A stretch of DNA of 59,181 bases from a bacterium (GCA_039933735.1 JBDTNM010000001.1:1-59181), one strand, 5' to 3'; positions 1-59,181 are shown, counted from the first letter of the stretch. The notes: generated by a model not told the origin, from the sequence alone. Translations and numbers: made by a program.

Positions 1-441
1 GAACCGTTCAACGGCGTGCATGGAACCCGCTTCACGAATCGCCGTCACCGAACGTGGCGAGCCGGCGCCCGTCTCCGACGTGATCGGCGAATCGATCGTC
101 ACAACGCCAAGAACAAGTTCCGGATACCGGCCGTTCAACGCGAGCGAAATGATCCCGCCCAGACTGTGACCAACGAGGATCACGGGCGCGAGCGAGAGTT
201 CGCGGACGAGCGCAGCCACGTCTTCCAGGGCCTGACCAACGCCGAACGGCGGCACAGGACGCGATCCGCCGCGGCCACGCAAATCGACAGTGACGCACCG
301 GTGGTCGCGCGAGAATTCGGCCACCTGGGACTGCCAGCAGGAACGGTCGCAGGCCCAGCCGTGGACGAACAGTAACGGCGGCCCGCCCGACCCGGTGTCT
401 TCGTATTCAAGGACCGTCCCGTTGAGGCTTAGCTCCGCCAT
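1..441 (-). CDS. alpha/beta hydrolase, N-terminal part only (gene runs off the window start)
   Basis: Own translation of the minus strand from ATG (complement of 439-441): MAELSLNGTVLEYEDTGSGGPPLLFVHGW...VILVGHSLGG. This shows the HG oxyanion motif and the GxSxG nucleophile elbow. Not in the ORF track because no stop lies inside the window. Confidence 0.75.
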   Translation of the reverse strand, partial: MAELSLNGTVLEYEDTGSGGPPLLFVHGWACDRSCWQSQVAEFSRDHRCVTVDLRGRGGSRPVPPFGVGQALEDVAALVRELSLAPVILVGHSLGGIISLALNGRYPELVLGVVTIDSPITSETGAGSPRSVTAIREAGSMHAVERF

Positions 442-1871
442 CGAGCGACACGCCGCTTCTTCTTCTGCTTCTTCCCGGCCGCCCGGCCCGCGATCTTGAG
501 GGCGAGCATAGCGGTACTCATCGCCATGCCCATGCCTTTCGAACCGCGCTTCTTCAGCTTCTTCTTGTCGACCTTCTGGTACGCCTCGCGGCCGGCGAGG
601 GCAGCACTGTGCGAACCCTCGTTCAGGATGACAAGCGCATCACGCGCGGCGATCCGTGCGGCGTTGAGGTCGACCTCAGAAATGGTCTTCCGGGCGCGGC
701 GGGCGCCGATAGCGCCAACCAATCCAAGGCGGGAAACCACTTCGGCCGCCCTCTCACGAGCTTGTTCCACATCGACACTAGTCAGCGACGGCACGCGCTG
801 TGCGGCAAGCGTGGCCTTGTCCCGAAGCGTCGGCGGACGTTGACTACTGCGGCGTTGGGAGGCCTTGCGCACAGCCAACCCTGCGCCAGCCAGGGCGACT
901 ACGACTGCTGCGCCGGCGGCAGCGAGCACGAGCAGGCTGGGCCCCCGGCGCGTAGCCGCGGAGTGTTCTTCAACAAGTTGTTCGAGCGGGGGCGGCGCCG
1001 AGGCAGCCGCAGGTTCGAACTCGCCCCGTTCGAGGTCGCCTAAGAATTCGCGTACGCCTTCGGTGAACGCGTCGGGGTTATCGCCGGGCACGCTGTGGCC
1101 CGCACCCGCCACGATGATGAGGCGCGCGCGAGGCATTTCTGTCGCCGCTCGTTCGGCGACTGGCTGGGAAAGCACGTCACTCTCGGCGCCGCGAATGAGG
1201 AGGGTCGGTACGCGGACCCCGCGGAAGAGTGCCCACGAGTCACTTTCGCCCTCGTTGCCGATGCGAAGCCCGCTATCTGGCTGGCGGAACCGCTTGTCGA
1301 ACTTCCAGGTCCATTTTCCTGTTTCGGTCTGCTTGAGCCGGTGCCGCATCCGTTCGCGGATGTTCTCCATGGTTCGGCGCTGATTGAACCGGTGAGCTAA
1401 TTCGACGAACTCTTCGAACTCGAGTTCGTCCGGCCCCCGCGTGAAGCGGACGATGTTGTCGACACCTTCTTTTGCAGATTCGGGACCAACATCAACCAGG
1501 ACGAGCGCGCGGACATGCTCGGGGTAGGCGTTGGTGTACGCCACCGAGTTGAGCCCACCCATGCTGTGGCCGATCAGGATGAACTTCTCAATGCCGAGCG
1601 CCTTGCGGAACCCTTCGAGGTCCTCCACGAATGCTCGCCGGCTGTAGTCACCGGCATCCGACCAATCGCTATCGCCATGGCCGCGCTGATCGAGGGCGAG
1701 GAGCCGGTAGCGGTCCTGCATGCGGTCGGCGAATTCATCGAACATGTGTCCGGAGACGCCGAAGCCGTGGAGCATGATGATCGGTTGTGCTTCGTGGTTG
1801 CCCCACTCCTGATAGCTCAGGTTGAGGTCGCCAACTGCCGCGGTTCGTTCAAGGTAACCAGCGGTAACCAT
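429..1871 (-). CDS. alpha/beta hydrolase with long C-terminal TM plus Lys/Arg-rich extension
   Basis: ORF 429..1961; I prefer the internal ATG at 1871 (MVTAGYLERT...). Motifs: IIMLHGFG, LIGHSMGG (GxSxG), AGHSVP (catalytic His region). After about 300 aa there is a hydrophobic segment (LLVLAAAGAAVVVALAGAGLAV) and a KKKLKKRGSK...KKQKKKRR tail. Confidence 0.8.
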   Translation of the reverse strand: MVTAGYLERTAAVGDLNLSYQEWGNHEAQPIIMLHGFGVSGHMFDEFADRMQDRYRLLALDQRGHGDSDWSDAGDYSRRAFVEDLEGFRKALGIEKFILIGHSMGGLNSVAYTNAYPEHVRALVLVDVGPESAKEGVDNIVRFTRGPDELEFEEFVELAHRFNQRRTMENIRERMRHRLKQTETGKWTWKFDKRFRQPDSGLRIGNEGESDSWALFRGVRVPTLLIRGAESDVLSQPVAERAATEMPRARLIIVAGAGHSVPGDNPDAFTEGVREFLGDLERGEFEPAAASAPPPLEQLVEEHSAATRRGPSLLVLAAAGAAVVVALAGAGLAVRKASQRRSSQRPPTLRDKATLAAQRVPSLTSVDVEQARERAAEVVSRLGLVGAIGARRARKTISEVDLNAARIAARDALVILNEGSHSAALAGREAYQKVDKKKLKKRGSKGMGMAMSTAMLALKIAGRAAGKKQKKKRRVARWRS

Positions 1872-1979
1872 GGGCTTGTCTCCATCGAAGTTTTGCTCTC
1901 GCACGAGAGAGCAGCGAACAACGATGATAGCACCGACCGCGAGCCTCTGACCGATGTGCAACGAATCTGCAACGCGAGA

Positions 1980-2636
1980 TTAGGCGACCGGCGAAAGGCC
2001 TTGTTCAGAGCGCAACTGGTTGTAGGTAGCTACGAGGGCATCGCCCTGATAAGCCCATCCGCCGCCCGGATTGAATGAGTAGTTGTACGCCGCCCGGACC
2101 GCTTCTTCGCCGCTGAAGCCCGCTCGTTCGCCCGCCTGCCAGGCTTCCGAAAGCCCCCGTGCGGCGCGATCGGCATTCGCCTCCGGATCGAAGCGGCTGT
2201 CGCCCATTCCTGCCCCGTAGCCGCCGTCGTGCAGTTGGAACAGGCCGACGGAATGGCCGCCATCTCCAATGGCGTCCGGCCGGCCGCCACTTTCAATAAG
2301 CATGACGGACTTCAGAAAGATCGGGGGCACGTTGTACTTCTGGCCGAGCTTATTCAGCATCGAATCCCATTGATCGGGATCTGCGTCGCTGTTCGACTGC
2401 ACGGGAGTGTGGGGCGTGGCCACGCGCTTGCTCGTACTCGTCCGGGAAGCGGCCGACGTACTTGCACTCTTCGTGCTGGTTGACCTGGGCAGAGTGGTTG
2501 AAGACGGGACCTGAAAGCTCGAACTGCTCGATCCACTTAAGGGTGAGGCTGAACGGCCTCGTGCGATGGCGCCCGCCTCCGTGAGAGACACATGTGCCGA
2601 GGAAAGCATGCCCCGAGTTGTGGGATCTATCGCCAT
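1980..2636 (-). CDS. lytic transglycosylase (SLT domain) protein with Ser/Thr-rich N-terminal region
   Basis: C-terminal half has VMLIESGGRPDAIGDGGHSVGLFQL, i.e. the catalytic Glu-Ser context and GLFQ motif of SLT/goose-lysozyme-like transglycosylases. Confidence 0.7.
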   Translation of the reverse strand: MAIDPTTRGMLSSAHVSLTEAGAIARGRSASPLSGSSSSSFQVPSSTTLPRSTSTKSASTSAASRTSTSKRVATPHTPVQSNSDADPDQWDSMLNKLGQKYNVPPIFLKSVMLIESGGRPDAIGDGGHSVGLFQLHDGGYGAGMGDSRFDPEANADRAARGLSEAWQAGERAGFSGEEAVRAAYNYSFNPGGGWAYQGDALVATYNQLRSEQGLSPVA

Positions 2637-2726
2637 CGTGTGACGAGCCTAGTACCCTTCGCGCCAGACCAGAATCAGGTGGTCGCCGGATGGCGACCCG
2701 GTGAAACCCCGATGCGGAGAGTACCG

Positions 2727-3227
2727 ATGGCCGATACCCGAGTTCCGGATCCGACCTTGATGGCGCGCCTCCAGCTCAGCGTGAAAGGCATCGATTGGGC
2801 TGCCTCCCTGGTGAAGCCGTGGCAACACCAGGAAGTCGAAGACATGTGGTCGGCCCACCATCAGTTGAAGCACCTCATCGCCGTGGAGACCGAGAACTTC
2901 CAGCCACGTATCAAGCGCATCTTGAAAGAAGACCGCCCGCACCTGGAGTTCTGGGACACAGATGGCTTCAACCTGCGCTACACGGTTGAAGGCGACATCG
3001 AGGACCTTGCGCAGGCATTCATGGCCGAGCGCAGCGCCACATTGGAGTTGTTGAAAGCGCTTTCGCCGGAGCAGTGGCAGCGCAGGGGCATTTGGCCGGA
3101 TGGCGCCGAGATCGACCTCGCCTGGTTGGCCGAAAAAGTGCTCTGGCATGCGCTCGACCATTTCGCGAGCCTGCTCGATCTGCACGGCGAATTCGAACGG
3201 TTGCAGGCGCCGCGCTGGACAGCCTAG
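2727..3227 (+). CDS. DinB-family (four-helix bundle, metal-binding) protein
   Basis: ORF 2592..3227. Start moved to ATG 2727 (MADTRV); ATG 2712 is also possible. Conserved His positions (WSAHHQLKHL, WHALDHFASL) are typical of the DinB/YfiT-like fold. Confidence 0.6.
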   Translation: MADTRVPDPTLMARLQLSVKGIDWAASLVKPWQHQEVEDMWSAHHQLKHLIAVETENFQPRIKRILKEDRPHLEFWDTDGFNLRYTVEGDIEDLAQAFMAERSATLELLKALSPEQWQRRGIWPDGAEIDLAWLAEKVLWHALDHFASLLDLHGEFERLQAPRWTA

Positions 3228-3814
3228 GCGAGACTGACGGCCTCGTAGCGGCCCAGCTTTAGCGCTGTGGTTAGGTCATCGTCAGATTCGCACCGGTCGA
3301 TAAATTTCGTTGCAGCGCGCCCAATCTCCGGCGGAGCGTGAGCGTCGGAACCGCCAATCCCGGGCAGGCGGAAGCCCCGAGCGAGACCAGCCGCGGCGAG
3401 GTTCTGGAGCTTCGAGTCGGACCCATTCGCGGCCTCCACGGACGCGAAGTACTCAACCGTTTCGTGGCTGACCCTCAACAGCCCGTCCCGGGCCGGGTGG
3501 GCGAGGAAGAGCACTCCCCCGTCCCGCTCTGCCGCAAGCCAGACTTCCCGCGCAATCGCCGAGAACGAGCCGGGGCCGGCCAATCCGAAGGCGAGGACGT
3601 GGCCCATATCTGTACTCAATTCCACCGCTGAGAACACGGGAATCGGCGAATTGGCGCGCGCTTCGGCGAGCAAGTCCTCAGGCCAGGCCCGGTCGTGCTC
3701 CGTCAGGCAGATTGCGTCGAGCCCACGAAGCACCGCTCCCGCAACAAGCTGTTCGAGCGTGAGTGCACTGCAGGACGACAGTGGGCGCGTGTGGCAGTGG
3801 AGGTCGATCAGCAC
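3224..3814 (-). CDS. PHP-domain metal-dependent phosphoesterase
   Basis: MLIDLHCHTRPLSSC...ICLTEHD...GGSDAHAP: the canonical PHP His/Asp motifs (HxH at the N-terminus, EH, DAH). Confidence 0.8.
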   Translation of the reverse strand: MLIDLHCHTRPLSSCSALTLEQLVAGAVLRGLDAICLTEHDRAWPEDLLAEARANSPIPVFSAVELSTDMGHVLAFGLAGPGSFSAIAREVWLAAERDGGVLFLAHPARDGLLRVSHETVEYFASVEAANGSDSKLQNLAAAGLARGFRLPGIGGSDAHAPPEIGRAATKFIDRCESDDDLTTALKLGRYEAVSLA

Positions 3815-3825
3815 CGGCGATTGCC

Positions 3826-4725
3826 CTACCGGGGCAGTTTCATGCCGTAGATCTCGCCGAGAAGGTCGAGGAAGGCCGACATCGGACCAGATTGGGGCTT
3901 GCTCCGCCGGTAGAAGACAGCAATCTCGCGCTCGACTGGCTCAGCGGACTCAATGTGAACTTTATGGAGTGTACCAAGCCGAATCTCTCGTTCAACGCTC
4001 ACCTCCGGGAGGAGGGCGATGCCAAGATTCGACTCCACCATCTTCTTTGTGGCTTCGATGGAGTCGAGTTGCATCTGCTGCTGGGGCACAACTCCGAGGT
4101 CGCGGAAGAGCCCAAGGATCATCCCGTAGTAACCGGAATCCCGGTCGAACAGAATGAGCGAATCGTCGGCGAGCTGCTCCACTTTCACCGAGCCCCGCTT
4201 CGCATAGCGGTGCTGCGATGAAACGACGAGCACAAGTTCGTCGCGGTAGAGGGTGACGGTCCGCACGTCCGGATGGTTGATTGGGCGGCCAAAGCCGACC
4301 TGCACGTCATCATCCAGCACCATTTGCAGTACTTCATCGCTATGCCCTGTACGGACAAGAACGTCCACGCCCTGGTGGTTATCGCAGAAGACCTTTAGCA
4401 GCCGGGGAAGAACGTACGTCCCGACCGCAGGCGCTGTGCCAATCGTGAGCCGCCCGGCGGTGCCTTCACGAGTGCCCTCCAGCACCATCAAGCCGTCGTT
4501 GAGTGTCCGGAGGACGCGCTGGGCATACGGCAAAAAGGAGCGGCCGGCGTCAGTGAGCTTTACGCCGCGACCCATCCGCTCGAACAGTGCCTGGCCGACT
4601 TCGCGTTCAAGCGACTGAATCCGGTTGCTAAGGGACGGCTGGGCGACGTTGAGCAGTTCGGCCGCGCGCGAAAAGCTGCCGCAATCGGCTGCGGCAATGA
4701 ATGCGTCAAGTTGTGCCAATTCCAT
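3826..4725 (-). CDS. LysR-family transcriptional regulator
   Basis: N-terminal HTH: MELAQLDAFIAAADCGSFSRAAELLNVAQPSLSNRIQSLEREVG. Length of 299 aa and substrate-binding domain layout are typical of LTTRs. Confidence 0.9.
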   Translation of the reverse strand: MELAQLDAFIAAADCGSFSRAAELLNVAQPSLSNRIQSLEREVGQALFERMGRGVKLTDAGRSFLPYAQRVLRTLNDGLMVLEGTREGTAGRLTIGTAPAVGTYVLPRLLKVFCDNHQGVDVLVRTGHSDEVLQMVLDDDVQVGFGRPINHPDVRTVTLYRDELVLVVSSQHRYAKRGSVKVEQLADDSLILFDRDSGYYGMILGLFRDLGVVPQQQMQLDSIEATKKMVESNLGIALLPEVSVEREIRLGTLHKVHIESAEPVEREIAVFYRRSKPQSGPMSAFLDLLGEIYGMKLPR

Positions 4726-4839
4726 GTATGGCTCACCCGTTAGCGATATGGCCAGGCTATCGCCGAACCATACGGTCTTGGTCAGCCATAGGCTAGGGCT
4801 GGGGAAGTAGAGCCTGTGGATGAGGGCAGACGCACTCGC

Positions 4840-5370
4840 TCAGTCGAAGTAGCGGCCGAGGACCCAGTTCATGATGTCGCGGATGGTGATCATCCCGACG
4901 AGCTCGCCGTCGCGCACCACCGGGATGTGGCGGAATCCACCGTCTCCCATCTTGTTCAGGGCGCGGGCCATCGTGTCGTCTTCGCGAAGCGTCACCGGGT
5001 CAGCCGTCATGTAATACGAGACTGGCTCATCGAGTACACCGGTACGCGCGGCAGCCTTTTTAAGGACGTCGCGATCAGTGAAGATGCCCATGATCCGGGT
5101 GTGGTCCACAACGACTACCGCGCCGGTGGGATCCTGCTTCATCTCGAGAATGGCATCACGGACCGTCTGCATCGAAGTTACGGTCCGCGGGCGAGTTGTA
5201 CGGACGGCCGAAATCGGGATGTTCAGGTCACTCTCGCTCACAACCTGGACTGACTCCGGCACATCCACTCCGCTGAGGTCGCTCATGCACCGTTCGCACT
5301 GGTCCACGCCCTGGATGTTTTCGGCGCCGCAACTCGGACAAATGACGATGTTTCGTTGCTCCACAGCCAT
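4840..5370 (-). CDS. zinc-ribbon plus CBS-pair domain protein
   Basis: N-terminus has CPSCGAENIQGVDQCERC (CxxC...CxxC), followed by two CBS-like repeats (GIFTDRDVL, GMITIRDIM). GGAGG lies 8 nt upstream of the ATG. Confidence 0.8.
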   Translation of the reverse strand: MAVEQRNIVICPSCGAENIQGVDQCERCMSDLSGVDVPESVQVVSESDLNIPISAVRTTRPRTVTSMQTVRDAILEMKQDPTGAVVVVDHTRIMGIFTDRDVLKKAAARTGVLDEPVSYYMTADPVTLREDDTMARALNKMGDGGFRHIPVVRDGELVGMITIRDIMNWVLGRYFD

Positions 5371-5393
5371 CGCTTGCCTCCTCCAGAAACAAT

Positions 5394-5419
5394 CAGAGCC
5401 CCTCGGTGAAGGGGCTCTG
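5394..5419 (-). terminator. intrinsic terminator candidate downstream of korB
   Basis: Perfect 10-bp inverted repeat CAGAGCCCCT / AGGGGCTCTG with a 6-nt loop. On the minus strand it is followed by the T-rich run ATTGTTTCT. It lies between the korB stop (5457) and the next gene start (5370). Confidence 0.5.
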
Positions 5420-5456
5420 ACAATAACAGACTGTTGCGAACTATGGATGTATCAGT

Positions 5457-6503
5457 TTAGTCGACGACCCAGGTTTCACCGGCATGCAGCGCCGCTTCGA
5501 GACTACCGGGGCCTTTCGCCATGGCCGACGAAACCTGCTCAGCAACCAGCTGATCGAATATTGGAGCATCGATATCGCGGAAAACGCCGATCGGGACCGG
5601 GAATTCCGGATAGTCCATGCCCACGAGGATGTTCGCCAGCGAAATGTTCTGTTGGTGGATGTCGTGCACGAGCAGGCCGTCGTCGGAAGCGGCGTTGGCC
5701 ACGATTTCAGGCTGGAATCCGTTGAGGCGGATGCCGTGCTCGTTCTCCTTACCGAAGCGCAGCGGTTTGCCGTGCTCGAGATAAACCATCTTGTCCTGGC
5801 GGACTTCCTTATCGGTGAAGGCCGCGAAGGCACCGTCATTGAAGATGTTGCAGTTCTGGTAGACCTCGACGAAGGAGATTCCCTTGTGCTGGGAGGCACG
5901 ATAGAGCGTCTCTTCGAGGTGCTTGGTATCGCGATCGATCGAGCGGGCGACGAACGTCGCGCCTGCAGCAAGCGCCACGCGGATCGGGTTCAACGGACGC
6001 TCGGTGGTTCCATAGGGCGAAGACTTCGTCACCTTGCCGAATTCGGATGTCGGCGAGAACTGGCCCTTGGTCAGGCCGTAAATGCGGTTGTTGAACAGGA
6101 TCACGTTCAGGTCGACGTTGCGGCGCATCGCATGGAGCAGATGGTTGCCGCCAATCGAAAGACCGTCGCCGTCACCGGTGATAACGAAGACCGTCAGCTC
6201 GGGGCGAGCCGTCTTCAGGCCGCTGGCGAGCGTCAGTGCACGCCCATGAATGCTGTGGAAGCCATAGCTTTCCACGTAATAGGGAAATCGGCTGGAGCAG
6301 CCGATGCCACTGATGAAGACGATGTTTTCGCGCGGGATCTTCATCTCCGGCAGCATCTTTTGCATCTGCGCGAGGATGGAGTAGTCGCCGCAACCGGGGC
6401 ACCAGCGAACCTCCTGGTCCGACACGAAATCCTTTCGCGTCAGAACCGGCAGATCCGCCGGAATAACACCGTTGCCGTTACCGTTGGCAGCAGGAGCAGT
6501 CAT
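5457..6503 (-). CDS. korB: 2-oxoglutarate/2-oxoacid:ferredoxin oxidoreductase, beta subunit
   Basis: ORF 5457..6662; start moved to ATG 6503 (MTAPAANG...), 4 nt after the korA stop. Motifs: VRWCPGCGDYSIL, ITGDGDGLSIGGNH (TPP-binding GDG), CSSRFPYY. Confidence 0.9.
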   Translation of the reverse strand: MTAPAANGNGNGVIPADLPVLTRKDFVSDQEVRWCPGCGDYSILAQMQKMLPEMKIPRENIVFISGIGCSSRFPYYVESYGFHSIHGRALTLASGLKTARPELTVFVITGDGDGLSIGGNHLLHAMRRNVDLNVILFNNRIYGLTKGQFSPTSEFGKVTKSSPYGTTERPLNPIRVALAAGATFVARSIDRDTKHLEETLYRASQHKGISFVEVYQNCNIFNDGAFAAFTDKEVRQDKMVYLEHGKPLRFGKENEHGIRLNGFQPEIVANAASDDGLLVHDIHQQNISLANILVGMDYPEFPVPIGVFRDIDAPIFDQLVAEQVSSAMAKGPGSLEAALHAGETWVVD

Positions 6504-6507
6504 GTAA

Positions 6508-8415
6508 TTAGCCTCCTGAAAGGGCCGATGACTGGCCGAATTCGATGACGTACGGACCGCTTCGTCCGAGGACCTCGTCGGCCTTGCCTTCGATCTCGGC
6601 GATCTTGAAGGGCTGACCAGAGATTTTATTGAATGGCACAGCGTCGATGACGAACCGCCCACGGATCAGCAGTGAAAGCTGACCCGTGTTCAGTTCGGGG
6701 ATGAGGACGTGCTTGTAGCTGCGGAGAACTTTCTCCAGGTTGGCCGGGAAGGGGTTGAGGTAGCGCAACTGAGCGGTGGCGACACTGAGACCCTTCTTAC
6801 GGGCGTTCTCGCCGGCGCTGGTGATGGCGCCATACGTGCCGCCCCAGCCGAGGATGAGGAGGTCGCCTTCGGACGGTCCTACGACCTCAAGGTCCGGAAT
6901 GTCCGCCACGATTCCGTCCACGCGTCCCTTACGGGCGAGCGTCATTTCGTGGTGGTTCCGAGGGTCGTAGCTAATGTCGCCAGTCTGGGCTGACTTCTCA
7001 AGCCCACCGATGCGGTGTTCGAGACCCTTCTGACCGGGAACGGCCCACGGGCGCGCGAGCGTCTTCGGGTCGCGCTTGTATGGGCTGAAGTCAGAGCCCT
7101 CCTTCGCATAGCTCCACTCGATTTTGGGGAGCGTCGCGACGTCCGGAATACGCCACGGCTCGGAGCCGTTTCCGACGTAACCGTCGCTCAGGAAGATGAC
7201 GGGCACCATGTACTTGAGCGCGATGCGGAACGCCTCAATTGCCATCAAGAAGCAATCCGAAGGGGTCGACGGGGCGATGATGCAGACGTAACTGTCGCCG
7301 TTGCGGCCGTACATCGCCTGGAGCAGGTCAGACTGCTCGGTCTTGGTCGGCATGCCAGTGCTTGGGCCTGCCCGCTGCACATCGATGACAACGAGCGGAA
7401 GCTCAGTCATGACGGCGAGGTTCAGGGCTTCACTCTTCAGTGCCAGCCCCGGACCGCTCGGACCGGTGAGGCCAAGGTGGCCGCCGTACGCGGCACCGAT
7501 GGCCGAACCAATTGCTGCGATTTCGTCCTCGGCCTGGAATGTCTTCACACCGAAAGCCTTCATCTTCGAAAGCTCGTGAAGGATGTCCGAAGCGGGAGTG
7601 ATCGGGTAACTGCCGTAGAACAGCGGCAAGCCACTCAGCACCGATGCCGCGACGAAGCCGAGCGCGGTCGCTTCGTTACCGCTGATATGGCGGTAAGTTC
7701 CAGGCCTCACGACTGCCGGGGGGACGCTGTACTGGACGCGGAAGAGTTCGGTGGTTTCACCGAAGTTGTATCCCGCTCTCAAAGCTCGCAGGTTGGCCTC
7801 GAGGATGTCCGGCCGGCGGCCAAACTGTTCAGTCGCCCACTTGACGGTCGTATCCATTGAGCGGCCATAGAGCCAGAGGATGAGGCCGAGCGCATAGAAG
7901 TTGCGGCTTCGGAACTTGTCCTTCGCGTTGAGCGGAAGCCCTTCGAGTGCGAGTTCGTTCAGGCGGGTGATTGCAATAGGGATGAGCTGATAGTTCGAGA
8001 GCGAACCGTCGAGCAAGGGGTTGCCGTCATAGGCCGCTTTGCGCAGGTTTATCGGCTCGAACTCGTTCTCATCGACGATGAGCAGGCCGCCCGGCCGCAG
8101 GTCGCCAACGTTCGTCTTGAGCGCGGCCGGGTTCATCGCGACGAGCACATCCGGGCGGTCGCCTGGCGTGTGGATGTCGCTCCCGGAGAACGAGAGCTGA
8201 AATCCGGAAACGCCCGGGAGGGAGCCCGTTGGGGCCCGAATTTCCGCCGGGAAGTCCGGAAGTGTCGCGAGGTCGTTGCCGAAGACGGCCGCCGTTTTTG
8301 TGAACTGCGTTCCGGTCAACTGCATGCCGTCGCCGGAGTCACCAGCGAAGCGAATCGTCACGCGATCGATTTCCTCGACAACGTGTTCGGGGCGTATGGG
8401 GGTTTCTGTGGTCAT
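6508..8415 (-). CDS. korA: 2-oxoglutarate/2-oxoacid:ferredoxin oxidoreductase, alpha subunit
   Basis: 635 aa. SYPITPASDILHEL, FQAEDEIAAIG and GPSTGMPTKTEQSDL are characteristic of the KorA/OorA fused alpha-gamma subunit. Confidence 0.9.
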   Translation of the reverse strand: MTTETPIRPEHVVEEIDRVTIRFAGDSGDGMQLTGTQFTKTAAVFGNDLATLPDFPAEIRAPTGSLPGVSGFQLSFSGSDIHTPGDRPDVLVAMNPAALKTNVGDLRPGGLLIVDENEFEPINLRKAAYDGNPLLDGSLSNYQLIPIAITRLNELALEGLPLNAKDKFRSRNFYALGLILWLYGRSMDTTVKWATEQFGRRPDILEANLRALRAGYNFGETTELFRVQYSVPPAVVRPGTYRHISGNEATALGFVAASVLSGLPLFYGSYPITPASDILHELSKMKAFGVKTFQAEDEIAAIGSAIGAAYGGHLGLTGPSGPGLALKSEALNLAVMTELPLVVIDVQRAGPSTGMPTKTEQSDLLQAMYGRNGDSYVCIIAPSTPSDCFLMAIEAFRIALKYMVPVIFLSDGYVGNGSEPWRIPDVATLPKIEWSYAKEGSDFSPYKRDPKTLARPWAVPGQKGLEHRIGGLEKSAQTGDISYDPRNHHEMTLARKGRVDGIVADIPDLEVVGPSEGDLLILGWGGTYGAITSAGENARKKGLSVATAQLRYLNPFPANLEKVLRSYKHVLIPELNTGQLSLLIRGRFVIDAVPFNKISGQPFKIAEIEGKADEVLGRSGPYVIEFGQSSALSGG

Positions 8416-8424
8416 GGAGCTCTG

Positions 8425-8943
8425 CTATCCACCCTCTGGTCTCTCCATCACCTGGTGAGGGCGTGGAGGCAGGTTGAGTACGTCTTCCGGGTATTCCTCT
8501 GCGAGGTGCCGGATCAGGTCTCCGAGCCGCACCAGTCCCACCACCGAACCATTCGTCATCACGGGCAGCGTCCGGTAGTGGTGCTGCTGCATGAGGAAAA
8601 TGGCCTCGGCAATCGTGCGGTTCGAAGCGATTGTGCGAGGTTCTCTCGTCAGTACGGAGTGCGCGAGCGGCTGGTCCCAATCGAACCCGTCGTCCATACA
8701 CTTGGTAAGGATGTCGCGCTCGGTGAAGATGCCGGCCAGTTTCCCGTCTTCGACCGCGAGCACGCAGGAGCGAGAGCCTTCTTGCATGGCCTCGACTGCT
8801 GCCCGGACCGTAGTAAATGGGGAAACAACTGCTGGCTCATCGAGCGGCAGCTCGTTCAGAGGCTGATTGACAAACCGGCTGAGCCGGGAGCGATCCATCT
8901 CTCTGTGTTTCGTCGCCTGGGCAGATTCACGCTGGCTGGCCAC
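8425..8943 (-). CDS. CBS-pair domain protein, probably co-transcribed with korAB
   Basis: Two CBS repeats (GIFTERDILTK, GLVRLGDLIRHL). Its stop is 9 nt before the korA start on the same strand. Confidence 0.8.
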   Translation of the reverse strand: MASQRESAQATKHREMDRSRLSRFVNQPLNELPLDEPAVVSPFTTVRAAVEAMQEGSRSCVLAVEDGKLAGIFTERDILTKCMDDGFDWDQPLAHSVLTREPRTIASNRTIAEAIFLMQQHHYRTLPVMTNGSVVGLVRLGDLIRHLAEEYPEDVLNLPPRPHQVMERPEGG

Positions 8944-9164
8944 TGGGGCCTTTCAACGCGCGCTTTGGTAGCAGTGTAGCCCGTTTGTGAACGACGTGCA
9001 GGCCGGGAAAACCCGAGATCCACGCTTTCAAGCCAAATTCGCTGAATGGTACCTACGACTCTTCCCTATTTAGGCCTCTGTTCACCACAACAACCCTGAA
9101 GGCCCACTCTGCCGCGGCCGATATTTCCAGTACTGGTTCGCAATTCCAGGGAGAACGACTGCCC

Positions 9165-10511
9165 ATGGCTTCAAAAGCACATATCCAGACAGTCAAAGCT
9201 GATTTCCTGGATCCGTCCCTCTATGACGATGTTGGCCTCTCGGGCCTGCCGCGGTTAAGCCGTGGCACCGTGCTCGCTGCCATCAGTCGCGCTTTCGATC
9301 TCGCCGAAGGCCGCCGGCCGGGCCACGCTCAACGCGTTGCTTATGTCGGCGTCTTTCTTGCAAGCGAACTCGGGCTCGAACCGCAGCGCATCGAAGAAGT
9401 GTTCTTCGGCTGCCTACTGCACGACGTCGGCATGGCATCGAGCAGTCACATGCCCCGGATTGACACTTCCCGTGGGGCGAAACTTCTCGCCGGCGGCTCG
9501 CGTGCAGCCGACGTCCTCAACCAGGTGCCTTCCGGCGCCTGGAGCGAAGTCGTCGAGGCCATCGCTCACCACTGCGAAGAAGGATCTCGGGTCGTTCGGA
9601 AGATGGGCCTCAGCGAAGCCGTTGCTCGAGCAGTGGCCAGCCACCATGACTGCTGGGATGGTTCCGGCTCGCCTTCGGCTGAGCCTGGAGAACGCATCCC
9701 GCTCGTCGCCCGCATCGTCGCGCTCGCCGACCGTGTGGAAACATTCATCGACGCCGAAGCCTCTCCCCTTGTCGTCCGACGAAAAGGGCCGGAGATGGTT
9801 CGCGAGATGTCGGGCAGCGAAGTCGACCCTGAACTCGCGAAACGCATGGCCGAGATCGCGACACGCGACGACTTCTGGCTCGGGTTTTATGACAACGACC
9901 TTGCCTCCGCGTTAATGGCGCTGAATTACGGCGGAATCATGGCCCGCGAAGAACTCTTCGATTTCCTCAGTGTCGTCAGCGATGTTGTGGACACGCGCAA
10001 CGGCCGCGAGAACGGCCGTGGACGGCGTGTTGCCGACATGTCGCGCAGAGTCGCGTTGCAATGCGACATGACAGAACGGCGGGCCGACCTCGTAAAGGTC
10101 GCCGCCCTCCTCCAGGACGTCGGAACCCTCGGCGTTCCGGTTCACTACCTGAGCAAGCCGGACATCTTGAGTGTCGATGAAATGTCGGCCGTGCAGATGC
10201 ACCCGGTTTACGCGCGAGACATCCTCAGCGAGATCCCCGGCCTCGGTGCGGCGGCATGGTGGGTCGGATGCCACCACGAACGCATCGATGGCAAGGGCTA
10301 TCCGGGCATGCTTGAAGGCGCCGAAGTGCCGGCCGAGGCCCAAATCATCGGGATGTGCGAAGCCTTTGACGCCCTAACGAGTGAGAGGCCGTATCGCCGG
10401 GCAATGCCCCAGTTCGATGCGCTGGAAGTCATGCGCGGGCTCTGCGGCACCCGATTCGACCCCTACCTGTTCGCGCGATTCGAAGACGTGGCAGCACCCA
10501 CCGAAGCCTGA
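9165..10511 (+). CDS. tandem HD-GYP-type phosphohydrolase domain protein
   Basis: Domain 1: LLHDVGM ... HHDCWDGSGSP. Domain 2: LLQDVGT ... HHERIDGKGYP. Confidence 0.8.
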   Translation: MASKAHIQTVKADFLDPSLYDDVGLSGLPRLSRGTVLAAISRAFDLAEGRRPGHAQRVAYVGVFLASELGLEPQRIEEVFFGCLLHDVGMASSSHMPRIDTSRGAKLLAGGSRAADVLNQVPSGAWSEVVEAIAHHCEEGSRVVRKMGLSEAVARAVASHHDCWDGSGSPSAEPGERIPLVARIVALADRVETFIDAEASPLVVRRKGPEMVREMSGSEVDPELAKRMAEIATRDDFWLGFYDNDLASALMALNYGGIMAREELFDFLSVVSDVVDTRNGRENGRGRRVADMSRRVALQCDMTERRADLVKVAALLQDVGTLGVPVHYLSKPDILSVDEMSAVQMHPVYARDILSEIPGLGAAAWWVGCHHERIDGKGYPGMLEGAEVPAEAQIIGMCEAFDALTSERPYRRAMPQFDALEVMRGLCGTRFDPYLFARFEDVAAPTEA

Positions 10512-10548
10512 CGAGCGTCCGGAGCGCTCTGGCACCCGCTTCTTAGGA

Positions 10549-10574
10549 GAAGGCCCGGCGGAAAACGGGCCTTC
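10549..10574 (+). terminator. hairpin terminator candidate after the HD-GYP gene
   Basis: GAAGGCCCG-(8 nt)-CGGGCCTTC followed by TTCGTG; the U-tract is weak. Confidence 0.4.
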
Positions 10575-10667
10575 TTCGTGCCCGGAACGTTCACCGCCGG
10601 CGGCACTTAGACCGCTCGCACTGGTGAGCTACAATCCCGCGCAGCAACGGCCGGGAGCCTTCGTCCC

Positions 10668-11303
10668 ATGAACACTCGCGTCATCAGCATTTCGCGCCAG
10701 GTGGGCACCGCCGGTGAGGAGGTCGCCCAGGCCCTCGCCGCACGACTCAAATTTCGTTACATCGACTACCAGGTCATCCAGGATGCTGCCCAGGACGCTG
10801 GCGTGTCCCCGGAAACGGTTTCCGAATCCGAACACACCCCCTCATTGATGACTCGATTGCTCGAATCGCTCGCCCGCAACCCGAGCATGCCAGTCGCTGC
10901 CTGGGCTGACCCGTTGCCGCTCGCGACGAGCCCGCTGTACATGTCGAACGACTACCGGAAGTTCATCGAGGATGTGATTCGCCAGGCGGCGGACCAGGGA
11001 AGCTGCGTGATCGTGGGCCACGCGGCGCAGGTGATCCTTCGCGAGCGATTCGATACGGTAAGAGTGCTGGTGACGGGTTCGAACGGGCATCGCGCCCGTC
11101 GAATCACCTCCGGTATGGGCGTCGACGAAAAGGACGCGCTCAAGATTATCGAAAAGACCGACCACGAGCGGCTGGATTACTTCCGGCGCTTTTACGAGAC
11201 AGGATGGCTCACTCCGTGTTCGTACGACCTGTGCATCAGTACCGACCATTTGAATCCGGGCCAGGCGGCCGAGCTCATCGCCAGGGCAGCCGAATTGCGC
11301 TAG
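10668..11303 (+). CDS. cytidylate kinase-like family (AAA_18/CMPK-like) protein
   Basis: MNTRVISISRQVGTAGEEVAQALAARLKFRYIDYQVI is the N-terminal signature of the cytidylate-kinase-like family found in many bacteria. Length 211 aa. Confidence 0.65.
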   Translation: MNTRVISISRQVGTAGEEVAQALAARLKFRYIDYQVIQDAAQDAGVSPETVSESEHTPSLMTRLLESLARNPSMPVAAWADPLPLATSPLYMSNDYRKFIEDVIRQAADQGSCVIVGHAAQVILRERFDTVRVLVTGSNGHRARRITSGMGVDEKDALKIIEKTDHERLDYFRRFYETGWLTPCSYDLCISTDHLNPGQAAELIARAAELR

Positions 11304-11854
11304 CAGCGTTCCTGCTGCTCCTCCCTGCTTTTGCATTCATCAGCAATGCCTGTGGTGGCGACGACGATGACGCCGGCTCCGGGACGGCCGGCAAGACTGC
11401 CGCAGATCTTTCACCGGACCTGAAGTCGCTCGGCTTCACTGTCGCCCAATCGGGCAAAGCGGCAGGCTCCACCCAGAACCAGGATGCCTATACGACCCAG
11501 TACGCCGGCAGCGGCGGGAAGGTCACGGCGGCCCGCACGGACATCAACCTCCATCCGTCCGTCGACGCCGCAACGCAGCAATACAACGCCATTTCGGAAG
11601 CGCTGCGCAATCCTCCGCCCGACCTGTTCGGGGCGAACGCTACCCAGGACGACAACACGACGTTGTTCAAAGCAGATCAGGGGAAGAGCTACAAGACGAC
11701 AAAGGCCGATTCCCAGGGTGTACGGGTGTTCACCGACGTCTATCGCATGGGCCGTGCCGTAGTGATCGTCTACGTGATTGGGGCCGACGGCGCGGATACG
11801 GATGCGGTACGCAAGAAGGCTGCTGAGGAGATCAGCTCGAAGGCGCCGAAATAG
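11204..11854 (+). CDS. putative secreted lipoprotein
   Basis: Signal peptide and lipobox: RIALAAFLLLLPAFAFISNAC followed by GGDDDD. The start is uncertain; ATG 11204 and GTG 11216/11231 all overlap the preceding gene by 73-100 nt. Confidence 0.55.
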   Translation: MAHSVFVRPVHQYRPFESGPGGRAHRQGSRIALAAFLLLLPAFAFISNACGGDDDDAGSGTAGKTAADLSPDLKSLGFTVAQSGKAAGSTQNQDAYTTQYAGSGGKVTAARTDINLHPSVDAATQQYNAISEALRNPPPDLFGANATQDDNTTLFKADQGKSYKTTKADSQGVRVFTDVYRMGRAVVIVYVIGADGADTDAVRKKAAEEISSKAPK

Positions 11855-11914
11855 GCCAACCTCGATTCATAGTTCGCGCTTAGAATCCCGGCTACACCAC
11901 CGGGGGTCGGAAAC

Positions 11915-13201
11915 ATGACTCATCCCACCGAAGAGCGCGCGCGGCGGCTCCCATTCGCGTTCGCCAGACTCGATCCTTCCGTGCGACGCGACGTCGTCTA
12001 TCTGGACGCGACGGACACGGCGCAAAGTTTCGGCATTCTGTATCGCCCCGCGGGTCACGAACCGAAGACGGCCGTCTACCTGATGCACCCCCGTGGCGAG
12101 TTCACCCGCCACTACGTGGTCCCGCCGCTGACAGCCCGGGGGTACGCGGTCTTCGGCCAGAACAGCCGCTACATCAACAACGACACGGACATGGTTCACG
12201 AGCGCTTGTTGCTCGATATCGCCGCCGGGATGCGGCACCTCAAAGACGCCGGGTTCGAGCGGATCATTCTGCTCGGCAACAGCGGCGGTGGGTCACTGCT
12301 CGGCTTCTATCAGTCCCAGGCATCGAAAGCTCCCGCCGACCGCCTCAGTTCCACTCCGGGCGGAGAGCCCATCGACTTGACCCAGGAAGTGATGCCGGAG
12401 GGGGACCTCTACGTCGCGGTCGCCGCCCACCTTGGCGAAGGGCGCTTCATGCTGAACGTCCTCGATCCCAGCGTGACGAACGAAAACGATCCCACCAGCA
12501 CCGACCCCGCCTGGGACATGTACAACCCCGCCAACGGCTATCGTCCCTTCCCACAGGCAAGCACCTATGACCGCGCGTGGTTGGCCGCCTATCGCGAATT
12601 GCAGGTGGAGCGAAGTCGGCGGCTGGACAACATCGCTCGGGACGCCATCGCCGAACACAGCTACTTCCGCGCGCAACTGCGTGATGCCAGCTACGCAAAT
12701 CTGCCGGTCGCCACCCAGACCATGATCGCGAGGCGGGGACGCCTCGGCCGTTACATGATCATCTATCGGACCCTGGCGAACCCGGCGTACCTCGATCCCA
12801 GCATCGACCCGAGCAATCGGCCACTCGGCAGCATCTTTTCGCCGGGCGATCCGATCATCGGCAACTACGGACCAGGCGGATTGGCGCGCGTTATGACACC
12901 TAGAGGTTGGCTCAGCACCTGGAGTGGCACGAGCTCTCAGGCAGATCTGCCGGACACGATCCAGCACGTGAAAGTGCCGACCCTCATCGTCTTCGCAGAC
13001 GGCGACTGCGACATCTTTCCAGCCGAACAACAGGAGCTGATGGCCAAAAGCGGCGCGGCCGACAAGACACTGATGGAACTGCCCTGGGCAGACCACTATC
13101 TCTACCCGGTAGGCGAAGAAGGCAAGAAACTCGCCGACCCTCGCGAGCGCCTTATCGAGTTGATCCTGCCCTGGGTCGAAGAGCGCATCGGGAGCGCCTG
13201 A
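11915..13201 (+). CDS. alpha/beta hydrolase-fold protein
   Basis: ILLGNSGGG nucleophile-elbow-like motif, FADGDCDIF (acid residue region) and WADHYL (His). Length 428 aa. Confidence 0.65.
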   Translation: MTHPTEERARRLPFAFARLDPSVRRDVVYLDATDTAQSFGILYRPAGHEPKTAVYLMHPRGEFTRHYVVPPLTARGYAVFGQNSRYINNDTDMVHERLLLDIAAGMRHLKDAGFERIILLGNSGGGSLLGFYQSQASKAPADRLSSTPGGEPIDLTQEVMPEGDLYVAVAAHLGEGRFMLNVLDPSVTNENDPTSTDPAWDMYNPANGYRPFPQASTYDRAWLAAYRELQVERSRRLDNIARDAIAEHSYFRAQLRDASYANLPVATQTMIARRGRLGRYMIIYRTLANPAYLDPSIDPSNRPLGSIFSPGDPIIGNYGPGGLARVMTPRGWLSTWSGTSSQADLPDTIQHVKVPTLIVFADGDCDIFPAEQQELMAKSGAADKTLMELPWADHYLYPVGEEGKKLADPRERLIELILPWVEERIGSA

Positions 13202-13203
13202 GC

Positions 13204-13758
13204 GTGCCCGCCTCTCGAACCCAACTCGCGAAGTGGGCTACGAACGAATCCCAAAACGACGACCCGGCATCAGCCCTTACGACTCAAGGCTACGATTTCG
13301 CTGCTCAAGTCCTGCGAAATCCCCGGAGCGTTGCTCACCTCAAGGGCGAGAGATTGAGCAGGTTAGTCGGGAGATTGGGATTTGCGCTAAGTTACATTCG
13401 CGACGACTCCGGCCCACGCCGCGTCCACTTCGCCGCCGCGATGGCGAAAGCCGCGCCACCGGCTTTTGAAATCTGGTTCGGTAGCCTGGCAGTCGATTCC
13501 GATGGCCTCTACATGTTCTGGGATCATGCCCGGAACTTCCGGGACGATCGACCTCGCCTCCTCCACGATGCGATGTTCGACGCGCTCCGGATGCAACTTC
13601 AAAGCTCCAACGTGTGGATCCAGCAGAGCGCGTTGCATGGCTTCGGACACCTCCACGATCCAGAGTGTGTGCCCGTGATTGCAACGTTTCTAGAAGTCTG
13701 TGACCAGCCGTGGCTCGCCGAATACGCTCGGAAGGCCGCTCGGTTCGAGGTGTTGTGA
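13204..13758 (+). CDS. hypothetical protein
   Basis: In frame with ORF 12907..13758, but the part upstream of 13201 overlaps the hydrolase gene. GTG at 13204 lies 2 nt after the upstream stop. No motif recognised; SALHGFGHLHDPECVPVIATFL is faintly HEAT-like. Confidence 0.4.
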   Translation: MPASRTQLAKWATNESQNDDPASALTTQGYDFAAQVLRNPRSVAHLKGERLSRLVGRLGFALSYIRDDSGPRRVHFAAAMAKAAPPAFEIWFGSLAVDSDGLYMFWDHARNFRDDRPRLLHDAMFDALRMQLQSSNVWIQQSALHGFGHLHDPECVPVIATFLEVCDQPWLAEYARKAARFEVL

Positions 13759-13774
13759 ACGGGGCCGTGCGACC

Positions 13775-15046
13775 CTAAAGAATCGCCGGCTCCGGCAACG
13801 ACAGAGGCAAACAAATCGCCATGACGGTCCCCGCGTCCGGGGCCGTTTCGACGTCGACACGTCCACCGCTGCGTTGCGCGAAAGCGTTCACGGACGCGAG
13901 GCCAAGACCCGTGCCGCGGCCTTCGTCCTTGGTAGTGAAGAACGGGTCGAAGACACGATTCAACAATTCGCTCGGAATCCCGGTTCCGGTGTCACGCACC
14001 GTAATGGAAGCCTCCGCATCCGCCACCCGGGTGCAGACCTCGATCTCCCCCTGGTTATCGATGGCATCGACAGCGTTTGCGACCAGGTTGAGGAGTGCCT
14101 GCTCCAGTTCCGCCGGGTCAACATCGACGAATGCCTGTCCCGGCGGGGCAGACATGGTCAAGCGAACACGCGCTGGCACCAGGTGGCGCAATGTCGAGCG
14201 GAATCCCGCAACATGTTCGATGACATCGACGCGGCGGCGGACGGTTTCAGGCGCGCGCATGCGGCTGATCGAAAGCAGTTTCTTCACGAGCAGGCTGGCC
14301 CGCTCAACTTCCGATTGGATGCCTTCAAGCTCTTCGGTTGTGGATCCTTCGGGGTCGCTATCCATTTTCGCGAGCGAGGCGTACCCACCAATCGCGGTGA
14401 GAATGTTGTTCAGGTCATGGGCGACCCCCGCCGCCATGCGCCCGACCGATTCCATGCGAGCGGCCTGCTGCACCTGCGCCTGCAACTTCTGTTCCTCGGT
14501 GCGCTCGACACCGAACGCATAGGCACCGGGAGGATGAACCACCGGAAAGATGGTCCACTCCCAGCTTCGGTTGTTGCGGCTCACGGGGACCTGCGTCCTG
14601 GCTTCGCCGGAAGTCATCGTGTCACGGCCGATAGCCGCGTATTCCACAGGCAGCAGGTCTTCGATGCCGCCAGGCTCCGACCGCGCCGCAAGGGTAGCAG
14701 CCATGTTCACCGAGAGGATCTGCCCAGCGGCGCCGAGTTCGACCACGGGATTGGGACTGAGCTGAGGAAATTGCGCCAGCCTGCTGGAGTGCGCCGCCAG
14801 ACGTTCCAACGAAGCGGCGAAGCGTCGCAGGACGAGCCAGAGAATGAACGACGTCACGCCGACGAATGCGAAGCCCTTTGCCTGCTCGAGAAGGCTGCGG
14901 ACGTCGCCGTCCCTCCCCACGATGGCATCGAGCAAGAGCCCGCTGCCAAGTATCCAGATTCCCGCGATCACGCCGTATCCGCAGGCGATCGTCGACGGCC
15001 GTATCCAGTTGTTGGGCTTGAGTGTTGGGAAATTTCGGTTTGGCAT
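13775..15046 (-). CDS. sensor histidine kinase, no adjacent response regulator
   Basis: N-terminal TM helices. H-box MAAGVAHDLNNILTAI, N-box LLNLVANAVDA, G-boxes RDTGTGIP and GTGLGLA. Confidence 0.85.
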   Translation of the reverse strand: MPNRNFPTLKPNNWIRPSTIACGYGVIAGIWILGSGLLLDAIVGRDGDVRSLLEQAKGFAFVGVTSFILWLVLRRFAASLERLAAHSSRLAQFPQLSPNPVVELGAAGQILSVNMAATLAARSEPGGIEDLLPVEYAAIGRDTMTSGEARTQVPVSRNNRSWEWTIFPVVHPPGAYAFGVERTEEQKLQAQVQQAARMESVGRMAAGVAHDLNNILTAIGGYASLAKMDSDPEGSTTEELEGIQSEVERASLLVKKLLSISRMRAPETVRRRVDVIEHVAGFRSTLRHLVPARVRLTMSAPPGQAFVDVDPAELEQALLNLVANAVDAIDNQGEIEVCTRVADAEASITVRDTGTGIPSELLNRVFDPFFTTKDEGRGTGLGLASVNAFAQRSGGRVDVETAPDAGTVMAICLPLSLPEPAIL

Positions 15047-15197
15047 GCAATCGCTTCACCGACACCGTACGGCCCTCCCGGTGTGCCAACCATGCGGGAA
15101 AACCCACCCGTTTCGTGCCAAGCCGAAGAAAGCACGCAAGTCGTTGAACGTGAACAACGTCCTCCACGAGCCCGTCACTCGCTGGTAACATTCAATC

Positions 15198-16667
15198 TTG
15201 GACATCGTCATCGAACTTCCGGAAGACCCGGCGCGGCCGGCATATCAGCGTTTGGCCGAGGCGATTCGCGAAAGCATCCTTGGCGGCCGATTCCGACCCG
15301 GCGAACGCCTTCCCCCGACACGCGTGCTCGCGAGCAATCTCTCCCTCGCCCGAAACACCGTCCTCGAAGCCTACGAGCAGCTGATCGCTGAAGGCTATCT
15401 CTCGGCGCGTCATGGCTCGGGCACGTACGTCGCACCGGATCTTCCGGACCGTGCCTTTCGAGCCGAGTCCTTTGCGAGCCAGCTCGCCCGCAACGCCTCG
15501 GGCATTCCGCCGCGCCTCTCCGATTTCGCCGAGCGTCTGATTGCCGACGGCATACCAACCACCATCGACGAGGAGACGCAGCGGCCGACGAACTTCGAAT
15601 TCCGATACGGGACGCCATCGTTCGATGAGTTTCCGATCGACGCATGGCGGACACTTACCAAACGGGTTCTCGACTACCCGCCCAAGGAACTGTTGGGTTA
15701 CGGACCCACGGAAGGGCTGCCACAACTCCGAGAAGCCCTCGCCCGCTACTTGCAGCGATCACGCGGCGTGCGTTGTGACGCCAGCCAGGTGCTCGTCGTG
15801 AACGGATCCCAACAGGCGCTCGACGTTGCCGCCCGCGTGTTGGTGAACCCGGGCGACGTAGTGGCGACTGAGGATCCTGGCTACCGCGGCGCCCGCGCTG
15901 TGTTCCAGGCCATCGGCGGCAGGCTCGCACCCGTCCCATGTGATAACGAAGGCATCCGCGTCGAGTGCATTCCAGAAGAGGCGCGCGTCATTTACGTCAC
16001 GCCATCGCATCAGTTTCCTACCGGGGCTGTGATGTCGGCGTCGCGCAGGCTCGAGCTCCTGGCCCACGCAAACCGAACGGGCGCCGTAATCATCGAAGAC
16101 GACTACGACAGCGAATTCCGCTACGAAGGCCGACCCCTGGCGGCTCTGCAGGGACTCGACGAAGGCGGGCGGGTCATCTACACCGGCACGCTGTCGAAGG
16201 TGCTTCTACCGGCACTGCGCCTCGGCTACATGGTTGCTCCCCCCAGTTTGCAGCCAGCGATCACGGGTGCGAAGTGGCTCACCGACCGCCACGTCGCATT
16301 ACTCTACCAGGCGGTTCTCGCATTGTTCATTGATGAGGGCCATTTCGAACGGCACCTGCGGAGGATGCGAAAGGTCTACGAAACGCGCCGCAGCACCATG
16401 CTCGCCGCCTTCGCCGAACATTTCGGCGACAGAGCGACCATTACGGGCACGGAGAGCGGAATGCACGTGCTCGTCAATATTTCAGGCGTTACCGACGCGG
16501 AGATCTTCATCGAGGCAGCCCGTGAAAGTGGCGTGGGCATTTATTCGGCCGCCCCGTATTACGTTGGCGAACCGCCCGCCGGAGCGAGCTTCCTCATGGG
16601 CTACTCAAGCGTGAGTGAGGACGGGATTCGCCGTGGGATTGGCATCCTGGCCACGGTGGCCGGGTGA
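15198..16667 (+). CDS. MocR/PdxR-type regulator (GntR HTH fused to a fold-type I aminotransferase domain)
   Basis: TTG start. The N-terminus YQRLAEAIRESILGGRFRPGERLPPTRVLASNLSLARNTVLEAYEQLIAEGYL is a GntR wHTH. The C-terminal part has YVTPSHQFPTG and the SKVLLPALRLGY Lys motif of the aminotransferase fold. Confidence 0.85.
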   Translation: MDIVIELPEDPARPAYQRLAEAIRESILGGRFRPGERLPPTRVLASNLSLARNTVLEAYEQLIAEGYLSARHGSGTYVAPDLPDRAFRAESFASQLARNASGIPPRLSDFAERLIADGIPTTIDEETQRPTNFEFRYGTPSFDEFPIDAWRTLTKRVLDYPPKELLGYGPTEGLPQLREALARYLQRSRGVRCDASQVLVVNGSQQALDVAARVLVNPGDVVATEDPGYRGARAVFQAIGGRLAPVPCDNEGIRVECIPEEARVIYVTPSHQFPTGAVMSASRRLELLAHANRTGAVIIEDDYDSEFRYEGRPLAALQGLDEGGRVIYTGTLSKVLLPALRLGYMVAPPSLQPAITGAKWLTDRHVALLYQAVLALFIDEGHFERHLRRMRKVYETRRSTMLAAFAEHFGDRATITGTESGMHVLVNISGVTDAEIFIEAARESGVGIYSAAPYYVGEPPAGASFLMGYSSVSEDGIRRGIGILATVAG

Positions 16668-16773
16668 GGGGATTCGGATACTGCCCCGCGGTGCGTCTCG
16701 CCACCGCCGATTCACTGTCGCCAGCCAAACGGACGCGATAGTCTGGCCCCACCTCGCCCCGGATGGTGCACCG

Positions 16774-19059
16774 ATGCCCGACCTCACTATCGGAAAGGTC
16801 TTCAATCCCGCCGACAAGACGTTCGGTGAGCCCTTCAAGCTCGATTCGAGCGACCTGACAACCCACGGCATCGTGATCGGCATGACAGGGTCCGGAAAGA
16901 CCGGACTGTCGGTCGACATCATCGAAGAGCTCCTCAAAGCTCGCGTCCCGGTCATAGTGATCGATCCCAAAGGCGACATGGGGAACCTCGCGCTTGCCTT
17001 CGATCGACTCGCGCCGGAACAGTTCCAACCGTGGGTCGATAAAGACGAGGCTGCGCGGGAGAACAAGACCATCGAGGAAGTCGCCGCCGCCGCTTCGGCC
17101 ACATGGACCAAAGGCCTCCACGATTACGGGATCGAACCGGCCGACGTCGCGTCCTACGCCAAAGGCCATCGCATTCGGATGTACACCCCGGGCGCCTCAG
17201 CCGGCATCCCGATCAACCTCATCGATTCGCTGGCAGCGCCGGGGATTGACTTCGAGTCGAACGAGGAAGCCTTGCGCGACGAGATCGATTCGATCGTCAC
17301 GGCCCTCCTTGGCTTCGTGAAAGTTGACTCCGACCCGGTCAGTAGTCGCGAGTACATCCTGTTGTTCAGCCTCATCGAAAACGCCTGGCGCCAGAACCAG
17401 GACCTGACACTTGAGACGCTCATCACACAGGTCGCAAATCCACCGATCGAAAAAGTTGGGGCACTGTCCACCGATGCGTTCTATCCGCAAAAGGATCGCT
17501 CGGCGTTGATGTTCGCACTCAACAACCTCGTCGCCTCCCCGCCGTTCGAAATCTGGCGGCAGGGCGAACCGATCGACATAGAAAGCTGGGTGCGCAGCGC
17601 CGACGGTCTCCCACAGCTTTCCATCGTTTACACGGCCCACCTCGAAGACGAGCAGCGGATCATGGTCACCGCGCTCATCCTTAACAAGCTGAAGACCTGG
17701 ATGCGGAAGCAACCGGGCACGAGCGAACTACGCCTGCTTTTCTACATGGACGAGATCTTCGGATACTTCCCGCCGACTGCGAATCCGCCGACGAAGAAGC
17801 CGTTGCTGACGCTGCTCAAGCAGGCTCGTGCCTACGGAGTCGGCATCTTGCTCTCCACCCAGAACCCGGTCGATCTCGACTACAAAGGCCTCGGAAATAT
17901 GGGCTTCTGGGCTATCGGCCGGTTACAAACGACCCAGGACCAGAACCGCGTGAAGCAGGGAATCGAGGCGGCGCTCGCCGATGCCGCCTCGGCCGTACCG
18001 TTCGAACAGCTCATCGCAGGCGTACAGAAGCGGGTCTTCCTTATTCACGACATCCACCGCAAGGCACCGCAACTGGTTGGCTCGCGCTTCGCCATGTCCT
18101 ACCTGCGAGGGCCGATCACACGAGACGAAATTCAGCTCCTGGGCGAGGCGGTCGCCGGGTCGGCCGCGCAGAAAAAGGCGCAGTCCCAGGCGACGGTCTC
18201 GGCCTCGGCTCCCGCGGGCAGTGCAACCAGCTCGACGCCAGCGGCGGCGGCCGCGCCGCCGTTGCCCGCTCCACTGAAGGCAAAGTTCCTCAATCTTCGT
18301 GGCGGCTCCATGGCTGAGCCGTATGTGGTCGTCCGCGCGGCTGTGCGCTACAAGGCTGGCGGAGTCTCGACCGACGAAATGCAACGTTCGCTCGGCTTCC
18401 GCATGGCCTCCGGCATGAACCCGACCGAGGTCCTCGAACAGGACGCCTCGGATATTTCGGACAACGACTTCTCTGAATCCGGCCCTTCGGGATTGAGTTA
18501 CGGCGACCTGCCCGAGTTCCTCGTCGCCAGCGATGGCGCAAAGGTGCTTGAACGCGCCCTCCGCGACCGCCTCGACGACAAACTCCAGGCAGAACTGATC
18601 TATGACCCGGTCTCGAAGCGCTTCTCCAACCTGGGCGAAGACGAGGCCGCCTTCGCCGCCCGCATCGCGACCACAGCCGGCGTCTCGACCAAGCGCGACA
18701 GCATCGAGGCAAAGATCGCCAAGATTCAGCGCGATATCGCTACCAAAGACCAGGAAGTGAAGGGCCGGAAGTGGGAGAAGTGGCTCTCCATTTTCACCGT
18801 GCTCTTCCGCAACCTGGGCTCCGTGATTGGAGGCAAAGGCAAGGTCAGTACGACCGGCATGGGAGGCGTGTTAACCAAGAACCGGATGGAAAATACCGCC
18901 GAACAACGCCGGGCATCGCTCCAGGCTCAGCTGCAAGAACTGCAGCGTCAGTTGGAGGAAGTCTCGGCTCCTGACAGCTCACGATTCGAACGTCGCATAG
19001 TGAAGCCTGCCAAGACCGATGTCTCGATCATCCGCTACGACATCACCTGGGTGTATTGA
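16774..19059 (+). CDS. HerA/YjgR-like (DUF853-type) P-loop ATPase with C-terminal coiled-coil extension
   Basis: ORF 16615..19059; start moved to ATG 16774 (MPDLTIGKVF). Walker A GMTGSGKTGLS, Walker B LLFYMDEIF, STQNPVDLD. The C-terminal ~270 aa are Ala/Ser-rich and then heptad-like (QAQLQELQRQLEE). Confidence 0.75.
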   Translation: MPDLTIGKVFNPADKTFGEPFKLDSSDLTTHGIVIGMTGSGKTGLSVDIIEELLKARVPVIVIDPKGDMGNLALAFDRLAPEQFQPWVDKDEAARENKTIEEVAAAASATWTKGLHDYGIEPADVASYAKGHRIRMYTPGASAGIPINLIDSLAAPGIDFESNEEALRDEIDSIVTALLGFVKVDSDPVSSREYILLFSLIENAWRQNQDLTLETLITQVANPPIEKVGALSTDAFYPQKDRSALMFALNNLVASPPFEIWRQGEPIDIESWVRSADGLPQLSIVYTAHLEDEQRIMVTALILNKLKTWMRKQPGTSELRLLFYMDEIFGYFPPTANPPTKKPLLTLLKQARAYGVGILLSTQNPVDLDYKGLGNMGFWAIGRLQTTQDQNRVKQGIEAALADAASAVPFEQLIAGVQKRVFLIHDIHRKAPQLVGSRFAMSYLRGPITRDEIQLLGEAVAGSAAQKKAQSQATVSASAPAGSATSSTPAAAAAPPLPAPLKAKFLNLRGGSMAEPYVVVRAAVRYKAGGVSTDEMQRSLGFRMASGMNPTEVLEQDASDISDNDFSESGPSGLSYGDLPEFLVASDGAKVLERALRDRLDDKLQAELIYDPVSKRFSNLGEDEAAFAARIATTAGVSTKRDSIEAKIAKIQRDIATKDQEVKGRKWEKWLSIFTVLFRNLGSVIGGKGKVSTTGMGGVLTKNRMENTAEQRRASLQAQLQELQRQLEEVSAPDSSRFERRIVKPAKTDVSIIRYDITWVY

Positions 19060-19067
19060 GCCGCCGA

Positions 19068-19667
19068 CTACTTCTTCTTGAACAGCTTCCCCAAGATGCC
19101 GCCAAGTCCAGGAGACTTCGACTGCGTTCCGGACGCCGAACTACTGCTCGCGCCACCGAGGCCGGCCAACAAGTCGCCGAGGCCGCCGGGCAGGTTCATG
19201 CCGCCCGTGCCACCAGCCAGCAGCTTCGCGAGGGCCGAAGCGTCGAGCCCGCCGGCCGACTTTTCTTTGCCCAGGTAACCCATCACGAGCGGGGCAAGCA
19301 TCTTGAGGACATCGGCCCCCTGGCCGCCGCTCAGCCCGCCAAGCGCGGAAACCTGCGACGCCACGGCAGAACTCTGATTGCCAAAAACGTGGCCGAGGAT
19401 CTTCTCGCCCTGCTGGGCCGAGTCAGGTTCCAGGTACTCGTCGCCGGCGAGGGCCGAACCATCGTGATCCTTGTCGAGGGCGGTCGCGAGGGCGGCGGCG
19501 CCATCTGGATGCTGCGTATTCTTGGCGAGGCCAGCGAGGATAGCCGGCAGTGCCGCGGAAACGGCCGAGTTCGCGGCCCCTGACGGAACACCGAGTCGGC
19601 CCGCGATCTGGTCGACCGTGCCGCGGCTTTCGAGTTGTTGCATGAGTGATTCAACGAGCGATGCCAT
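19068..19667 (-). CDS. DUF937-like protein
   Basis: MASLVESLMQQL...QIAGRLGVPSGAANSAVSAALPAILAGLAKN and the later Gly-rich repeats match my recollection of the DUF937 family. Start moved to the internal ATG. Confidence 0.55.
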   Translation of the reverse strand: MASLVESLMQQLESRGTVDQIAGRLGVPSGAANSAVSAALPAILAGLAKNTQHPDGAAALATALDKDHDGSALAGDEYLEPDSAQQGEKILGHVFGNQSSAVASQVSALGGLSGGQGADVLKMLAPLVMGYLGKEKSAGGLDASALAKLLAGGTGGMNLPGGLGDLLAGLGGASSSSASGTQSKSPGLGGILGKLFKKK

Positions 19668-19763
19668 TCGCGTCTCCTTCGCCGTTCGGCGTTCCGGCAA
19701 CGTACCACGCCGCCCGCACTCGGAAGACGTTCGTTGGGGCGCGCCCGCTATTTAGGGGACGTT

Positions 19764-21146
19764 TCAGTCGGGCCAGGTCGCATCCGCTTCGGCGACCAAT
19801 CCCGGAAGATCGCGTGGAAGCAAGACTCCCGCCGAAACGGCGCGATTAGCGGCGGCCCCGAACTTCGCGAGGAAAGCCGCCTTGCTGCCGTAGAGTCCAT
19901 GGATGTTTTCACGAGTGAAGGCGTGGCTGGAGCCTCCGAGCAGCGCGAAGATGTCGTCCGTCAGCGGTATGGCGCTGTTCTGGGCGAGCGGCACATCCGC
20001 CTGCGGCAACCGAATTCCCCCTACGGCAATGCCGTGTTCATCACGAACGACCTCAGCGGGCTCGCCGCTGAATTCGACCTTGGGTTGCGATGGAGGTGGG
20101 GTGCCGTCGGTCAGCCAGCGCTGCATGTGATGGAATGCGGCCTCGTAGAGCGGCAGCATCGGGAGGCGATTGATGCCCTGGGCGAGCGGCAAAGTCCGTA
20201 CACCGTCGCGCTCCATCTTCGCCTGCCGATCGCGCTGGTTCTGCGCCGAGACGTGGCAAGTGCCTGCGGATTCCCAGTAGCGGAAGGTCTCGGAATCCGG
20301 CTGGCGTACGCCGTGGCAGGCCATAGCTTCGAGTTCGGAATTGACCACGAACACCGGGACTCCCAGGTCATCGCGCAACAGGTTGGCGCCGCGCAACAGG
20401 TTCCGCGCTGGCGCGACCGCCGGAGCATTGATGTTCACGACGGTGTCACCGACTTCGAGGGGGCTGCCGGAGCCGAAGTAGATCGTCAGGATGAATCCGT
20501 CGAACGCCTTGCTTATCGGCTGGATCGCATTCACGTAGGTACCGAGGCGACCCGCGGATTGCGACGCTCCCTGGCCAACCACGCGCTGGACTTCGAGTCC
20601 GCCCATGGGGTCGACGGTGCGCGAGCGGCCCGGACCTACAGCGAGCGCGCCCTGCGTGAAAATGTCGTACGAATAGTCATCGCTGGGGATGGATAGCGTT
20701 CCGTAGCGCTCTGCATCCCACGAGGCCAGGCCCTGCGGAACCGGCGGCAGCCCTTCGATGCCGACCTTCTGTGTCGTAAGGCAGACAAGCGCGAAGCCGC
20801 CTTCAAAGATCTCCAGACTCTCCGCCCCGAACAGGTCGTAGCCAGCCGTAACGTTGTTCCAGGTCACCACCACCGTGCCGTTGAACTTCGCCGGATCGCT
20901 CGGGCGATACACAAGCATCCGCGTCCGGAACGGCGCCTGGTCGGCAGCTTCCACGTTCCAGTGGCCGTCACGGGAGAGTTCCGCCCCGGTTGCCAGGCGG
21001 TAGCGAGTGGCCGTTCCTTCGAGGAAGTACTCGTTTTCGACGTACCCGTACGACGCAACATCGAGCTGGGAAGCGGCGAACGGCCAGCCTTTACTTCCAC
21101 CGGTGATCGGCCCAGAAACGGTCGGGCGGGTCGCAATTTGAGTCAT
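19764..21146 (-). CDS. hypothetical protein (possibly an alpha/beta-hydrolase-related family)
   Basis: 460-aa ORF with coding-like composition. The N-terminus SGPITGGSKGWPFAAS...YVENEYFLEGTA resembles a conserved actinobacterial family, but no catalytic motif was recognised. Confidence 0.5.
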   Translation of the reverse strand: MTQIATRPTVSGPITGGSKGWPFAASQLDVASYGYVENEYFLEGTATRYRLATGAELSRDGHWNVEAADQAPFRTRMLVYRPSDPAKFNGTVVVTWNNVTAGYDLFGAESLEIFEGGFALVCLTTQKVGIEGLPPVPQGLASWDAERYGTLSIPSDDYSYDIFTQGALAVGPGRSRTVDPMGGLEVQRVVGQGASQSAGRLGTYVNAIQPISKAFDGFILTIYFGSGSPLEVGDTVVNINAPAVAPARNLLRGANLLRDDLGVPVFVVNSELEAMACHGVRQPDSETFRYWESAGTCHVSAQNQRDRQAKMERDGVRTLPLAQGINRLPMLPLYEAAFHHMQRWLTDGTPPPSQPKVEFSGEPAEVVRDEHGIAVGGIRLPQADVPLAQNSAIPLTDDIFALLGGSSHAFTRENIHGLYGSKAAFLAKFGAAANRAVSAGVLLPRDLPGLVAEADATWPD

Positions 21147-21207
21147 GGAATCCTCCAGTGTTCGCAGCCGGATTAGACGCTACGTGGGCGAATTCGTCGA
21201 GCCACGA

Positions 21208-22818
21208 TTACGCCTCATAGACGACTTCGCCGCCAACAACGGTCATGGCGATCGGGAGGTCGCGCAGTTCCGTCGTCGGGACGGAACGCAGGTCCGCGCT
21301 GAGCACGACGAGGTCGGCGAGTTTGCCCGGTTCGAGGCTTCCCTTGATCCGCTCTTCAAACGAGGCGTAGGCGCCGTTGATGGTGTGCATACGCAACGCG
21401 GTGGTCAGGTCGACGCGTTCGTTCGGGCCACAGACATCGCCGTCGCTGGTCGCCCGCGTCTGCGCCTGCTCGATACCGAAGAGCGGCCGGAAATCCGTCA
21501 CCGGCGAATCGGAAGAACCCGCAACGATGACTCCGGCATCGAGCAGGGACTTCGCCGGGAACATCACGTTCGCACGTTCGCGGCCATAGTTCTGAATGTA
21601 TCCATCACCGAATTCCCAGAAGAACGCGGGCTGCATCACCGGGACGATGCCCTGCGCCTTCACCCTGCGCTGAAGGTCCGGCGGCGTGATTCCGCAGTGT
21701 TCGATGCGGTGGCGAAGCCCATCGCGCGGGTATTCAGATTGCGCCCGCGCCATCGCATCAAGGGCCTGCTCAATGCCGCGATCTCCGACGGCGTGAACCG
21801 TGCACTGCCAGCCAGCCCTGTGAGCCCGGCCAATCAAGTCGTCGAGGTCTTCCTGTTTCCAATAAGCGATGCCGCTATCGTCCGAGTTCGACGCATATGG
21901 CTCCCGCGTAGCCGCCGTAGGCCCGGAACTCGAACCATCGGTGATGACCTTGAACGCCCCGATACGCAATCGCTCGTCGCCGAAGCCCGAATGGATGCCC
22001 GTATTCAGGATGCCAACGTGAGGGTGGGTTGCCGCGTTGACTGTGGTGAAGGCGTACATCCGCACCTTGATGTCACCCAACGCGATCAGCTCCTGGGCAA
22101 GGTCGAACGGCACGCCCATGAGTCCGCCGGCATCGTGAATGCTCGTCAGGCCTCCCGCCAGGACGGAGTCGTTCGCCGCTTTGAGCCATTGCCGCAATTC
22201 GGAACGAGTAGCGGCCGCAGCGGCGGACAGCGGGGCCATCGCCCGTTCGTATGCGACCCCGAGGAGTTGACCGTCTCCGTCACGGTCGTATCGGCCGCCA
22301 TCGATGTCTGGGGCCGTCAACGGCAACCGGGCGGCTTCGATAGCCTTCGTGTTCACCGCGACGATGTGGCCACATGTACGCGTGAAGATCACCGGGTGGT
22401 TCGGCGAAACTGGGTCGAAGTCATGCCTGTTGGGATGTCGGCCCTCCGCCAGCCGGAGCTGGTCATAGCCTCCGCCACGGATCCACGCGCCGGGAGGGAG
22501 CGTGGCGGCCTTCTTGCGTACTTCCTCGACAAGCGCGCGGATACTGCCCATGCCCGGAGCTTTACAATTGATGCCGTCGGCACCGGAACCAAGGCCCGTG
22601 ATGTGATGATGCGCATCGATGAACCCTGGAGTTAGCGAACGCCCGTTGAGGTCGACGCGGCGGGTGGATGACGAGGCCGAACCCTCGACCTGCGCGTTCG
22701 AGCCAACGGCAAGGATTCGGCCATCCGAAACGGCGACCGCCTCGGCGACGCGATTCTGGGCGTCGACGGTGTGAACGACACCGTTCGAAAAGATCAGGTC
22801 CGCGCGGTCTCCCGCCAT
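21208..22818 (-). CDS. amidohydrolase (YtcJ-like, Amidohydro_3)
   Basis: PGFIDAHHHI (HxH metal site), TVHAVGD, HRIEHCG, AGSSDSPV. Confidence 0.85.
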   Translation of the reverse strand: MAGDRADLIFSNGVVHTVDAQNRVAEAVAVSDGRILAVGSNAQVEGSASSSTRRVDLNGRSLTPGFIDAHHHITGLGSGADGINCKAPGMGSIRALVEEVRKKAATLPPGAWIRGGGYDQLRLAEGRHPNRHDFDPVSPNHPVIFTRTCGHIVAVNTKAIEAARLPLTAPDIDGGRYDRDGDGQLLGVAYERAMAPLSAAAAATRSELRQWLKAANDSVLAGGLTSIHDAGGLMGVPFDLAQELIALGDIKVRMYAFTTVNAATHPHVGILNTGIHSGFGDERLRIGAFKVITDGSSSGPTAATREPYASNSDDSGIAYWKQEDLDDLIGRAHRAGWQCTVHAVGDRGIEQALDAMARAQSEYPRDGLRHRIEHCGITPPDLQRRVKAQGIVPVMQPAFFWEFGDGYIQNYGRERANVMFPAKSLLDAGVIVAGSSDSPVTDFRPLFGIEQAQTRATSDGDVCGPNERVDLTTALRMHTINGAYASFEERIKGSLEPGKLADLVVLSADLRSVPTTELRDLPIAMTVVGGEVVYEA

Positions 22819-22928
22819 GTCGGCCTCCCGGAAGTGAATTCCCGGAGTCTATAGGAGCGAGCGCCGCCAGAGCGGGCTGCATGTTCTGCGAGATTCGAAC
22901 TTCGCGAACTTCAGCCCGTAACTGGCAT

Positions 22929-23591
22929 CTAGGACAGAGTCGCGCCCGTGCCGGTTTGAACAGGGTAGGCAGCCTGACAGAAGCCGTGGTTGCAATAGCC
23001 CATCGGGTTTCGCTGCAGGTACTGCTGGTGGTAGTCCTCGGCATAGTAGAAGGTACCGGCTGGCACTATTTGAGTGACGATTTCGCCGTATTTCGCCTTC
23101 GCAAGTTCCGTCTGGTAACGGTCTCGTGATGCAGCGGCCTGAGCCTGCTGCTCTTCGTCCTCGACCATGATGGCCGAACGGTACTGGGTGCCGATGTCGC
23201 CGCCCTGGCCCATCCACTGTGTTGGGTCGTGGTTCTCCCAGAAGACTTTCAGCAGCGACTCGTAGGCAACGACCTTCGGGTCATAAATGACAACGGCTAC
23301 TTCCGCATGGCCCGTGCGCTGAGTGCAGACCTCTTCGTAGCTTGGATTCGGCGTGTAACCTCCGGCGTAACCGACGAAGGTTGAATAAACGCCCGGCACC
23401 TTCCACATGAACTTCTCTGCCCCCCAGAAGCAGCCCATGGCGAACGTGGCTCGGGTCGTGCCCTCAGGCCATGGACCGACCAACGGCGTGCCCAGAACGA
23501 GGTGTTTCCCGTGGACCGGGACAGGGATGGAACGGCCCGGAAGGGCTTCGGACGCCGTGATCATGGCGGGTTGCTTGCGTTGGAATAGCAT
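22929..23591 (-). CDS. msrA: peptide-methionine (S)-S-oxide reductase
   Basis: ORF 22929..23900; start moved to ATG 23591 (MLFQRKQ). FAMGCFWGAEKF active-site motif, then GYAGG, HAEVV, YHQQYL. Confidence 0.9.
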   Translation of the reverse strand: MLFQRKQPAMITASEALPGRSIPVPVHGKHLVLGTPLVGPWPEGTTRATFAMGCFWGAEKFMWKVPGVYSTFVGYAGGYTPNPSYEEVCTQRTGHAEVAVVIYDPKVVAYESLLKVFWENHDPTQWMGQGGDIGTQYRSAIMVEDEEQQAQAAASRDRYQTELAKAKYGEIVTQIVPAGTFYYAEDYHQQYLQRNPMGYCNHGFCQAAYPVQTGTGATLS

Positions 23592-23620
23592 GGGTGACTC
23601 CGTGGGTGTGTCATTCGAGT

Positions 23621-26287
23621 CTACACAACCGGGAGGGTGGTTTTCGCGGAGGGACGCCTTCCCGATGTAAAGAACACTCGGCGGATCTGATCCAGGGCCA
23701 GGAAGACCGTGGCAGAGGCCGGGACCGCCAGCAACCAGACGGGATTCACGGCGTCCATTTCGAATACCCCATTGACGCCCGGTATGTAAATCAGCGCCAG
23801 CGCCAGCAAGAGTTCGAAGGCCAATCCGGCGGCGATCCAACGGTTCGACCAAAGGGATAACCGGGTCCGCAGAGAGCCGTCGCGCTGGGCGAAAAGGCAA
23901 CCGACCTGGCCACCCACGATGCAGAGAAAGGTCAGCGTGGCGGCCGCACTAGTCGTCGCATCGAAGTTCGCAAACGAATCGCCCGGTCGCCAGCCGGCCC
24001 AGAGGAAGCGGCCGAAGAATCCCGCCATGCCGAGCGAGGCTTCGATCGTCCCAAAAAAGAGGAACGTGCGCAGCGCCAGCCGTTTCGTCAATAGCGGCCG
24101 AGACGGGGGCTCTGGCGGAGCGGTCATGCTACCCCGAGAAGAAGGTTCGGCACCCAGGGCGAGCGCCGGCAAAAGGTCCGTCCCAACGTCGACAGCGAGG
24201 GCCTGGATGACGGCGAGGGGCAGCGGTACTGGAAGAAAGATGAAAATGAGGAAAGGAACCATCTCGGCGACGTTGCTGGTGAATACGTAGCTAATGAAGC
24301 GGCGGATATTCGCGGCGATCGACCGCCCTTCTTCGATACCCGTGACAATCGTCGTGAAGTTGTCATCAGCGAGGACGATGTCGGCCGCGTTCTTGGCAAC
24401 TTCAGTTCCGCGAAGACCCATCGCGACGCCAACATCTGCAGCGCGTAGGGCGGGAGCGTCGTTCACCCCGTCGCCGGTCATGACGACGACTTCGCCGGCT
24501 GCCTGCAGCACCCGGACGATACGAAGCTTCTGTTCGGGGTCGATTCGGGCAACGATGGCGTCACGCTTCAGGATGTCGCGAAGGCCGCTGTCCGGCATCT
24601 GGTCAATTTCCTGTCCGGTGACAGCCGGAATGCCATCCCAGGCGAGGCCAATCGCCCGGGCCACCGAGAGCGCGGTCGCCGGATGGTCGCCTGTGAGCAT
24701 GATTATGCGGACGCCGGCGTCGCGACAGGCCTGGATCGCCTCGGTAACGCCGGCCCGGGGCGGATCTGAAAACCGGACGATGCCGATCGGGGCGAGCTCG
24801 CTCTTCGTTGGCCCCGAAGCGAGCAAGATCACGCGGTCGCCGACGGAAGTGGCCTCCTCCATGCCTTTCACCAGAGGAGCGGGCATGTCGTCGCTGCCGA
24901 TGAGCTGCGTGACTTCCTCCGGAGCCCCCTTCGCGAAGGTGCGGTTAACGCCCGCAACTTCGCAGACCGTCACCATGTAACGGGCACGCGCGTCGAACGC
25001 ATCGCCGGTGATGCGTGGATTCTTCGCGACGATTTCGGCGGGCTTGGTGCCGTTTTCGCCCGCCCAGGCCCATAGCGCGCGGTCAATAGGGTCACCCGAT
25101 AGCGAGCCGTCGCCGCGTTCTTCGCAGTCATTGCAGAGGACCGCGGCAGCCAGCAATTCTTCTGACGGCTGTGACGACCCATCAAGCCCAGTAATGCCGT
25201 GAACGGTAACGGAATTCTCGGTTAGCGTGCCGGTCTTATCGGTGCAGATGACCGTCACGGACCCCACGATTTCGACTGCGGAAAGCCGTCTCACCACCGC
25301 GCCGCGTTCGGCCATTCTGCGGGCCCCGATGGCCAGGGAGACGCTCAGCGTAGGCAGCAAGCCTTCGGGGACGAGCGCAACGATTACGCCCGTGCCAAAA
25401 GTGAGCGCAGCGACGAACGAAGTATCTGTGAACACCGAAGCCAGGCCGAGCGTGGCTGTCCCGGAGAGAACGGCGACCGTCGCCGTGACGCGGGACAGCT
25501 GTCCAACCTGGCGCTCAAGAATGGACTCTCGGGCTTTCACACCTTCGACGAGGCCGGCGACCACACCGACGCTACTTGATACGCCGGTCGCGAAGACAAG
25601 CGCCGTCGCCGTCCCGCTCGCGACTCCCGCGCCTGCCGGGACGACGTTGCTTATTTCGCTGAGATGAAGGCTCCCGGGCCCGGAGCCAACCGCGGCCTCA
25701 GCGCGTTCAACCGGGGCACTTTCCCCGGTCAGCATCGAGAGATCGACCCGCAGACCTTCGCTCTGGAGCACCGAGCAGTCCGCCGGGGCAATATCACCCG
25801 CGCCGAGATGAATAACATCGCCCGGAACCAGGTCCGAAGCAGGGAGCACGACGAGGACGCCATCGCGCATCGCGCGAGCCTGTACGGCCACACTCCGCAA
25901 GAGCGCGTCAATGACTTGCTCGGCACGGTACTCCTGGACGAACGCAAAGACGCCGTTGAGGACGACCACTGCCACGACGGCGCCACCCAGCGCGGGAATT
26001 CCCGCCGCAAAGGCCAGCCCCGAAGCAAACCAAAGCAAAAGTGCCAGCGTGTGCGTGAACTGTGCGAAGAAAGTCCGGACCGGATGCGCCTTCTCAAGGT
26101 TGACGGGCTCGTTAGGCCCGAATTGGCGCAAACGGTTCTCGGCCTCGGATGCAGCAAGCCCCTGCAAGCCGGTTTCAAGCCGAGAAAGACGCTCGGATGG
26201 CTCCAGCCGAGAGAGCGCGGAAGCGTCGGCCGCTGGAACCGCAATGCCGTCTTTACCAGGCGTGCCACGCACCGGGGCTGGATTCAT
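23621..26287 (-). CDS. cation-transporting P-type ATPase (type II-like, Ca/Mg family)
   Basis: LTGESAPV (TGES), [12 protein letters not shown] (phosphorylation site), [23 protein letters not shown]-terminal [17 protein letters not shown] is the Cation_ATPase_N signature. Confidence 0.9.
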
Positions 26288-26373
26288 CCGGCCATTATGT
26301 CCCTAAGCGGACCACAAAGTGCGAGCAGGACGACTCATCGACAAGCGTGGCCGTTCTCAGACACAATCCACAG

Positions 26374-27436
26374 GTGCTGGCGAAGGTCCTTAGTTGCGCG
26401 GTGGTGGGCCTTGACGGCGAGCTAGTCGATGTCGAAGTCGACATCACGCGCTCGCAACTTCCGGGCACGACCGTCGTTGGTCTGCCCGATACGGCTGTCC
26501 AGGAATCGCGCGAACGCGTTCGGTCGGCCATCCGCAACAGCGGTCTGAACTGGCCCCCGAACAGCAAGGTGACGATCTCGCTTGCCCCGGGAGACCTCCG
26601 CAAAGAAGGCCCGGCGTACGACTTACCGATCGCGACAGGTGTGTTGCTCGCCTCCGGCCAGGTAGTCGCGGACGTCGCAGACGCTGTGTTCATCGGCGAA
26701 CTCGGGCTCACCGGCGAAGTCCGGCCGGTCCGTGGCCTGCTGCCGATGGTCATGCTCGCGGCCTCGCGCGGGATGAAGCGGGCGTTCGTGCCGGTCGACA
26801 ACGCTCCGGAGGCTGCCCTGGTCTCCGACATGGCTATCTACCCGGTGACGACGCTCGCCTCCGTGGCATCCCATCTGCTCGGCGCCATCCCTATCGACCG
26901 CTTCCAGCGTCCCACCGACAGTGCCGAACCCGAGTCTCCCCCAAACGTCACGAACTTCGCGGATGTCGTCGGCCAGGAGCATGTGAAACGGGCGTTGGAA
27001 GTGGCGGCAGCCGGCGGCCACAACATCGTCATGAAAGGCCCTCCCGGGAGTGGTAAGACGCTCCTCGCGCGGGCCGTGCCATCGATCCTTCCCCCGCTAA
27101 CCACGCCCGAAGCCATGGAAGTGACGCGCATTTACAGCGTCGCCGGCCTGCTTCCTTCGAACACCGGACTCGTCTCGAACCGGCCGTTTCGCGCGCCGCA
27201 CCACACGATTTCGAACGCTGGACTGGTCGGTGGCGGATCGATTCCGCGGCCCGGCGAGATAACCCTCGCTCATCGCGGAGTCTTGTTTCTGGACGAGCTC
27301 CTGGAGTTCGATCCGCGCGTTCTCGAAATGCTGCGCCAGCCAATTGAAGACAAGACGGTGACGATCAGCCGCGCAAAGCAGGCCGTCACGTTCCCCGCGA
27401 GCTTCATTCTGTGTGGAAGCTACAATCCATGTCCGT
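26374..27436 (+). pseudogene. comM: comM/yifB Mg-chelatase-like AAA+ gene, 5' ~350 codons only; truncated by insertion
   Basis: GTG 26374 gives [23 protein letters not shown]. Then [18 protein letters not shown], Walker A GPPGSGKT, Walker B VLFLDEL and ...YNPCPC. After ~27436 the frame continues without ComM-like sequence and the opposite strand encodes a recombinase. The C-terminal ~150 aa expected for ComM are missing. Confidence 0.8.
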
Positions 27437-29035
27437 GTCGTCAGTTTCTCCACAAGAGACGTTGGCGCCGAAGTTGTATTCCACCACGAGGCGAAGGTGC
27501 TGCTTCCCCTCGATCTCTTCCGTGTGGGCCGTCACGCGCTTCACGAGCAGCGTGAACAGGTCGATCCATTGCTCTTCCGAGAACCCCTCCTCGACCTTGT
27601 CCCGAAGCTGAGCGAGGAGGTCGTCTGGAACCGCGCTCCGATGGGACTTAGTCGGCCGCTCATCCGGAGTGAGTTCGACCAGGCGACGTTCCAGCGCTAC
27701 TCGGTCTTGCTCTAAGTCGGCCAACATCGAGACGATCTCGGCATCCGATACGTCCTCACTGACGGTCGCGAGTCGGAGTGTGCGTTTCTTCTGGGCTCCG
27801 AGGCTCAGGAGCTTGGATTGAACGATCAGGCGCTCCGTCTCACCGACTGCCTTCGACGGCTCGTCCGCCATCTCCACCACAAGGTCTTCAAGGACATCGC
27901 CCGGGAACAGCAGGAAAGCGCAGATGTCCCGTTGGATCATCGGTTCGATCACCGAGCCATCGATGCCCGCCGACGGGCAAAGGCCGTGATACCGAACGTA
28001 AGACTTCATGCGGCCATTGCACTTGTACCAGGACCGACCTCGCGACAGACCGCCGCTGTAATTCAAACCGCAATGAGCGCAACGAATCAGCGACCTCAAG
28101 AGATGCTTCGCGTGGGCAGCGTCGGGATTGCATTTTCGCCGACTTCGAATCGCGACCTGCGCCGCCTCCCACAACTCCTCGCTCACAATCGCGACGCATC
28201 TTCCGAAGATCACCTCGCGAACCGGCTTCGTGCCATCGCGTCGTTTCGGAGGATGCTTGCCGTAAGTCGTGGTGCCCTTATAGATGGGCTGGATTGCCAG
28301 CTCCCGAATCCGGGGCCCGCGCCAGGTGCCATCCGTCTTCTCCTTGCGTTTCCCGCGAAGCACCTCGCGACCATCCTTCCAGTAGGCCGTGGGAACCCCA
28401 AGGGAATTCCAGTAAACCGCGATCCGTTCCGGCGACCACTTTTCGACGGCCAGTAGTTCGTACATCCAACGAATCAAGCCGGCAGGCGACATGCCCTCCC
28501 AGAACGGTGCCTCGTCAATGACGTAGTGCGCGTTCTGCTTTCGCCCGGGCACGTCGAGGCCAAACGCGATGATCCCGCCGGTGTATCGGCCTTCGCGAGC
28601 AGCGCGCTCCATACCATCCCGAGAACGCTTCATGAAGGTTCTACGCTCGTGCGCGGCGAACGCCACTAGGATGCCATACATCAGCGGGTCCTCGACGCTC
28701 TCGCTAATCGAGACGACCTTCACCCCTACTCGCTCCAGGTCGCGGCGGACGATAAGCGGGTCGATGCCGTCGCGACCAAGCCGGTCGACCTTGTAGATCC
28801 ACAGTTCATCGAACTTGCCGCTTCGGGCATCGTCCAGGAGGCGAGCCCCGGCCGGCCGTTCGTCGAGGTCCAGCATTCCTGTGATGCCATCGTCGACGTA
28901 GCGCTCGACGACCTCCACATCTTCCTGAAGCCCGATACGCCTTTGGAGTTCCCCGTATTGGGTGAGAATCGTCTCTCTCTCGCGCTGGTCCACGGTCGAA
29001 ACGCGTTCGTAGGTGGCGATGGTCCGAGTGGTCAT
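27404..29035 (-). CDS. large serine recombinase
   Basis: The N-terminal resolvase domain has the catalytic Ser ([18 protein letters not shown]). It is followed by a recombinase domain, a zinc ribbon ([10 protein letters not shown]...WYKCNGR) and a coiled-coil C-terminus. Length 543 aa. Confidence 0.9.
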
Positions 29036-29154
29036 CGCAGCCCTCCGCGCTTCGGCTCAGCCGCGCGAATAGTCGCTCGATTCAGACGGAATGCGCTCAG
29101 CGCCTGGCGTTGCGTGTCGAGGGGAATCGGTGGGGCGAAGTACTGCCGCTGCAT
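29032..29154 (-). CDS. small ORF (40 aa) translationally coupled to the serine recombinase
   Basis: [45 protein letters not shown] lies 7-8 nt upstream of the ATG at 29154, and its stop overlaps the recombinase ATG (ATGA). The longer 91-aa version in the ORF track lacks an SD. Confidence 0.35.
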   Translation of the reverse strand: MQRQYFAPPIPLDTQRQALSAFRLNRATIRAAEPKRGGLR

Positions 29155-29358
29155 CGCGGTCACCTCCAAGAGTTCATCCGAGCCGCTTTGGAAGCCCAAG
29201 CGCCACACGAAGCGCACCGAGTTGCGCGGCCCGGTTCGGGTCGTACGTACGCATGACGTTCGGGGTGGTCGCAAGTCGGCGTCTCTGTGCGGGGTCCATG
29301 GCATCAAAGCTACATGGGGGTTTCGTCCGCTGTGTCGGCGAACTAGTGCAACTGACGG

Positions 29359-31113
29359 CTAACTATTGTTCGTCGGGCTCGGAATGATCTCCTCGTTGAG
29401 ACGCACAACATCGCGAGCCTTGGTGCCTACGATGAGGCTGTCGCCTTGCTTCCAAAGACCCCGATTGTCGTCTACGAACGTGTGGTCGAATCGATGGTCC
29501 GGGCTCAGGCCGAGGCGAGCGCGCAGAGTCGACGTGCGCACGTTTGGAGACCCCTTTTTCAGTTGGTCGTAGAGGAACTTGACCACTCGCCCTTCATCCC
29601 CCGATAGCACGTAGTGCTTGCCGCGCCATGAGAGGTCCGCGAGGTCGTCGGACAGGTGGAAGCGCCGACCTTGGTTCAACGCAAAGCTGGTCGGCGCCGC
29701 GGCCTGCATGAGTGAGATGAGCGACCTAGCAGGGAGCGCTCCGGTTGCGATTTCCGTTGAGTGGGCGACGACCTGTTCCCTCATGACGCGTACCACTCCG
29801 TCGGCGTGACGCCTCAGTGTCGCAATCAGCGCCGCTGCGGTTCGTCCGCTGTCGCGGTCATCTGGAAGGATGGCGTCCCCACACTCCTCGTGGTCAGCCC
29901 AGAATTGCTCTTCATTAGAATCAAGGATCTGACCTGCGAAACGCACGAACGATACGGGTACAGTCACGTCGATACCGTCTTTAAGCTCGTCTGCAAAGAT
30001 GTCGACGGCATATCCATCTGGGGAATCGTAGTCGGCCAATCCCGCAGCGAGTGTGGCGAAGCGGCGACCGACGCACTGGCTGCAAACGCCGCAGTGCTTG
30101 ATGCTCGCCGGACGGCGGTAGGGAGACTGGCAGGAAACCGTTTCCCGAATTAGAGTCGGCCCGGCGTATTTGGCAACCATCGAAGCGACGTCCTCACGAG
30201 TTCGATAGAGGAGCGTGTTTTCGACGACGGGACTAGCCGATCCCCAAATAGCGGCGGACAGCTGATTGAACCGCCAGATAAACTTGGGGTGGGTCGACCG
30301 GCTCGCGCGCGCTCCGACCAATTGCTCGTTGATCGGAATGTTCAAACTCACGACGCCGTTGTCGCTGGCGAGAACCCTTCGAATTCCGAGGGCACTTGCC
30401 AGGGCTGCCGCGATGGCTACGAACAAGAACGAACGAGTTCTCTGCGTGGACTCTGGCGGATCGCCAGACTTTCGGTTAATCCACGGCGACGCAGTGGGAA
30501 ACCACCAAGTCGGAAACTTCTCCTTTAGGCGGTCGATCACAGCGTTCTGGTGGTGAGCGACGACCGGGGACGGACGGTGACTGACGAGGAGCGGCCTTGC
30601 CCCCTCCTCGGCACAAACGGCGAAAGTGCTAGCAGCGCTGTCGAGCCCGCCCGAGATGAGCGCGACCACGTCGGGCGGCCGCGGATCAGCCCAATCGAGC
30701 GCTGCTTGTTCCGCCGCGACGCGAACGGTGGACCGCGGTTCGAAGTGAAAATCCCAGTAGTCCTCTGAAACAAAATTCAGGGCCTGGATAAGCGCGCCTT
30801 TCACCGCGGGATTTGACCAGGTCGCCACGTGCGTCACTGGCACAGCTAATCGCATGTCGCGTCGCCAATCTTCCAGCATCACGTCGCTCTCACCACCGCG
30901 GCTCACTTCCTGGTCCGCGCAATAGACGTAGCTCGCAATTCGAACGAGGTCGTGGCCTAGGTCGTCAACCTCGGCCGGGGCGATGGACTCGAATCCGTCC
31001 AGCCGGATGCTGATATTCGACGCGAGGCCGTCCGAGAGCAGCGAATGCCGAGGAATATCGCGCCACTCGGAGGGGACCGCCGCCCCGTCGCACGAAAATG
31101 CGGCAGACCTCAC
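29359..31113 (-). CDS. enlarged QueC-like PP-loop ATPase (QatC/Cap9-like?), 584 aa
   Basis: PP-loop VVALISGGLDSAAS. About 200 aa later comes HCGVCSQCVGRR, the CxxCxxCxxR zinc motif typical of QueC. About 150 aa N-terminal and 210 aa C-terminal could not be assigned. GTG start overlaps the upstream stop (GTGA). Confidence 0.75.
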   Translation of the reverse strand: MRSAAFSCDGAAVPSEWRDIPRHSLLSDGLASNISIRLDGFESIAPAEVDDLGHDLVRIASYVYCADQEVSRGGESDVMLEDWRRDMRLAVPVTHVATWSNPAVKGALIQALNFVSEDYWDFHFEPRSTVRVAAEQAALDWADPRPPDVVALISGGLDSAASTFAVCAEEGARPLLVSHRPSPVVAHHQNAVIDRLKEKFPTWWFPTASPWINRKSGDPPESTQRTRSFLFVAIAAALASALGIRRVLASDNGVVSLNIPINEQLVGARASRSTHPKFIWRFNQLSAAIWGSASPVVENTLLYRTREDVASMVAKYAGPTLIRETVSCQSPYRRPASIKHCGVCSQCVGRRFATLAAGLADYDSPDGYAVDIFADELKDGIDVTVPVSFVRFAGQILDSNEEQFWADHEECGDAILPDDRDSGRTAAALIATLRRHADGVVRVMREQVVAHSTEIATGALPARSLISLMQAAAPTSFALNQGRRFHLSDDLADLSWRGKHYVLSGDEGRVVKFLYDQLKKGSPNVRTSTLRARLGLSPDHRFDHTFVDDNRGLWKQGDSLIVGTKARDVVRLNEEIIPSPTNNS

Positions 31114-31892
31114 CGCTGCGATTCCAACTTCAGCTCACTACGCAGCTTTTTGAGGGCCTGCGCGACGAACGCGTGGGCCTCGTCTCGTGAAATCTCCCCC
31201 TTCGATTCCCATTGGTGCTTGCTGTACCAGTCACCCGCGAAGTTGCGAAGGATTCGTGCGGATTGATGCGCGTGCCGGTCAACGTCGTCGAGAAGCCGCT
31301 GCGTGTCGGCAACGCTGGCGAGCGCTTGGCCCGTACCCAGCGAGTTGGCGGCCTCACGGTCCAGGAAGTAGGTCAGGGTGCGTGAGAGGAAGTCGCCGAA
31401 GTAACGGTGCGATGCACGTTCGAAGTGTGACTGCTTCGACAGCTCGCGCACGGACTGCTTAAGGCTCCCCGCAGTCGAATTAAAGAGGCCCGGCTGGCCC
31501 TCGAGCAGTTCCGCGTTGAGGGTGCGGGTAAGTGCGAGAGCTGCGATTCGACCAAAGACGTTCCTACTTGGTTCTCGTTCAAGTTCTGCGCGGACTCGAT
31601 CGGCGACCATCGAAACGAACGCCAGGCCCGAGGTCGTGTCGTTCGCCGCTATGCCGAGGCGATTGACCTCGTGAGCGAAGTCACCCGACCTTGATGCCCA
31701 CGATATTCGTACCAAGAGCCAAAACGGAAAGGAGAATGCTTCGTCCGATGCGAGTTCCCGAAGCTGCCGCTCGGCGGCATGAATCGTCGCGGCCGAAACC
31801 TCACTGGTTCGAACGCTGTTTCCCGCAAGGAGCCCTACTAGCTTGGACCATCGCAACGTCTTGGGAAGGCGCCCCAGCCTCACATGTCCCAC
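31110..31892 (-). CDS. hypothetical 260-aa protein, coupled partner of the QueC-like gene
   Basis: GTG start at 31892 with GGAG 4 nt upstream; product begins M-G-H-V-R. No motif recognised. Largely helical-looking composition. Its stop overlaps the downstream start. Confidence 0.6.
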   Translation of the reverse strand: MGHVRLGRLPKTLRWSKLVGLLAGNSVRTSEVSAATIHAAERQLRELASDEAFSFPFWLLVRISWASRSGDFAHEVNRLGIAANDTTSGLAFVSMVADRVRAELEREPSRNVFGRIAALALTRTLNAELLEGQPGLFNSTAGSLKQSVRELSKQSHFERASHRYFGDFLSRTLTYFLDREAANSLGTGQALASVADTQRLLDDVDRHAHQSARILRNFAGDWYSKHQWESKGEISRDEAHAFVAQALKKLRSELKLESQR

Positions 31893-32013
31893 GGCTCTCC
31901 GCCTCTCTCACCGCCCAAAACATGTGGTCAGAGCGATGTGACGCGAGAGACTACCACGAACGACGGCAACTCATTCACCCTACAAGTCGCTCGGAGACGT
32001 GCCACGGTCGTAC

Positions 32014-32955
32014 TCACACGCCGATCGCCTCCGCCACCTTCCACCAACTCGCGTCCTCGGCGACCTCCAACCGCCGCAGATAGACCGACGTGACAGCCAG
32101 CGAACTGTGGTCGAGGAACTGGCTCACCTTCTCGACCGAATCACCCGCATCGCGACGCAACTTGGCCGCCGAATGCCGCAGTACATGGAATCCGCTCGAC
32201 GGAAGCTCGGCATTCGCTAGGTATCGCTTGAACCTTGCGTAAGCGACCGGCTGGCTCACTCCCTCCGGCTTCGCTCCCGCCTGCCACAACGACTCCTCAG
32301 GGGCCATTCTCTCCAGCCGCTTCCCGCAGTCCTGCACCGTACGCTGGATTGCATCGAACGCCGGCCGAGGAAGCTCTCTCCGCCCATGCTTCCCTCCCTT
32401 GCCTCGGTACGAGTAGTACGCCCGCTCGCCATCCCATTCGATGTCGCCGGCCTTGAGGTTCAGGACCTCGCTCCGGCGCCGACCCGACAGCACCAATGTG
32501 AGGATGATCGCCCGGTCCCTTCGTCCGCCAATGTCGTCCGGAATGACGGCCAGCAGCCGTCGAACGTCCTCACCGCTCAGCCCGCGAGCCGGCGCCGGCG
32601 TGTGCTTCGGCCGTTCCAGCCGCTCGCATGGGTTCGAGGTCATCAGGTCCATCCGAATGAGGAACCGAAAGAACGAGGAGATCGCAGCGATGCGAGATCC
32701 GACCGTGAGCGCGGCCGGCTCCTTCCCCGAAACGCCTCGGCCGAAGCAAAACGCCATGGCCTCAGCGGTCACGACCTGGTCGGGTGTCTTGTGCACACCG
32801 CCGTAGAAGGCGTTGAGAATGCGCGAGTAACTCTCGACCGTTCTCATCGAGCCGGTACGTCGGTACTTCTCAGCCAGGAAGGCCTGCATCGCGGACTCCC
32901 ACTTCGTGGGGTCCAGAGGTTCGGCGAGGAGGTGGGTACGCGAGTTCGTGTTCAT
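32014..32955 (-). CDS. tyrosine recombinase / phage-type integrase (XerC/D-like)
   Basis: ORF 32014..32991; ATG 32955 preferred (MNTNSRTH). N-terminal SAM-like core-binding region, then GRRRSEVLNL (Arg I), HVLRHSAA (HxxR) and LDHSSLAVTSVYL (His/Tyr nucleophile region). Confidence 0.85.
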   Translation of the reverse strand: MNTNSRTHLLAEPLDPTKWESAMQAFLAEKYRRTGSMRTVESYSRILNAFYGGVHKTPDQVVTAEAMAFCFGRGVSGKEPAALTVGSRIAAISSFFRFLIRMDLMTSNPCERLERPKHTPAPARGLSGEDVRRLLAVIPDDIGGRRDRAIILTLVLSGRRRSEVLNLKAGDIEWDGERAYYSYRGKGGKHGRRELPRPAFDAIQRTVQDCGKRLERMAPEESLWQAGAKPEGVSQPVAYARFKRYLANAELPSSGFHVLRHSAAKLRRDAGDSVEKVSQFLDHSSLAVTSVYLRRLEVAEDASWWKVAEAIGV

Positions 32956-33041
32956 CCGTGACACTAACGCGTAGGTTCGGCACAGGTGCAACCCGAAAAT
33001 TCAGTATAACAAATTGACCGACGAATTAGTCTCTATCTAGA

Positions 33042-33692
33042 ATGCCGCACCTGAGATTGTGGGGCGGCCCAGTGGAATTTCCATTTCATTTTAGCGGAGT
33101 CACTGCCACCGGAGCGGTGGCTTTCGGAGCCCTCGTAACGGCAACTCTCGCGTCCCTGGCGTCCCTCGCTTCTGCAATTTACACGCGTCAGGCGAATCGG
33201 CAGACGTCGAAACAGTACGCCTACGCCACGCTCATGAGTCTAAGGGCTAAGTTCGACGGCGACGAAATGGTCGCAGTCCGGGTCGCCACAGCAAAGCACG
33301 TGCTGAGCAATTGGCCGAAGGGTGCTCAGACTCCGAACTACGTACCCGACGCCGACCACCTTGTTGACCATTTCGACATGCTCGGCTTTCTGCTCCGTCA
33401 GAAAGTGCTCGATCTCGAAATGGTGGTGGTGGATATGTGCAGCCCAATCACAACCTACATGGCAACGCTCGATAGATATATCTCGGACTCGCGTAGCGAG
33501 GACTTCACCATCTGGCAGGATGCGGTCGCTCTGAATCAAAAGATGCTTCAGGCCGACGCGAAGGCACGTGGCCTAAAGACCGCGGCTCTGGCCGTCCCGG
33601 ACGAAGACGATATGAGGAAGTACATGAAGGAGGAGGCGGCGCACCCGAACGCGACCAAGGCTGTTGGCACAAACCGCAAGCCCGGGACCTGA
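33042..33692 (+). CDS. membrane-anchored hypothetical protein (DUF4760-like layout?)
   Basis: One N-terminal TM (GAVAFGALVTATLASLASLASAIY), then a soluble domain with HFDMLGFLLRQKVLDLEMVV. The DUF4760 resemblance is from memory only. Confidence 0.55.
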   Translation: MPHLRLWGGPVEFPFHFSGVTATGAVAFGALVTATLASLASLASAIYTRQANRQTSKQYAYATLMSLRAKFDGDEMVAVRVATAKHVLSNWPKGAQTPNYVPDADHLVDHFDMLGFLLRQKVLDLEMVVVDMCSPITTYMATLDRYISDSRSEDFTIWQDAVALNQKMLQADAKARGLKTAALAVPDEDDMRKYMKEEAAHPNATKAVGTNRKPGT

Positions 33693-33829
33693 CCACGATG
33701 CCTACTTCGTGTTTCGTACAATGCGACAGCGATCGAGATCGGCGCCACGTGCGCGATGGAACATCGCGGCTCCTTTGCTGGTCTAGCGTTTGAGCGCATG
33801 ATTCGTGGCTTCGTACACCAGAGGTCGCC

Positions 33830-34543
33830 ATGCCGCTTTCACAGGCCAATTTCGAACGACTCATCATCGGACCGCAACCTGCGTCTGAGGAACATCGACG
33901 GCAACTCGCCGACTTCTTGAAGGCTGCTGGCGCGGTCGCGGCAGTTCATTCGGATGCAGCCGTCAAATCGAGTGCAGCAGGATATCAAGTAGGCATTCGG
34001 CAAGAGGTCGTGATGCTCTTGGGATGCCACTCGTTCAACCTTTTCATCGAACTCATCTCTGCGGTCATGGCCGGACGGTTCGATGCAGCGTGCTACTTGG
34101 CGCGCCCAATCTGGGATGTCGGACCGATCCTCGGATACGTAGGCAACGACGAGATTTTGGCACGAGCTTTTCGGCGGGGAGACGAGATAACAGCGTCGTC
34201 CGCGAGGAAAGCAATGGTCGAACAACTCCGTCGGTTCGATCCGGATTCCGCACGCGACGTCGATCGCATTTTGTCGGAGGACTTTGGGCCAGCCCAGGAG
34301 ATGAGCCACGTGAACCTGATTCACGTTTCGAAACTGGTGGCAGCCACCGGCCCGAGTTCGAAGACCGCGACTCTCGGCGGCCATGTCGATCGTGAGGAGG
34401 CAGTTGGATTGCTTCGCGTTGCTGCGCTCGGCGAGTCACTCAGCCTCACGGCCCTGCGCCAGGTCGGCGGATTTGGCAAGGCTTGGGATGATCGATGCGT
34501 ACGAGCGCTCGGCAAGCTACTGGAATGGAGCAAGTCAGCGTAG
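33830..34543 (+). CDS. hypothetical protein (DUF5677-like?)
   Basis: 237-aa all-helical-looking protein: HSFNLFIELISAVMAGRFDAACYLARPIWDVGPILGYV. The family assignment is tentative. Confidence 0.5.
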   Translation: MPLSQANFERLIIGPQPASEEHRRQLADFLKAAGAVAAVHSDAAVKSSAAGYQVGIRQEVVMLLGCHSFNLFIELISAVMAGRFDAACYLARPIWDVGPILGYVGNDEILARAFRRGDEITASSARKAMVEQLRRFDPDSARDVDRILSEDFGPAQEMSHVNLIHVSKLVAATGPSSKTATLGGHVDREEAVGLLRVAALGESLSLTALRQVGGFGKAWDDRCVRALGKLLEWSKSA

Positions 34544-34588
34544 CTGTTTCAGGATCGGACTTCATGCTGCCTGCGCGCGATCTATGCT

Positions 34589-35542
34589 TTGCAGCGGACC
34601 ATGCCCGATTTATTGCCTGCTGTCGTAGCCAATACCGACCCACGTTGGTTCGAGCACTTCAGGCCGTCTGACAAGCTCCGTATCGTGGATGAGGTCAACT
34701 TCTGGCGCCCCTCGGCGCAGAGCCAGTTCCGTGCCCTGCAACTCGGGGAGCCGCTGTTTTTCCGACTTAAGCATCCAGTGAACGCAGTCGCAGGATTCGG
34801 GTTTCTGGCGGTCGCGATGAGCATGTCAGTCGAGATGGCCTGGGAGTTCTTCGGAGAGAGGAACGGGGACCCGACGCGGGCACGCTTTGAGTCCCGGATC
34901 GTCGCGTATCGCGACCGATTCGAACGGCGTCCGCAGGACCATCTCAGCTGCCTCGTCCTCCGCGACGCTGTCTTTTTGCCGGAAGCCTACTGGGTGCCTT
35001 GGCGAGCCGAGCAGGGATGGAAACCGAACATCGTGTCCTACAAAGGTTACGACCTGGCTCGCGCGCCCGGGGAGTCCCTAGCGGGATTGCTTAATGAAGT
35101 CCACCCGGCCCCGGTAGCTGACTTCCTGCCCGAGTTCGAACTCGACCAGCGGCGAAGGGCCGAAACCGTCGCAGTCCAGCGAGAAGGACAAGGGGCCTTC
35201 AGGCTGCGATTGCTCAATGCCTATGGGCACTGTGCCGTTACCGGCGAACATGCTGTACCAGTGTTGGAAGCGGCGCACATTACCCCATACCTGGGGCCCC
35301 GCTCCAATCATCTTCAGAATGGCTTAATCCTACGTTCCGACCTTCATCGACTCTACGACGCCGGTTATGTGACCGTCACACCTGATCTCCATTTTGCTGT
35401 CAGTGGCAAGCTCCGTGAAGAGTTCGAGAATGGCAAAGCCTACTACGCAATGGATGGCCAACGATTAACCGTCCCTGCTGACAGCCGTGCACAGCCGAGC
35501 CGATCGGCTTTGCTTTGGCATGCCGAAAACGTGTTCAAATAG
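34589..35542 (+). CDS. HNH (HNH_2-type) endonuclease with N-terminal PUA/EVE-like domain; putative modification-dependent restriction nuclease
   Basis: C-terminus: CAVTGEHAVPVLEAAHITPY...NGLILRSDLHRLYDAGYVTV, the HNH_2 signature. N-terminus: NFWRPS...EPLFFRLKHP..VAGFGF, resembling PUA-like reader domains. Confidence 0.75.
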   Translation: MQRTMPDLLPAVVANTDPRWFEHFRPSDKLRIVDEVNFWRPSAQSQFRALQLGEPLFFRLKHPVNAVAGFGFLAVAMSMSVEMAWEFFGERNGDPTRARFESRIVAYRDRFERRPQDHLSCLVLRDAVFLPEAYWVPWRAEQGWKPNIVSYKGYDLARAPGESLAGLLNEVHPAPVADFLPEFELDQRRRAETVAVQREGQGAFRLRLLNAYGHCAVTGEHAVPVLEAAHITPYLGPRSNHLQNGLILRSDLHRLYDAGYVTVTPDLHFAVSGKLREEFENGKAYYAMDGQRLTVPADSRAQPSRSALLWHAENVFK

Positions 35543-35553
35543 GTTCGTGATAC

Positions 35554-36751
35554 ATGGCCGTTCGAGACTTCGCCTTTGATGAACTTCCAGACGCAGATCT
35601 GATAGTGGATGCCGTCTATAAAGGTGGCGTGGCCGGGAACGCGGGTGATGACCCCCTGGCCCGGTTGCTTCCTTGCGGCAACCAGGGAGGGTTCCGTTTC
35701 AAGCGAGCTCCTAGCGGGGAGGTCGCAATGGTCGTGCTGTTCACCACGCTCGGTCACGAAGACTGGCCAGACTCGCTCGACTTCGAGCGGGGACTCCTGA
35801 CGTACTATGGCGACAATCGCAGCCCAGGCCGTGAGTTGCACGACACGCCCCGTCGAGGAAATCAGCTACTCCGGGAGTTCTTCGCAGCGGCGCATTCCCG
35901 ATAGTGTCGGGAGGGCGACTGTTCCGCCCTGTTTCGTGTTCAGCCGCGGGGCGATCGGACGAGACGTTGTCTTTCGGGGTATTGCCGTTCCTGGAAGCGA
36001 ATCTGTCGAACCCCGCGATCAACTCGTCGCAGTCTGGCGCGAAAACAAGGGCCAACGATTCCAGAACTACCGCGCGGTCTTCACCATCCTCGACGCGCCG
36101 GTCGTGGAACGGGAATGGCTTAATCTGCTCGCAGGAGGAGTCGGAACTTCAAGCCTTCCACGAGCCTGGCAGAGGTGGCGAACCACTGGCCGGTATTTTC
36201 CACTTCGAGCACCAAAAACCTTGGACATTCGAACGCGCGATGAACAGCAACCTCCAGATGTTGGTGGGGCAACGCAATTGGCGCTGATTAGAGAATATTT
36301 CGCGGAAGACCACACCGCGTTCGAACCTTGTGCAGCAAGACTATTCCAGATGGCCGAACCAGGACTCGTCGACTTCGAAGTGACAGCGCGAGTCCGCGAT
36401 GGCGGTCGAGATGCCATAGGCCGACTCCGTGTTGGGGCGCATGCGGATGGGATCTTTTTGGATTTTGCACTCGAAGCGAAATGTTACGCACCCGGTAACT
36501 CAGTCGGCGTCCGAGAGATGTCCCGACTCATCTCAAGACTCAGGCACCGGCAATTCGGGGTGCTTGTCACGACCTCTTTCGTGGATCGCCAGGCTTATGA
36601 GGAAGTGCGCGACGATGGACACCCTGTGGTCGTCGTCGCCGCAAGAGACATTGTCGGCATTCTTCGAGAGCACGGTATATCGACGCCGCTTGAGACTAGG
36701 GCATGGCTCGAAACCAACTTCGCACCGTCCCGACGAAACCATCCCGAGTAA
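35554..36751 (+). pseudogene. SRA(YDG)-like domain plus PD-(D/E)xK (Mrr-like) restriction endonuclease, split by a 1-nt frameshift
   Basis: Frame 1 (35554..35904) carries LLTYYGDNRSPGRELHDTPRRGNQLL, an SRA-like YxG...GN motif. Frame 2 (to 36751) carries VRDGGRDAIG...IFLDFALEAKCY, i.e. a D...ExK nuclease core. The two parts join if one C is removed from the CCC run at 35897-35899. Confidence 0.65.
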
Positions 36752-36758
36752 CGCGGGA

Positions 36759-36986
36759 TTATTGGCGCTTCCTTTGTGCCCTCCACTCCGCCATCACCGA
36801 TTGAGCATTCTTTCCTCCGGGGCCATACCCGTGCGCCTTCGCGAGGCCGGCCCGACCGCCATAGTGGATGTTCACCACCACAGCCTCCAGTGTGCTGTCG
36901 TGGCCTTGGGCAAAGTACGAAGTCGGCCCAACTACGCTGCCGCAGCCGCACCAGCACATTCCCGTCGGCTTCACTTCTTCGGTCAT
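36759..36986 (-). CDS. small Cys-containing hypothetical protein (75 aa)
   Basis: MTEEVKPTGMCWCGCGSVVGPTSYFAQGHDSTLEAVV...; the internal ATG of ORF 36759..37202 was chosen. The CxCGCG...F.QGHD motif recurs in small actinobacterial proteins, as far as I recall. Confidence 0.45.
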   Translation of the reverse strand: MTEEVKPTGMCWCGCGSVVGPTSYFAQGHDSTLEAVVVNIHYGGRAGLAKAHGYGPGGKNAQSVMAEWRAQRKRQ

Positions 36987-37129
36987 CAATAGCCCTCTGC
37001 GCTGTTGAGATGTTGCGGAGCATATCCTTTCCATAGTGCGACGAGAGTTGGCACATGGATCGCTCATGGGGGAACTCCGACGCGGAGGCTGACTATCCCT
37101 AGATGGAATCGGAAGGCGACGACTATAGG

Positions 37130-38344
37130 CTACCGAGCGATGCCGCCGTGATGCGAGCAGGTCCCGCTGCCGGAGGAATTGGACACCGAGCCGTCTCTGC
37201 ATTGAGTCGGCCCGCCACCGTTCCCGGGATACGGGATGGTCGGTCCGGTCGGGACAGAAGATCGGGTCGGTGTCCGTGTTGGCGAGGGCGCCAATGCCGC
37301 CCCTCCTGCGGAGCCACCGGCACTCCCGGACGACGCCGAGGAAGGAACGAGAATGACCGTCCCGGCGTAAAGCGCTTTCGTCGGCCCGGACAACCCGTTG
37401 GCTTCATAAAGCGCTCCCGGAGTTAGCCCGAACCTCGCCGCGATTCCTGTCCAGCTATCCCCCGAAACAATCGTATAGCTGCGCGTGGCGGCTCCAGCGA
37501 CCGTGGCGATCCGCACAACAGGTGTCGGCGTCGACGGGCGAGCGGTGCTGTACGTGGTGGGTGCTGGCTCAGCGGCACGCGCCGGTTCGTCGCGGGCCTC
37601 GTTAGAAACGTACACGCCGACGCCGATCGCCGCGGCGACACCGGCCCACGCCACCCCCTGGAACACGGGCTTCAGGCGCCGCCAAATCGGATGCGCTTTC
37701 TTAGTCACGACGATTGTCAGCACCTCTCCGTTGCGGAGGGGTAGGTCGAACGTCGCCTCAGATCTAGGCCCTGGTCGCTGAGCGGCCACGAATATCGCGC
37801 GCTTGAGCCGAAGAACTTCGGCCCGCACATCCGCCTCATCCTCTTCGTCCTTGCCCTTGACTTTGGCGACCACATCAGGTGTTAGAACGCCTTCGACGCC
37901 CGGGAACCCCTGCAGCCAATGTCCCCGTTGGCGCGTCAGCGTTGATTCATGCTCAGCGGTAACCTTAGCGAGTTCGTTCGGTTCGCTGATGCTGATTGTC
38001 CTTTGCGAGACGCGCTGTCCCGGTCGCCAGAGCAACCCACCGAGGGCTGTTCGGTCCTGGACAGAAAGGCGTGGCGCGACGATCTTCGCAACTTTCTCCC
38101 GCGTTGCCTGCGTCATCCTTCGGGTGCCCGATCGCCACTCCGCGTATGCCTGCTCCGCCGTGTTCGTCCCGAACTGGCGCTTCCAATCGGCAAAGGCACG
38201 AACCTGATCCGCTGAGTTGAATGCGAGGAACTTCGCGACAACGAAGTCGAAGGCTGGTTTCAGTTCACCGCCGTAATCGGCGGGAGATGACCACCCACGG
38301 TACGAATAGCTGCTTCGACGGTATCGGTATCGAGCCAATTCCAA
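37130..38344 (-). CDS. membrane protein with extracellular LysM and DUF3761-like domains
   Basis: ~240-aa cytoplasmic N-terminus, then TM (GVAWAGVAAAIGVGVYV). LysM: YTIVSGDSWTGIAARFGLTPGALYEANGL. C-terminal CRDGSVSNSSGSGTCSHHGGI is the DUF3761 motif. Confidence 0.7.
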   Translation of the reverse strand: MELARYRYRRSSYSYRGWSSPADYGGELKPAFDFVVAKFLAFNSADQVRAFADWKRQFGTNTAEQAYAEWRSGTRRMTQATREKVAKIVAPRLSVQDRTALGGLLWRPGQRVSQRTISISEPNELAKVTAEHESTLTRQRGHWLQGFPGVEGVLTPDVVAKVKGKDEEDEADVRAEVLRLKRAIFVAAQRPGPRSEATFDLPLRNGEVLTIVVTKKAHPIWRRLKPVFQGVAWAGVAAAIGVGVYVSNEARDEPARAAEPAPTTYSTARPSTPTPVVRIATVAGAATRSYTIVSGDSWTGIAARFGLTPGALYEANGLSGPTKALYAGTVILVPSSASSGSAGGSAGGAALAPSPTRTPTRSSVPTGPTIPYPGNGGGPTQCRDGSVSNSSGSGTCSHHGGIAR

Positions 38345-38796
38345 CGCTCCCCGCGATGCAACAGTCTAACATTACCCATATCGCCCGACCGGCCCCCAGG
38401 CAGTGCCGCCTTCCGCCATGGTCCGGGGCCCAATGTCCAAGGGTCGTTTCCGCCGCGCCCAGAGACTCGCCGCAACCTGAGCTCTCATCTCGGACGTACG
38501 GATGCAGTTGCTCGCTTAGCTGGCCGCGGCCTTCTTCTCCGCCTTCTTCGCCTTCGTGGTCCACCTTCGGCTTGTTGGTCTTTCGCGGCTTTTCTTGTCC
38601 CTTTGCCATCGAATTGCCTTCCAGCCGCACAACGGCGACGAACGTCTTTCAAACTAGCCACGCGCAAACCGTGTCGTCAGCGCAGCGAGATCTCCGCCCG
38701 ACCACCGTCCTGAGGAAAGGTCGGAGAGCCGGAAACGTCTGCAAGGTTGATTCTCCGGGCTGCCTTACTTCGCGTCGTGAATGTGTCGAGTTTGCA

Positions 38797-39573
38797 ATGA
38801 GCGCTATTCGTGCGGATGGCAAACTCCTACCATGGGCTAACCGACTTGGACTCGCGCCCAATACCAAGCGGCGGATTCCGGATCGGAGCGACTCAGTGAA
38901 AAGACCACGACTGTTGCAATCAGCCACTGCCCTGGCGGGTGTGTTTCTCGGTGTAACCGCTGTCGGATTCGCCGTCGCGGCAGACAATCCAGTCTCCGGA
39001 CAAGCCGCCCCTACGCTCCCGGTGCGAGCCAGGGCTCCGCAACTTGCCGCAGATAGTGCCTCAGGCAGCCAGGCGACAGCCACTAACACCGTGACGCTCA
39101 CTGCCGGTACTCCCTCCAGCACTCCTACATCAGGCACCCCGACCGTTTCTGCGACTCCGACAACTTCTGTTACACCCTCGGTGACGCCGACGCCCAGCAG
39201 TACGGCGACCATCACCCCAACTTCTTCGCCGACCCCCACCGCGACAGCGACCGCCACTGGCGGAGCCTGCGGCGGTGGCACGGCGACGATAACCGCTCTG
39301 GACAAGGTGGGAGAGGTGGTAACGTTGAATGCGTCCGGAAACCTCACCGGCTGGAAGTTGGTCAGCGTGGCTGGCAGCCAGACGTTTAATTTCCCTGACG
39401 GGTTCGTCGCCGGCGGAACGGTGCAGATCAAGTCGAATTCGCCGGTGTTCGCCAGCACGCCGTCCATGCTCTGGTGGTCCACCGCTAACTTGTGGAACAA
39501 CTCCTCGAATGACGACGCCCAGCTCTTCAATTGCAGCGGTCAGCTAGTGCAGACGTTCGACGATGGGGACTAA
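38797..39573 (+). CDS. secreted Thr/Pro/Ser-rich protein with C-terminal lamin-tail domain (LTD)
   Basis: ORF 38221..39573; ATG 38797 preferred. Signal/TM LLQSATALAGVFLGVTAVGFAVA, then a TPS-rich linker. LTD: ITALDKVGEVVTLNASGNLTGWKLVS...WNNSSNDDAQLFNCSGQLV. Confidence 0.7.
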   Translation: MSAIRADGKLLPWANRLGLAPNTKRRIPDRSDSVKRPRLLQSATALAGVFLGVTAVGFAVAADNPVSGQAAPTLPVRARAPQLAADSASGSQATATNTVTLTAGTPSSTPTSGTPTVSATPTTSVTPSVTPTPSSTATITPTSSPTPTATATATGGACGGGTATITALDKVGEVVTLNASGNLTGWKLVSVAGSQTFNFPDGFVAGGTVQIKSNSPVFASTPSMLWWSTANLWNNSSNDDAQLFNCSGQLVQTFDDGD

Positions 39574-39598
39574 GTGCCTTTTTTGATGCGGCAGTAGC

Positions 39599-40915
39599 GT
39601 GGGGCGGCACCCACTCCGCGTGCTGACAGCACTTCTCGGCGTAGCTTTGGGCGTCAGCGGCCTGCTAGCGTCGGCGCCTTCGGTCGCGTCCGAGAACCCT
39701 GCGCTCCCTTACCGCGTCCCTGTACCGATGATTGCGGCAGATGCTGCGAAGTCTTCGAATTCGTTCGCGATTGACTTCTTGGACGTGGGGCAGGGTGACG
39801 CAATTCTCGTGTCGGCGAACGGTCAGCGACTGCTCGTTGATGGCGGCCCGAGCCGCGACCGACTGCGCGACCGAGTTCAGTCGCTCGGCGTCACCGACAT
39901 TGATGCAATCCTTGTGACGAACCCAGACGCCGACCATATACGTGGCCTTATCGAAGCGTTTGCGCTTTTTCAGGTGGAGACCTTTTATGCCAGCGCATCT
40001 ACCAATCCGAGCGCGACTTACTCTGAACTTCTTGCCGCCGCCGCTTCGGAACCAGGCATCAAAATCGTGACCTTGAGCCGTGGAGCAACCGTTCCCCTTG
40101 GTGGACTTCAGTTGAACGTTCTTCATCCACAAACGATCAGTGGCGACCGCAACGACGACTCAATAGCGATGCGGCTCAGTTGCGGGAAAGTGGCGGTGCT
40201 CTTGATGGGTGATGCCACCACGACTTCCGAGGCGGAGATGATAAAAGCCGGGCTGATCGGCAAGGTGGACGTAGTGAAAGCGGGGCACCATGGTTCGCGG
40301 ACTTCCTCGGGGGATGCCTTCGTCAACGCGGCGAAGCCGTCATACGTCGTGTTCTCAGCGGGTCGGGACAATTCGTACGGCCATCCTCACCCGGAAGTGG
40401 TGGCGAGGTATCAGGCGGCTGGCGCGCAGGCGATCTACACCGATACAACGGCAGCGGACGACACCGTGGTCATGTCGTCGGACTGCTTGACGGTGACCTT
40501 CTCGAAGCCAACGCCAGGAAGCCCGCCGGTCACACCTATACCCACGGGACCAGCGCCTCCTGGAACCCCGCCGCCTGCTCCCAGCGCCACGGTCATTCCT
40601 GGCGGGGTGTGCGGGGGCGCGACAGCGACCATTGTTGGCGTGGACAAGGTAGGCGAGGTCGTCACGCTTTCGGCCTCTGGGAACCTCACGGGCTGGAGGT
40701 TGGTCAGCCTAACCGGGAGCCAATCCTTTGATTTCCCTTCCGGATTCGTGGCGACAGGAACGGTGCAGGTGAGGTCGGCGGTCCCGATCTTCGCCAACAC
40801 CGCGACGACGTTGTGGTGGTCAACGTCGAACGTCTGGAACAACTCGTCGAACGACGACGCAGCTCTTTACAACTGCGTCGGACAGCTGGTGCAGACCTTC
40901 GATGACGGTGAGTAA
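39599..40915 (+). CDS. secreted ComEC/Rec2-like metallo-beta-lactamase-fold hydrolase fused to a lamin-tail domain
   Basis: GTG start and signal peptide. FLDVGQGDAILV, LVTNPDADHIRG (HxHxDH-like), KAGHHGSRTS, SYGHPH. Pro-rich linker, then an LTD roughly 70 percent identical by eye to that of the preceding gene. Confidence 0.8.
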   Translation: MGRHPLRVLTALLGVALGVSGLLASAPSVASENPALPYRVPVPMIAADAAKSSNSFAIDFLDVGQGDAILVSANGQRLLVDGGPSRDRLRDRVQSLGVTDIDAILVTNPDADHIRGLIEAFALFQVETFYASASTNPSATYSELLAAAASEPGIKIVTLSRGATVPLGGLQLNVLHPQTISGDRNDDSIAMRLSCGKVAVLLMGDATTTSEAEMIKAGLIGKVDVVKAGHHGSRTSSGDAFVNAAKPSYVVFSAGRDNSYGHPHPEVVARYQAAGAQAIYTDTTAADDTVVMSSDCLTVTFSKPTPGSPPVTPIPTGPAPPGTPPPAPSATVIPGGVCGGATATIVGVDKVGEVVTLSASGNLTGWRLVSLTGSQSFDFPSGFVATGTVQVRSAVPIFANTATTLWWSTSNVWNNSSNDDAALYNCVGQLVQTFDDGE

Positions 40916-41153
40916 TGGACTGGACAAGGTCGACCAATCGGGAGCATCGTGGGCGGGCGAATCCAGGTTGAACCAGCTATCTGGCTGCGAGCGCACACGA
41001 ATCTCTCATCGTGTTTGTTGGCAGGCGAGAAGAACTTCCCCCGAAAGCTGTCGGGATCTTCATGGCACATTCAGGCTCGCACCCTACCCTGACGGCCCAA
41101 GCGGGGCGGACTCGATAGCTCCGCCCGGCGATCACCGACCTTAGGAGGACCCA

Positions 41154-42407
41154 ATGCAAAGCGCTCAGGCCGCAACGCCCGCTCGATTTGCCCTCTTGAA
41201 CAAGGTTCCTGAGGTCACGGTCTGGTTTTGGATAATCAAGATCCTGTGCACAACGGTCGGCGAGAGCTTCGCAGACTGGGTTAGCGTCGACCTGGGCGTC
41301 GGCCTCATCAACACGACTGTGATATTCACTGCGGGGCTCGCCGCAGTGCTCTTCTGGCAGCTGCGACTCCCGAGTTATCGGGCCACCGTCTACTGGCTCA
41401 CCGTCGTCGTTCTCAGCGTGACCGGGACACTCTACACAGACATTCTGACCGATAAGTACGGCGTCCCCCTCGCCCTCACCACTCCGTTGTTCGCGGGCCT
41501 CCTCGCGATAGTGTTCGCGACGTGGTACCAGCGAGAACGCACGCTTTCCATCCACAGCATCGTGTCGCGCCCACGCGAAGTGTTCTATTGGGTCGCGATC
41601 CTCGTCACCTTTGCGCTGGGTACAGCCGCTGGGGACTGGACGCTGGAGCTTACGGGCTGGTCCCCGGGCGTCTCCGTACTACTGCCCTCGTTCCTGATTC
41701 TCGCGATCGTTGCCGGCTGGCTACTCGGTGCCAATGCCGTCCTCTCGTTTTGGCTGGCGTACATCCTTACCCGACCACTCGGCGCGAATCTCGGCGACTA
41801 CTTCGCTTTGCCGAGAAGCGAAGGTGGCCTCGGCATCGGCACATTCGGTACCAGCGCGATCTTCCTCGCCGCCATTCTCGCAACGGTGATTTACCTTGTC
41901 CTCAAGCGTCCGGATGTCGCCCACGATGTCCCGCCGGACGAAAGTTCACCTGCACGGCGAATGGGTCGAGAGCGTCTGATGCTGGGCTACTACGGCACGG
42001 TGGCCACAGCCGCGCTCGGGGTCCTGATCGTCGCCAACCATCGGCCGCATACTTCGATTTCAGCTGAGGAAGACCCTGGCGGAGGCTCCGCGCAGACGGC
42101 CAAGCTAACAGCGCAACAGGCGACCGCCAGCTTCCCGCCTTCGGACATCGCGGAATTCCGGAAGATCAGCCAGGACACGATCGACCTGGTTCTCCAAGGA
42201 GACCAGGCTGGCGCAAAGGCACGGATCGCCGACCTTGAAAAGGCATGGGATCAGTCGGAAAACCGCCTCAAGCCACTTAACAAGACTTCGTGGAATTTCC
42301 TTGATGGCGAAATTGACGACGTTTTGAGCGCAGTCCGAAGTAACCATCCCGACCCCGTCAAAGAACAAAGTGCCCTGGGCACGTTGGTCGCGTCTTTGAC
42401 CCCCTAG
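41154..42407 (+). CDS. polytopic membrane protein (COG4705-like) with soluble C-terminal domain
   Basis: KVPEVTVWFWIIKILCTTVGESFADW and a second similar repeat (REVFYWVAILVTFALGTAAGDW), about 8 TM segments in all. The last ~110 aa are hydrophilic. Confidence 0.7.
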   Translation: MQSAQAATPARFALLNKVPEVTVWFWIIKILCTTVGESFADWVSVDLGVGLINTTVIFTAGLAAVLFWQLRLPSYRATVYWLTVVVLSVTGTLYTDILTDKYGVPLALTTPLFAGLLAIVFATWYQRERTLSIHSIVSRPREVFYWVAILVTFALGTAAGDWTLELTGWSPGVSVLLPSFLILAIVAGWLLGANAVLSFWLAYILTRPLGANLGDYFALPRSEGGLGIGTFGTSAIFLAAILATVIYLVLKRPDVAHDVPPDESSPARRMGRERLMLGYYGTVATAALGVLIVANHRPHTSISAEEDPGGGSAQTAKLTAQQATASFPPSDIAEFRKISQDTIDLVLQGDQAGAKARIADLEKAWDQSENRLKPLNKTSWNFLDGEIDDVLSAVRSNHPDPVKEQSALGTLVASLTP

Positions 42408-42509
42408 AAGTCTGGTTCAATTGGCTCCGCCCGTCGGCGCACACGAACCTCCGTTAGTGCGGGTTCGCCCCCGGCGAGGGACTGACAACGGGTCTTTGGA
42501 GCCTTTGGC

Positions 42510-42537
42510 CGGGGTTCGAATCCCTGCTCGGCAACCA
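42510..42537 (+). other. tRNA 3'-end-like fragment (T-arm, acceptor 3' strand, ACCA) without a foldable 5' half
   Basis: CGGGG-TTCGAAT-CCCTG forms a canonical T stem-loop, followed by CTCGGCA-A-CCA. I could not find the complementary TGCCGAG or D/anticodon arms in the ~100 nt upstream. Confidence 0.45.
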
Positions 42538-42673
42538 TGAGATTCAATTACGGTTGGAGGTCGTTACTGGCGGCGGGTGCAGACGATCGTGGCCGTCGTT
42601 CGCGACCATAGGGCCTCTGTCGCTGTTGCGGACTGGACAGGCGCTGTCCTCGTTCAGGACGGGCCGATTTTGG

Positions 42674-42904
42674 TCAGTGATGGACACCGCGGCCCATCGA
42701 CCGATGGTGGCCGAAAAGCATGGCGACCAACCCCACGATGCCGATCGTCAGTCCGATCGGCCAGCCGACGACCGGAATCAACAGGAAGAGCAGCACCACC
42801 GCCATGCAGCAGCCCATCATCATGGCCATCATGGCCATCATCGCGAATCCGTTCTTATTCCGCTCTGGGTTAGGCTGCCCGCCGTGGTTCTGATTCGTCG
42901 TCAC
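42674..42904 (-). CDS. small Met/Cys/His-rich membrane protein downstream of the copper ATPase
   Basis: MTTNQNHGG...FAMMAMMAMMMGCCMAVVLLFLLIPVVGWPIGLTIGIVGLVAMLFGHHRSMGRGVHH. Two TM segments. Same strand as the ATPase, 124 nt after it. Confidence 0.55.
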   Translation of the reverse strand: MTTNQNHGGQPNPERNKNGFAMMAMMAMMMGCCMAVVLLFLLIPVVGWPIGLTIGIVGLVAMLFGHHRSMGRGVHH

Positions 42905-43028
42905 GGTATTTCTCCTCTAGTGGTTCCTAACATCGGCCCTGCAGCATCCCGAAGTGGGGGCCAATTGGGTCTATTTCTTCGGGTCGTTCGGGCTGGCCCT
43001 TCGTTCGGAATGATAGGCAAGCAGCTAC

Positions 43029-45353
43029 TCACGACGCGACCGGCGCCAAGGTGTCCTTCCCAATTAACTCGAGTACCCGGCCTTCACGCTTTAGGAGAAC
43101 CGCGTTTGTCGCCACGATGATGGAGGAGACGGACATCAGGAGCGCCGCGATCTCCGGGCGAAGCTGTAGACCGATACTGGGATAGAGGATTCCCGCCGCG
43201 ACGGGAATGGCCAGGAGGTTGTAGATGGACGCCCAAAATAGATTTTGCTTCATCTTCCGGACTGTCGCCCGACTCAGGTCGATAGCTTTGAGAATGTCCG
43301 CAGGCTCGCTGCGCATCAACACGACCGAAGCGGTTTCGATGGCAACATCCGTGCCTGCGCCTATCGCGATGCCGATGTTGGCGGCTGCCAGCGCGGGCGC
43401 ATCGTTGATGCCGTCTCCGACCATTGCCACCCGCTTGCCTTCGCTTTGGAGCTTCTGCACGTAGGAAGCCTTCTCCTCGGGCTTTACGCCAGCAAAGACT
43501 CGGTCGATCCCAACCTGCACCGCTACCGCTTTGGCAGTCCCTTCGTTATCGCCTGTCAGTAGTGCTACTTCGATTCCCAGATCCTTGAGCCGAGCAACCG
43601 TCCGGGCGGCCGACGGTCGGATCACGTCCGCAACGGCAATCAAGCCGACAGGCTCACCACCGACGCTGACCGCGATCACGCTACGCCCCGCGCTACCTAG
43701 GGTGGAGGCTTCAACTTCGAAGTCCCCCAGAGGGACTGACTCCCGTCTCAGCAGGTCCAGGTTCCCCACCGCGACCCGCTGACCCTCTACTGTCCCGACG
43801 GTGCCATAGCCCGGGATATTCTCGGCGTCTTCGTAGGCGGGCAAATCGTGGATCCCCGCGTCGTGGGCGTGGGCAACTACTGCAGAGGCCAACGGATGGG
43901 ATGACGACGACTCCAGCGCAGCAGCGAACCGCAGCAGGTCACCCTCGCTCCGGCCAGCCGAGGTGTGGATGGATACAACCCTTGGCTTCCCCACCGTCAG
44001 AGTGCCCGTCTTGTCGAGAACAATGGCGGTGAGCGACGAGAGCCCTTCGAGGGTAGCCGCGTCCTTGATGAGGACCTTGTGGCGAGCGCCCAGGCCAGTG
44101 CCGACCGCAACCGCAGTTGGGGTTGCCAACCCGAGTGCATCCGGGCACGCGATAACGACCGCCGAGATCGCGAAGGTAAGGGCGGAGATGACGCTGACAT
44201 CGCCAATGAACAGCCATACTAGGAAGGTCACTAGGCCCGACCCGACGGCCACGATAACGAGAACTCCCGCCGCCCGATCAGCCAGTCGTTGAGCAGGCGC
44301 CTTCGACGCCTGTGCGGTCTGGACCAGGTTGATGATGCGTCCGAGGACCGTCTCGCTACCCGTACCCCTGGCCTCAACCAGCATCGATCCCTCCCCGTTG
44401 ACGCTCCCGGCGACCACCTCCGCTCCCACTTCCCTCTCCACAGGCAAAGACTCGCCCGAAACGAGTGATTCGTCTAACGAGCTTCGCCCTTCCCTGATCA
44501 GGCCATCAACTGGCACGCGCTGGCCGGGGCGCACTCGGACGATATCGCCGGGAACAATGGTCGCCGTGTCGACCTCGATCTCTTGGCCGCCCCGTACAAC
44601 GATCGCTTTCTCAGGGACGAGGTTGAGGAGTGCACGGAGGGCGTCGGTCGTGCCGCGCCGGCTTCGCATTTCCATCCAATGCCCGAAGAGAACGAAGGTG
44701 ATGAGCATCGCCGCCGCTTCGAAGAAGACATCTGTGCCGCCGCCGATGGTGATCCCGGCGCTGAATAGATATGCCGCGGCAACTCCCGTGGTGATGAGGA
44801 CGGACATGTCGAGCTTGCGGCCCAGCAAGGCGTAGTACGTGCCCTGGATGAAGACCCAACCCCCGTAAAGGACTACCGGAGTCGCGAAGAGGAAGGCCAT
44901 CCATTGCATGCCGATGCCAAAGGGAGTCGGCGGAACCCGACCGAAAAGAAAGTCGCCGAGGTCGGAGTACAGGATTACGGGAATGGTCAGGAGGAAGGAA
45001 ACAAGGAAGCGGTTGCGCATGTCCCGTTCCATGGCAGCAGCCATGCTCGGGTCGGACATCATCGAGGCGTGGTCGTGCCTCGTTCCCTTGTGGGCCGCCG
45101 CCACCATCGCATGCTCCAAATGCGGATTGCCTTCGGGTAGCGCTTTTCCGAGGGCTCTCGCCGTCTCGAAGGTCGGCTCTGACATCCCATAATGCATTCC
45201 GGACATATCGTGTCCTTCGTGCTGGTCGGGCCGACGTGTGGGTTGGGTGCTGGGCGCCGACCCTGGTCGGTCAGTCGCGTCGCCGGTCCGCATGTTCCGA
45301 GCGCCGATGGGAGTCTCTCCTGACGCGCCGCTGGGCTCCCGGTGATCGTCCAT
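43029..45353 (-). CDS. heavy-metal (copper-type) P1B ATPase with CPD instead of CPC/CPH and a His/Met-rich N-terminus
   Basis: SGESLPV, IACPDALGLATP, LDKTGTLT, GDGINDAPAL. TM7/8 signatures are N-x6-YN-x4-P and P-x6-M-xx-SS-x5-N. The N-terminal ~115 aa are rich in H and M and have no CxxC. Confidence 0.9.
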   Translation of the reverse strand: MDDHREPSGASGETPIGARNMRTGDATDRPGSAPSTQPTRRPDQHEGHDMSGMHYGMSEPTFETARALGKALPEGNPHLEHAMVAAAHKGTRHDHASMMSDPSMAAAMERDMRNRFLVSFLLTIPVILYSDLGDFLFGRVPPTPFGIGMQWMAFLFATPVVLYGGWVFIQGTYYALLGRKLDMSVLITTGVAAAYLFSAGITIGGGTDVFFEAAAMLITFVLFGHWMEMRSRRGTTDALRALLNLVPEKAIVVRGGQEIEVDTATIVPGDIVRVRPGQRVPVDGLIREGRSSLDESLVSGESLPVEREVGAEVVAGSVNGEGSMLVEARGTGSETVLGRIINLVQTAQASKAPAQRLADRAAGVLVIVAVGSGLVTFLVWLFIGDVSVISALTFAISAVVIACPDALGLATPTAVAVGTGLGARHKVLIKDAATLEGLSSLTAIVLDKTGTLTVGKPRVVSIHTSAGRSEGDLLRFAAALESSSSHPLASAVVAHAHDAGIHDLPAYEDAENIPGYGTVGTVEGQRVAVGNLDLLRRESVPLGDFEVEASTLGSAGRSVIAVSVGGEPVGLIAVADVIRPSAARTVARLKDLGIEVALLTGDNEGTAKAVAVQVGIDRVFAGVKPEEKASYVQKLQSEGKRVAMVGDGINDAPALAAANIGIAIGAGTDVAIETASVVLMRSEPADILKAIDLSRATVRKMKQNLFWASIYNLLAIPVAAGILYPSIGLQLRPEIAALLMSVSSIIVATNAVLLKREGRVLELIGKDTLAPVAS

Positions 45354-45403
45354 CTGACCCTCCGAAGTAAATACTCTTCCACTCTGTCACGTGAATCGTC
45401 GGA

Positions 45404-45420
45404 CTACTACCATGGGTCGT
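45404..45420. promoter_or_regulatory. candidate BlaI/CopY-type operator (TACTAC-N5-GTCGTA)
   Basis: Imperfect palindrome TACTACCATGGGTCGTA in the divergent intergenic region between the ATPase (start 45353) and the blaI/copY-like gene (start 45479). The same 17-mer recurs at 47032-47048 in the opposite orientation, 15/17 identical. Confidence 0.45.
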
Positions 45421-45478
45421 ACTTCACTACCGAGATGCCGAGCGCGAGCGCGTCAAAAGGGTGTCGTAGGATGGAGCC

Positions 45479-45850
45479 ATGGATTCGCTGAACTCGATGG
45501 GTGAACTGGAAGGCGCCGTGCTGGAGTCAATCTGGCAAAGCGGGGAACTCTCGACTCCGGCGGCGTTCGAGGCGATAGGCAAACCTCGGGGGTTGGCCTA
45601 CACCACGATTCTCACCGTCCTCCAGCGTCTCCATCGGAAGGGCCTCGTTGGTCGCCGGCCGGCGGGGCGAGGCCACATCTACTTTCCAGCGCTGAGCCGG
45701 GAAAAATTCTCCGAGGGACGCGGCGAGTCGCTGGCCTCGACATTCGTCGCACTCGGTCCAGCGGGCGTGGCGGCTTTCGTGGAAGCGACCGAGCGACTGG
45801 ATCCAGCAATGGTTGATCTTCTCCGCCAACGGTTGGACGAGCGGATATGA
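45479..45850 (+). CDS. BlaI/MecI/CopY-family transcriptional repressor
   Basis: GELEGAVLESIWQSGELSTPAAFEAIGKPRGLAYTTILTVLQRLHRKGLV is the Penicillinase_R winged helix. Length 123 aa. Confidence 0.85.
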   Translation: MDSLNSMGELEGAVLESIWQSGELSTPAAFEAIGKPRGLAYTTILTVLQRLHRKGLVGRRPAGRGHIYFPALSREKFSEGRGESLASTFVALGPAGVAAFVEATERLDPAMVDLLRQRLDERI

Positions 45851-46653
45851 CACGACTGCAACGCATCAGCATCCTGGTATGCCTGGTCGCTGCTGTCGGC
45901 GCGCCATTGCTTACCGCGCACGCACTACTGACCCACCTCGGGCCGATGAGTGCCGCGTACCTTTACGCGGCGGGGGAGAGTCCCGGCGTCGCGGCCATGT
46001 TCGCAATGCTGGCGCTGGGGACGCTGCCTGTTGCAGGCGTTGTGTGGTTCGGCGGTCGATGGCTGCACGCCACCCGACGGCTTGCGCACCTCACGGAGTC
46101 TGCCAGAAGCGCGGAACTGCGGGGCATTTCGTATCGACGGATAGACTCGACCGCCCTCCTAGTCTTCGCAGTCGGCATTTGGCGGCCCCAGGTGTATGCG
46201 ACGGCGGGTGCCGAACAGACTTTGGACGACGATCAACTGCATGCGGCGTTGCTGCACGAGGAAGGGCACATTGCCCGTGGCGACACCCGATGGCGGGTTG
46301 CCTTGCTCGCGGCGCGCAGCGCGTTCTGGTTCGCTCCAGGGTTTCGTCGTTCTCTGACTGCGATTATCGCCTCCTCTGAATTCCTTGCGGACGCCCACGC
46401 GCTAAACAACGGTGCATGCCGCCGTGAACTCTTCGAAGCGATCCTAACCGCGGCATCACCAGCGCCAGCACGGTCCTCCGGGCTATCGGGCGGCCCTGTG
46501 AGCGAGCGGCTCGCGCTGATTGTCTCCGGCAACCCGGCACCCCGGCTCGGGGTGGCCAAGCAGGTGTTCGCGGTCCCCCTGAGCTGGGTAGCACTCCCAG
46601 TGTTTGCCCATCTCGTTGTGATGTGCGGCGTGCTCTGCGGCGGCCATCCGTGA
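45847..46653 (+). CDS. M56-family (BlaR1-like) membrane metallopeptidase, no extracellular sensor domain
   Basis: ATGA overlap with the repressor gene. TM helices and the HEEGH zinc motif (AALLHEEGHIARGD). Confidence 0.8.
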   Translation: MTRLQRISILVCLVAAVGAPLLTAHALLTHLGPMSAAYLYAAGESPGVAAMFAMLALGTLPVAGVVWFGGRWLHATRRLAHLTESARSAELRGISYRRIDSTALLVFAVGIWRPQVYATAGAEQTLDDDQLHAALLHEEGHIARGDTRWRVALLAARSAFWFAPGFRRSLTAIIASSEFLADAHALNNGACRRELFEAILTAASPAPARSSGLSGGPVSERLALIVSGNPAPRLGVAKQVFAVPLSWVALPVFAHLVVMCGVLCGGHP

Positions 46654-47031
46654 CGTGACGACGCTGCGACACGGCGAAACTCGTCACGTACGTTGACGGT
46701 CGTGGCGTCGATCGCATACTTCTCACCCACTATTCGATGGGAAAAGCCCAGGCGACGTCCACGGTTCCGGCGAGGAATGTGATTTCGCTGACGCCCCGCA
46801 GGTACTCCGGGCGCGGTTTTGCGGCTCGCCTTGCGTTCGCTCAGATAGGCCGTCAGGACCACATCCGCACTGCGGCCTGCAAAATGGACCTTCCAACAAC
46901 AACGGTGCTCGCTGCCGGGGCGCATGGGCAGCCGCAGGCGTGGTCACGCCGTCTCGTCCACCAACCGAAATGTTACGAAAATCTGGCTGGTCGATCGCCG
47001 CTCCGTCAAAGGACCGATCGGGTACGCTATC

Positions 47032-47048
47032 TACGACCATTGGTAGTA
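47032..47048. promoter_or_regulatory. second copy of the candidate operator (TACGAC-N5-GTAGTA)
   Basis: TACGACCATTGGTAGTA lies 76 nt upstream of the cupredoxin lipoprotein ATG. Its reverse complement differs from the 45404 copy at only the two central positions. Confidence 0.45.
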
Positions 47049-47123
47049 GCAACCCAAGCCACCCCGTGTTCTCATTTCGAGAGTATCGATGACGTGGCTC
47101 GCGGTCGACGGAGGAGTTAGCAA

Positions 47124-47621
47124 ATGAAACGAACATCTGCGGTAGCGGTGGTGCTCGCATTGGCGGCCGTCGGCCTGCTTTTTGCGAGTTGCGGGGACGA
47201 CGACGACACGCACGGCATGGGCGGCGGCAGCAACATGGGCGGTGGTGGCATGGACAGTGGGATGATGGACGGGGCACCCAACGGCGCGATCCTCGTCCGT
47301 CTCTCGAATTGGACCATCGACTCCGCCAAGTCTTCAACGAAGGCGGGCGAGGTGACGTTTCGCGCCGTCCACGACATGCACGACATGCACACCGACGACG
47401 CTGGGAAAACGCACGAGCTGGTAGTCGCACGGAAAAACAAGGACGGCACGTTCGATGTCGTGGGCGAGGCGGAGGACATCGGTGTGGGCGAACACAAGGA
47501 CTTGACCGTCAAGCTTGAAAAGGGCGAATACGAACTGCAGTGCAATGTCGTAGAACAGATAAACGGCAAGGCTGTGTCGCATTACCAGAACGGCATGCAC
47601 ATCAAGTTCACGGTTACGTAG
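47124..47621 (+). CDS. cupredoxin-like copper-binding lipoprotein
   Basis: Lipobox LLFASC, then a Met/Gly-rich stretch (HGMGGGSNMGGGGMDSGMMDG). C-terminal YELQCN...SHYQNGM matches the Cys...His-x4-Met type-1 copper ligand spacing. Confidence 0.7.
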   Translation: MKRTSAVAVVLALAAVGLLFASCGDDDDTHGMGGGSNMGGGGMDSGMMDGAPNGAILVRLSNWTIDSAKSSTKAGEVTFRAVHDMHDMHTDDAGKTHELVVARKNKDGTFDVVGEAEDIGVGEHKDLTVKLEKGEYELQCNVVEQINGKAVSHYQNGMHIKFTVT

Positions 47622-47740
47622 GAGCACAGCCATGGCAGGAATGCCCACTATCGCGCTGACAGAGGTCGGGCCTCCGGCGTTCGAGTCTGAAACAGGCATC
47701 AGCAGCGGAGTCGGCGTGACCGCTCAGCAGTACGTGGTTC

Positions 47741-47923
47741 ATGTTCAGCATGATGGCTGTCTTCTGGATCGGGGTCATCGCATTCGGCTGGTGGGCAATC
47801 ACAAGCTACAACCATCGCCACGAAAGTTCCCGCGAAAGCCCGCTGGATGTGGCCAAGCACCGTTACGCCCGCGGCGAAATCAGTGCGGAAGAATTCGAGC
47901 GGCTGAAACGCGATTTGGGATAG
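47741..47923 (+). CDS. SHOCT-domain small membrane protein
   Basis: One TM, then LDVAKHRYARGEISAEEFERLKRDLG, the SHOCT motif. Confidence 0.7.
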   Translation: MFSMMAVFWIGVIAFGWWAITSYNHRHESSRESPLDVAKHRYARGEISAEEFERLKRDLG

Positions 47924-48153
47924 GCGAGGACCGCAATTGTCGCTCATCTCCCTTGGCGCGAGATAAGTTGCTCGGCTCCGTTTTAAACGGAGACCGCGCA
48001 TATGACGTCTGAAGCAGTGGCTTAGGAGGCTGAGAAACGTTGGGAGAAGATCTCAGTAGGACGTTCTCGCAACATCTGAACCTCCGGCCCAACCTGAGCA
48101 AACGAACACGAACAAGCGATCGTGGTGGCTGGGTGGAGAGTGACAGCGGAAGA

Positions 48154-48561
48154 ATGGAGCGCGACGATGTACTCGTGACCGACGTGACAAATCGCTTAGT
48201 GACCGTCGTGTTGACGGTCTCGGACCTAGATAGTGCCATTCGACTCTATTCCGAAGGCTTCGGACTCCAACTGCACCGGGACGACCATGAAGGCGACGAT
48301 TTGTGGACCAGCGGCCCTCATGCCGCGACATCCTGGAGGGAGGGAGCCTTCATGCATTTCGCTTTGTACCAGGCGAAGGCTGAAGTAACGAACGGGGCCC
48401 AGGTGGCATTCCGGGTGACCGACCTGGATTCCGCCCATCAGCGTGCCGTTGCCGCAGGAGCAACCGTGATTCACGAACCGAAGGTTCAGCCTTGGGGACG
48501 GTCAGCGAGATATCGTGACGACGATGGCAATGTCGTTGAATTGACGCAACAGGGCCGTTAG
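48154..48561 (+). CDS. VOC / glyoxalase-bleomycin-resistance family protein
   Basis: ORF 48040..48561; ATG 48154 preferred. VLTVSDLDSAIRLYSEGFGL...AFRVTDLDSAHQRAVAAGATVIHEP...WGRSARYRDDDGNVVEL. Confidence 0.75.
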   Translation: MERDDVLVTDVTNRLVTVVLTVSDLDSAIRLYSEGFGLQLHRDDHEGDDLWTSGPHAATSWREGAFMHFALYQAKAEVTNGAQVAFRVTDLDSAHQRAVAAGATVIHEPKVQPWGRSARYRDDDGNVVELTQQGR

Positions 48562-48609
48562 CACCATGAGCGGTTCGTGGTGAGTCTTGGAGGTTGAGAT
48601 TCGGGCCCT

Positions 48610-49465
48610 CTAAAGGATGGATTCCAAGAACTGTTTTAGGTCCGCCAGGTATGGCCGCGGGATGACCGCAGAGATCACGTGGCCAACGGTTTCGAAATAC
48701 GTCGCCGAATACGCCAAACCCGCGTCGTCGAGCGACTGCAAGCCCTCCCGCCGAATCATGCTGCCCAGCGCCGGATTGCCGTGCGCGATGTGAACCGCGC
48801 ACTTCAGGTTCGATGTGATGTCTCGCGCCTCTTCATCCGACCAGGCCCAGCCGTCGATTATAGCCGCGACTTCGTACCAGGCAGGGTCGGTGTTCATCCC
48901 CGAGCGCGCGGCATGAATCAGCTGTTCCGGACTCTCGATGTCCATGAATTTGCCAGCGCCGAAGTCGATTTTGCCCCGCCGCGAAAGCACGTTGAAATGC
49001 GCTCATGTTCTTCTCGACCGACATCCTCGCCACTCGACCCATCGCAGGGAGCGCCCGAAACAAAGGAATCCTTCGCGCGACGCTGTCGGCCCCCACGAAA
49101 GGCACACAGTCTTCGCTGTAGATTCCGCGAACGAGCTCGGGACATCGAACGGCAGCGCCAAACGCCGCGTGTCCACCTTGCGAATGGCCGATAAGAATCG
49201 CCCGTCCCACGACTTGGCGAAGAAACCCTGCGCACTCGTCCGCAAAGTCGCTCAGGCTGTAGGCAGCGCTCGGCGACCAGCCCGAACGTCCATGGCCTCG
49301 CTGCTCCACAACGTAGCACGTGAAATCCGCCATCAAGTGAGGGACCAAAGCCTCCCAATACACCGAGGATTGCGCACCACCAGGGATAAAGACGAGTGAT
49401 GGGCCGCTTCCTTCTACTTCGTAGACGAGCGGGATTCCACCGATAGTCACGCTCTTGGCCGCCAT
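48610..49465 (-). pseudogene. alpha/beta hydrolase split by a frameshift
   Basis: ORF 48833..49465 carries the N-terminal part (LVFIPGG, RGHGRS, LIGHSQGG). ORF 48610..48990 in another frame carries the C-terminal part (VHIAHGNPALGSMI, ETVGH). The frames overlap around 48960-49020. Confidence 0.6.
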
Positions 49466-49624
49466 GGAGCACCGCCGCGCAGGAAGTTCGCGGGATGGTA
49501 CTCAGAACGAGAAAGCGATTCAAACCCGCGTTCATGTTCGTGTTCGGCCATTGCGACAACTGTCGCCTACATGACGCGATGGTCTCGGCGATGACGCTCT
49601 CGTCGGTCACTCTCTCCTGGCGAG

Positions 49625-49768
49625 GTGAGTGTGGTGGCAGTGGTGATTGGGATCAGCGAAATCCTTCTGGCGACGGTGCTCTTCGCCCACGGCCTGGATG
49701 CGATGGCCGGCGTGGCGCTGACGCTGGGACTCTGGATTCTTGGGCGCTCACTCCGACGTAGCGAGTGA
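49625..49768 (+). CDS. small hydrophobic ORF (about 46-48 aa, two TM)
   Basis: Own translation: (V)SVVAVVIGISEILLATVLFAHGLDAMAGVALTLGLWILGRSLRRSE. GC3-rich codons, GAGG just upstream of GTG 49631. Below the ORF-track length cut-off. Confidence 0.3.
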   Translation: MSVVAVVIGISEILLATVLFAHGLDAMAGVALTLGLWILGRSLRRSE

Positions 49769-49786
49769 CATCGAGGTCTCGGAATA

Positions 49787-49996
49787 GTGGAGCCGCCATC
49801 GTCTCCTGAGGGCATGAGTCTCAATGGAAACCGTTTCAAAGTCTCTGACCACACCAGGCCGTGTCCCGAGTGTCTTGGCTATCCATCATTGAAGCCGTTC
49901 GATGGACGCCTGCGGCCGGAATGTGCCACTTGCAACGGTCAGGGCTCGGTACCGCGTAAACTCCCAACACCACTACCGAGCGAATCCGATGCGTGA
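49787..49996 (+). CDS. small zinc-finger-like protein
   Basis: CPECLGYP ... CATCNGQG, DnaJ-type CxxCxGxG-like knuckles. The start may be the internal ATG (MSLNGN). Confidence 0.4.
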   Translation: MEPPSSPEGMSLNGNRFKVSDHTRPCPECLGYPSLKPFDGRLRPECATCNGQGSVPRKLPTPLPSESDA

Positions 49997-50228
49997 CCTT
50001 TCGTTTCAAGAAGCCCTCGATGACCCGGAGTTGCCGTTCCAACAGTTCGTTCAGGGCTGCTTAGACCTCTGGAATCGGGCGGTCGAGATTTATGAAGCTG
50101 CAGGGAGCCCGAACGGTCCCGCTGAGGACGGCGACAACCTGGCCTCCTGGGTGCTCGCCAAGCTCAATGCGCTCGCAGCAATTGGCGAAGCCGAAGAACT
50201 GCTCGGACTCGATGAGTGCGAGGAGTAG
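49989..50228 (+). CDS. small acidic hypothetical protein
   Basis: ATG 49989 overlaps the previous stop by 8 nt. MRDLSFQEALDDPELPFQQFVQGCLDLWNRAVEIYEAAG... Confidence 0.4.
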   Translation: MRDLSFQEALDDPELPFQQFVQGCLDLWNRAVEIYEAAGSPNGPAEDGDNLASWVLAKLNALAAIGEAEELLGLDECEE

Positions 50229-50620
50229 CGGCGGCGTTCGTTTGTGTCCTCGTCCTGGTGTCTTCAGGGTGCTCGAATGACCCTGCCCGTCCTGTCGTCG
50301 ATGCTCCAACGGCAGCGATCCCGACGCTCACCGACGGCCTGGGCCGATGGCTAAAGACGGAAAGACAAGAACGCCTTGCAGACCTCGTCGTGACGACCGC
50401 GAAGGAGCATGGCTGGGCGGCAGGTTGCGTATTCCGCTACCACGCTGATCAATCGATCCTCGATGAGTTCCCACGTCCGCCCGGGAAAGCTGCATACTCC
50501 TTCGTCAGCGATCCCAGGCTCGCGCCGGCAATCGTCGTCTTTGTCGAAGGTCCGGTAAGAACAGGTGGGAGCTTCAATGAAGTCCTGGCCGGGGCCGACT
50601 TCTGCTACGTGCCTGAGTGA
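50216..50620 (+). CDS. putative lipoprotein
   Basis: GTG start overlapping the previous gene. Signal peptide and lipobox AAAFVCVLVLVSSGC. Confidence 0.55.
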   Translation: MRGVAAAFVCVLVLVSSGCSNDPARPVVDAPTAAIPTLTDGLGRWLKTERQERLADLVVTTAKEHGWAAGCVFRYHADQSILDEFPRPPGKAAYSFVSDPRLAPAIVVFVEGPVRTGGSFNEVLAGADFCYVPE

Positions 50621-50834
50621 CGCTATGGCAGCAGCCGTTTCACGGGGACTTAGTCGCGTCTCCTAGGCAAGAACCGCGAACGCTGGGCCTGAAATCATCG
50701 AGGCGCCTGGATTCCCGCTCCGGAATGGCCGATTCGGGCCTTTCGGGCAAAATGGCAATGCGCGCGCTTCGTTCACGCTTTCTGTAAGAGTTTGGCAAGG
50801 TTTAGAAGGCTTTCTCTGGACATACTCACGAGAC

Positions 50835-51620
50835 ATGGTCGACGCCTGTCACTCGACATTCTCTCCGCGCCTCTGGGTGTACACGAACTTCGATTGCAAT
50901 CTCTCATGCAGCTATTGCTGTGCGTCTTCGAGTCCGCGCGCGGAACGGCGTTCGCTGAGCCTGCATGCCTTCCGGCAACTGATCGACGAGGCACAGGCCA
51001 ACGATATCGAGGAAGTGTTCCTTACGGGCGGCGAGCCGTTCCTTTTGCCGGACATCGGTGAGCGCATTCGATATGCGGCGGAGAGAATTCAAACGACGGT
51101 TCTCACCAACGCGATGCTCTTCAAAGGATCGCGACTGGCGACCGTAGAGTCGCTTTCAGACGTACCCGTTCGTTTCCAGGTGAGTCTCGATGGCCCGAGC
51201 GCCGAAGCCCACGACACAATTCGCGGCGCCGGAACCTGGGCGAAAGCGGTGACAGGCATTTGCCAGCTTCGCGGGCTTGGATTCCGCGTCTCCATAAGCA
51301 CGACCGAAACACACGCAAACGCTGATGTCCTCGAACAAACAAGGGCGTTCGTTGCGAGTCTCGGGGTGGCTGAAGAAGACTATTTCGTCCGGCCATTGGC
51401 GAAGCGGGGATTCTCGACCTCAGGGATGGAAGTCACCGCTGCCAGCCTCGAACCGGAGATCACGGTGAGCCGGGACGGTGTGTTCTGGCACCCACTGGCC
51501 TGTGAGGACGACCTTCTGGTCACGCGAAAGGTCTTTCCCTTCGCGAACGCGCTCAGTGAAACACACGCACTCTTCCACCAGGTGCTGGACGCGGGGGGGC
51601 TGCCCCAGCGATTCAGGTGA
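50835..51620 (+). CDS. radical SAM enzyme (no SPASM-type C-terminal Cys cluster seen)
   Basis: YTNFDCNLSCSYCC (CxxxCxxC), EEVFLTGGEPFL (GGE SAM-binding motif), QVSLDG. Length 261 aa. Confidence 0.8.
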   Translation: MVDACHSTFSPRLWVYTNFDCNLSCSYCCASSSPRAERRSLSLHAFRQLIDEAQANDIEEVFLTGGEPFLLPDIGERIRYAAERIQTTVLTNAMLFKGSRLATVESLSDVPVRFQVSLDGPSAEAHDTIRGAGTWAKAVTGICQLRGLGFRVSISTTETHANADVLEQTRAFVASLGVAEEDYFVRPLAKRGFSTSGMEVTAASLEPEITVSRDGVFWHPLACEDDLLVTRKVFPFANALSETHALFHQVLDAGGLPQRFR

Positions 51621-51669
51621 GGATAGCCCTGGCTCCCGTTGGGAGCCGTAAATTCTTTCGGAGGAACGA

Positions 51670-51918
51670 ATGGCAGTTAGAGCATTTGTACTTATTGAAG
51701 CCGACCAGACGCGGGTGCAGGAGCTGCGGGAAGGCCTCCCCGAGATTCAGCTGGATGGTTCGCGCGTGATCCGTGCCGAAATCGTTACGGGTCCCTATGA
51801 CCTCGTGGCGGAGGTCGAAAGCACGGACCTTTCGCAACTCGGTCACTGAATTAGCGAAGGCATTGCGAGCGCCGGTGGCGTTCGACGAGTAACAACGATG
51901 TTGATCGTGGACTTCTAG
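51670..51918 (+). pseudogene. stand-alone Lrp/AsnC ligand-binding (RAM) domain gene interrupted by an in-frame TGA at 51847-51849
   Basis: Own translation: MAVRAFVLIEADQTRVQELREGLPEIQLDGSRVIRAEIVTGPYDLVAEVESTDLSQLGH-TGA-ISEGIASAGGVRRVTTMLIVDF-TAG. GGAGGA lies 5 nt upstream. Family-like sequence continues in the same frame after the TGA, and the final TAG abuts the next ATG. Confidence 0.6.
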
Positions 51919-52488
51919 ATGGAATCTCAAAGTTTTGTTGACACAACTGATGGGCTCGAACGATGGCAACAGCGATCCGTTCCGCTCGCGATCATGCTGT
52001 TGAGAGTCACGTTTGGCCTCCTCTTCCTTGCGAACGGTCTCGCCAAGCTTCCGGGATTCGAAGACCTCAACTACGCGCCGTTCCCAGGATTCTTGATTAG
52101 TTACGACGGAGCGCGGAACAGCCTCGCCTCCGATACGAGCAATCACCCCGTCGGGCTTTACAGGGATTTCGTCAATGACGTAATTCTGAAGCACTATGCG
52201 CCGTTCGGGGTGGCTCTTGTGGCCACTGAAATTGGAGTCGGGTTACTGCTTGTCGGTGGCGCGTTTTCAAGCGCTGCGGCGCTCATTGGATTTGCCAGCC
52301 TGTTCCACATCTGGTTCGCAAACTGGGGCCGCTACGAAGGCCGTTCGCTTTGGGCATGGGAGGGGCCAATCGAATGGCTCCCCTTGCTTGCACTGGCATT
52401 CATGGCCGCGGGCCGCTTCTACGGACTCGATCGTGCCGTCGCCAGGCGACTGCCCGGGCGATGGAGACGCTGGCCGCTCATTCGGTGA
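51919..52488 (+). CDS. DoxX-family membrane protein
   Basis: LLRVTFGLLFLANGLAKL, then further TM segments (VALVATEIGVGLLLVGG, LPLLALAFMAAGRFYGLD), typical of DoxX/DoxD. Confidence 0.7.
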   Translation: MESQSFVDTTDGLERWQQRSVPLAIMLLRVTFGLLFLANGLAKLPGFEDLNYAPFPGFLISYDGARNSLASDTSNHPVGLYRDFVNDVILKHYAPFGVALVATEIGVGLLLVGGAFSSAAALIGFASLFHIWFANWGRYEGRSLWAWEGPIEWLPLLALAFMAAGRFYGLDRAVARRLPGRWRRWPLIR

Positions 52489-52647
52489 TCGACGGTTGTC
52501 GGCATTCGGCGCAGCCTCGCCGGGCGAAGGTCGGCGAACAGGCAACGACTGGATTTGAACAGACCATCCAGACCCAAGTCTGACCCCCGTGCCGCCGCGT
52601 CTCCCCTGCCACCCACACGAATGTGCCTTCGTGGTGGGCTCAACCGG

Positions 52648-52944
52648 CTAGATGTGCTGAGGTCGGGCCGAGCTGCTCGCTGCTGCTGCGGCTTGCAGGG
52701 CGACGGAAATCCGATCTGTTTGGATTTCGACGTTGTGGCGTTGGCGAACTGGCAGCTCGCTTGCGATGACGAGTAACGCAACGACGGTCGCGTCTAGCGC
52801 CGTCACTAGCGGCTGAATTTCGACACGGATCGAGTTCGCCTCAGGGTTTGAACGGACAAGACCAAATGGCTTGCCATTCTTGTGCGTGAGACGCCAGAGG
52901 CGCCAAGAATCGCCGATCGTTGCCGCGTGACTAAGAACGGCCAT
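52648..52944 (-). CDS. hypothetical protein (98 aa)
   Basis: Internal ATG 52944 of ORF 52648..53145 is preceded by AGGAGA at 6 nt. No motif recognised. Confidence 0.4.
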   Translation of the reverse strand: MAVLSHAATIGDSWRLWRLTHKNGKPFGLVRSNPEANSIRVEIQPLVTALDATVVALLVIASELPVRQRHNVEIQTDRISVALQAAAAASSSARPQHI

Positions 52945-53491
52945 TTTTAGTCTCCTAGTACAGCCGAGTGCTATCAGGAGAACGCGCCGCGCCGGCGTGA
53001 GTAACGCGGGGATCAATCTGACAGCCCGCCCATTAACCGAGCCCTCCACCACGCAGCGTTCGTGTTCACCGACTCTTCGCCTCTCAAGATGGTGGCGAAG
53101 GCTGGAGGCATCGACGGAATTCGACAGCGAGTGCAACCCCGACAAGGCATCCGATTGCCTCGATCGCAGGCGCAGTACGCAGCCTTATGAGTTCGCCGTG
53201 GGGAAGGGCTCGAGCCAGCCTCAAAAATCATATGCGTACTGGTCATGAGACCGCGCGCATCTCTCCTAGTACTTCGAGCTGAATCGTCACCATAGTAAGG
53301 GGCGACGGTTGAGGTTCCCCTTCAAGACCGAAGATGGCTTCCCCAACTTGGGGCATCTCCTCGCCACCTGAACCATTCGTGACGTCCTCTTGTGCGTACG
53401 CAGAAAGTCCCGGCTGCACGAGGTACAAGCCGGGACTCCTGTTCATCGCCCACGACCACAGTCGCGAGAGCGGGCAAGTGTTTTGGGAGAC

Positions 53492-54670
53492 TTACTGCCT
53501 GGCGGATGACCGTCGGGCGGAGGCCACGCCTACGAGGCTGAGCAGCGCTACGACCAAGCCTGCCGCGACGAGCATCGGCGATTCAGGAAACCCGCTGGGT
53601 GCGGACTGGGAATCTCCCGTCGCTGGAGCAAGCGGAGTTGCCGACGAGGGAACTTGCGACGGGGAACCGACCGGAGTAACCGGCGGGAACTGCGCCTGGG
53701 GAGTCGAGTTCGGTGGACCCACCGGAATGGTCGGCTGAACTGGTGGCGGTAACTGGCCCTGAGGGGTGCTATTTGGCGCTTCCGGGGTTGAGGAGGGGGA
53801 GACCGGTGACGTAGGCGTGGAGACCGGTGACGTAGGCGTGGAAACCGGTGACGTAGGCGTGGAAACCGGTGACGTAGGCGTGGAAGCCGACGAGGTCGGC
53901 GTTGAGGCCGGTGACGTAGGCGTGGAAGCCGACGACGTCGGCGTTGAGGCGGGTGCCGTCGGCGTACTTGTGGGCACGATGACGTCGTTAGTCACAGTCG
54001 CATGGCAGATGACGAGCGCGCCACCGCCGTTGCCAGAGCCGTTGCACTGATCGATATTGATCGGAAGGCCACTTGCTACCGTCGAACCATTCGTAACGCT
54101 GCAGAGGAAGCCGGCGTTCGTGCCCCCGTTGCCAGAGCCGTTGCACTGGCCAACGGTCGCCTGCCCTATCGATGTGACGCCGGCGGTATTCGCCGGGGTA
54201 CAGGTTCCGGGAGCGCCGGGGCCGGTTATAATGGAATCAACGCACTGATAGATGGCGGCTGGCGCCGAACCCGGAACCGAGCCCTCGAAGTGATTGGCGA
54301 CACTGACGGTACAAATCACGCTACCACCACCGCCATTTCCTGAGCCGTTGCACTGCTGAACCGTAGTGACCGGCGCCGAAAGAACGCTGACAGTAGTCGT
54401 GCAAGTGAGCGTTGGGAGTGGGCCCGCGGCTCCCACGCAACGGGTCATCGTGAGCGTCGAGGGCGGAGAACTTGCAAGGCCGCCGCCGGCTGCGATGTAG
54501 TTGTCCACTAGGACTGTACAGGCGACTTCTTGGCCGCCGACATTCATTTCGCCGTTGCACTGTGGGGGCGCCGGGGCAGCCAGGGCGCTTTCGCTGTTGG
54601 CTCCGAGCCCACTGAATCCGGCCACTGCGAGCGCGAGTGCCGCGGCAACGCCTACCCAAGTTCGTTTCAT
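53492..54670 (-). CDS. secreted, C-terminally membrane-anchored repeat protein (four Cys-bracketed CNGSGNGG modules plus STPTSP repeats)
   Basis: ATG 54670 (MKRTWVGVAAALALAVAGFSGLGA signal). Modules are QCNGEMNVGGQEVACTV, QCNGSGNGGGGSVICTV, QCNGSGNGGTNAGFLCSV and QCNGSGNGGGALVICHA. Then (A/V)STPTSP x ~8, a Pro-rich segment, and a C-terminal TM plus RRSSARQ. Confidence 0.7.
   Translation of the reverse strand: MKRTWVGVAAALALAVAGFSGLGANSESALAAPAPPQCNGEMNVGGQEVACTVLVDNYIAAGGGLASSPPSTLTMTRCVGAAGPLPTLTCTTTVSVLSAPVTTVQQCNGSGNGGGGSVICTVSVANHFEGSVPGSAPAAIYQCVDSIITGPGAPGTCTPANTAGVTSIGQATVGQCNGSGNGGTNAGFLCSVTNGSTVASGLPINIDQCNGSGNGGGALVICHATVTNDVIVPTSTPTAPASTPTSSASTPTSPASTPTSSASTPTSPVSTPTSPVSTPTSPVSTPTSPVSPSSTPEAPNSTPQGQLPPPVQPTIPVGPPNSTPQAQFPPVTPVGSPSQVPSSATPLAPATGDSQSAPSGFPESPMLVAAGLVVALLSLVGVASARRSSARQ
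53801..53968. repeat. 21-bp tandem repeat, 8 units, inside the CDS above
   Basis: Units of GACCGGTGACGTAGGCGTGGA and variants were read directly. The first four units are near-identical and the last four more diverged. They encode the STPTSP(V/A) heptad on the minus strand. Confidence 0.85.
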
Positions 54671-55125
54671 ATGATCGTTCTCCCGTCGGATTCCGTCGGT
54701 CGGAACTGGTCGACTCTTCTGACTATCGGGATGCGATCGATAGCTCCGTAGGGGACGCCCGGGCACCGGTTCGGTTCAAAGATCGGTTGTAAGCGGCTGC
54801 ACCGAACCCGCTCGGTCGGCGCAGCAACGAGTCAGAGGGGACCGCACCACCACGCTCAGCCAACGGGCTCTCAGCTCATCCCTGGCGAAAGTCTGCTCAG
54901 GCGGTTTCAAAGGGCACACCAACTTGCGTTCGTGGTGCGGCTGATGTCGGGGAGTCTGAGTCGAAAGCTTACTCGCCGGGATTCTCGTCCAAGCCGAACT
55001 GCGCCCGTCCTCTGAAGTCGAGCTCCTCCGCTCACTCCTCAACCGCCCCGCCGAGTGCTAGCATCCGACACTGCGTTTCTCTTGGCATGGAGCGCAACCC
55101 TTGATGGAAAGTGCAGGACTCGACG

Positions 55126-55788
55126 ATGCGACGCATCCTCCTCGTGGCTCTTTGCGCTTGTGCCGTATTGGCCTTCGCTTGTAGTAGTTCCGACGGCGAC
55201 GACGGCAGCGGCACAACCTCTGACTCAACGGCAACGCCAAATCCGAACGACACCGAAATCGCGCGCTCGATGCTCCTTACGATCAGCGATTTCCCGACCG
55301 GTTGGGCCGAGAGCACTTCTGCGGACGAGAACAGTCCTCTGGACAAGTGCCAAACAGAAACCGACACGCCGAATCGGGCGTCGGCTGACTTCGCGAAGGG
55401 GAGTGGCAACACGTCGATCTCCCAAACGGCGGCGGTGTTCCCTTTAGCCGAGGATGCCCAGAAGTCAATAGACGGCTATCGCTCCCGGCTGGATTGCGCA
55501 GTGAAGCTCATTAACGATGGCAAGCTCGACAACAAAGACACGTCGTACGTTGATGCGAAGGTCGGCGCGCTTTCGTTCCCTGCCTTGGGAGAGCAGTCCA
55601 CAGCGCTTCGCCTGACGATGACCGCGAAGCCGAAGAACACAACGGGCTCGATCGCCATCTTCTTCGACGTGGTCCTGGTAAGGAAAGGCCGAACGGCGTT
55701 CAGCCTGCTCGCCACCGATGTTCTATCGCCATTCAATTCAAACGACCTGGAGGCGTTCGTTCGGAAGGCCGCCCAAAAGCTCCCGTAA
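55126..55788 (+). CDS. putative secreted lipoprotein
   Basis: MRRILLVALCACAVLAFAC followed by SSSDGDDGSG (lipobox). Internal ATG of ORF 55111..55788. Confidence 0.65.
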   Translation: MRRILLVALCACAVLAFACSSSDGDDGSGTTSDSTATPNPNDTEIARSMLLTISDFPTGWAESTSADENSPLDKCQTETDTPNRASADFAKGSGNTSISQTAAVFPLAEDAQKSIDGYRSRLDCAVKLINDGKLDNKDTSYVDAKVGALSFPALGEQSTALRLTMTAKPKNTTGSIAIFFDVVLVRKGRTAFSLLATDVLSPFNSNDLEAFVRKAAQKLP

Positions 55789-55933
55789 CGACCTTCAGGG
55801 ACTGGCCCGCGGCGCCCCGTTCCGACCGCTCCGAACCTCGGAGGAGGCACTTCTCTGCAAAGACCGAACGCATCCTCCGGGCTCGCGCTCGAATCGACGG
55901 ATATCTCACGGAACGCGAGTTAGAATCCAGCGC

Positions 55934-56173
55934 GTGAATCAGGACATCGTTGACGCCGCCCGCCTGCTTGGCGTCACGCCAGCAAGGATGAGCCGCGAAC
56001 TCGCCAGCGCCATCCGCCGCTCCGAGCCAGACGCCCGCGAAGTCTACGGCGTCATCAACGCCCGCCGCTTCGTTGGCCGGCGCGATCCGACCGGCGATTG
56101 GACCGTCTCACTCGAGCATCGCCCCCAGCCATGGGAGCGCCCAGTTCATCTGCCGCACGGCGACTCCGGGTAG
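55934..56173 (+). CDS. small HTH-like protein (79 aa), intact copy A of a triplicated sequence
   Basis: GTG 55934: VNQDIVDAARLLGVTPARMSRELASAIRRSEPDAREVYGVINARRFVGRRDPTGDWTVSLEHRPQPWERPVHLPHGDSG. Partial paralogous copies lie at 56747-56942 and 58189-58284. Confidence 0.45.
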   Translation: MNQDIVDAARLLGVTPARMSRELASAIRRSEPDAREVYGVINARRFVGRRDPTGDWTVSLEHRPQPWERPVHLPHGDSG

Positions 56174-56463
56174 GTCCGCACCTTCTGCCCCGCCGGCACG
56201 CGCCTCACCGTCACGATGTACGTCCATTCCTCGGGCTCGGGCTGCTTCGAGCCACGTTTGCCAACGTGTGGGGCCGTGTTCGCATCGTCGGCAATCCCCA
56301 TGAACGCCAACAAGGCGGAACGCGGGACACGCCAGGTGCTCCCAACCTTGAAGCCGCCGAGTTCCTTGCGGTACAGCGCCTCGTAGACCGTGCTCGGGCT
56401 CACGCCGAGGATTTCCGCCGCAGCCCGTACGCCGAACGTCGGCTTGTCCGGGATTCCTGCCAT
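56146..56463 (-). CDS. excisionase-family helix-turn-helix DNA-binding protein
   Basis: FGVRAAAEILGVSPSTVYEALYRKELGGFKVGSTWRVPRSALLAFM is the MerR-like/excisionase HTH_17 pattern. Confidence 0.7.
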   Translation of the reverse strand: MAGIPDKPTFGVRAAAEILGVSPSTVYEALYRKELGGFKVGSTWRVPRSALLAFMGIADDANTAPHVGKRGSKQPEPEEWTYIVTVRRVPAGQKVRTYPESPCGR

Positions 56464-56746
56464 CGATGCTCACCTCATCATCTTGCTCGACCGAGAATCC
56501 AGCGGTCCCGGACAACGAAACAGCGCCCGGATTACCGGGCACTGGGATGAATCTCCGCGTGGTGGACGCTACACGAGGTCCCACGCGCTCTTGCTGCCAT
56601 AGCGCTCCTGCGGGCCTTCGACGATGAACACGTCGTTTCCCGCCAGCCCGTCTAGATACTCGCCTTCTCCATCGCCAAAGGCCTGACATTCTTCGTCATG
56701 CGGCTCGCCGACGCGGTGGTCGCAATCGCACTCGTCGTTCCCCAGC

Positions 56747-56942
56747 ATGTCGCGGGTCACCACCCCCTGCACTCCGCGTTCCATTCGCCGCTCTGAACCG
56801 GATGCCCGCGAGGTCTACGGGGTCATCAATGCCAGACGATTCGTGGCTCGCCCGGGGGCGCGACCACATCCGGTGGATCGTCTCCGTGGAGGCCCGGCGG
56901 CAGCCGTGGGACGGACCGACGAACGGCACGCACCGGGGCTGA
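56747..56942 (+). repeat. copy B: 5'-altered, frameshifted paralogue of the 55934 gene
   Basis: SIRRSEPDAREVYGVINARRFVA is encoded with almost only synonymous differences from copy A. Homology then continues in another frame (RDHIRWIVSVEARRQPWDGPTNGTHRG) after the G-run at ~56852-56859. Confidence 0.6.
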
Positions 56943-56981
56943 GCAACCGAGGTTCCGGGCGCTCCTCGCCTCCGCCGAGAT

Positions 56982-57575
56982 TCACGTGCGGGAGAGTTGA
57001 GCTAGTGCGGTGCCGGGAGGTCCTGAGTTCAGCCGCTCAATGATCCTCCGTGCGCAATCATCAGACGAAGTGCTCGTGGTATCGACCTCTATGTCGTAGG
57101 ACGCGTGCTCGTGAGCCTTCGCAGCCATGCCTACTGCAGCCCCCACCCTCCGATCCCCACGCTGTAGCTCGCGTTGCACGAGGACATCGATGTCGCAGCG
57201 CACACCGACGAACAACGAGTCAAAAGGAGAAAACGAGTCGGCGCACTCCTTCAGCAGCTGTTCATCAAGGCTCACGTCATCGAAGACGACATTGTTCCCA
57301 GCGAGCGCAAGCGCCGCGGCGGCGCGGTAGCCGCCTGCGAGCAGCCGCATCCCAGCAGGCATGGGGTCACACCATACGCCGCCTCCTGGTGCCGGCCGCC
57401 AGTAGTGGATGGAGTGGTCTTCGAATGCCGAGGCGGAGCCCATGGAAAGGAAGGTGTCGATACCGCAGACGAGCCACACTTCGGGATGAAGCAGTTCCTG
57501 AAGGGCGCCGGCGATCGAGCTCTTGCCCGCGCTCGAAGTGCCGTTTAGACAGACGATCCGACCAGGTGGCGGCAT
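56982..57575 (-). CDS. chloramphenicol-phosphotransferase-like (CPT family) P-loop kinase
   Basis: ATG 57575 preferred: MPPPGRIVCLNGTSSAGKSSIAGAL (Walker A), LVCGIDTF, VVFDDV. Length ~197 aa. Confidence 0.65.
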   Translation of the reverse strand: MPPPGRIVCLNGTSSAGKSSIAGALQELLHPEVWLVCGIDTFLSMGSASAFEDHSIHYWRPAPGGGVWCDPMPAGMRLLAGGYRAAAALALAGNNVVFDDVSLDEQLLKECADSFSPFDSLFVGVRCDIDVLVQRELQRGDRRVGAAVGMAAKAHEHASYDIEVDTTSTSSDDCARRIIERLNSGPPGTALAQLSRT

Positions 57576-57708
57576 AGGCGTCAGGGTAAGCGAAGAGCGC
57601 TCAGATTGCTGCGCGGCCCCGCACCAACCGTAGTTCGTCAACGTGACCCAACGCGCCGGTTCGGCGATTCGAATGTTTAGCACTTATTAAGTAGAGTCTG
57701 CCTGCTGC

Positions 57709-58110
57709 GTGGATTCGCTGCCCATTCGCCCGCTCCTCGCTGGGTCTGCAGTTTATCTCGAAAGGCCGACCCTAATTCCGATGACACACGACCCGGTAGG
57801 CGATGCGGCTCTTGGTCCTTTGCGCGATCTGCTCCAACGCTACCTTCAGGTGGTAGATGTCCTGAATTCAGCGATTGATGCCCTAAGTGAGCAGATCGAA
57901 CCGTTGAGTGAAGCGAGCGGATCGCCCCCTCAGCGCACGCACGCGTCGGATTCCAACGTCATAAGCATCGACCAGAGACACGAGTTCCAATCGATCCTCG
58001 CGTTCCAAGATCGGCTATCAGAAGTGCTGGGAGTCGCCACGGTGACCCTCGAAAGAAACGGCGACGGCGGATTTCGATTCCTCGTTGAGATGGAGGAACC
58101 TTCGTCGTGA
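57709..58110 (+). CDS. hypothetical protein
   Basis: ORF with GTG start (or ATG 57781). No motif recognised. Confidence 0.3.
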   Translation: MDSLPIRPLLAGSAVYLERPTLIPMTHDPVGDAALGPLRDLLQRYLQVVDVLNSAIDALSEQIEPLSEASGSPPQRTHASDSNVISIDQRHEFQSILAFQDRLSEVLGVATVTLERNGDGGFRFLVEMEEPSS

Positions 58111-58188
58111 GACAGGCGATGTCTCTCGGCCGCGGAGCCGGCACGGAACAGATTTCACTCTGTCTGCGACCGGCCCAACTCCCTTCCG

Positions 58189-58284
58189 CCATTCGTCAGC
58201 CTGTTCCGCTCTGCGAACCGTCTCGCTCAAGCATCGCCCCAAGCTATGGGAGCGCCCCGGTCATCTGCCGAACGGCGAGTCCGA
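58189..58284 (+). repeat. copy C: internally deleted remnant of the 55934 gene 3' end
   Basis: 58216-58284 aligns with 56100-56168 with 9 mismatches in 69 nt by hand count. It encodes TVSLKHRPKLWERPGHLPNGESE versus TVSLEHRPQPWERPVHLPHGDSG in copy A. Confidence 0.6.
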
Positions 58285-58324
58285 GCACGTGCGTCCCGAG
58301 GGAATGCGACGGATTCTTAGCTCT

Positions 58325-59134
58325 TTAGCGAACTCCACTCCGGTTCCGCAACTCCTCCGACTGCTCCCGCTCCCACGTCTCCAGCTCTTGGCGCTGCTTT
58401 TCGTGCATCCATTCCCTGGCGTGCTTCTCCTTGGGCGTCCCTCGGATCGCATCCCAATCGACGGCGAGCCTCAGGGTGTCGATATGGTCGCCACTGGCGC
58501 CCGTCAGCGAGAACTCCTCATCAAATATGGATACTTCCTCCGCCAGCTTGAAGATTGCATCGCGCAGTCCGTCGAGTAGCGCCGCCGACTCCTGATGCAT
58601 CAGCGGCTCCCCTATCGCAGCCTCGATGTCGTCGAACACCGATTCCATCGAGAGCACATCCCACCAACGCAATGCGAGAGCCTCTTCGACTGAGGCCAAC
58701 GAGTACCGTCGAAATTGTTCCCAGTCCTTGGGGGTTCGCCGCTCCTCGTGTTGAATAAGGCGCCCCCATCCAATCGGGACGGCTCGCGAGGTATCCCAGG
58801 GCGCTGGCAAAGGCGGCACCGGCTTCTTCGCAACTGCCTCCAGCGACTCAACGTACGCTCCGTAAGCGCGGGCGATGCGAACCAAATGAAACTCAAGCTC
58901 CGCGTTCGCCATCCACTCCAACAGGATGATCAAGAGTCCCCGCGCCTCATCGCTGGCGTGTTCGACCGCGGCGCAAATGCGATGCATCTCTGGCTTATCC
59001 TGCGGCGGGCAGAAACGCACCACTCGCTCGTCGACCTTTTCGCCCTGACGCCAGGCGCGAAGCCAAAGCACGGCCCGCTCTCTTGCGGTAAGTTCGCTGG
59101 TGAGCGCATCGAGGCGCCGGTCGATGGCTACCAT
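58325..59134 (-). CDS. hypothetical protein
   Basis: 276-aa ORF with coding-like composition; ATG 59134 (MVAIDRRLDAL) preferred. No motif recognised. Confidence 0.45.
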   Translation of the reverse strand: MVAIDRRLDALTSELTARERAVLWLRAWRQGEKVDERVVRFCPPQDKPEMHRICAAVEHASDEARGLLIILLEWMANAELEFHLVRIARAYGAYVESLEAVAKKPVPPLPAPWDTSRAVPIGWGRLIQHEERRTPKDWEQFRRYSLASVEEALALRWWDVLSMESVFDDIEAAIGEPLMHQESAALLDGLRDAIFKLAEEVSIFDEEFSLTGASGDHIDTLRLAVDWDAIRGTPKEKHAREWMHEKQRQELETWEREQSEELRNRSGVR

Positions 59135-59181
59135 CTCGACCCCACACCAACGCACCTTCGTGATACAGCTGCCGAACCGTC

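Follow-up and report, generated by a model that had tools for sequence, protein, structure and literature searches.

A recombinase-flanked gene pair encoding a QatC-type PP-loop ATPase and a Met-Gly-His partner: a candidate standalone relative of the QatBC defence core

The gene pair and its surroundings

We analyzed a stretch of bacterial DNA of 59,181 nucleotides, which is called the window in this report. Two overlapping genes on its minus strand, carried by an integrative mobile element inserted in comM, encode a protein of 260 aa, referred to below as the partner, and a protein of 584 aa, referred to as the enzyme. These genes and the features around them are as follows.

26149..27439, plus strand: 5' portion of comM, which the element interrupts (the Pfam Mg_chelatase match ends at profile position 168 of 207)
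27404..29035, minus strand: large serine recombinase, directly downstream of the pair and at the element edge (Pfam Resolvase, Recombinase and Zn_ribbon_recom)
29359..31113, minus strand: gene of the 584-aa QatC-like enzyme, including the stop codon (reading frame and QatC profile matches)
31110..31113, minus strand: GTGA stop/start overlap from partner to enzyme (direct sequence reading)
31110..31892, minus strand: gene of the 260-aa partner (reading frame; all-alpha; QatB-like by position and architecture; "MGH" family)
32014..32991, minus strand: tyrosine integrase, directly upstream of the pair on the same strand (Pfam Phage_integrase, 1.5e-17)
34589-35542: HNH nuclease, about 3 kb from the pair
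35554-36751: AspBHI/Mrr-type (methyl-directed) restriction endonuclease, frameshifted, about 3 kb from the pair

An earlier note on this DNA had described the minus-strand reading frames 31892-31110 and 31113-29359 as overlapping by GTGA, and both are present as claimed. That is, the four nucleotides contain the TGA of the partner (31112-31110) and the GTG of the enzyme (31113-31111), an overlap that is predicted to couple the two genes. The same note had taken GTG at 31892 as the partner's start, giving a protein that begins M-G-H. Comparison with homologues upheld this choice, as they are 255-265 aa long at about 100% coverage, and 222 of the 232 members of the partner family (96%) begin with (M/V)GH. 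A public gene call (P0001) used a shorter start for the partner, giving 201 aa.

The Pfam and PADLOC matches also agreed with the setting that the note had given to the pair, namely between a tyrosine integrase and a serine recombinase, in DNA that disrupts comM, with two restriction-type nucleases about 3 kb off. The reading frame of comM diverges after NPCPC (nt 27424-27438), and its 3' half was not found within the 59-kb window.

Similar surroundings were seen at other loci. The order integrase, partner, enzyme is common to the window and loci L006, L009, L079 and L080, and a serine recombinase module adjoins the pair also in L002, L067 and L069-L071. The pair occupies the edge of the element in the window and also in L067 and L069. 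Of 35 loci, 26 had a serine recombinase or tyrosine integrase within 10 kb, often at a distance of 0.1-5 kb and co-oriented with the pair, and the other nine had no recombinase in that range. The neighbours of the relatives include type I and type III restriction-modification, type ISP and toxin-antitoxin systems.

The enzyme and its QatC-type body

The features within the two genes are located as follows, all on the minus strand.

29362..29775: enzyme residues 447-584, junction motif, linker and additional C-terminal domain (family homology and AF2 model)
29776..31113: enzyme residues 1-446, complete QatC-homologous body (hhalign, family versus canonical QatC)
30061..30132: zinc site C328...C341-G-V-C344-S-Q-C347-V-G-R350-R351 (cysteines and R350 invariant in the family)
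30286..30303: substrate-site loop S-R-S-T-H-P, residues 271-276 (alignment to 9zee_B)
30637..30654: PP-loop SGGLDS, residues 154-159, which binds the pyrophosphate of ATP (identical in all 120 family members compared)
31848..31892: partner codons 1-15, MGHVRLGRLPKTLRW, the presumed acceptor N-terminus, with Gly2 exposed after Met removal (conservation)

QatC belongs to the anti-phage system QatABCD (Gao et al. 2020), and structures of QatB-QatC are available (9zee/9zef, 9vlk/9vll; PMC13279940, PMC13376578, PMC13639016). When the enzyme family was aligned with canonical QatC by hhalign, residues 1-446 of the enzyme corresponded to residues 1-443 of the 449 residues of QatC with a probability of 100% (E 5e-58). 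The aligned body consists of an N-terminal extension, a QueC Rossmann core and a C-terminal helical extension; in QatC this last part is a three-helix extension, which binds QatB in canonical systems. The enzyme also matched the PADLOC QatC profile (5.4e-56), the QatC structures 9vlk_A (5e-35) and 9zee_B (1.6e-28) and, with 197.3 bits against an equivalog cut-off of 280, the NCBIfam QatC model (NF041925). Its match to Pfam QueC was partial (residues 217-353) and scored 26 bits, which is over the gathering score. The PP-loop and zinc motifs noticed earlier therefore align to QueC and QatC profiles. In contrast, the description of the protein as QueC plus two unknown halves, with about 150 N-terminal and 210 C-terminal residues unassignable, has to be corrected. 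Standard QatC extensions account for the N-terminal 150 residues and, on the C-terminal side, for about 85, and only about 120-140 aa are truly additional to QatC. That is, the enzyme is a full QatC with one extra C-terminal module.

The active-site residues were then compared. Segment VVALISGGLDSAAS (residues 149-162) contains the PP-loop, whose counterpart in the QatC of P. aeruginosa (S156/D160/S161) is essential for defence (PMC13279940). Segment HCGVCSQCVGRR (residues 340-351) is the zinc knuckle, and the whole zinc site fits the QatC variant pattern C(x)nCGxCxxCxxRR (PMC13329287). Among 120 family members, the PP-loop and zinc-site residues are invariant or at least 98% conserved. The motifs reported as specific for QatC are D63, D(x)4R...WxR, DxW/YxxxF, RxRxxxF/Y, HP, P(x)4T[KR] and Y376 (PMC13329287). 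In the enzyme, their counterparts are D55, D67-R72...W83-x-R85 (with a spacing of +3), D118-x-W-xxx-F124, R225-x-R227-xxx-F231, H275-P276, T305-R306 and Y368, and these signature residues are conserved to at least 97% at most positions in the 120 members. The Pro of P(x)4T[KR] is Thr in the window's enzyme and Pro in 82% of the family. In the substrate loop, the alignment to 9zee_B places S271 and S273 of the enzyme at T278 and T280 of P. aeruginosa QatC. Canonical plasmid QatC proteins carry STRTTHP, so that the enzyme has SRSTHP in place of TRTTHP. In the family, position 271 is Ser in 80% and Thr in 20% of members, and position 273 is Ser in 90% and Thr in 7%. Judged by these comparisons, the 584-aa protein is a predicted full-length QatC-family PP-loop ATPase with family-specific catalytic, ATP-binding and zinc residues.

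Several databases label relatives of the enzyme "7-cyano-7-deazaguanine synthase", and RefSeq labels the Leptospira member "hypothetical protein". The former name and the weak Pfam QueC match would fit a metabolic QueC, that is, an enzyme of preQ0/queuosine synthesis or of dpd-type 7-deazaguanine DNA modification. Canonical QueC (PF06508 cluster 1) and the enzyme share the Rossmann PP-loop fold, the SGGxDS motif and a Cys4 zinc site with CxxCxxC. However, the enzyme has over twice the length of QueC, and its substrate-binding motifs are replaced: on direct reading, its sequence lacks motifs of canonical QueC (for example YPDC and VPxRN), and its active site shows the remodelling found in QatC. 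QatC itself is unable to complement queC (PMC13329287). In addition, the gene is carried by a mobile element without a que operon. As the earlier note had observed, genes for QueD, QueE, FolE, TGT or dpd proteins were not found, either among the window's scanned ORFs or in the contexts of 13 Pfam-annotated relatives, nor were homologues seen in queuosine operons. We consider a metabolic role extremely improbable. A radical-SAM gene of the window (50835-51620) was considered as QueE and rejected, since it belongs to the Rv1681 family.

The MGH partner and the spread of the pair

Codons 1-15 are the most conserved segment of the partner family. In alignment A1, G2, H3 and P10 are invariant and M1, R5, L6, G7, L9 and W15 are conserved to at least 90%; in the set of 232 members, P10 reaches 92% and W15 95%. 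The resulting motif is MGH[VIL]RLGxLP...W, as against MGTS...PL[VI]PSW in canonical QatB (PMC13279940). The AF2 model of the partner (pLDDT 84, pTM 0.87) has 11 helices behind residues 1-14, which are unstructured, and QatB has an all-alpha domain of about 10 helices behind a disordered N-terminal tail. The two tails differ in length, being about 14 aa in the partner and 30-90 aa in QatB.

Profile searches of the partner against Pfam, PADLOC, NCBIfam and PDB sequences gave no match, QatB included. With the PADLOC QatB models (PDLC02211-13) nothing was found at E<=10, while a genuine QatB used as control scored 2.5e-141. The QatB Pfam family PF28083 was found on none of 102 partner-family proteins, whereas all canonical QatB proteins carry it in precomputed annotation. 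Foldseek with the partner model gave no structural match in a PDB fold library reaching to 2026-04-08, which may lack QatB. Direct comparison of the families by hhalign gave a probability of 29.7% for QatB with shallow alignments and 87.4% (P 3.7e-6, 96 columns) with deep ones; the deep comparisons with QatA, QatC and QatD as controls gave at most 0.4%. The deep alignment pairs residues 60-161 of the partner with QatB 123-219, a stretch that spans the QatC-contact segment of QatB (contact: PMC13279940). In this weak alignment, no conservation of the acidic QatB patch contacting QatC was visible. The partner may thus be, at best, a remote QatB homologue. Of the earlier suggestion of an orphan QatB/QatC-like core, the QatC half holds, while the QatB half failed on every profile and draws its support from the deep hhalign comparison.

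The partner family comprises about 100 clusters at 90% identity and 1,216 clusters at 50% identity (E<=1e-10). It is spread patchily over at least 11 phyla, mainly Chloroflexota, Acidobacteriota, Myxococcota, Alphaproteobacteria and others, whereas canonical Qat is 92% Pseudomonadota (PMC13434339). Partner and enzyme genes are adjacent in 44 of 54 genomic loci, where they mostly overlap, usually by 4 nt. Such a recurrence is more than chance would give. The pairing is also kept in a Leptospira plasmid, in L077, whose enzyme has a restriction endonuclease tail, and in L078, whose enzyme has a TIR tail. In a search of 50,697 phage genomes the pair was absent, and only three IMG/VR contigs carry it.

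We built HMMs of QatA, QatB, QatC and QatD from nine canonical operons. The models of QatA (KAP NTPase) and QatD (TatD) matched those nine operons only; they found nothing in the window, nor in about 50 related loci extended by 10 kb flanks. The QatB model likewise had no match in the window and these loci. With the QatC model, canonical QatC proteins scored 474-617 bits and the present enzyme family 166-224 bits. The strong QatC matches, and a gene order in which a small protein precedes QatC with an overlap as in qatB-qatC, would be expected if the pair were a decayed qatABCD operon that had lost qatA and qatD. The absence of QatA and QatD matches from the related loci as well as the window shows, however, that the pair did not arise by decay of a four-gene system. 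In its scores the family stands apart as a class from canonical QatC, its partners form a family with another N-terminal motif, its enzymes bear an added C-terminal module, and it occurs in different taxa. A decayed remnant is thus very improbable, being effectively ruled out by the HMM nulls, the score class and the distinct partner family. Pfam scans likewise gave no CD-NTase, Cap10 (TGT-like) or CBASS effector among the window's scanned neighbours or in the 13 relatives' contexts. The earlier statement that the pair stands without a QatA ATPase, a QatD TatD protein, a CD-NTase and a TGT was therefore confirmed in the window and in the related loci scanned. Taking the sequence comparisons together, we regard the pair as a widespread, hitherto undescribed two-gene relative of QatABCD.

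Proposed action and the exchangeable C-terminal tail

The pair resembles QatBC in three respects: the enzyme aligns end-to-end with QatC and retains the PP-loop and the zinc site; the gene just 5' of it specifies a helical protein of about 260-295 aa and has a stop/start overlap with it; and this protein has a conserved Gly2, conserved Pro and Trp a few residues further on, and an unstructured N-terminus. In canonical systems, the G2D mutation of QatB abolishes defence (PMC13279940, PMC13639016), and NDG was found on Gly2 of QatB by LC-MS/MS (PMC13639016). Cap9 of type IV CBASS conjugates a deazaguanine to the N-terminus of its partner, a reaction named N-terminal deazaguanylation (NDG) (Wassarman et al., Science 2025; bioRxiv 10.1101/2025.04.06.647259). 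The statement in the earlier note that defence QueC-like enzymes perform such a conjugation is thus correct for both Cap9 and QatB. Cap9 resembles the present enzyme in being a QueC-family PP-loop enzyme with a partner that starts M-G, where the alpha-amine of Gly2 is the target and Gly2 is essential in CBASS. It differs in that it is a QueC of minimal size (about 185 aa) in which the canonical CDG-binding Tyr/Asp are kept, whereas the present enzyme has large extensions and belongs to the remodelled QatC type. Type IV CBASS further requires a CD-NTase, Cap10 and an effector, and no such gene was found beside the present pair.

By analogy with Cap9/CdnD and QatC/QatB, we propose that a methionine aminopeptidase takes off Met1 of the partner, whose short flexible N-terminus would then insert into the active site of the enzyme. 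The enzyme would adenylate a carboxylate, most likely 7-carboxy-7-deazaguanine (CDG) supplied by the queuosine pathway of the host, and the adenylated group would pass to the alpha-amine of Gly2, giving an N-terminal nucleobase-protein conjugate. This modification might arm or regulate the complex in infection, and the tail of the enzyme would provide an output or targeting function.

The change of Thr to Ser in the substrate loop, together with His3 of the acceptor, could signify a different adduct. A QatBC-like defence system with other chemistry has to be weighed in this connection, the adduct being something other than 7-amido-7-deazaguanine, or the substrate not being a protein at all and the partner serving as a scaffold or effector. 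The threonines replaced by serines are invariant in QatC, the acceptor reads MGH instead of MGTS, and no que genes lie among the window's scanned ORFs; moreover, the reaction of canonical QatC resisted reconstitution in vitro, and a distinct modification was considered possible by the authors (PMC13279940). However, Ser for Thr is a conservative change because the hydroxyl is retained, and Thr at 271 persists in one fifth of the family. The remaining QatC signature residues are all kept, Gly2 of the partner is conserved, and canonical QatB carries NDG despite the Tyr/Asp-to-Thr remodelling of QatC (PMC13639016). We think that such a departure in chemistry is rather unlikely.

The tail begins with a junction motif, LPxxSLISL, at about residues 460-468, and the additional domain (about 480-584) constitutes tail class c0. 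Homology between enzymes of different tail classes ends at about residue 470; in one pair, the cores are 81% identical up to residue 476 and unrelated thereafter. The tails of relatives are mutually unrelated and include DpnII-MboI (5.3e-7) and TIR_2 (8e-13) domains as well as others lacking a recognised fold. By this pattern, the tail is exchangeable in evolution at a fixed junction near residue 470. The window's own tail had no Pfam or PADLOC match, and a Pfam scan of 26 tail sequences found no recurring family. The AF2 model of residues 463-584 (pLDDT 78.5) has a β3-α3-β2 fold, and its top Foldseek matches were mostly OmpR/PhoB-type DNA-binding domains, with a best E of 0.28, which is statistically insignificant, and TM scores of 0.38-0.51 (at most 0.51/0.61). 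On this weak evidence it is probably a winged helix, with a topology fitting the OmpR/PhoB type. The most plausible role of such a tail would be nucleic-acid binding, by which it would direct the complex to DNA or detect foreign DNA.

A DNA-binding tail would also suit a pair that serves the mobile element itself, in excision, integration or maintenance, or in addiction or the exclusion of competitors, with modification of the partner as a switch. The frequent recombinases nearby, the recurrent order integrase, partner, enzyme and the position at the element edge point in the same direction. Defence systems, however, commonly travel as cargo beside the recombinases of mobile genetic elements, and the linkage therefore does not separate an element role from a defensive one. 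Against an element role, cores of up to 81% identity bear different tails, other relatives have nuclease or TIR tails of the kind typical of immune effectors, the loci without a recombinase within 10 kb amount to nine of 35, and the sole characterised relatives, QatBC, are anti-phage (PMC13279940, PMC13434339). An element role thus seems unlikely to us.

We favour the reading that the pair is related to the QatBC core, complete in itself and mobile by horizontal transfer, and acts as a standalone QatBC-type defence module, and give it, by analogy with the known systems, a probability of about 0.6. QatBC alone protects against some phages, lambda and P1 (PMC13279940, PMC13434339). We counted against this defence reading that the pair is so rare in the viral sequences searched, that the window's scanned ORFs include no que genes as a source of CDG, and that the window's tail is no obvious effector, unlike the nuclease and TIR tails.

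DpnII/MboI-type nucleases and TIR domains are classical effectors of abortive infection or degradation. It is plausible that the extra domain stands in for QatA or QatD in the sister proteins with such tails. CBASS Cap effectors, Thoeris and Avs similarly carry TIR or PD-(D/E)xK modules on a conserved core. In the searchable literature we found no fusion of such tails to a protein-modifying QueC-family core. The present family differs from those systems in that its core is itself a QueC-family enzyme of predicted protein-modifying type, and the module in the window is winged-helix-like.

The gene pair and its QatC-type enzyme

The two genes studied here lie on the minus strand. As an earlier note on this DNA had read from the sequence, they overlap by the tetranucleotide GTGA, which is common to the stop of the first gene (the partner) and the start of the second (the enzyme).

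31892..31110, minus strand: partner gene, 260 aa, GTG start, product beginning MGHVRLGRLPKTLRW
31113..29359, minus strand: enzyme gene, 584 aa, GTG start

A scan of the operon in the window for sigma-70 promoters and terminators gave no signal above shuffled expectation. The PP-loop and zinc knuckle noticed earlier in the 584-aa protein are both present (VVALISGGLDSAAS at residues 149-162 and HCGVCSQCVGRR at residues 340-351) and align to QueC and QatC profiles. When the HMM comparison proposed in the earlier note was made, the enzyme matched Pfam QueC at 26 bits, over residues 217-353 only, PADLOC QatC at 5.4e-56, and NCBIfam QatC (NF041925) at 197 bits, under the equivalog cut-off of 280. 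It also matched the solved QatC chains 9vlk_A (5e-35) and 9zee_B (1.6e-28).

We then compared an alignment of 120 homologues of the enzyme (A3) with canonical QatC, represented by nine proteins from annotated plasmid operons of the anti-phage system qatABCD. In the profile-profile alignment, residues 1-446 of the enzyme correspond to residues 1-443 of the 449 of QatC (probability 100%, E 5e-58). The earlier note had left about 150 N-terminal residues and a long C-terminal part unplaced. The former are the N-terminal extension of QatC, and residues ~360-446 are its C-terminal helical extension, which forms the base of the QatB interface in canonical systems (PMC13279940); only the part beyond is extra, as the note had supposed of both ends.

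All of the QatC signature residues listed by Libby et al. (PMC13329287) are present in the enzyme and at least 97% conserved in its family. These residues are D55; D67...R72...W83-x-R85; D118-x-W-xxx-F124; S154-G-G-x-D158-S159; R225-x-R227; H275-P276; the four cysteines; R350-R351; and Y368. The protein is thus an intact QatC-type enzyme, and we regard its place in the QatC clade as practically certain. There is one systematic difference in the active site. That is, the substrate loop reads S-R-S-T-H-P in the enzyme family (Ser in 80% and 90% at two positions, and mostly Thr otherwise), whereas in canonical QatC it reads T-R-T-T-H-P, and there both T278 and T280 are invariant and essential. 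Scored with an HMM of canonical QatC, canonical proteins reach 474-617 bits and the enzyme family 166-224 bits; the family therefore forms a separate lineage inside the QatC clade.

The QatC-type alignment and signature residues effectively exclude that the enzyme is a metabolic QueC. A radical-SAM gene at 50.8 kb was considered as a QueE that would supply 7-carboxy-7-deazaguanine (CDG), and was rejected as a member of the Rv1681 family, which also speaks against the metabolic reading. The earlier note had seen no queuosine genes nearby, and no que, TGT or CD-NTase genes occur in 13 Pfam-annotated contexts of relatives. The pair might instead be the remains of a qatABCD operon, in which case QatA and QatD would be expected in homologous loci. 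HMMs of QatA, QatB and QatD, built from the nine canonical operons, find these again at E 1e-58 to 1e-263, and they gave zero matches in the window or in any related locus. Together with the separate 166-224-bit score class, this result effectively excludes decay from qatABCD.

The partner and its relation to QatB

The earlier note recognised no motif in the 260-aa partner, and in our searches it likewise matched nothing in Pfam, PADLOC, NCBIfam or the PDB sequences, with the single sequence or with a profile; the PDB search gave no QatB. The partner nevertheless belongs to a large family of proteins of 255-265 aa, which at 90% identity falls into 102 clusters. Searched exhaustively, 1.84 billion proteins gave representatives of 50%-identity clusters that number 1,723 at E <= 1e-3, 1,216 at E <= 1e-10 and 562 at E <= 1e-30.

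The first 15 residues are the most conserved segment of the whole partner. G2, H3 and P10 are invariant in an alignment of 34 sequences, and among 232 full-length members 222 begin (M/V)GH, with P10 in 92% and W15 in 95%. The long GTG start is supported by these frequencies, and the acceptor-like N-terminus is, as far as the alignments indicate, invariant. A public entry for the same gene (P0001) begins at a downstream start, is 201 aa long, and thus has the conserved MGH N-terminus cut off. Comparable mis-calls have been noted for QatB (PMC13279940), and mis-calls of this type would conceal the key motif of the partner family. In canonical QatB the N-terminus is MGTS in 120/120 sequences, followed by ...PL[VI]PSW.

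The AlphaFold2 model of the partner (pLDDT 84, pTM 0.87) has eleven helices, with residues 1-14 unstructured. QatB, as published, is globular with ten helices and has a disordered tail of 30-90 aa at its N-terminus; the predicted fold agrees with this description except that the tail of QatB is longer. A Foldseek search of the model against PDB and BFVD gave nothing below E 0.1. This null result is uninformative about QatB and no argument against similarity, because the PDB library ends on 2026-04-08 and the QatBC papers date from April-May 2026.

A shallow hhalign comparison (34 partner and 9 QatB sequences) gave a probability of 29.7%. It is superseded by the deep one (140 partner and 69 QatB sequences), which gave 87.4% (P 3.7e-6) over 96 co-linear columns, matching partner residues 60-161 to QatB residues 123-219; in controls with QatA, QatC and QatD the partner profile gave at most 0.4%. 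The matched QatB segment, renumbered, includes I164-E182, which contacts QatC in the P. aeruginosa structure (PMC13279940). By these profile comparisons, the partner is probably a very divergent QatB homologue, and it would fall outside the QatB family as now defined.

Exchangeable tails and the proposed action of the pair

The boundaries of the extra C-terminal part of the enzyme (the tail) were set by pairwise domain alignments of 162 family members with the window enzyme. In most of the 162, homology stops at about residue 470 and an unrelated tail of 100-250 aa follows. Clustering gave at least eight multi-member classes and singletons.

Tail classes of the enzyme family
c0 (the window's own): 60 members; ~100 aa, no Pfam or PADLOC match
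c1: 29 members; DpnII/MboI-type restriction-endonuclease fold, PF18742 above gathering score
c2: 29 members; no match that reaches the Pfam gathering score
c3: 19 members; no match that reaches the Pfam gathering score
c4: 7 members; no match that reaches the Pfam gathering score
c5, c6, c7: 3, 2 and 2 members; no match that reaches the Pfam gathering score
c8 (protein P0132): 1 member; TIR, PF13676, 8e-13

Apart from the DpnII-MboI and TIR tails, Pfam and PADLOC recognised nothing, and the window tail stayed unmatched even member by member. The classes are mutually unrelated by hhalign, save for a weak c3-c4 signal (27%). An idea formed by eye, that c0, c2, c3 and c4 share a winged-helix module, was dropped (hhalign P 0.05-0.1 for c0 against the others). 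Close relatives exchange their tails: the family proteins P0133, with tail c0, and P0135, with tail c3, have 81% identity through residues 1-476, ending at the conserved motif LPPNCLIRLIAG, and no similarity beyond it. An overlapping 260/261-aa partner, without QatA or QatD, also accompanies the relatives with a nuclease tail, of the P0116/P0219 type, and with a TIR tail.

AlphaFold2 folded window residues 463-584, with 25 homologous tails, at pLDDT 78.5 in the order β-β-β-α-α-α-β-β. Foldseek found no significant match to this model in PDB (best E 0.28). The top of its list consists mostly of OmpR/PhoB-type winged-helix DNA-binding domains (RpaA, NsrR, CpxR, VicR, YycF, PhoP, PhoB), with TM at most 0.51/0.61. 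As a lead, the modelled tail may be a winged helix, probably one that binds nucleic acid; for nucleic-acid binding itself we would give even odds.

The QatBC core is the closest known system to the pair. The two have in common the enzyme architecture and signature residues, the gene order and coupling, and a helical partner bearing Gly2, and we think that the logic and chemistry of the pair are probably those of QatBC. We propose the following action. Methionine aminopeptidase would remove Met1 and expose Gly2 of the partner; the enzyme would activate a carboxylate with ATP and transfer it onto the Gly2 amine. Cap9 performs this transfer on CdnD (10.1101/2025.04.06.647259), and the GTSKAY peptide of QatB has been detected with the 7-amido-7-deazaguanine adduct of N-terminal deazaguanylation (NDG) (PMC13639016). 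Canonical systems lose their defence when QatB carries G2D or when the PP-loop is mutated, and QatBC alone is sufficient for protection from lambda and P1 (PMC13279940, PMC13434339). The pair would, by analogy, be a standalone immune module whose fused tail serves for output or targeting, as a nuclease or NADase in relatives and, in the window, probably as a winged helix that binds DNA.

We put the probability of this overall explanation at about 60%. It upholds the minimal or variant QatBC-like core suggested in the earlier note, with corrected domain boundaries and partner status. That the partner is the protein substrate of the enzyme seems likely to us, and a role against phages or other mobile elements is likewise probable. 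That the adduct is NDG specifically falls a little short of an even chance. The acceptor change from MGTS to MGH, paired with the change from TRTTHP to SRSTHP in the substrate loop, could mean that the acceptor is recognised in another way or that the acyl substrate differs. A variant of the explanation, in which the pair serves defence by a different chemistry, we consider improbable.

Unlike QatBC, the pair is without QatA and QatD, its enzyme has an added swappable module, its partner belongs to a different family with a different motif (MGH versus MGTS), its substrate loop has Ser for Thr (SRSTHP versus TRTTHP), and it has another taxonomic range and is missed by present curated models. 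The searchable literature holds no earlier description of an effector-fused or two-gene QatC variant, and the pair is not described in the 2026 Qat structure/function papers, the PF06508 survey or the Cap9 paper. Only ~34% of the QatC cluster in the PF06508 survey adjoins qatA or qatD, a point not taken further; a survey anchored on QatD reports 98% canonical operons and not one QatBC-only form of natural origin. The present family would be such a natural minimal core, with only two genes and never QatA or QatD.

For the QatBC core, the route by which phages are stopped, the effect of QatB modification and the effector are unresolved, and the reaction has not been reconstituted in vitro (PMC13279940). 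The nuclease-tailed and TIR-tailed members could show what the modification does, because their outputs are readable. That is, DNA cleavage or NAD+ loss could directly report partner modification, since these sister enzymes fuse a PD-(D/E)xK nuclease or TIR. The MGH/SRSTHP and canonical MGTS/TRTTHP systems offer a ready specificity comparison. We speculate, while thinking it less likely than not, that the pair represents a distinct, large immune family (at least 1,200 50%-identity clusters) in which an N-terminus-modifying QueC-family enzyme is fused at a fixed junction to interchangeable outputs (a nuclease, a TIR domain, a winged helix, and five or more folds of unknown type), and in which nucleobase conjugation of the MGH partner, possibly other than NDG, gates the fused effector. 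If true, no simpler "deazaguanylation-controlled" immune switch would exist in nature. The family is minimal, large and without annotation, and through its members with fused effectors the role of QueC-family protein modification in immunity becomes directly accessible to experiment.

Distribution and genomic setting

A pattern scan of 185,579 species genomes gave 54 loci, in Chloroflexota/Dehalococcoidia (including Dehalococcoides mccartyi), Acidobacteriota, Myxococcota, Desulfobacterota, Gemmatimonadota, Alphaproteobacteria (Hoeflea, Devosia, Magnetospirillum, Mesorhizobium), Armatimonadota, Nitrospirota, Ignavibacteriales, Vampirovibrionales and Parcubacteria. In 44 of the 54, a QatC-like ORF comes directly after a full-length partner, usually with a 4-nt overlap; the other 10 are decayed or cut off by a contig end. 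Pairing is obligate. Hoeflea sp. Naph1 (NZ_CP177286) and Magnetospirillum sp. SS-4 are cultured sources of relatives. The same pair (WP_243818872/3) lies on plasmid p1 of Leptospira noguchii IP1709037 (NZ_CP091938), where RefSeq calls both products "hypothetical protein"; tblastn of the partner against plasmids found nothing, although the family HMM identifies the plasmid protein as a member. Protein-targeting QueC enzymes thus reach far past Pseudomonadota, to Chloroflexota (including Dehalococcoides), Acidobacteriota, Myxococcota, candidate phyla and a Leptospira plasmid, and present annotation (PGAP equivalogs, QatB Pfam, system-level detectors) overlooks the family.

Several copies are broken. 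L001 (8001-8953) has an intact partner and then only a 58-aa remnant, adjoining a type I R-M system; the QatC-like gene consists of 2-3 separate ORFs in L002 (8940-10494), L025 and L052, and the partner gene is split in L043, L046 and L052. These copies could be pseudogenes or long-read frameshift errors.

In the window, comM, the serine recombinase, the tyrosine integrase and, about 3 kb away, two nucleases surround the pair as the earlier note had described; the list below also gives two small genes.

26149-27555, plus strand: comM (ChlI and Mg_chelatase domains), Mg-chelatase domain broken after NPCPC at ~nt 27439
27404-29035: large serine recombinase
32014-32991: tyrosine integrase
within 33042-34543, plus strand: DUF4760 protein, 216 aa, just under the Pfam cut-off
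within 33042-34543, plus strand: 237-aa protein, no Pfam, PADLOC or NCBIfam match
34589-35542, plus strand: HNH_2 nuclease, 317 aa, ~3 kb from the pair
35554-36751, plus strand: AspBHI/Mrr-type methyl-directed restriction endonuclease, frameshift-split

comM breaks off, at ~nt 27439, exactly at the end of the serine recombinase gene. The comM 3' half, att-like repeats and tRNA genes were not found in the 59-kb window, which leaves the inserted element without a defined far end, or else the distal comM was lost. Among 35 loci of at least 15 kb, 26 have a serine recombinase or tyrosine integrase within 10 kb, often at 0.1-5 kb. The order seen in the window, with the integrase, then the pair, then the serine recombinase at the edge of the element, recurs in L002, L067, L069/L070, L079 and L080. 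Further neighbours include type I/III R-M and type ISP systems, PIN/Phd and MazE/PIN toxin-antitoxin pairs, and phage-like genes. The pair also occurs on three IMG/VR contigs and in 0 of 50,697 sequenced phage genomes. The context is mobile and rich in defence genes.

Such tight linkage to recombinases, together with the DNA-binding-like tail, would suit a pair serving the biology of the element itself, by regulating excision or integration or by addiction. We consider this main rival unlikely; it is contradicted by the precedent of QatBC and by the tails of nuclease and TIR type.

Around the pair, the region 33042-34543 between the integrase and the nucleases has the lowest regional G+C (0.57-0.60 versus 0.61-0.64), and its genes may be further island cargo. 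The C-terminal half of the HNH_2 protein resembles the phosphorothioated-DNA-binding restriction endonuclease model NF045808 (54.6 bits, cut-off 180), making it a second nuclease of modification-dependent type, adjoining the AspBHI-like gene. The latter consists of ORF 35554-35904 (PADLOC mREase_II positions 3-114, 5e-44) and, in a different frame with a 98-nt overlap, ORF 35807-36751 (positions 118-391, 8.8e-110); it is either a pseudogene or a sequencing error.

Further along the window, a 300-nt direct repeat of 71% identity (39257-39556 and 40599-40898) corresponds to the C-terminal lamin-tail-domain (LTD) regions of the adjacent genes 38221-39573 and 39599-40915. These genes appear to share a paralogous C-terminal domain, and the second carries a metallo-beta-lactamase domain. 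A 233-aa ORF at 56982-57683 (minus strand) partially matches the chloramphenicol phosphotransferase (CPT) model NF033114 (107 bits, cut-off 250).

In related loci, a divergent trio beside the TIR-tailed pair (L078, 89-3409) encodes PNP_UDP_1 (636 aa), an AAA_18/cytidylate-kinase-like protein and an HD_3 phosphohydrolase, and these nucleotide-metabolising genes could be another defence system. In two pair-carrying Dehalococcoidia loci, the terminal serine recombinase (L067, 16796-17926; L069, 17390-18577) overlaps the dnaN 3' end by ~100-150 nt, which suggests that these elements integrate at dnaN, in contrast to comM for the window's element.
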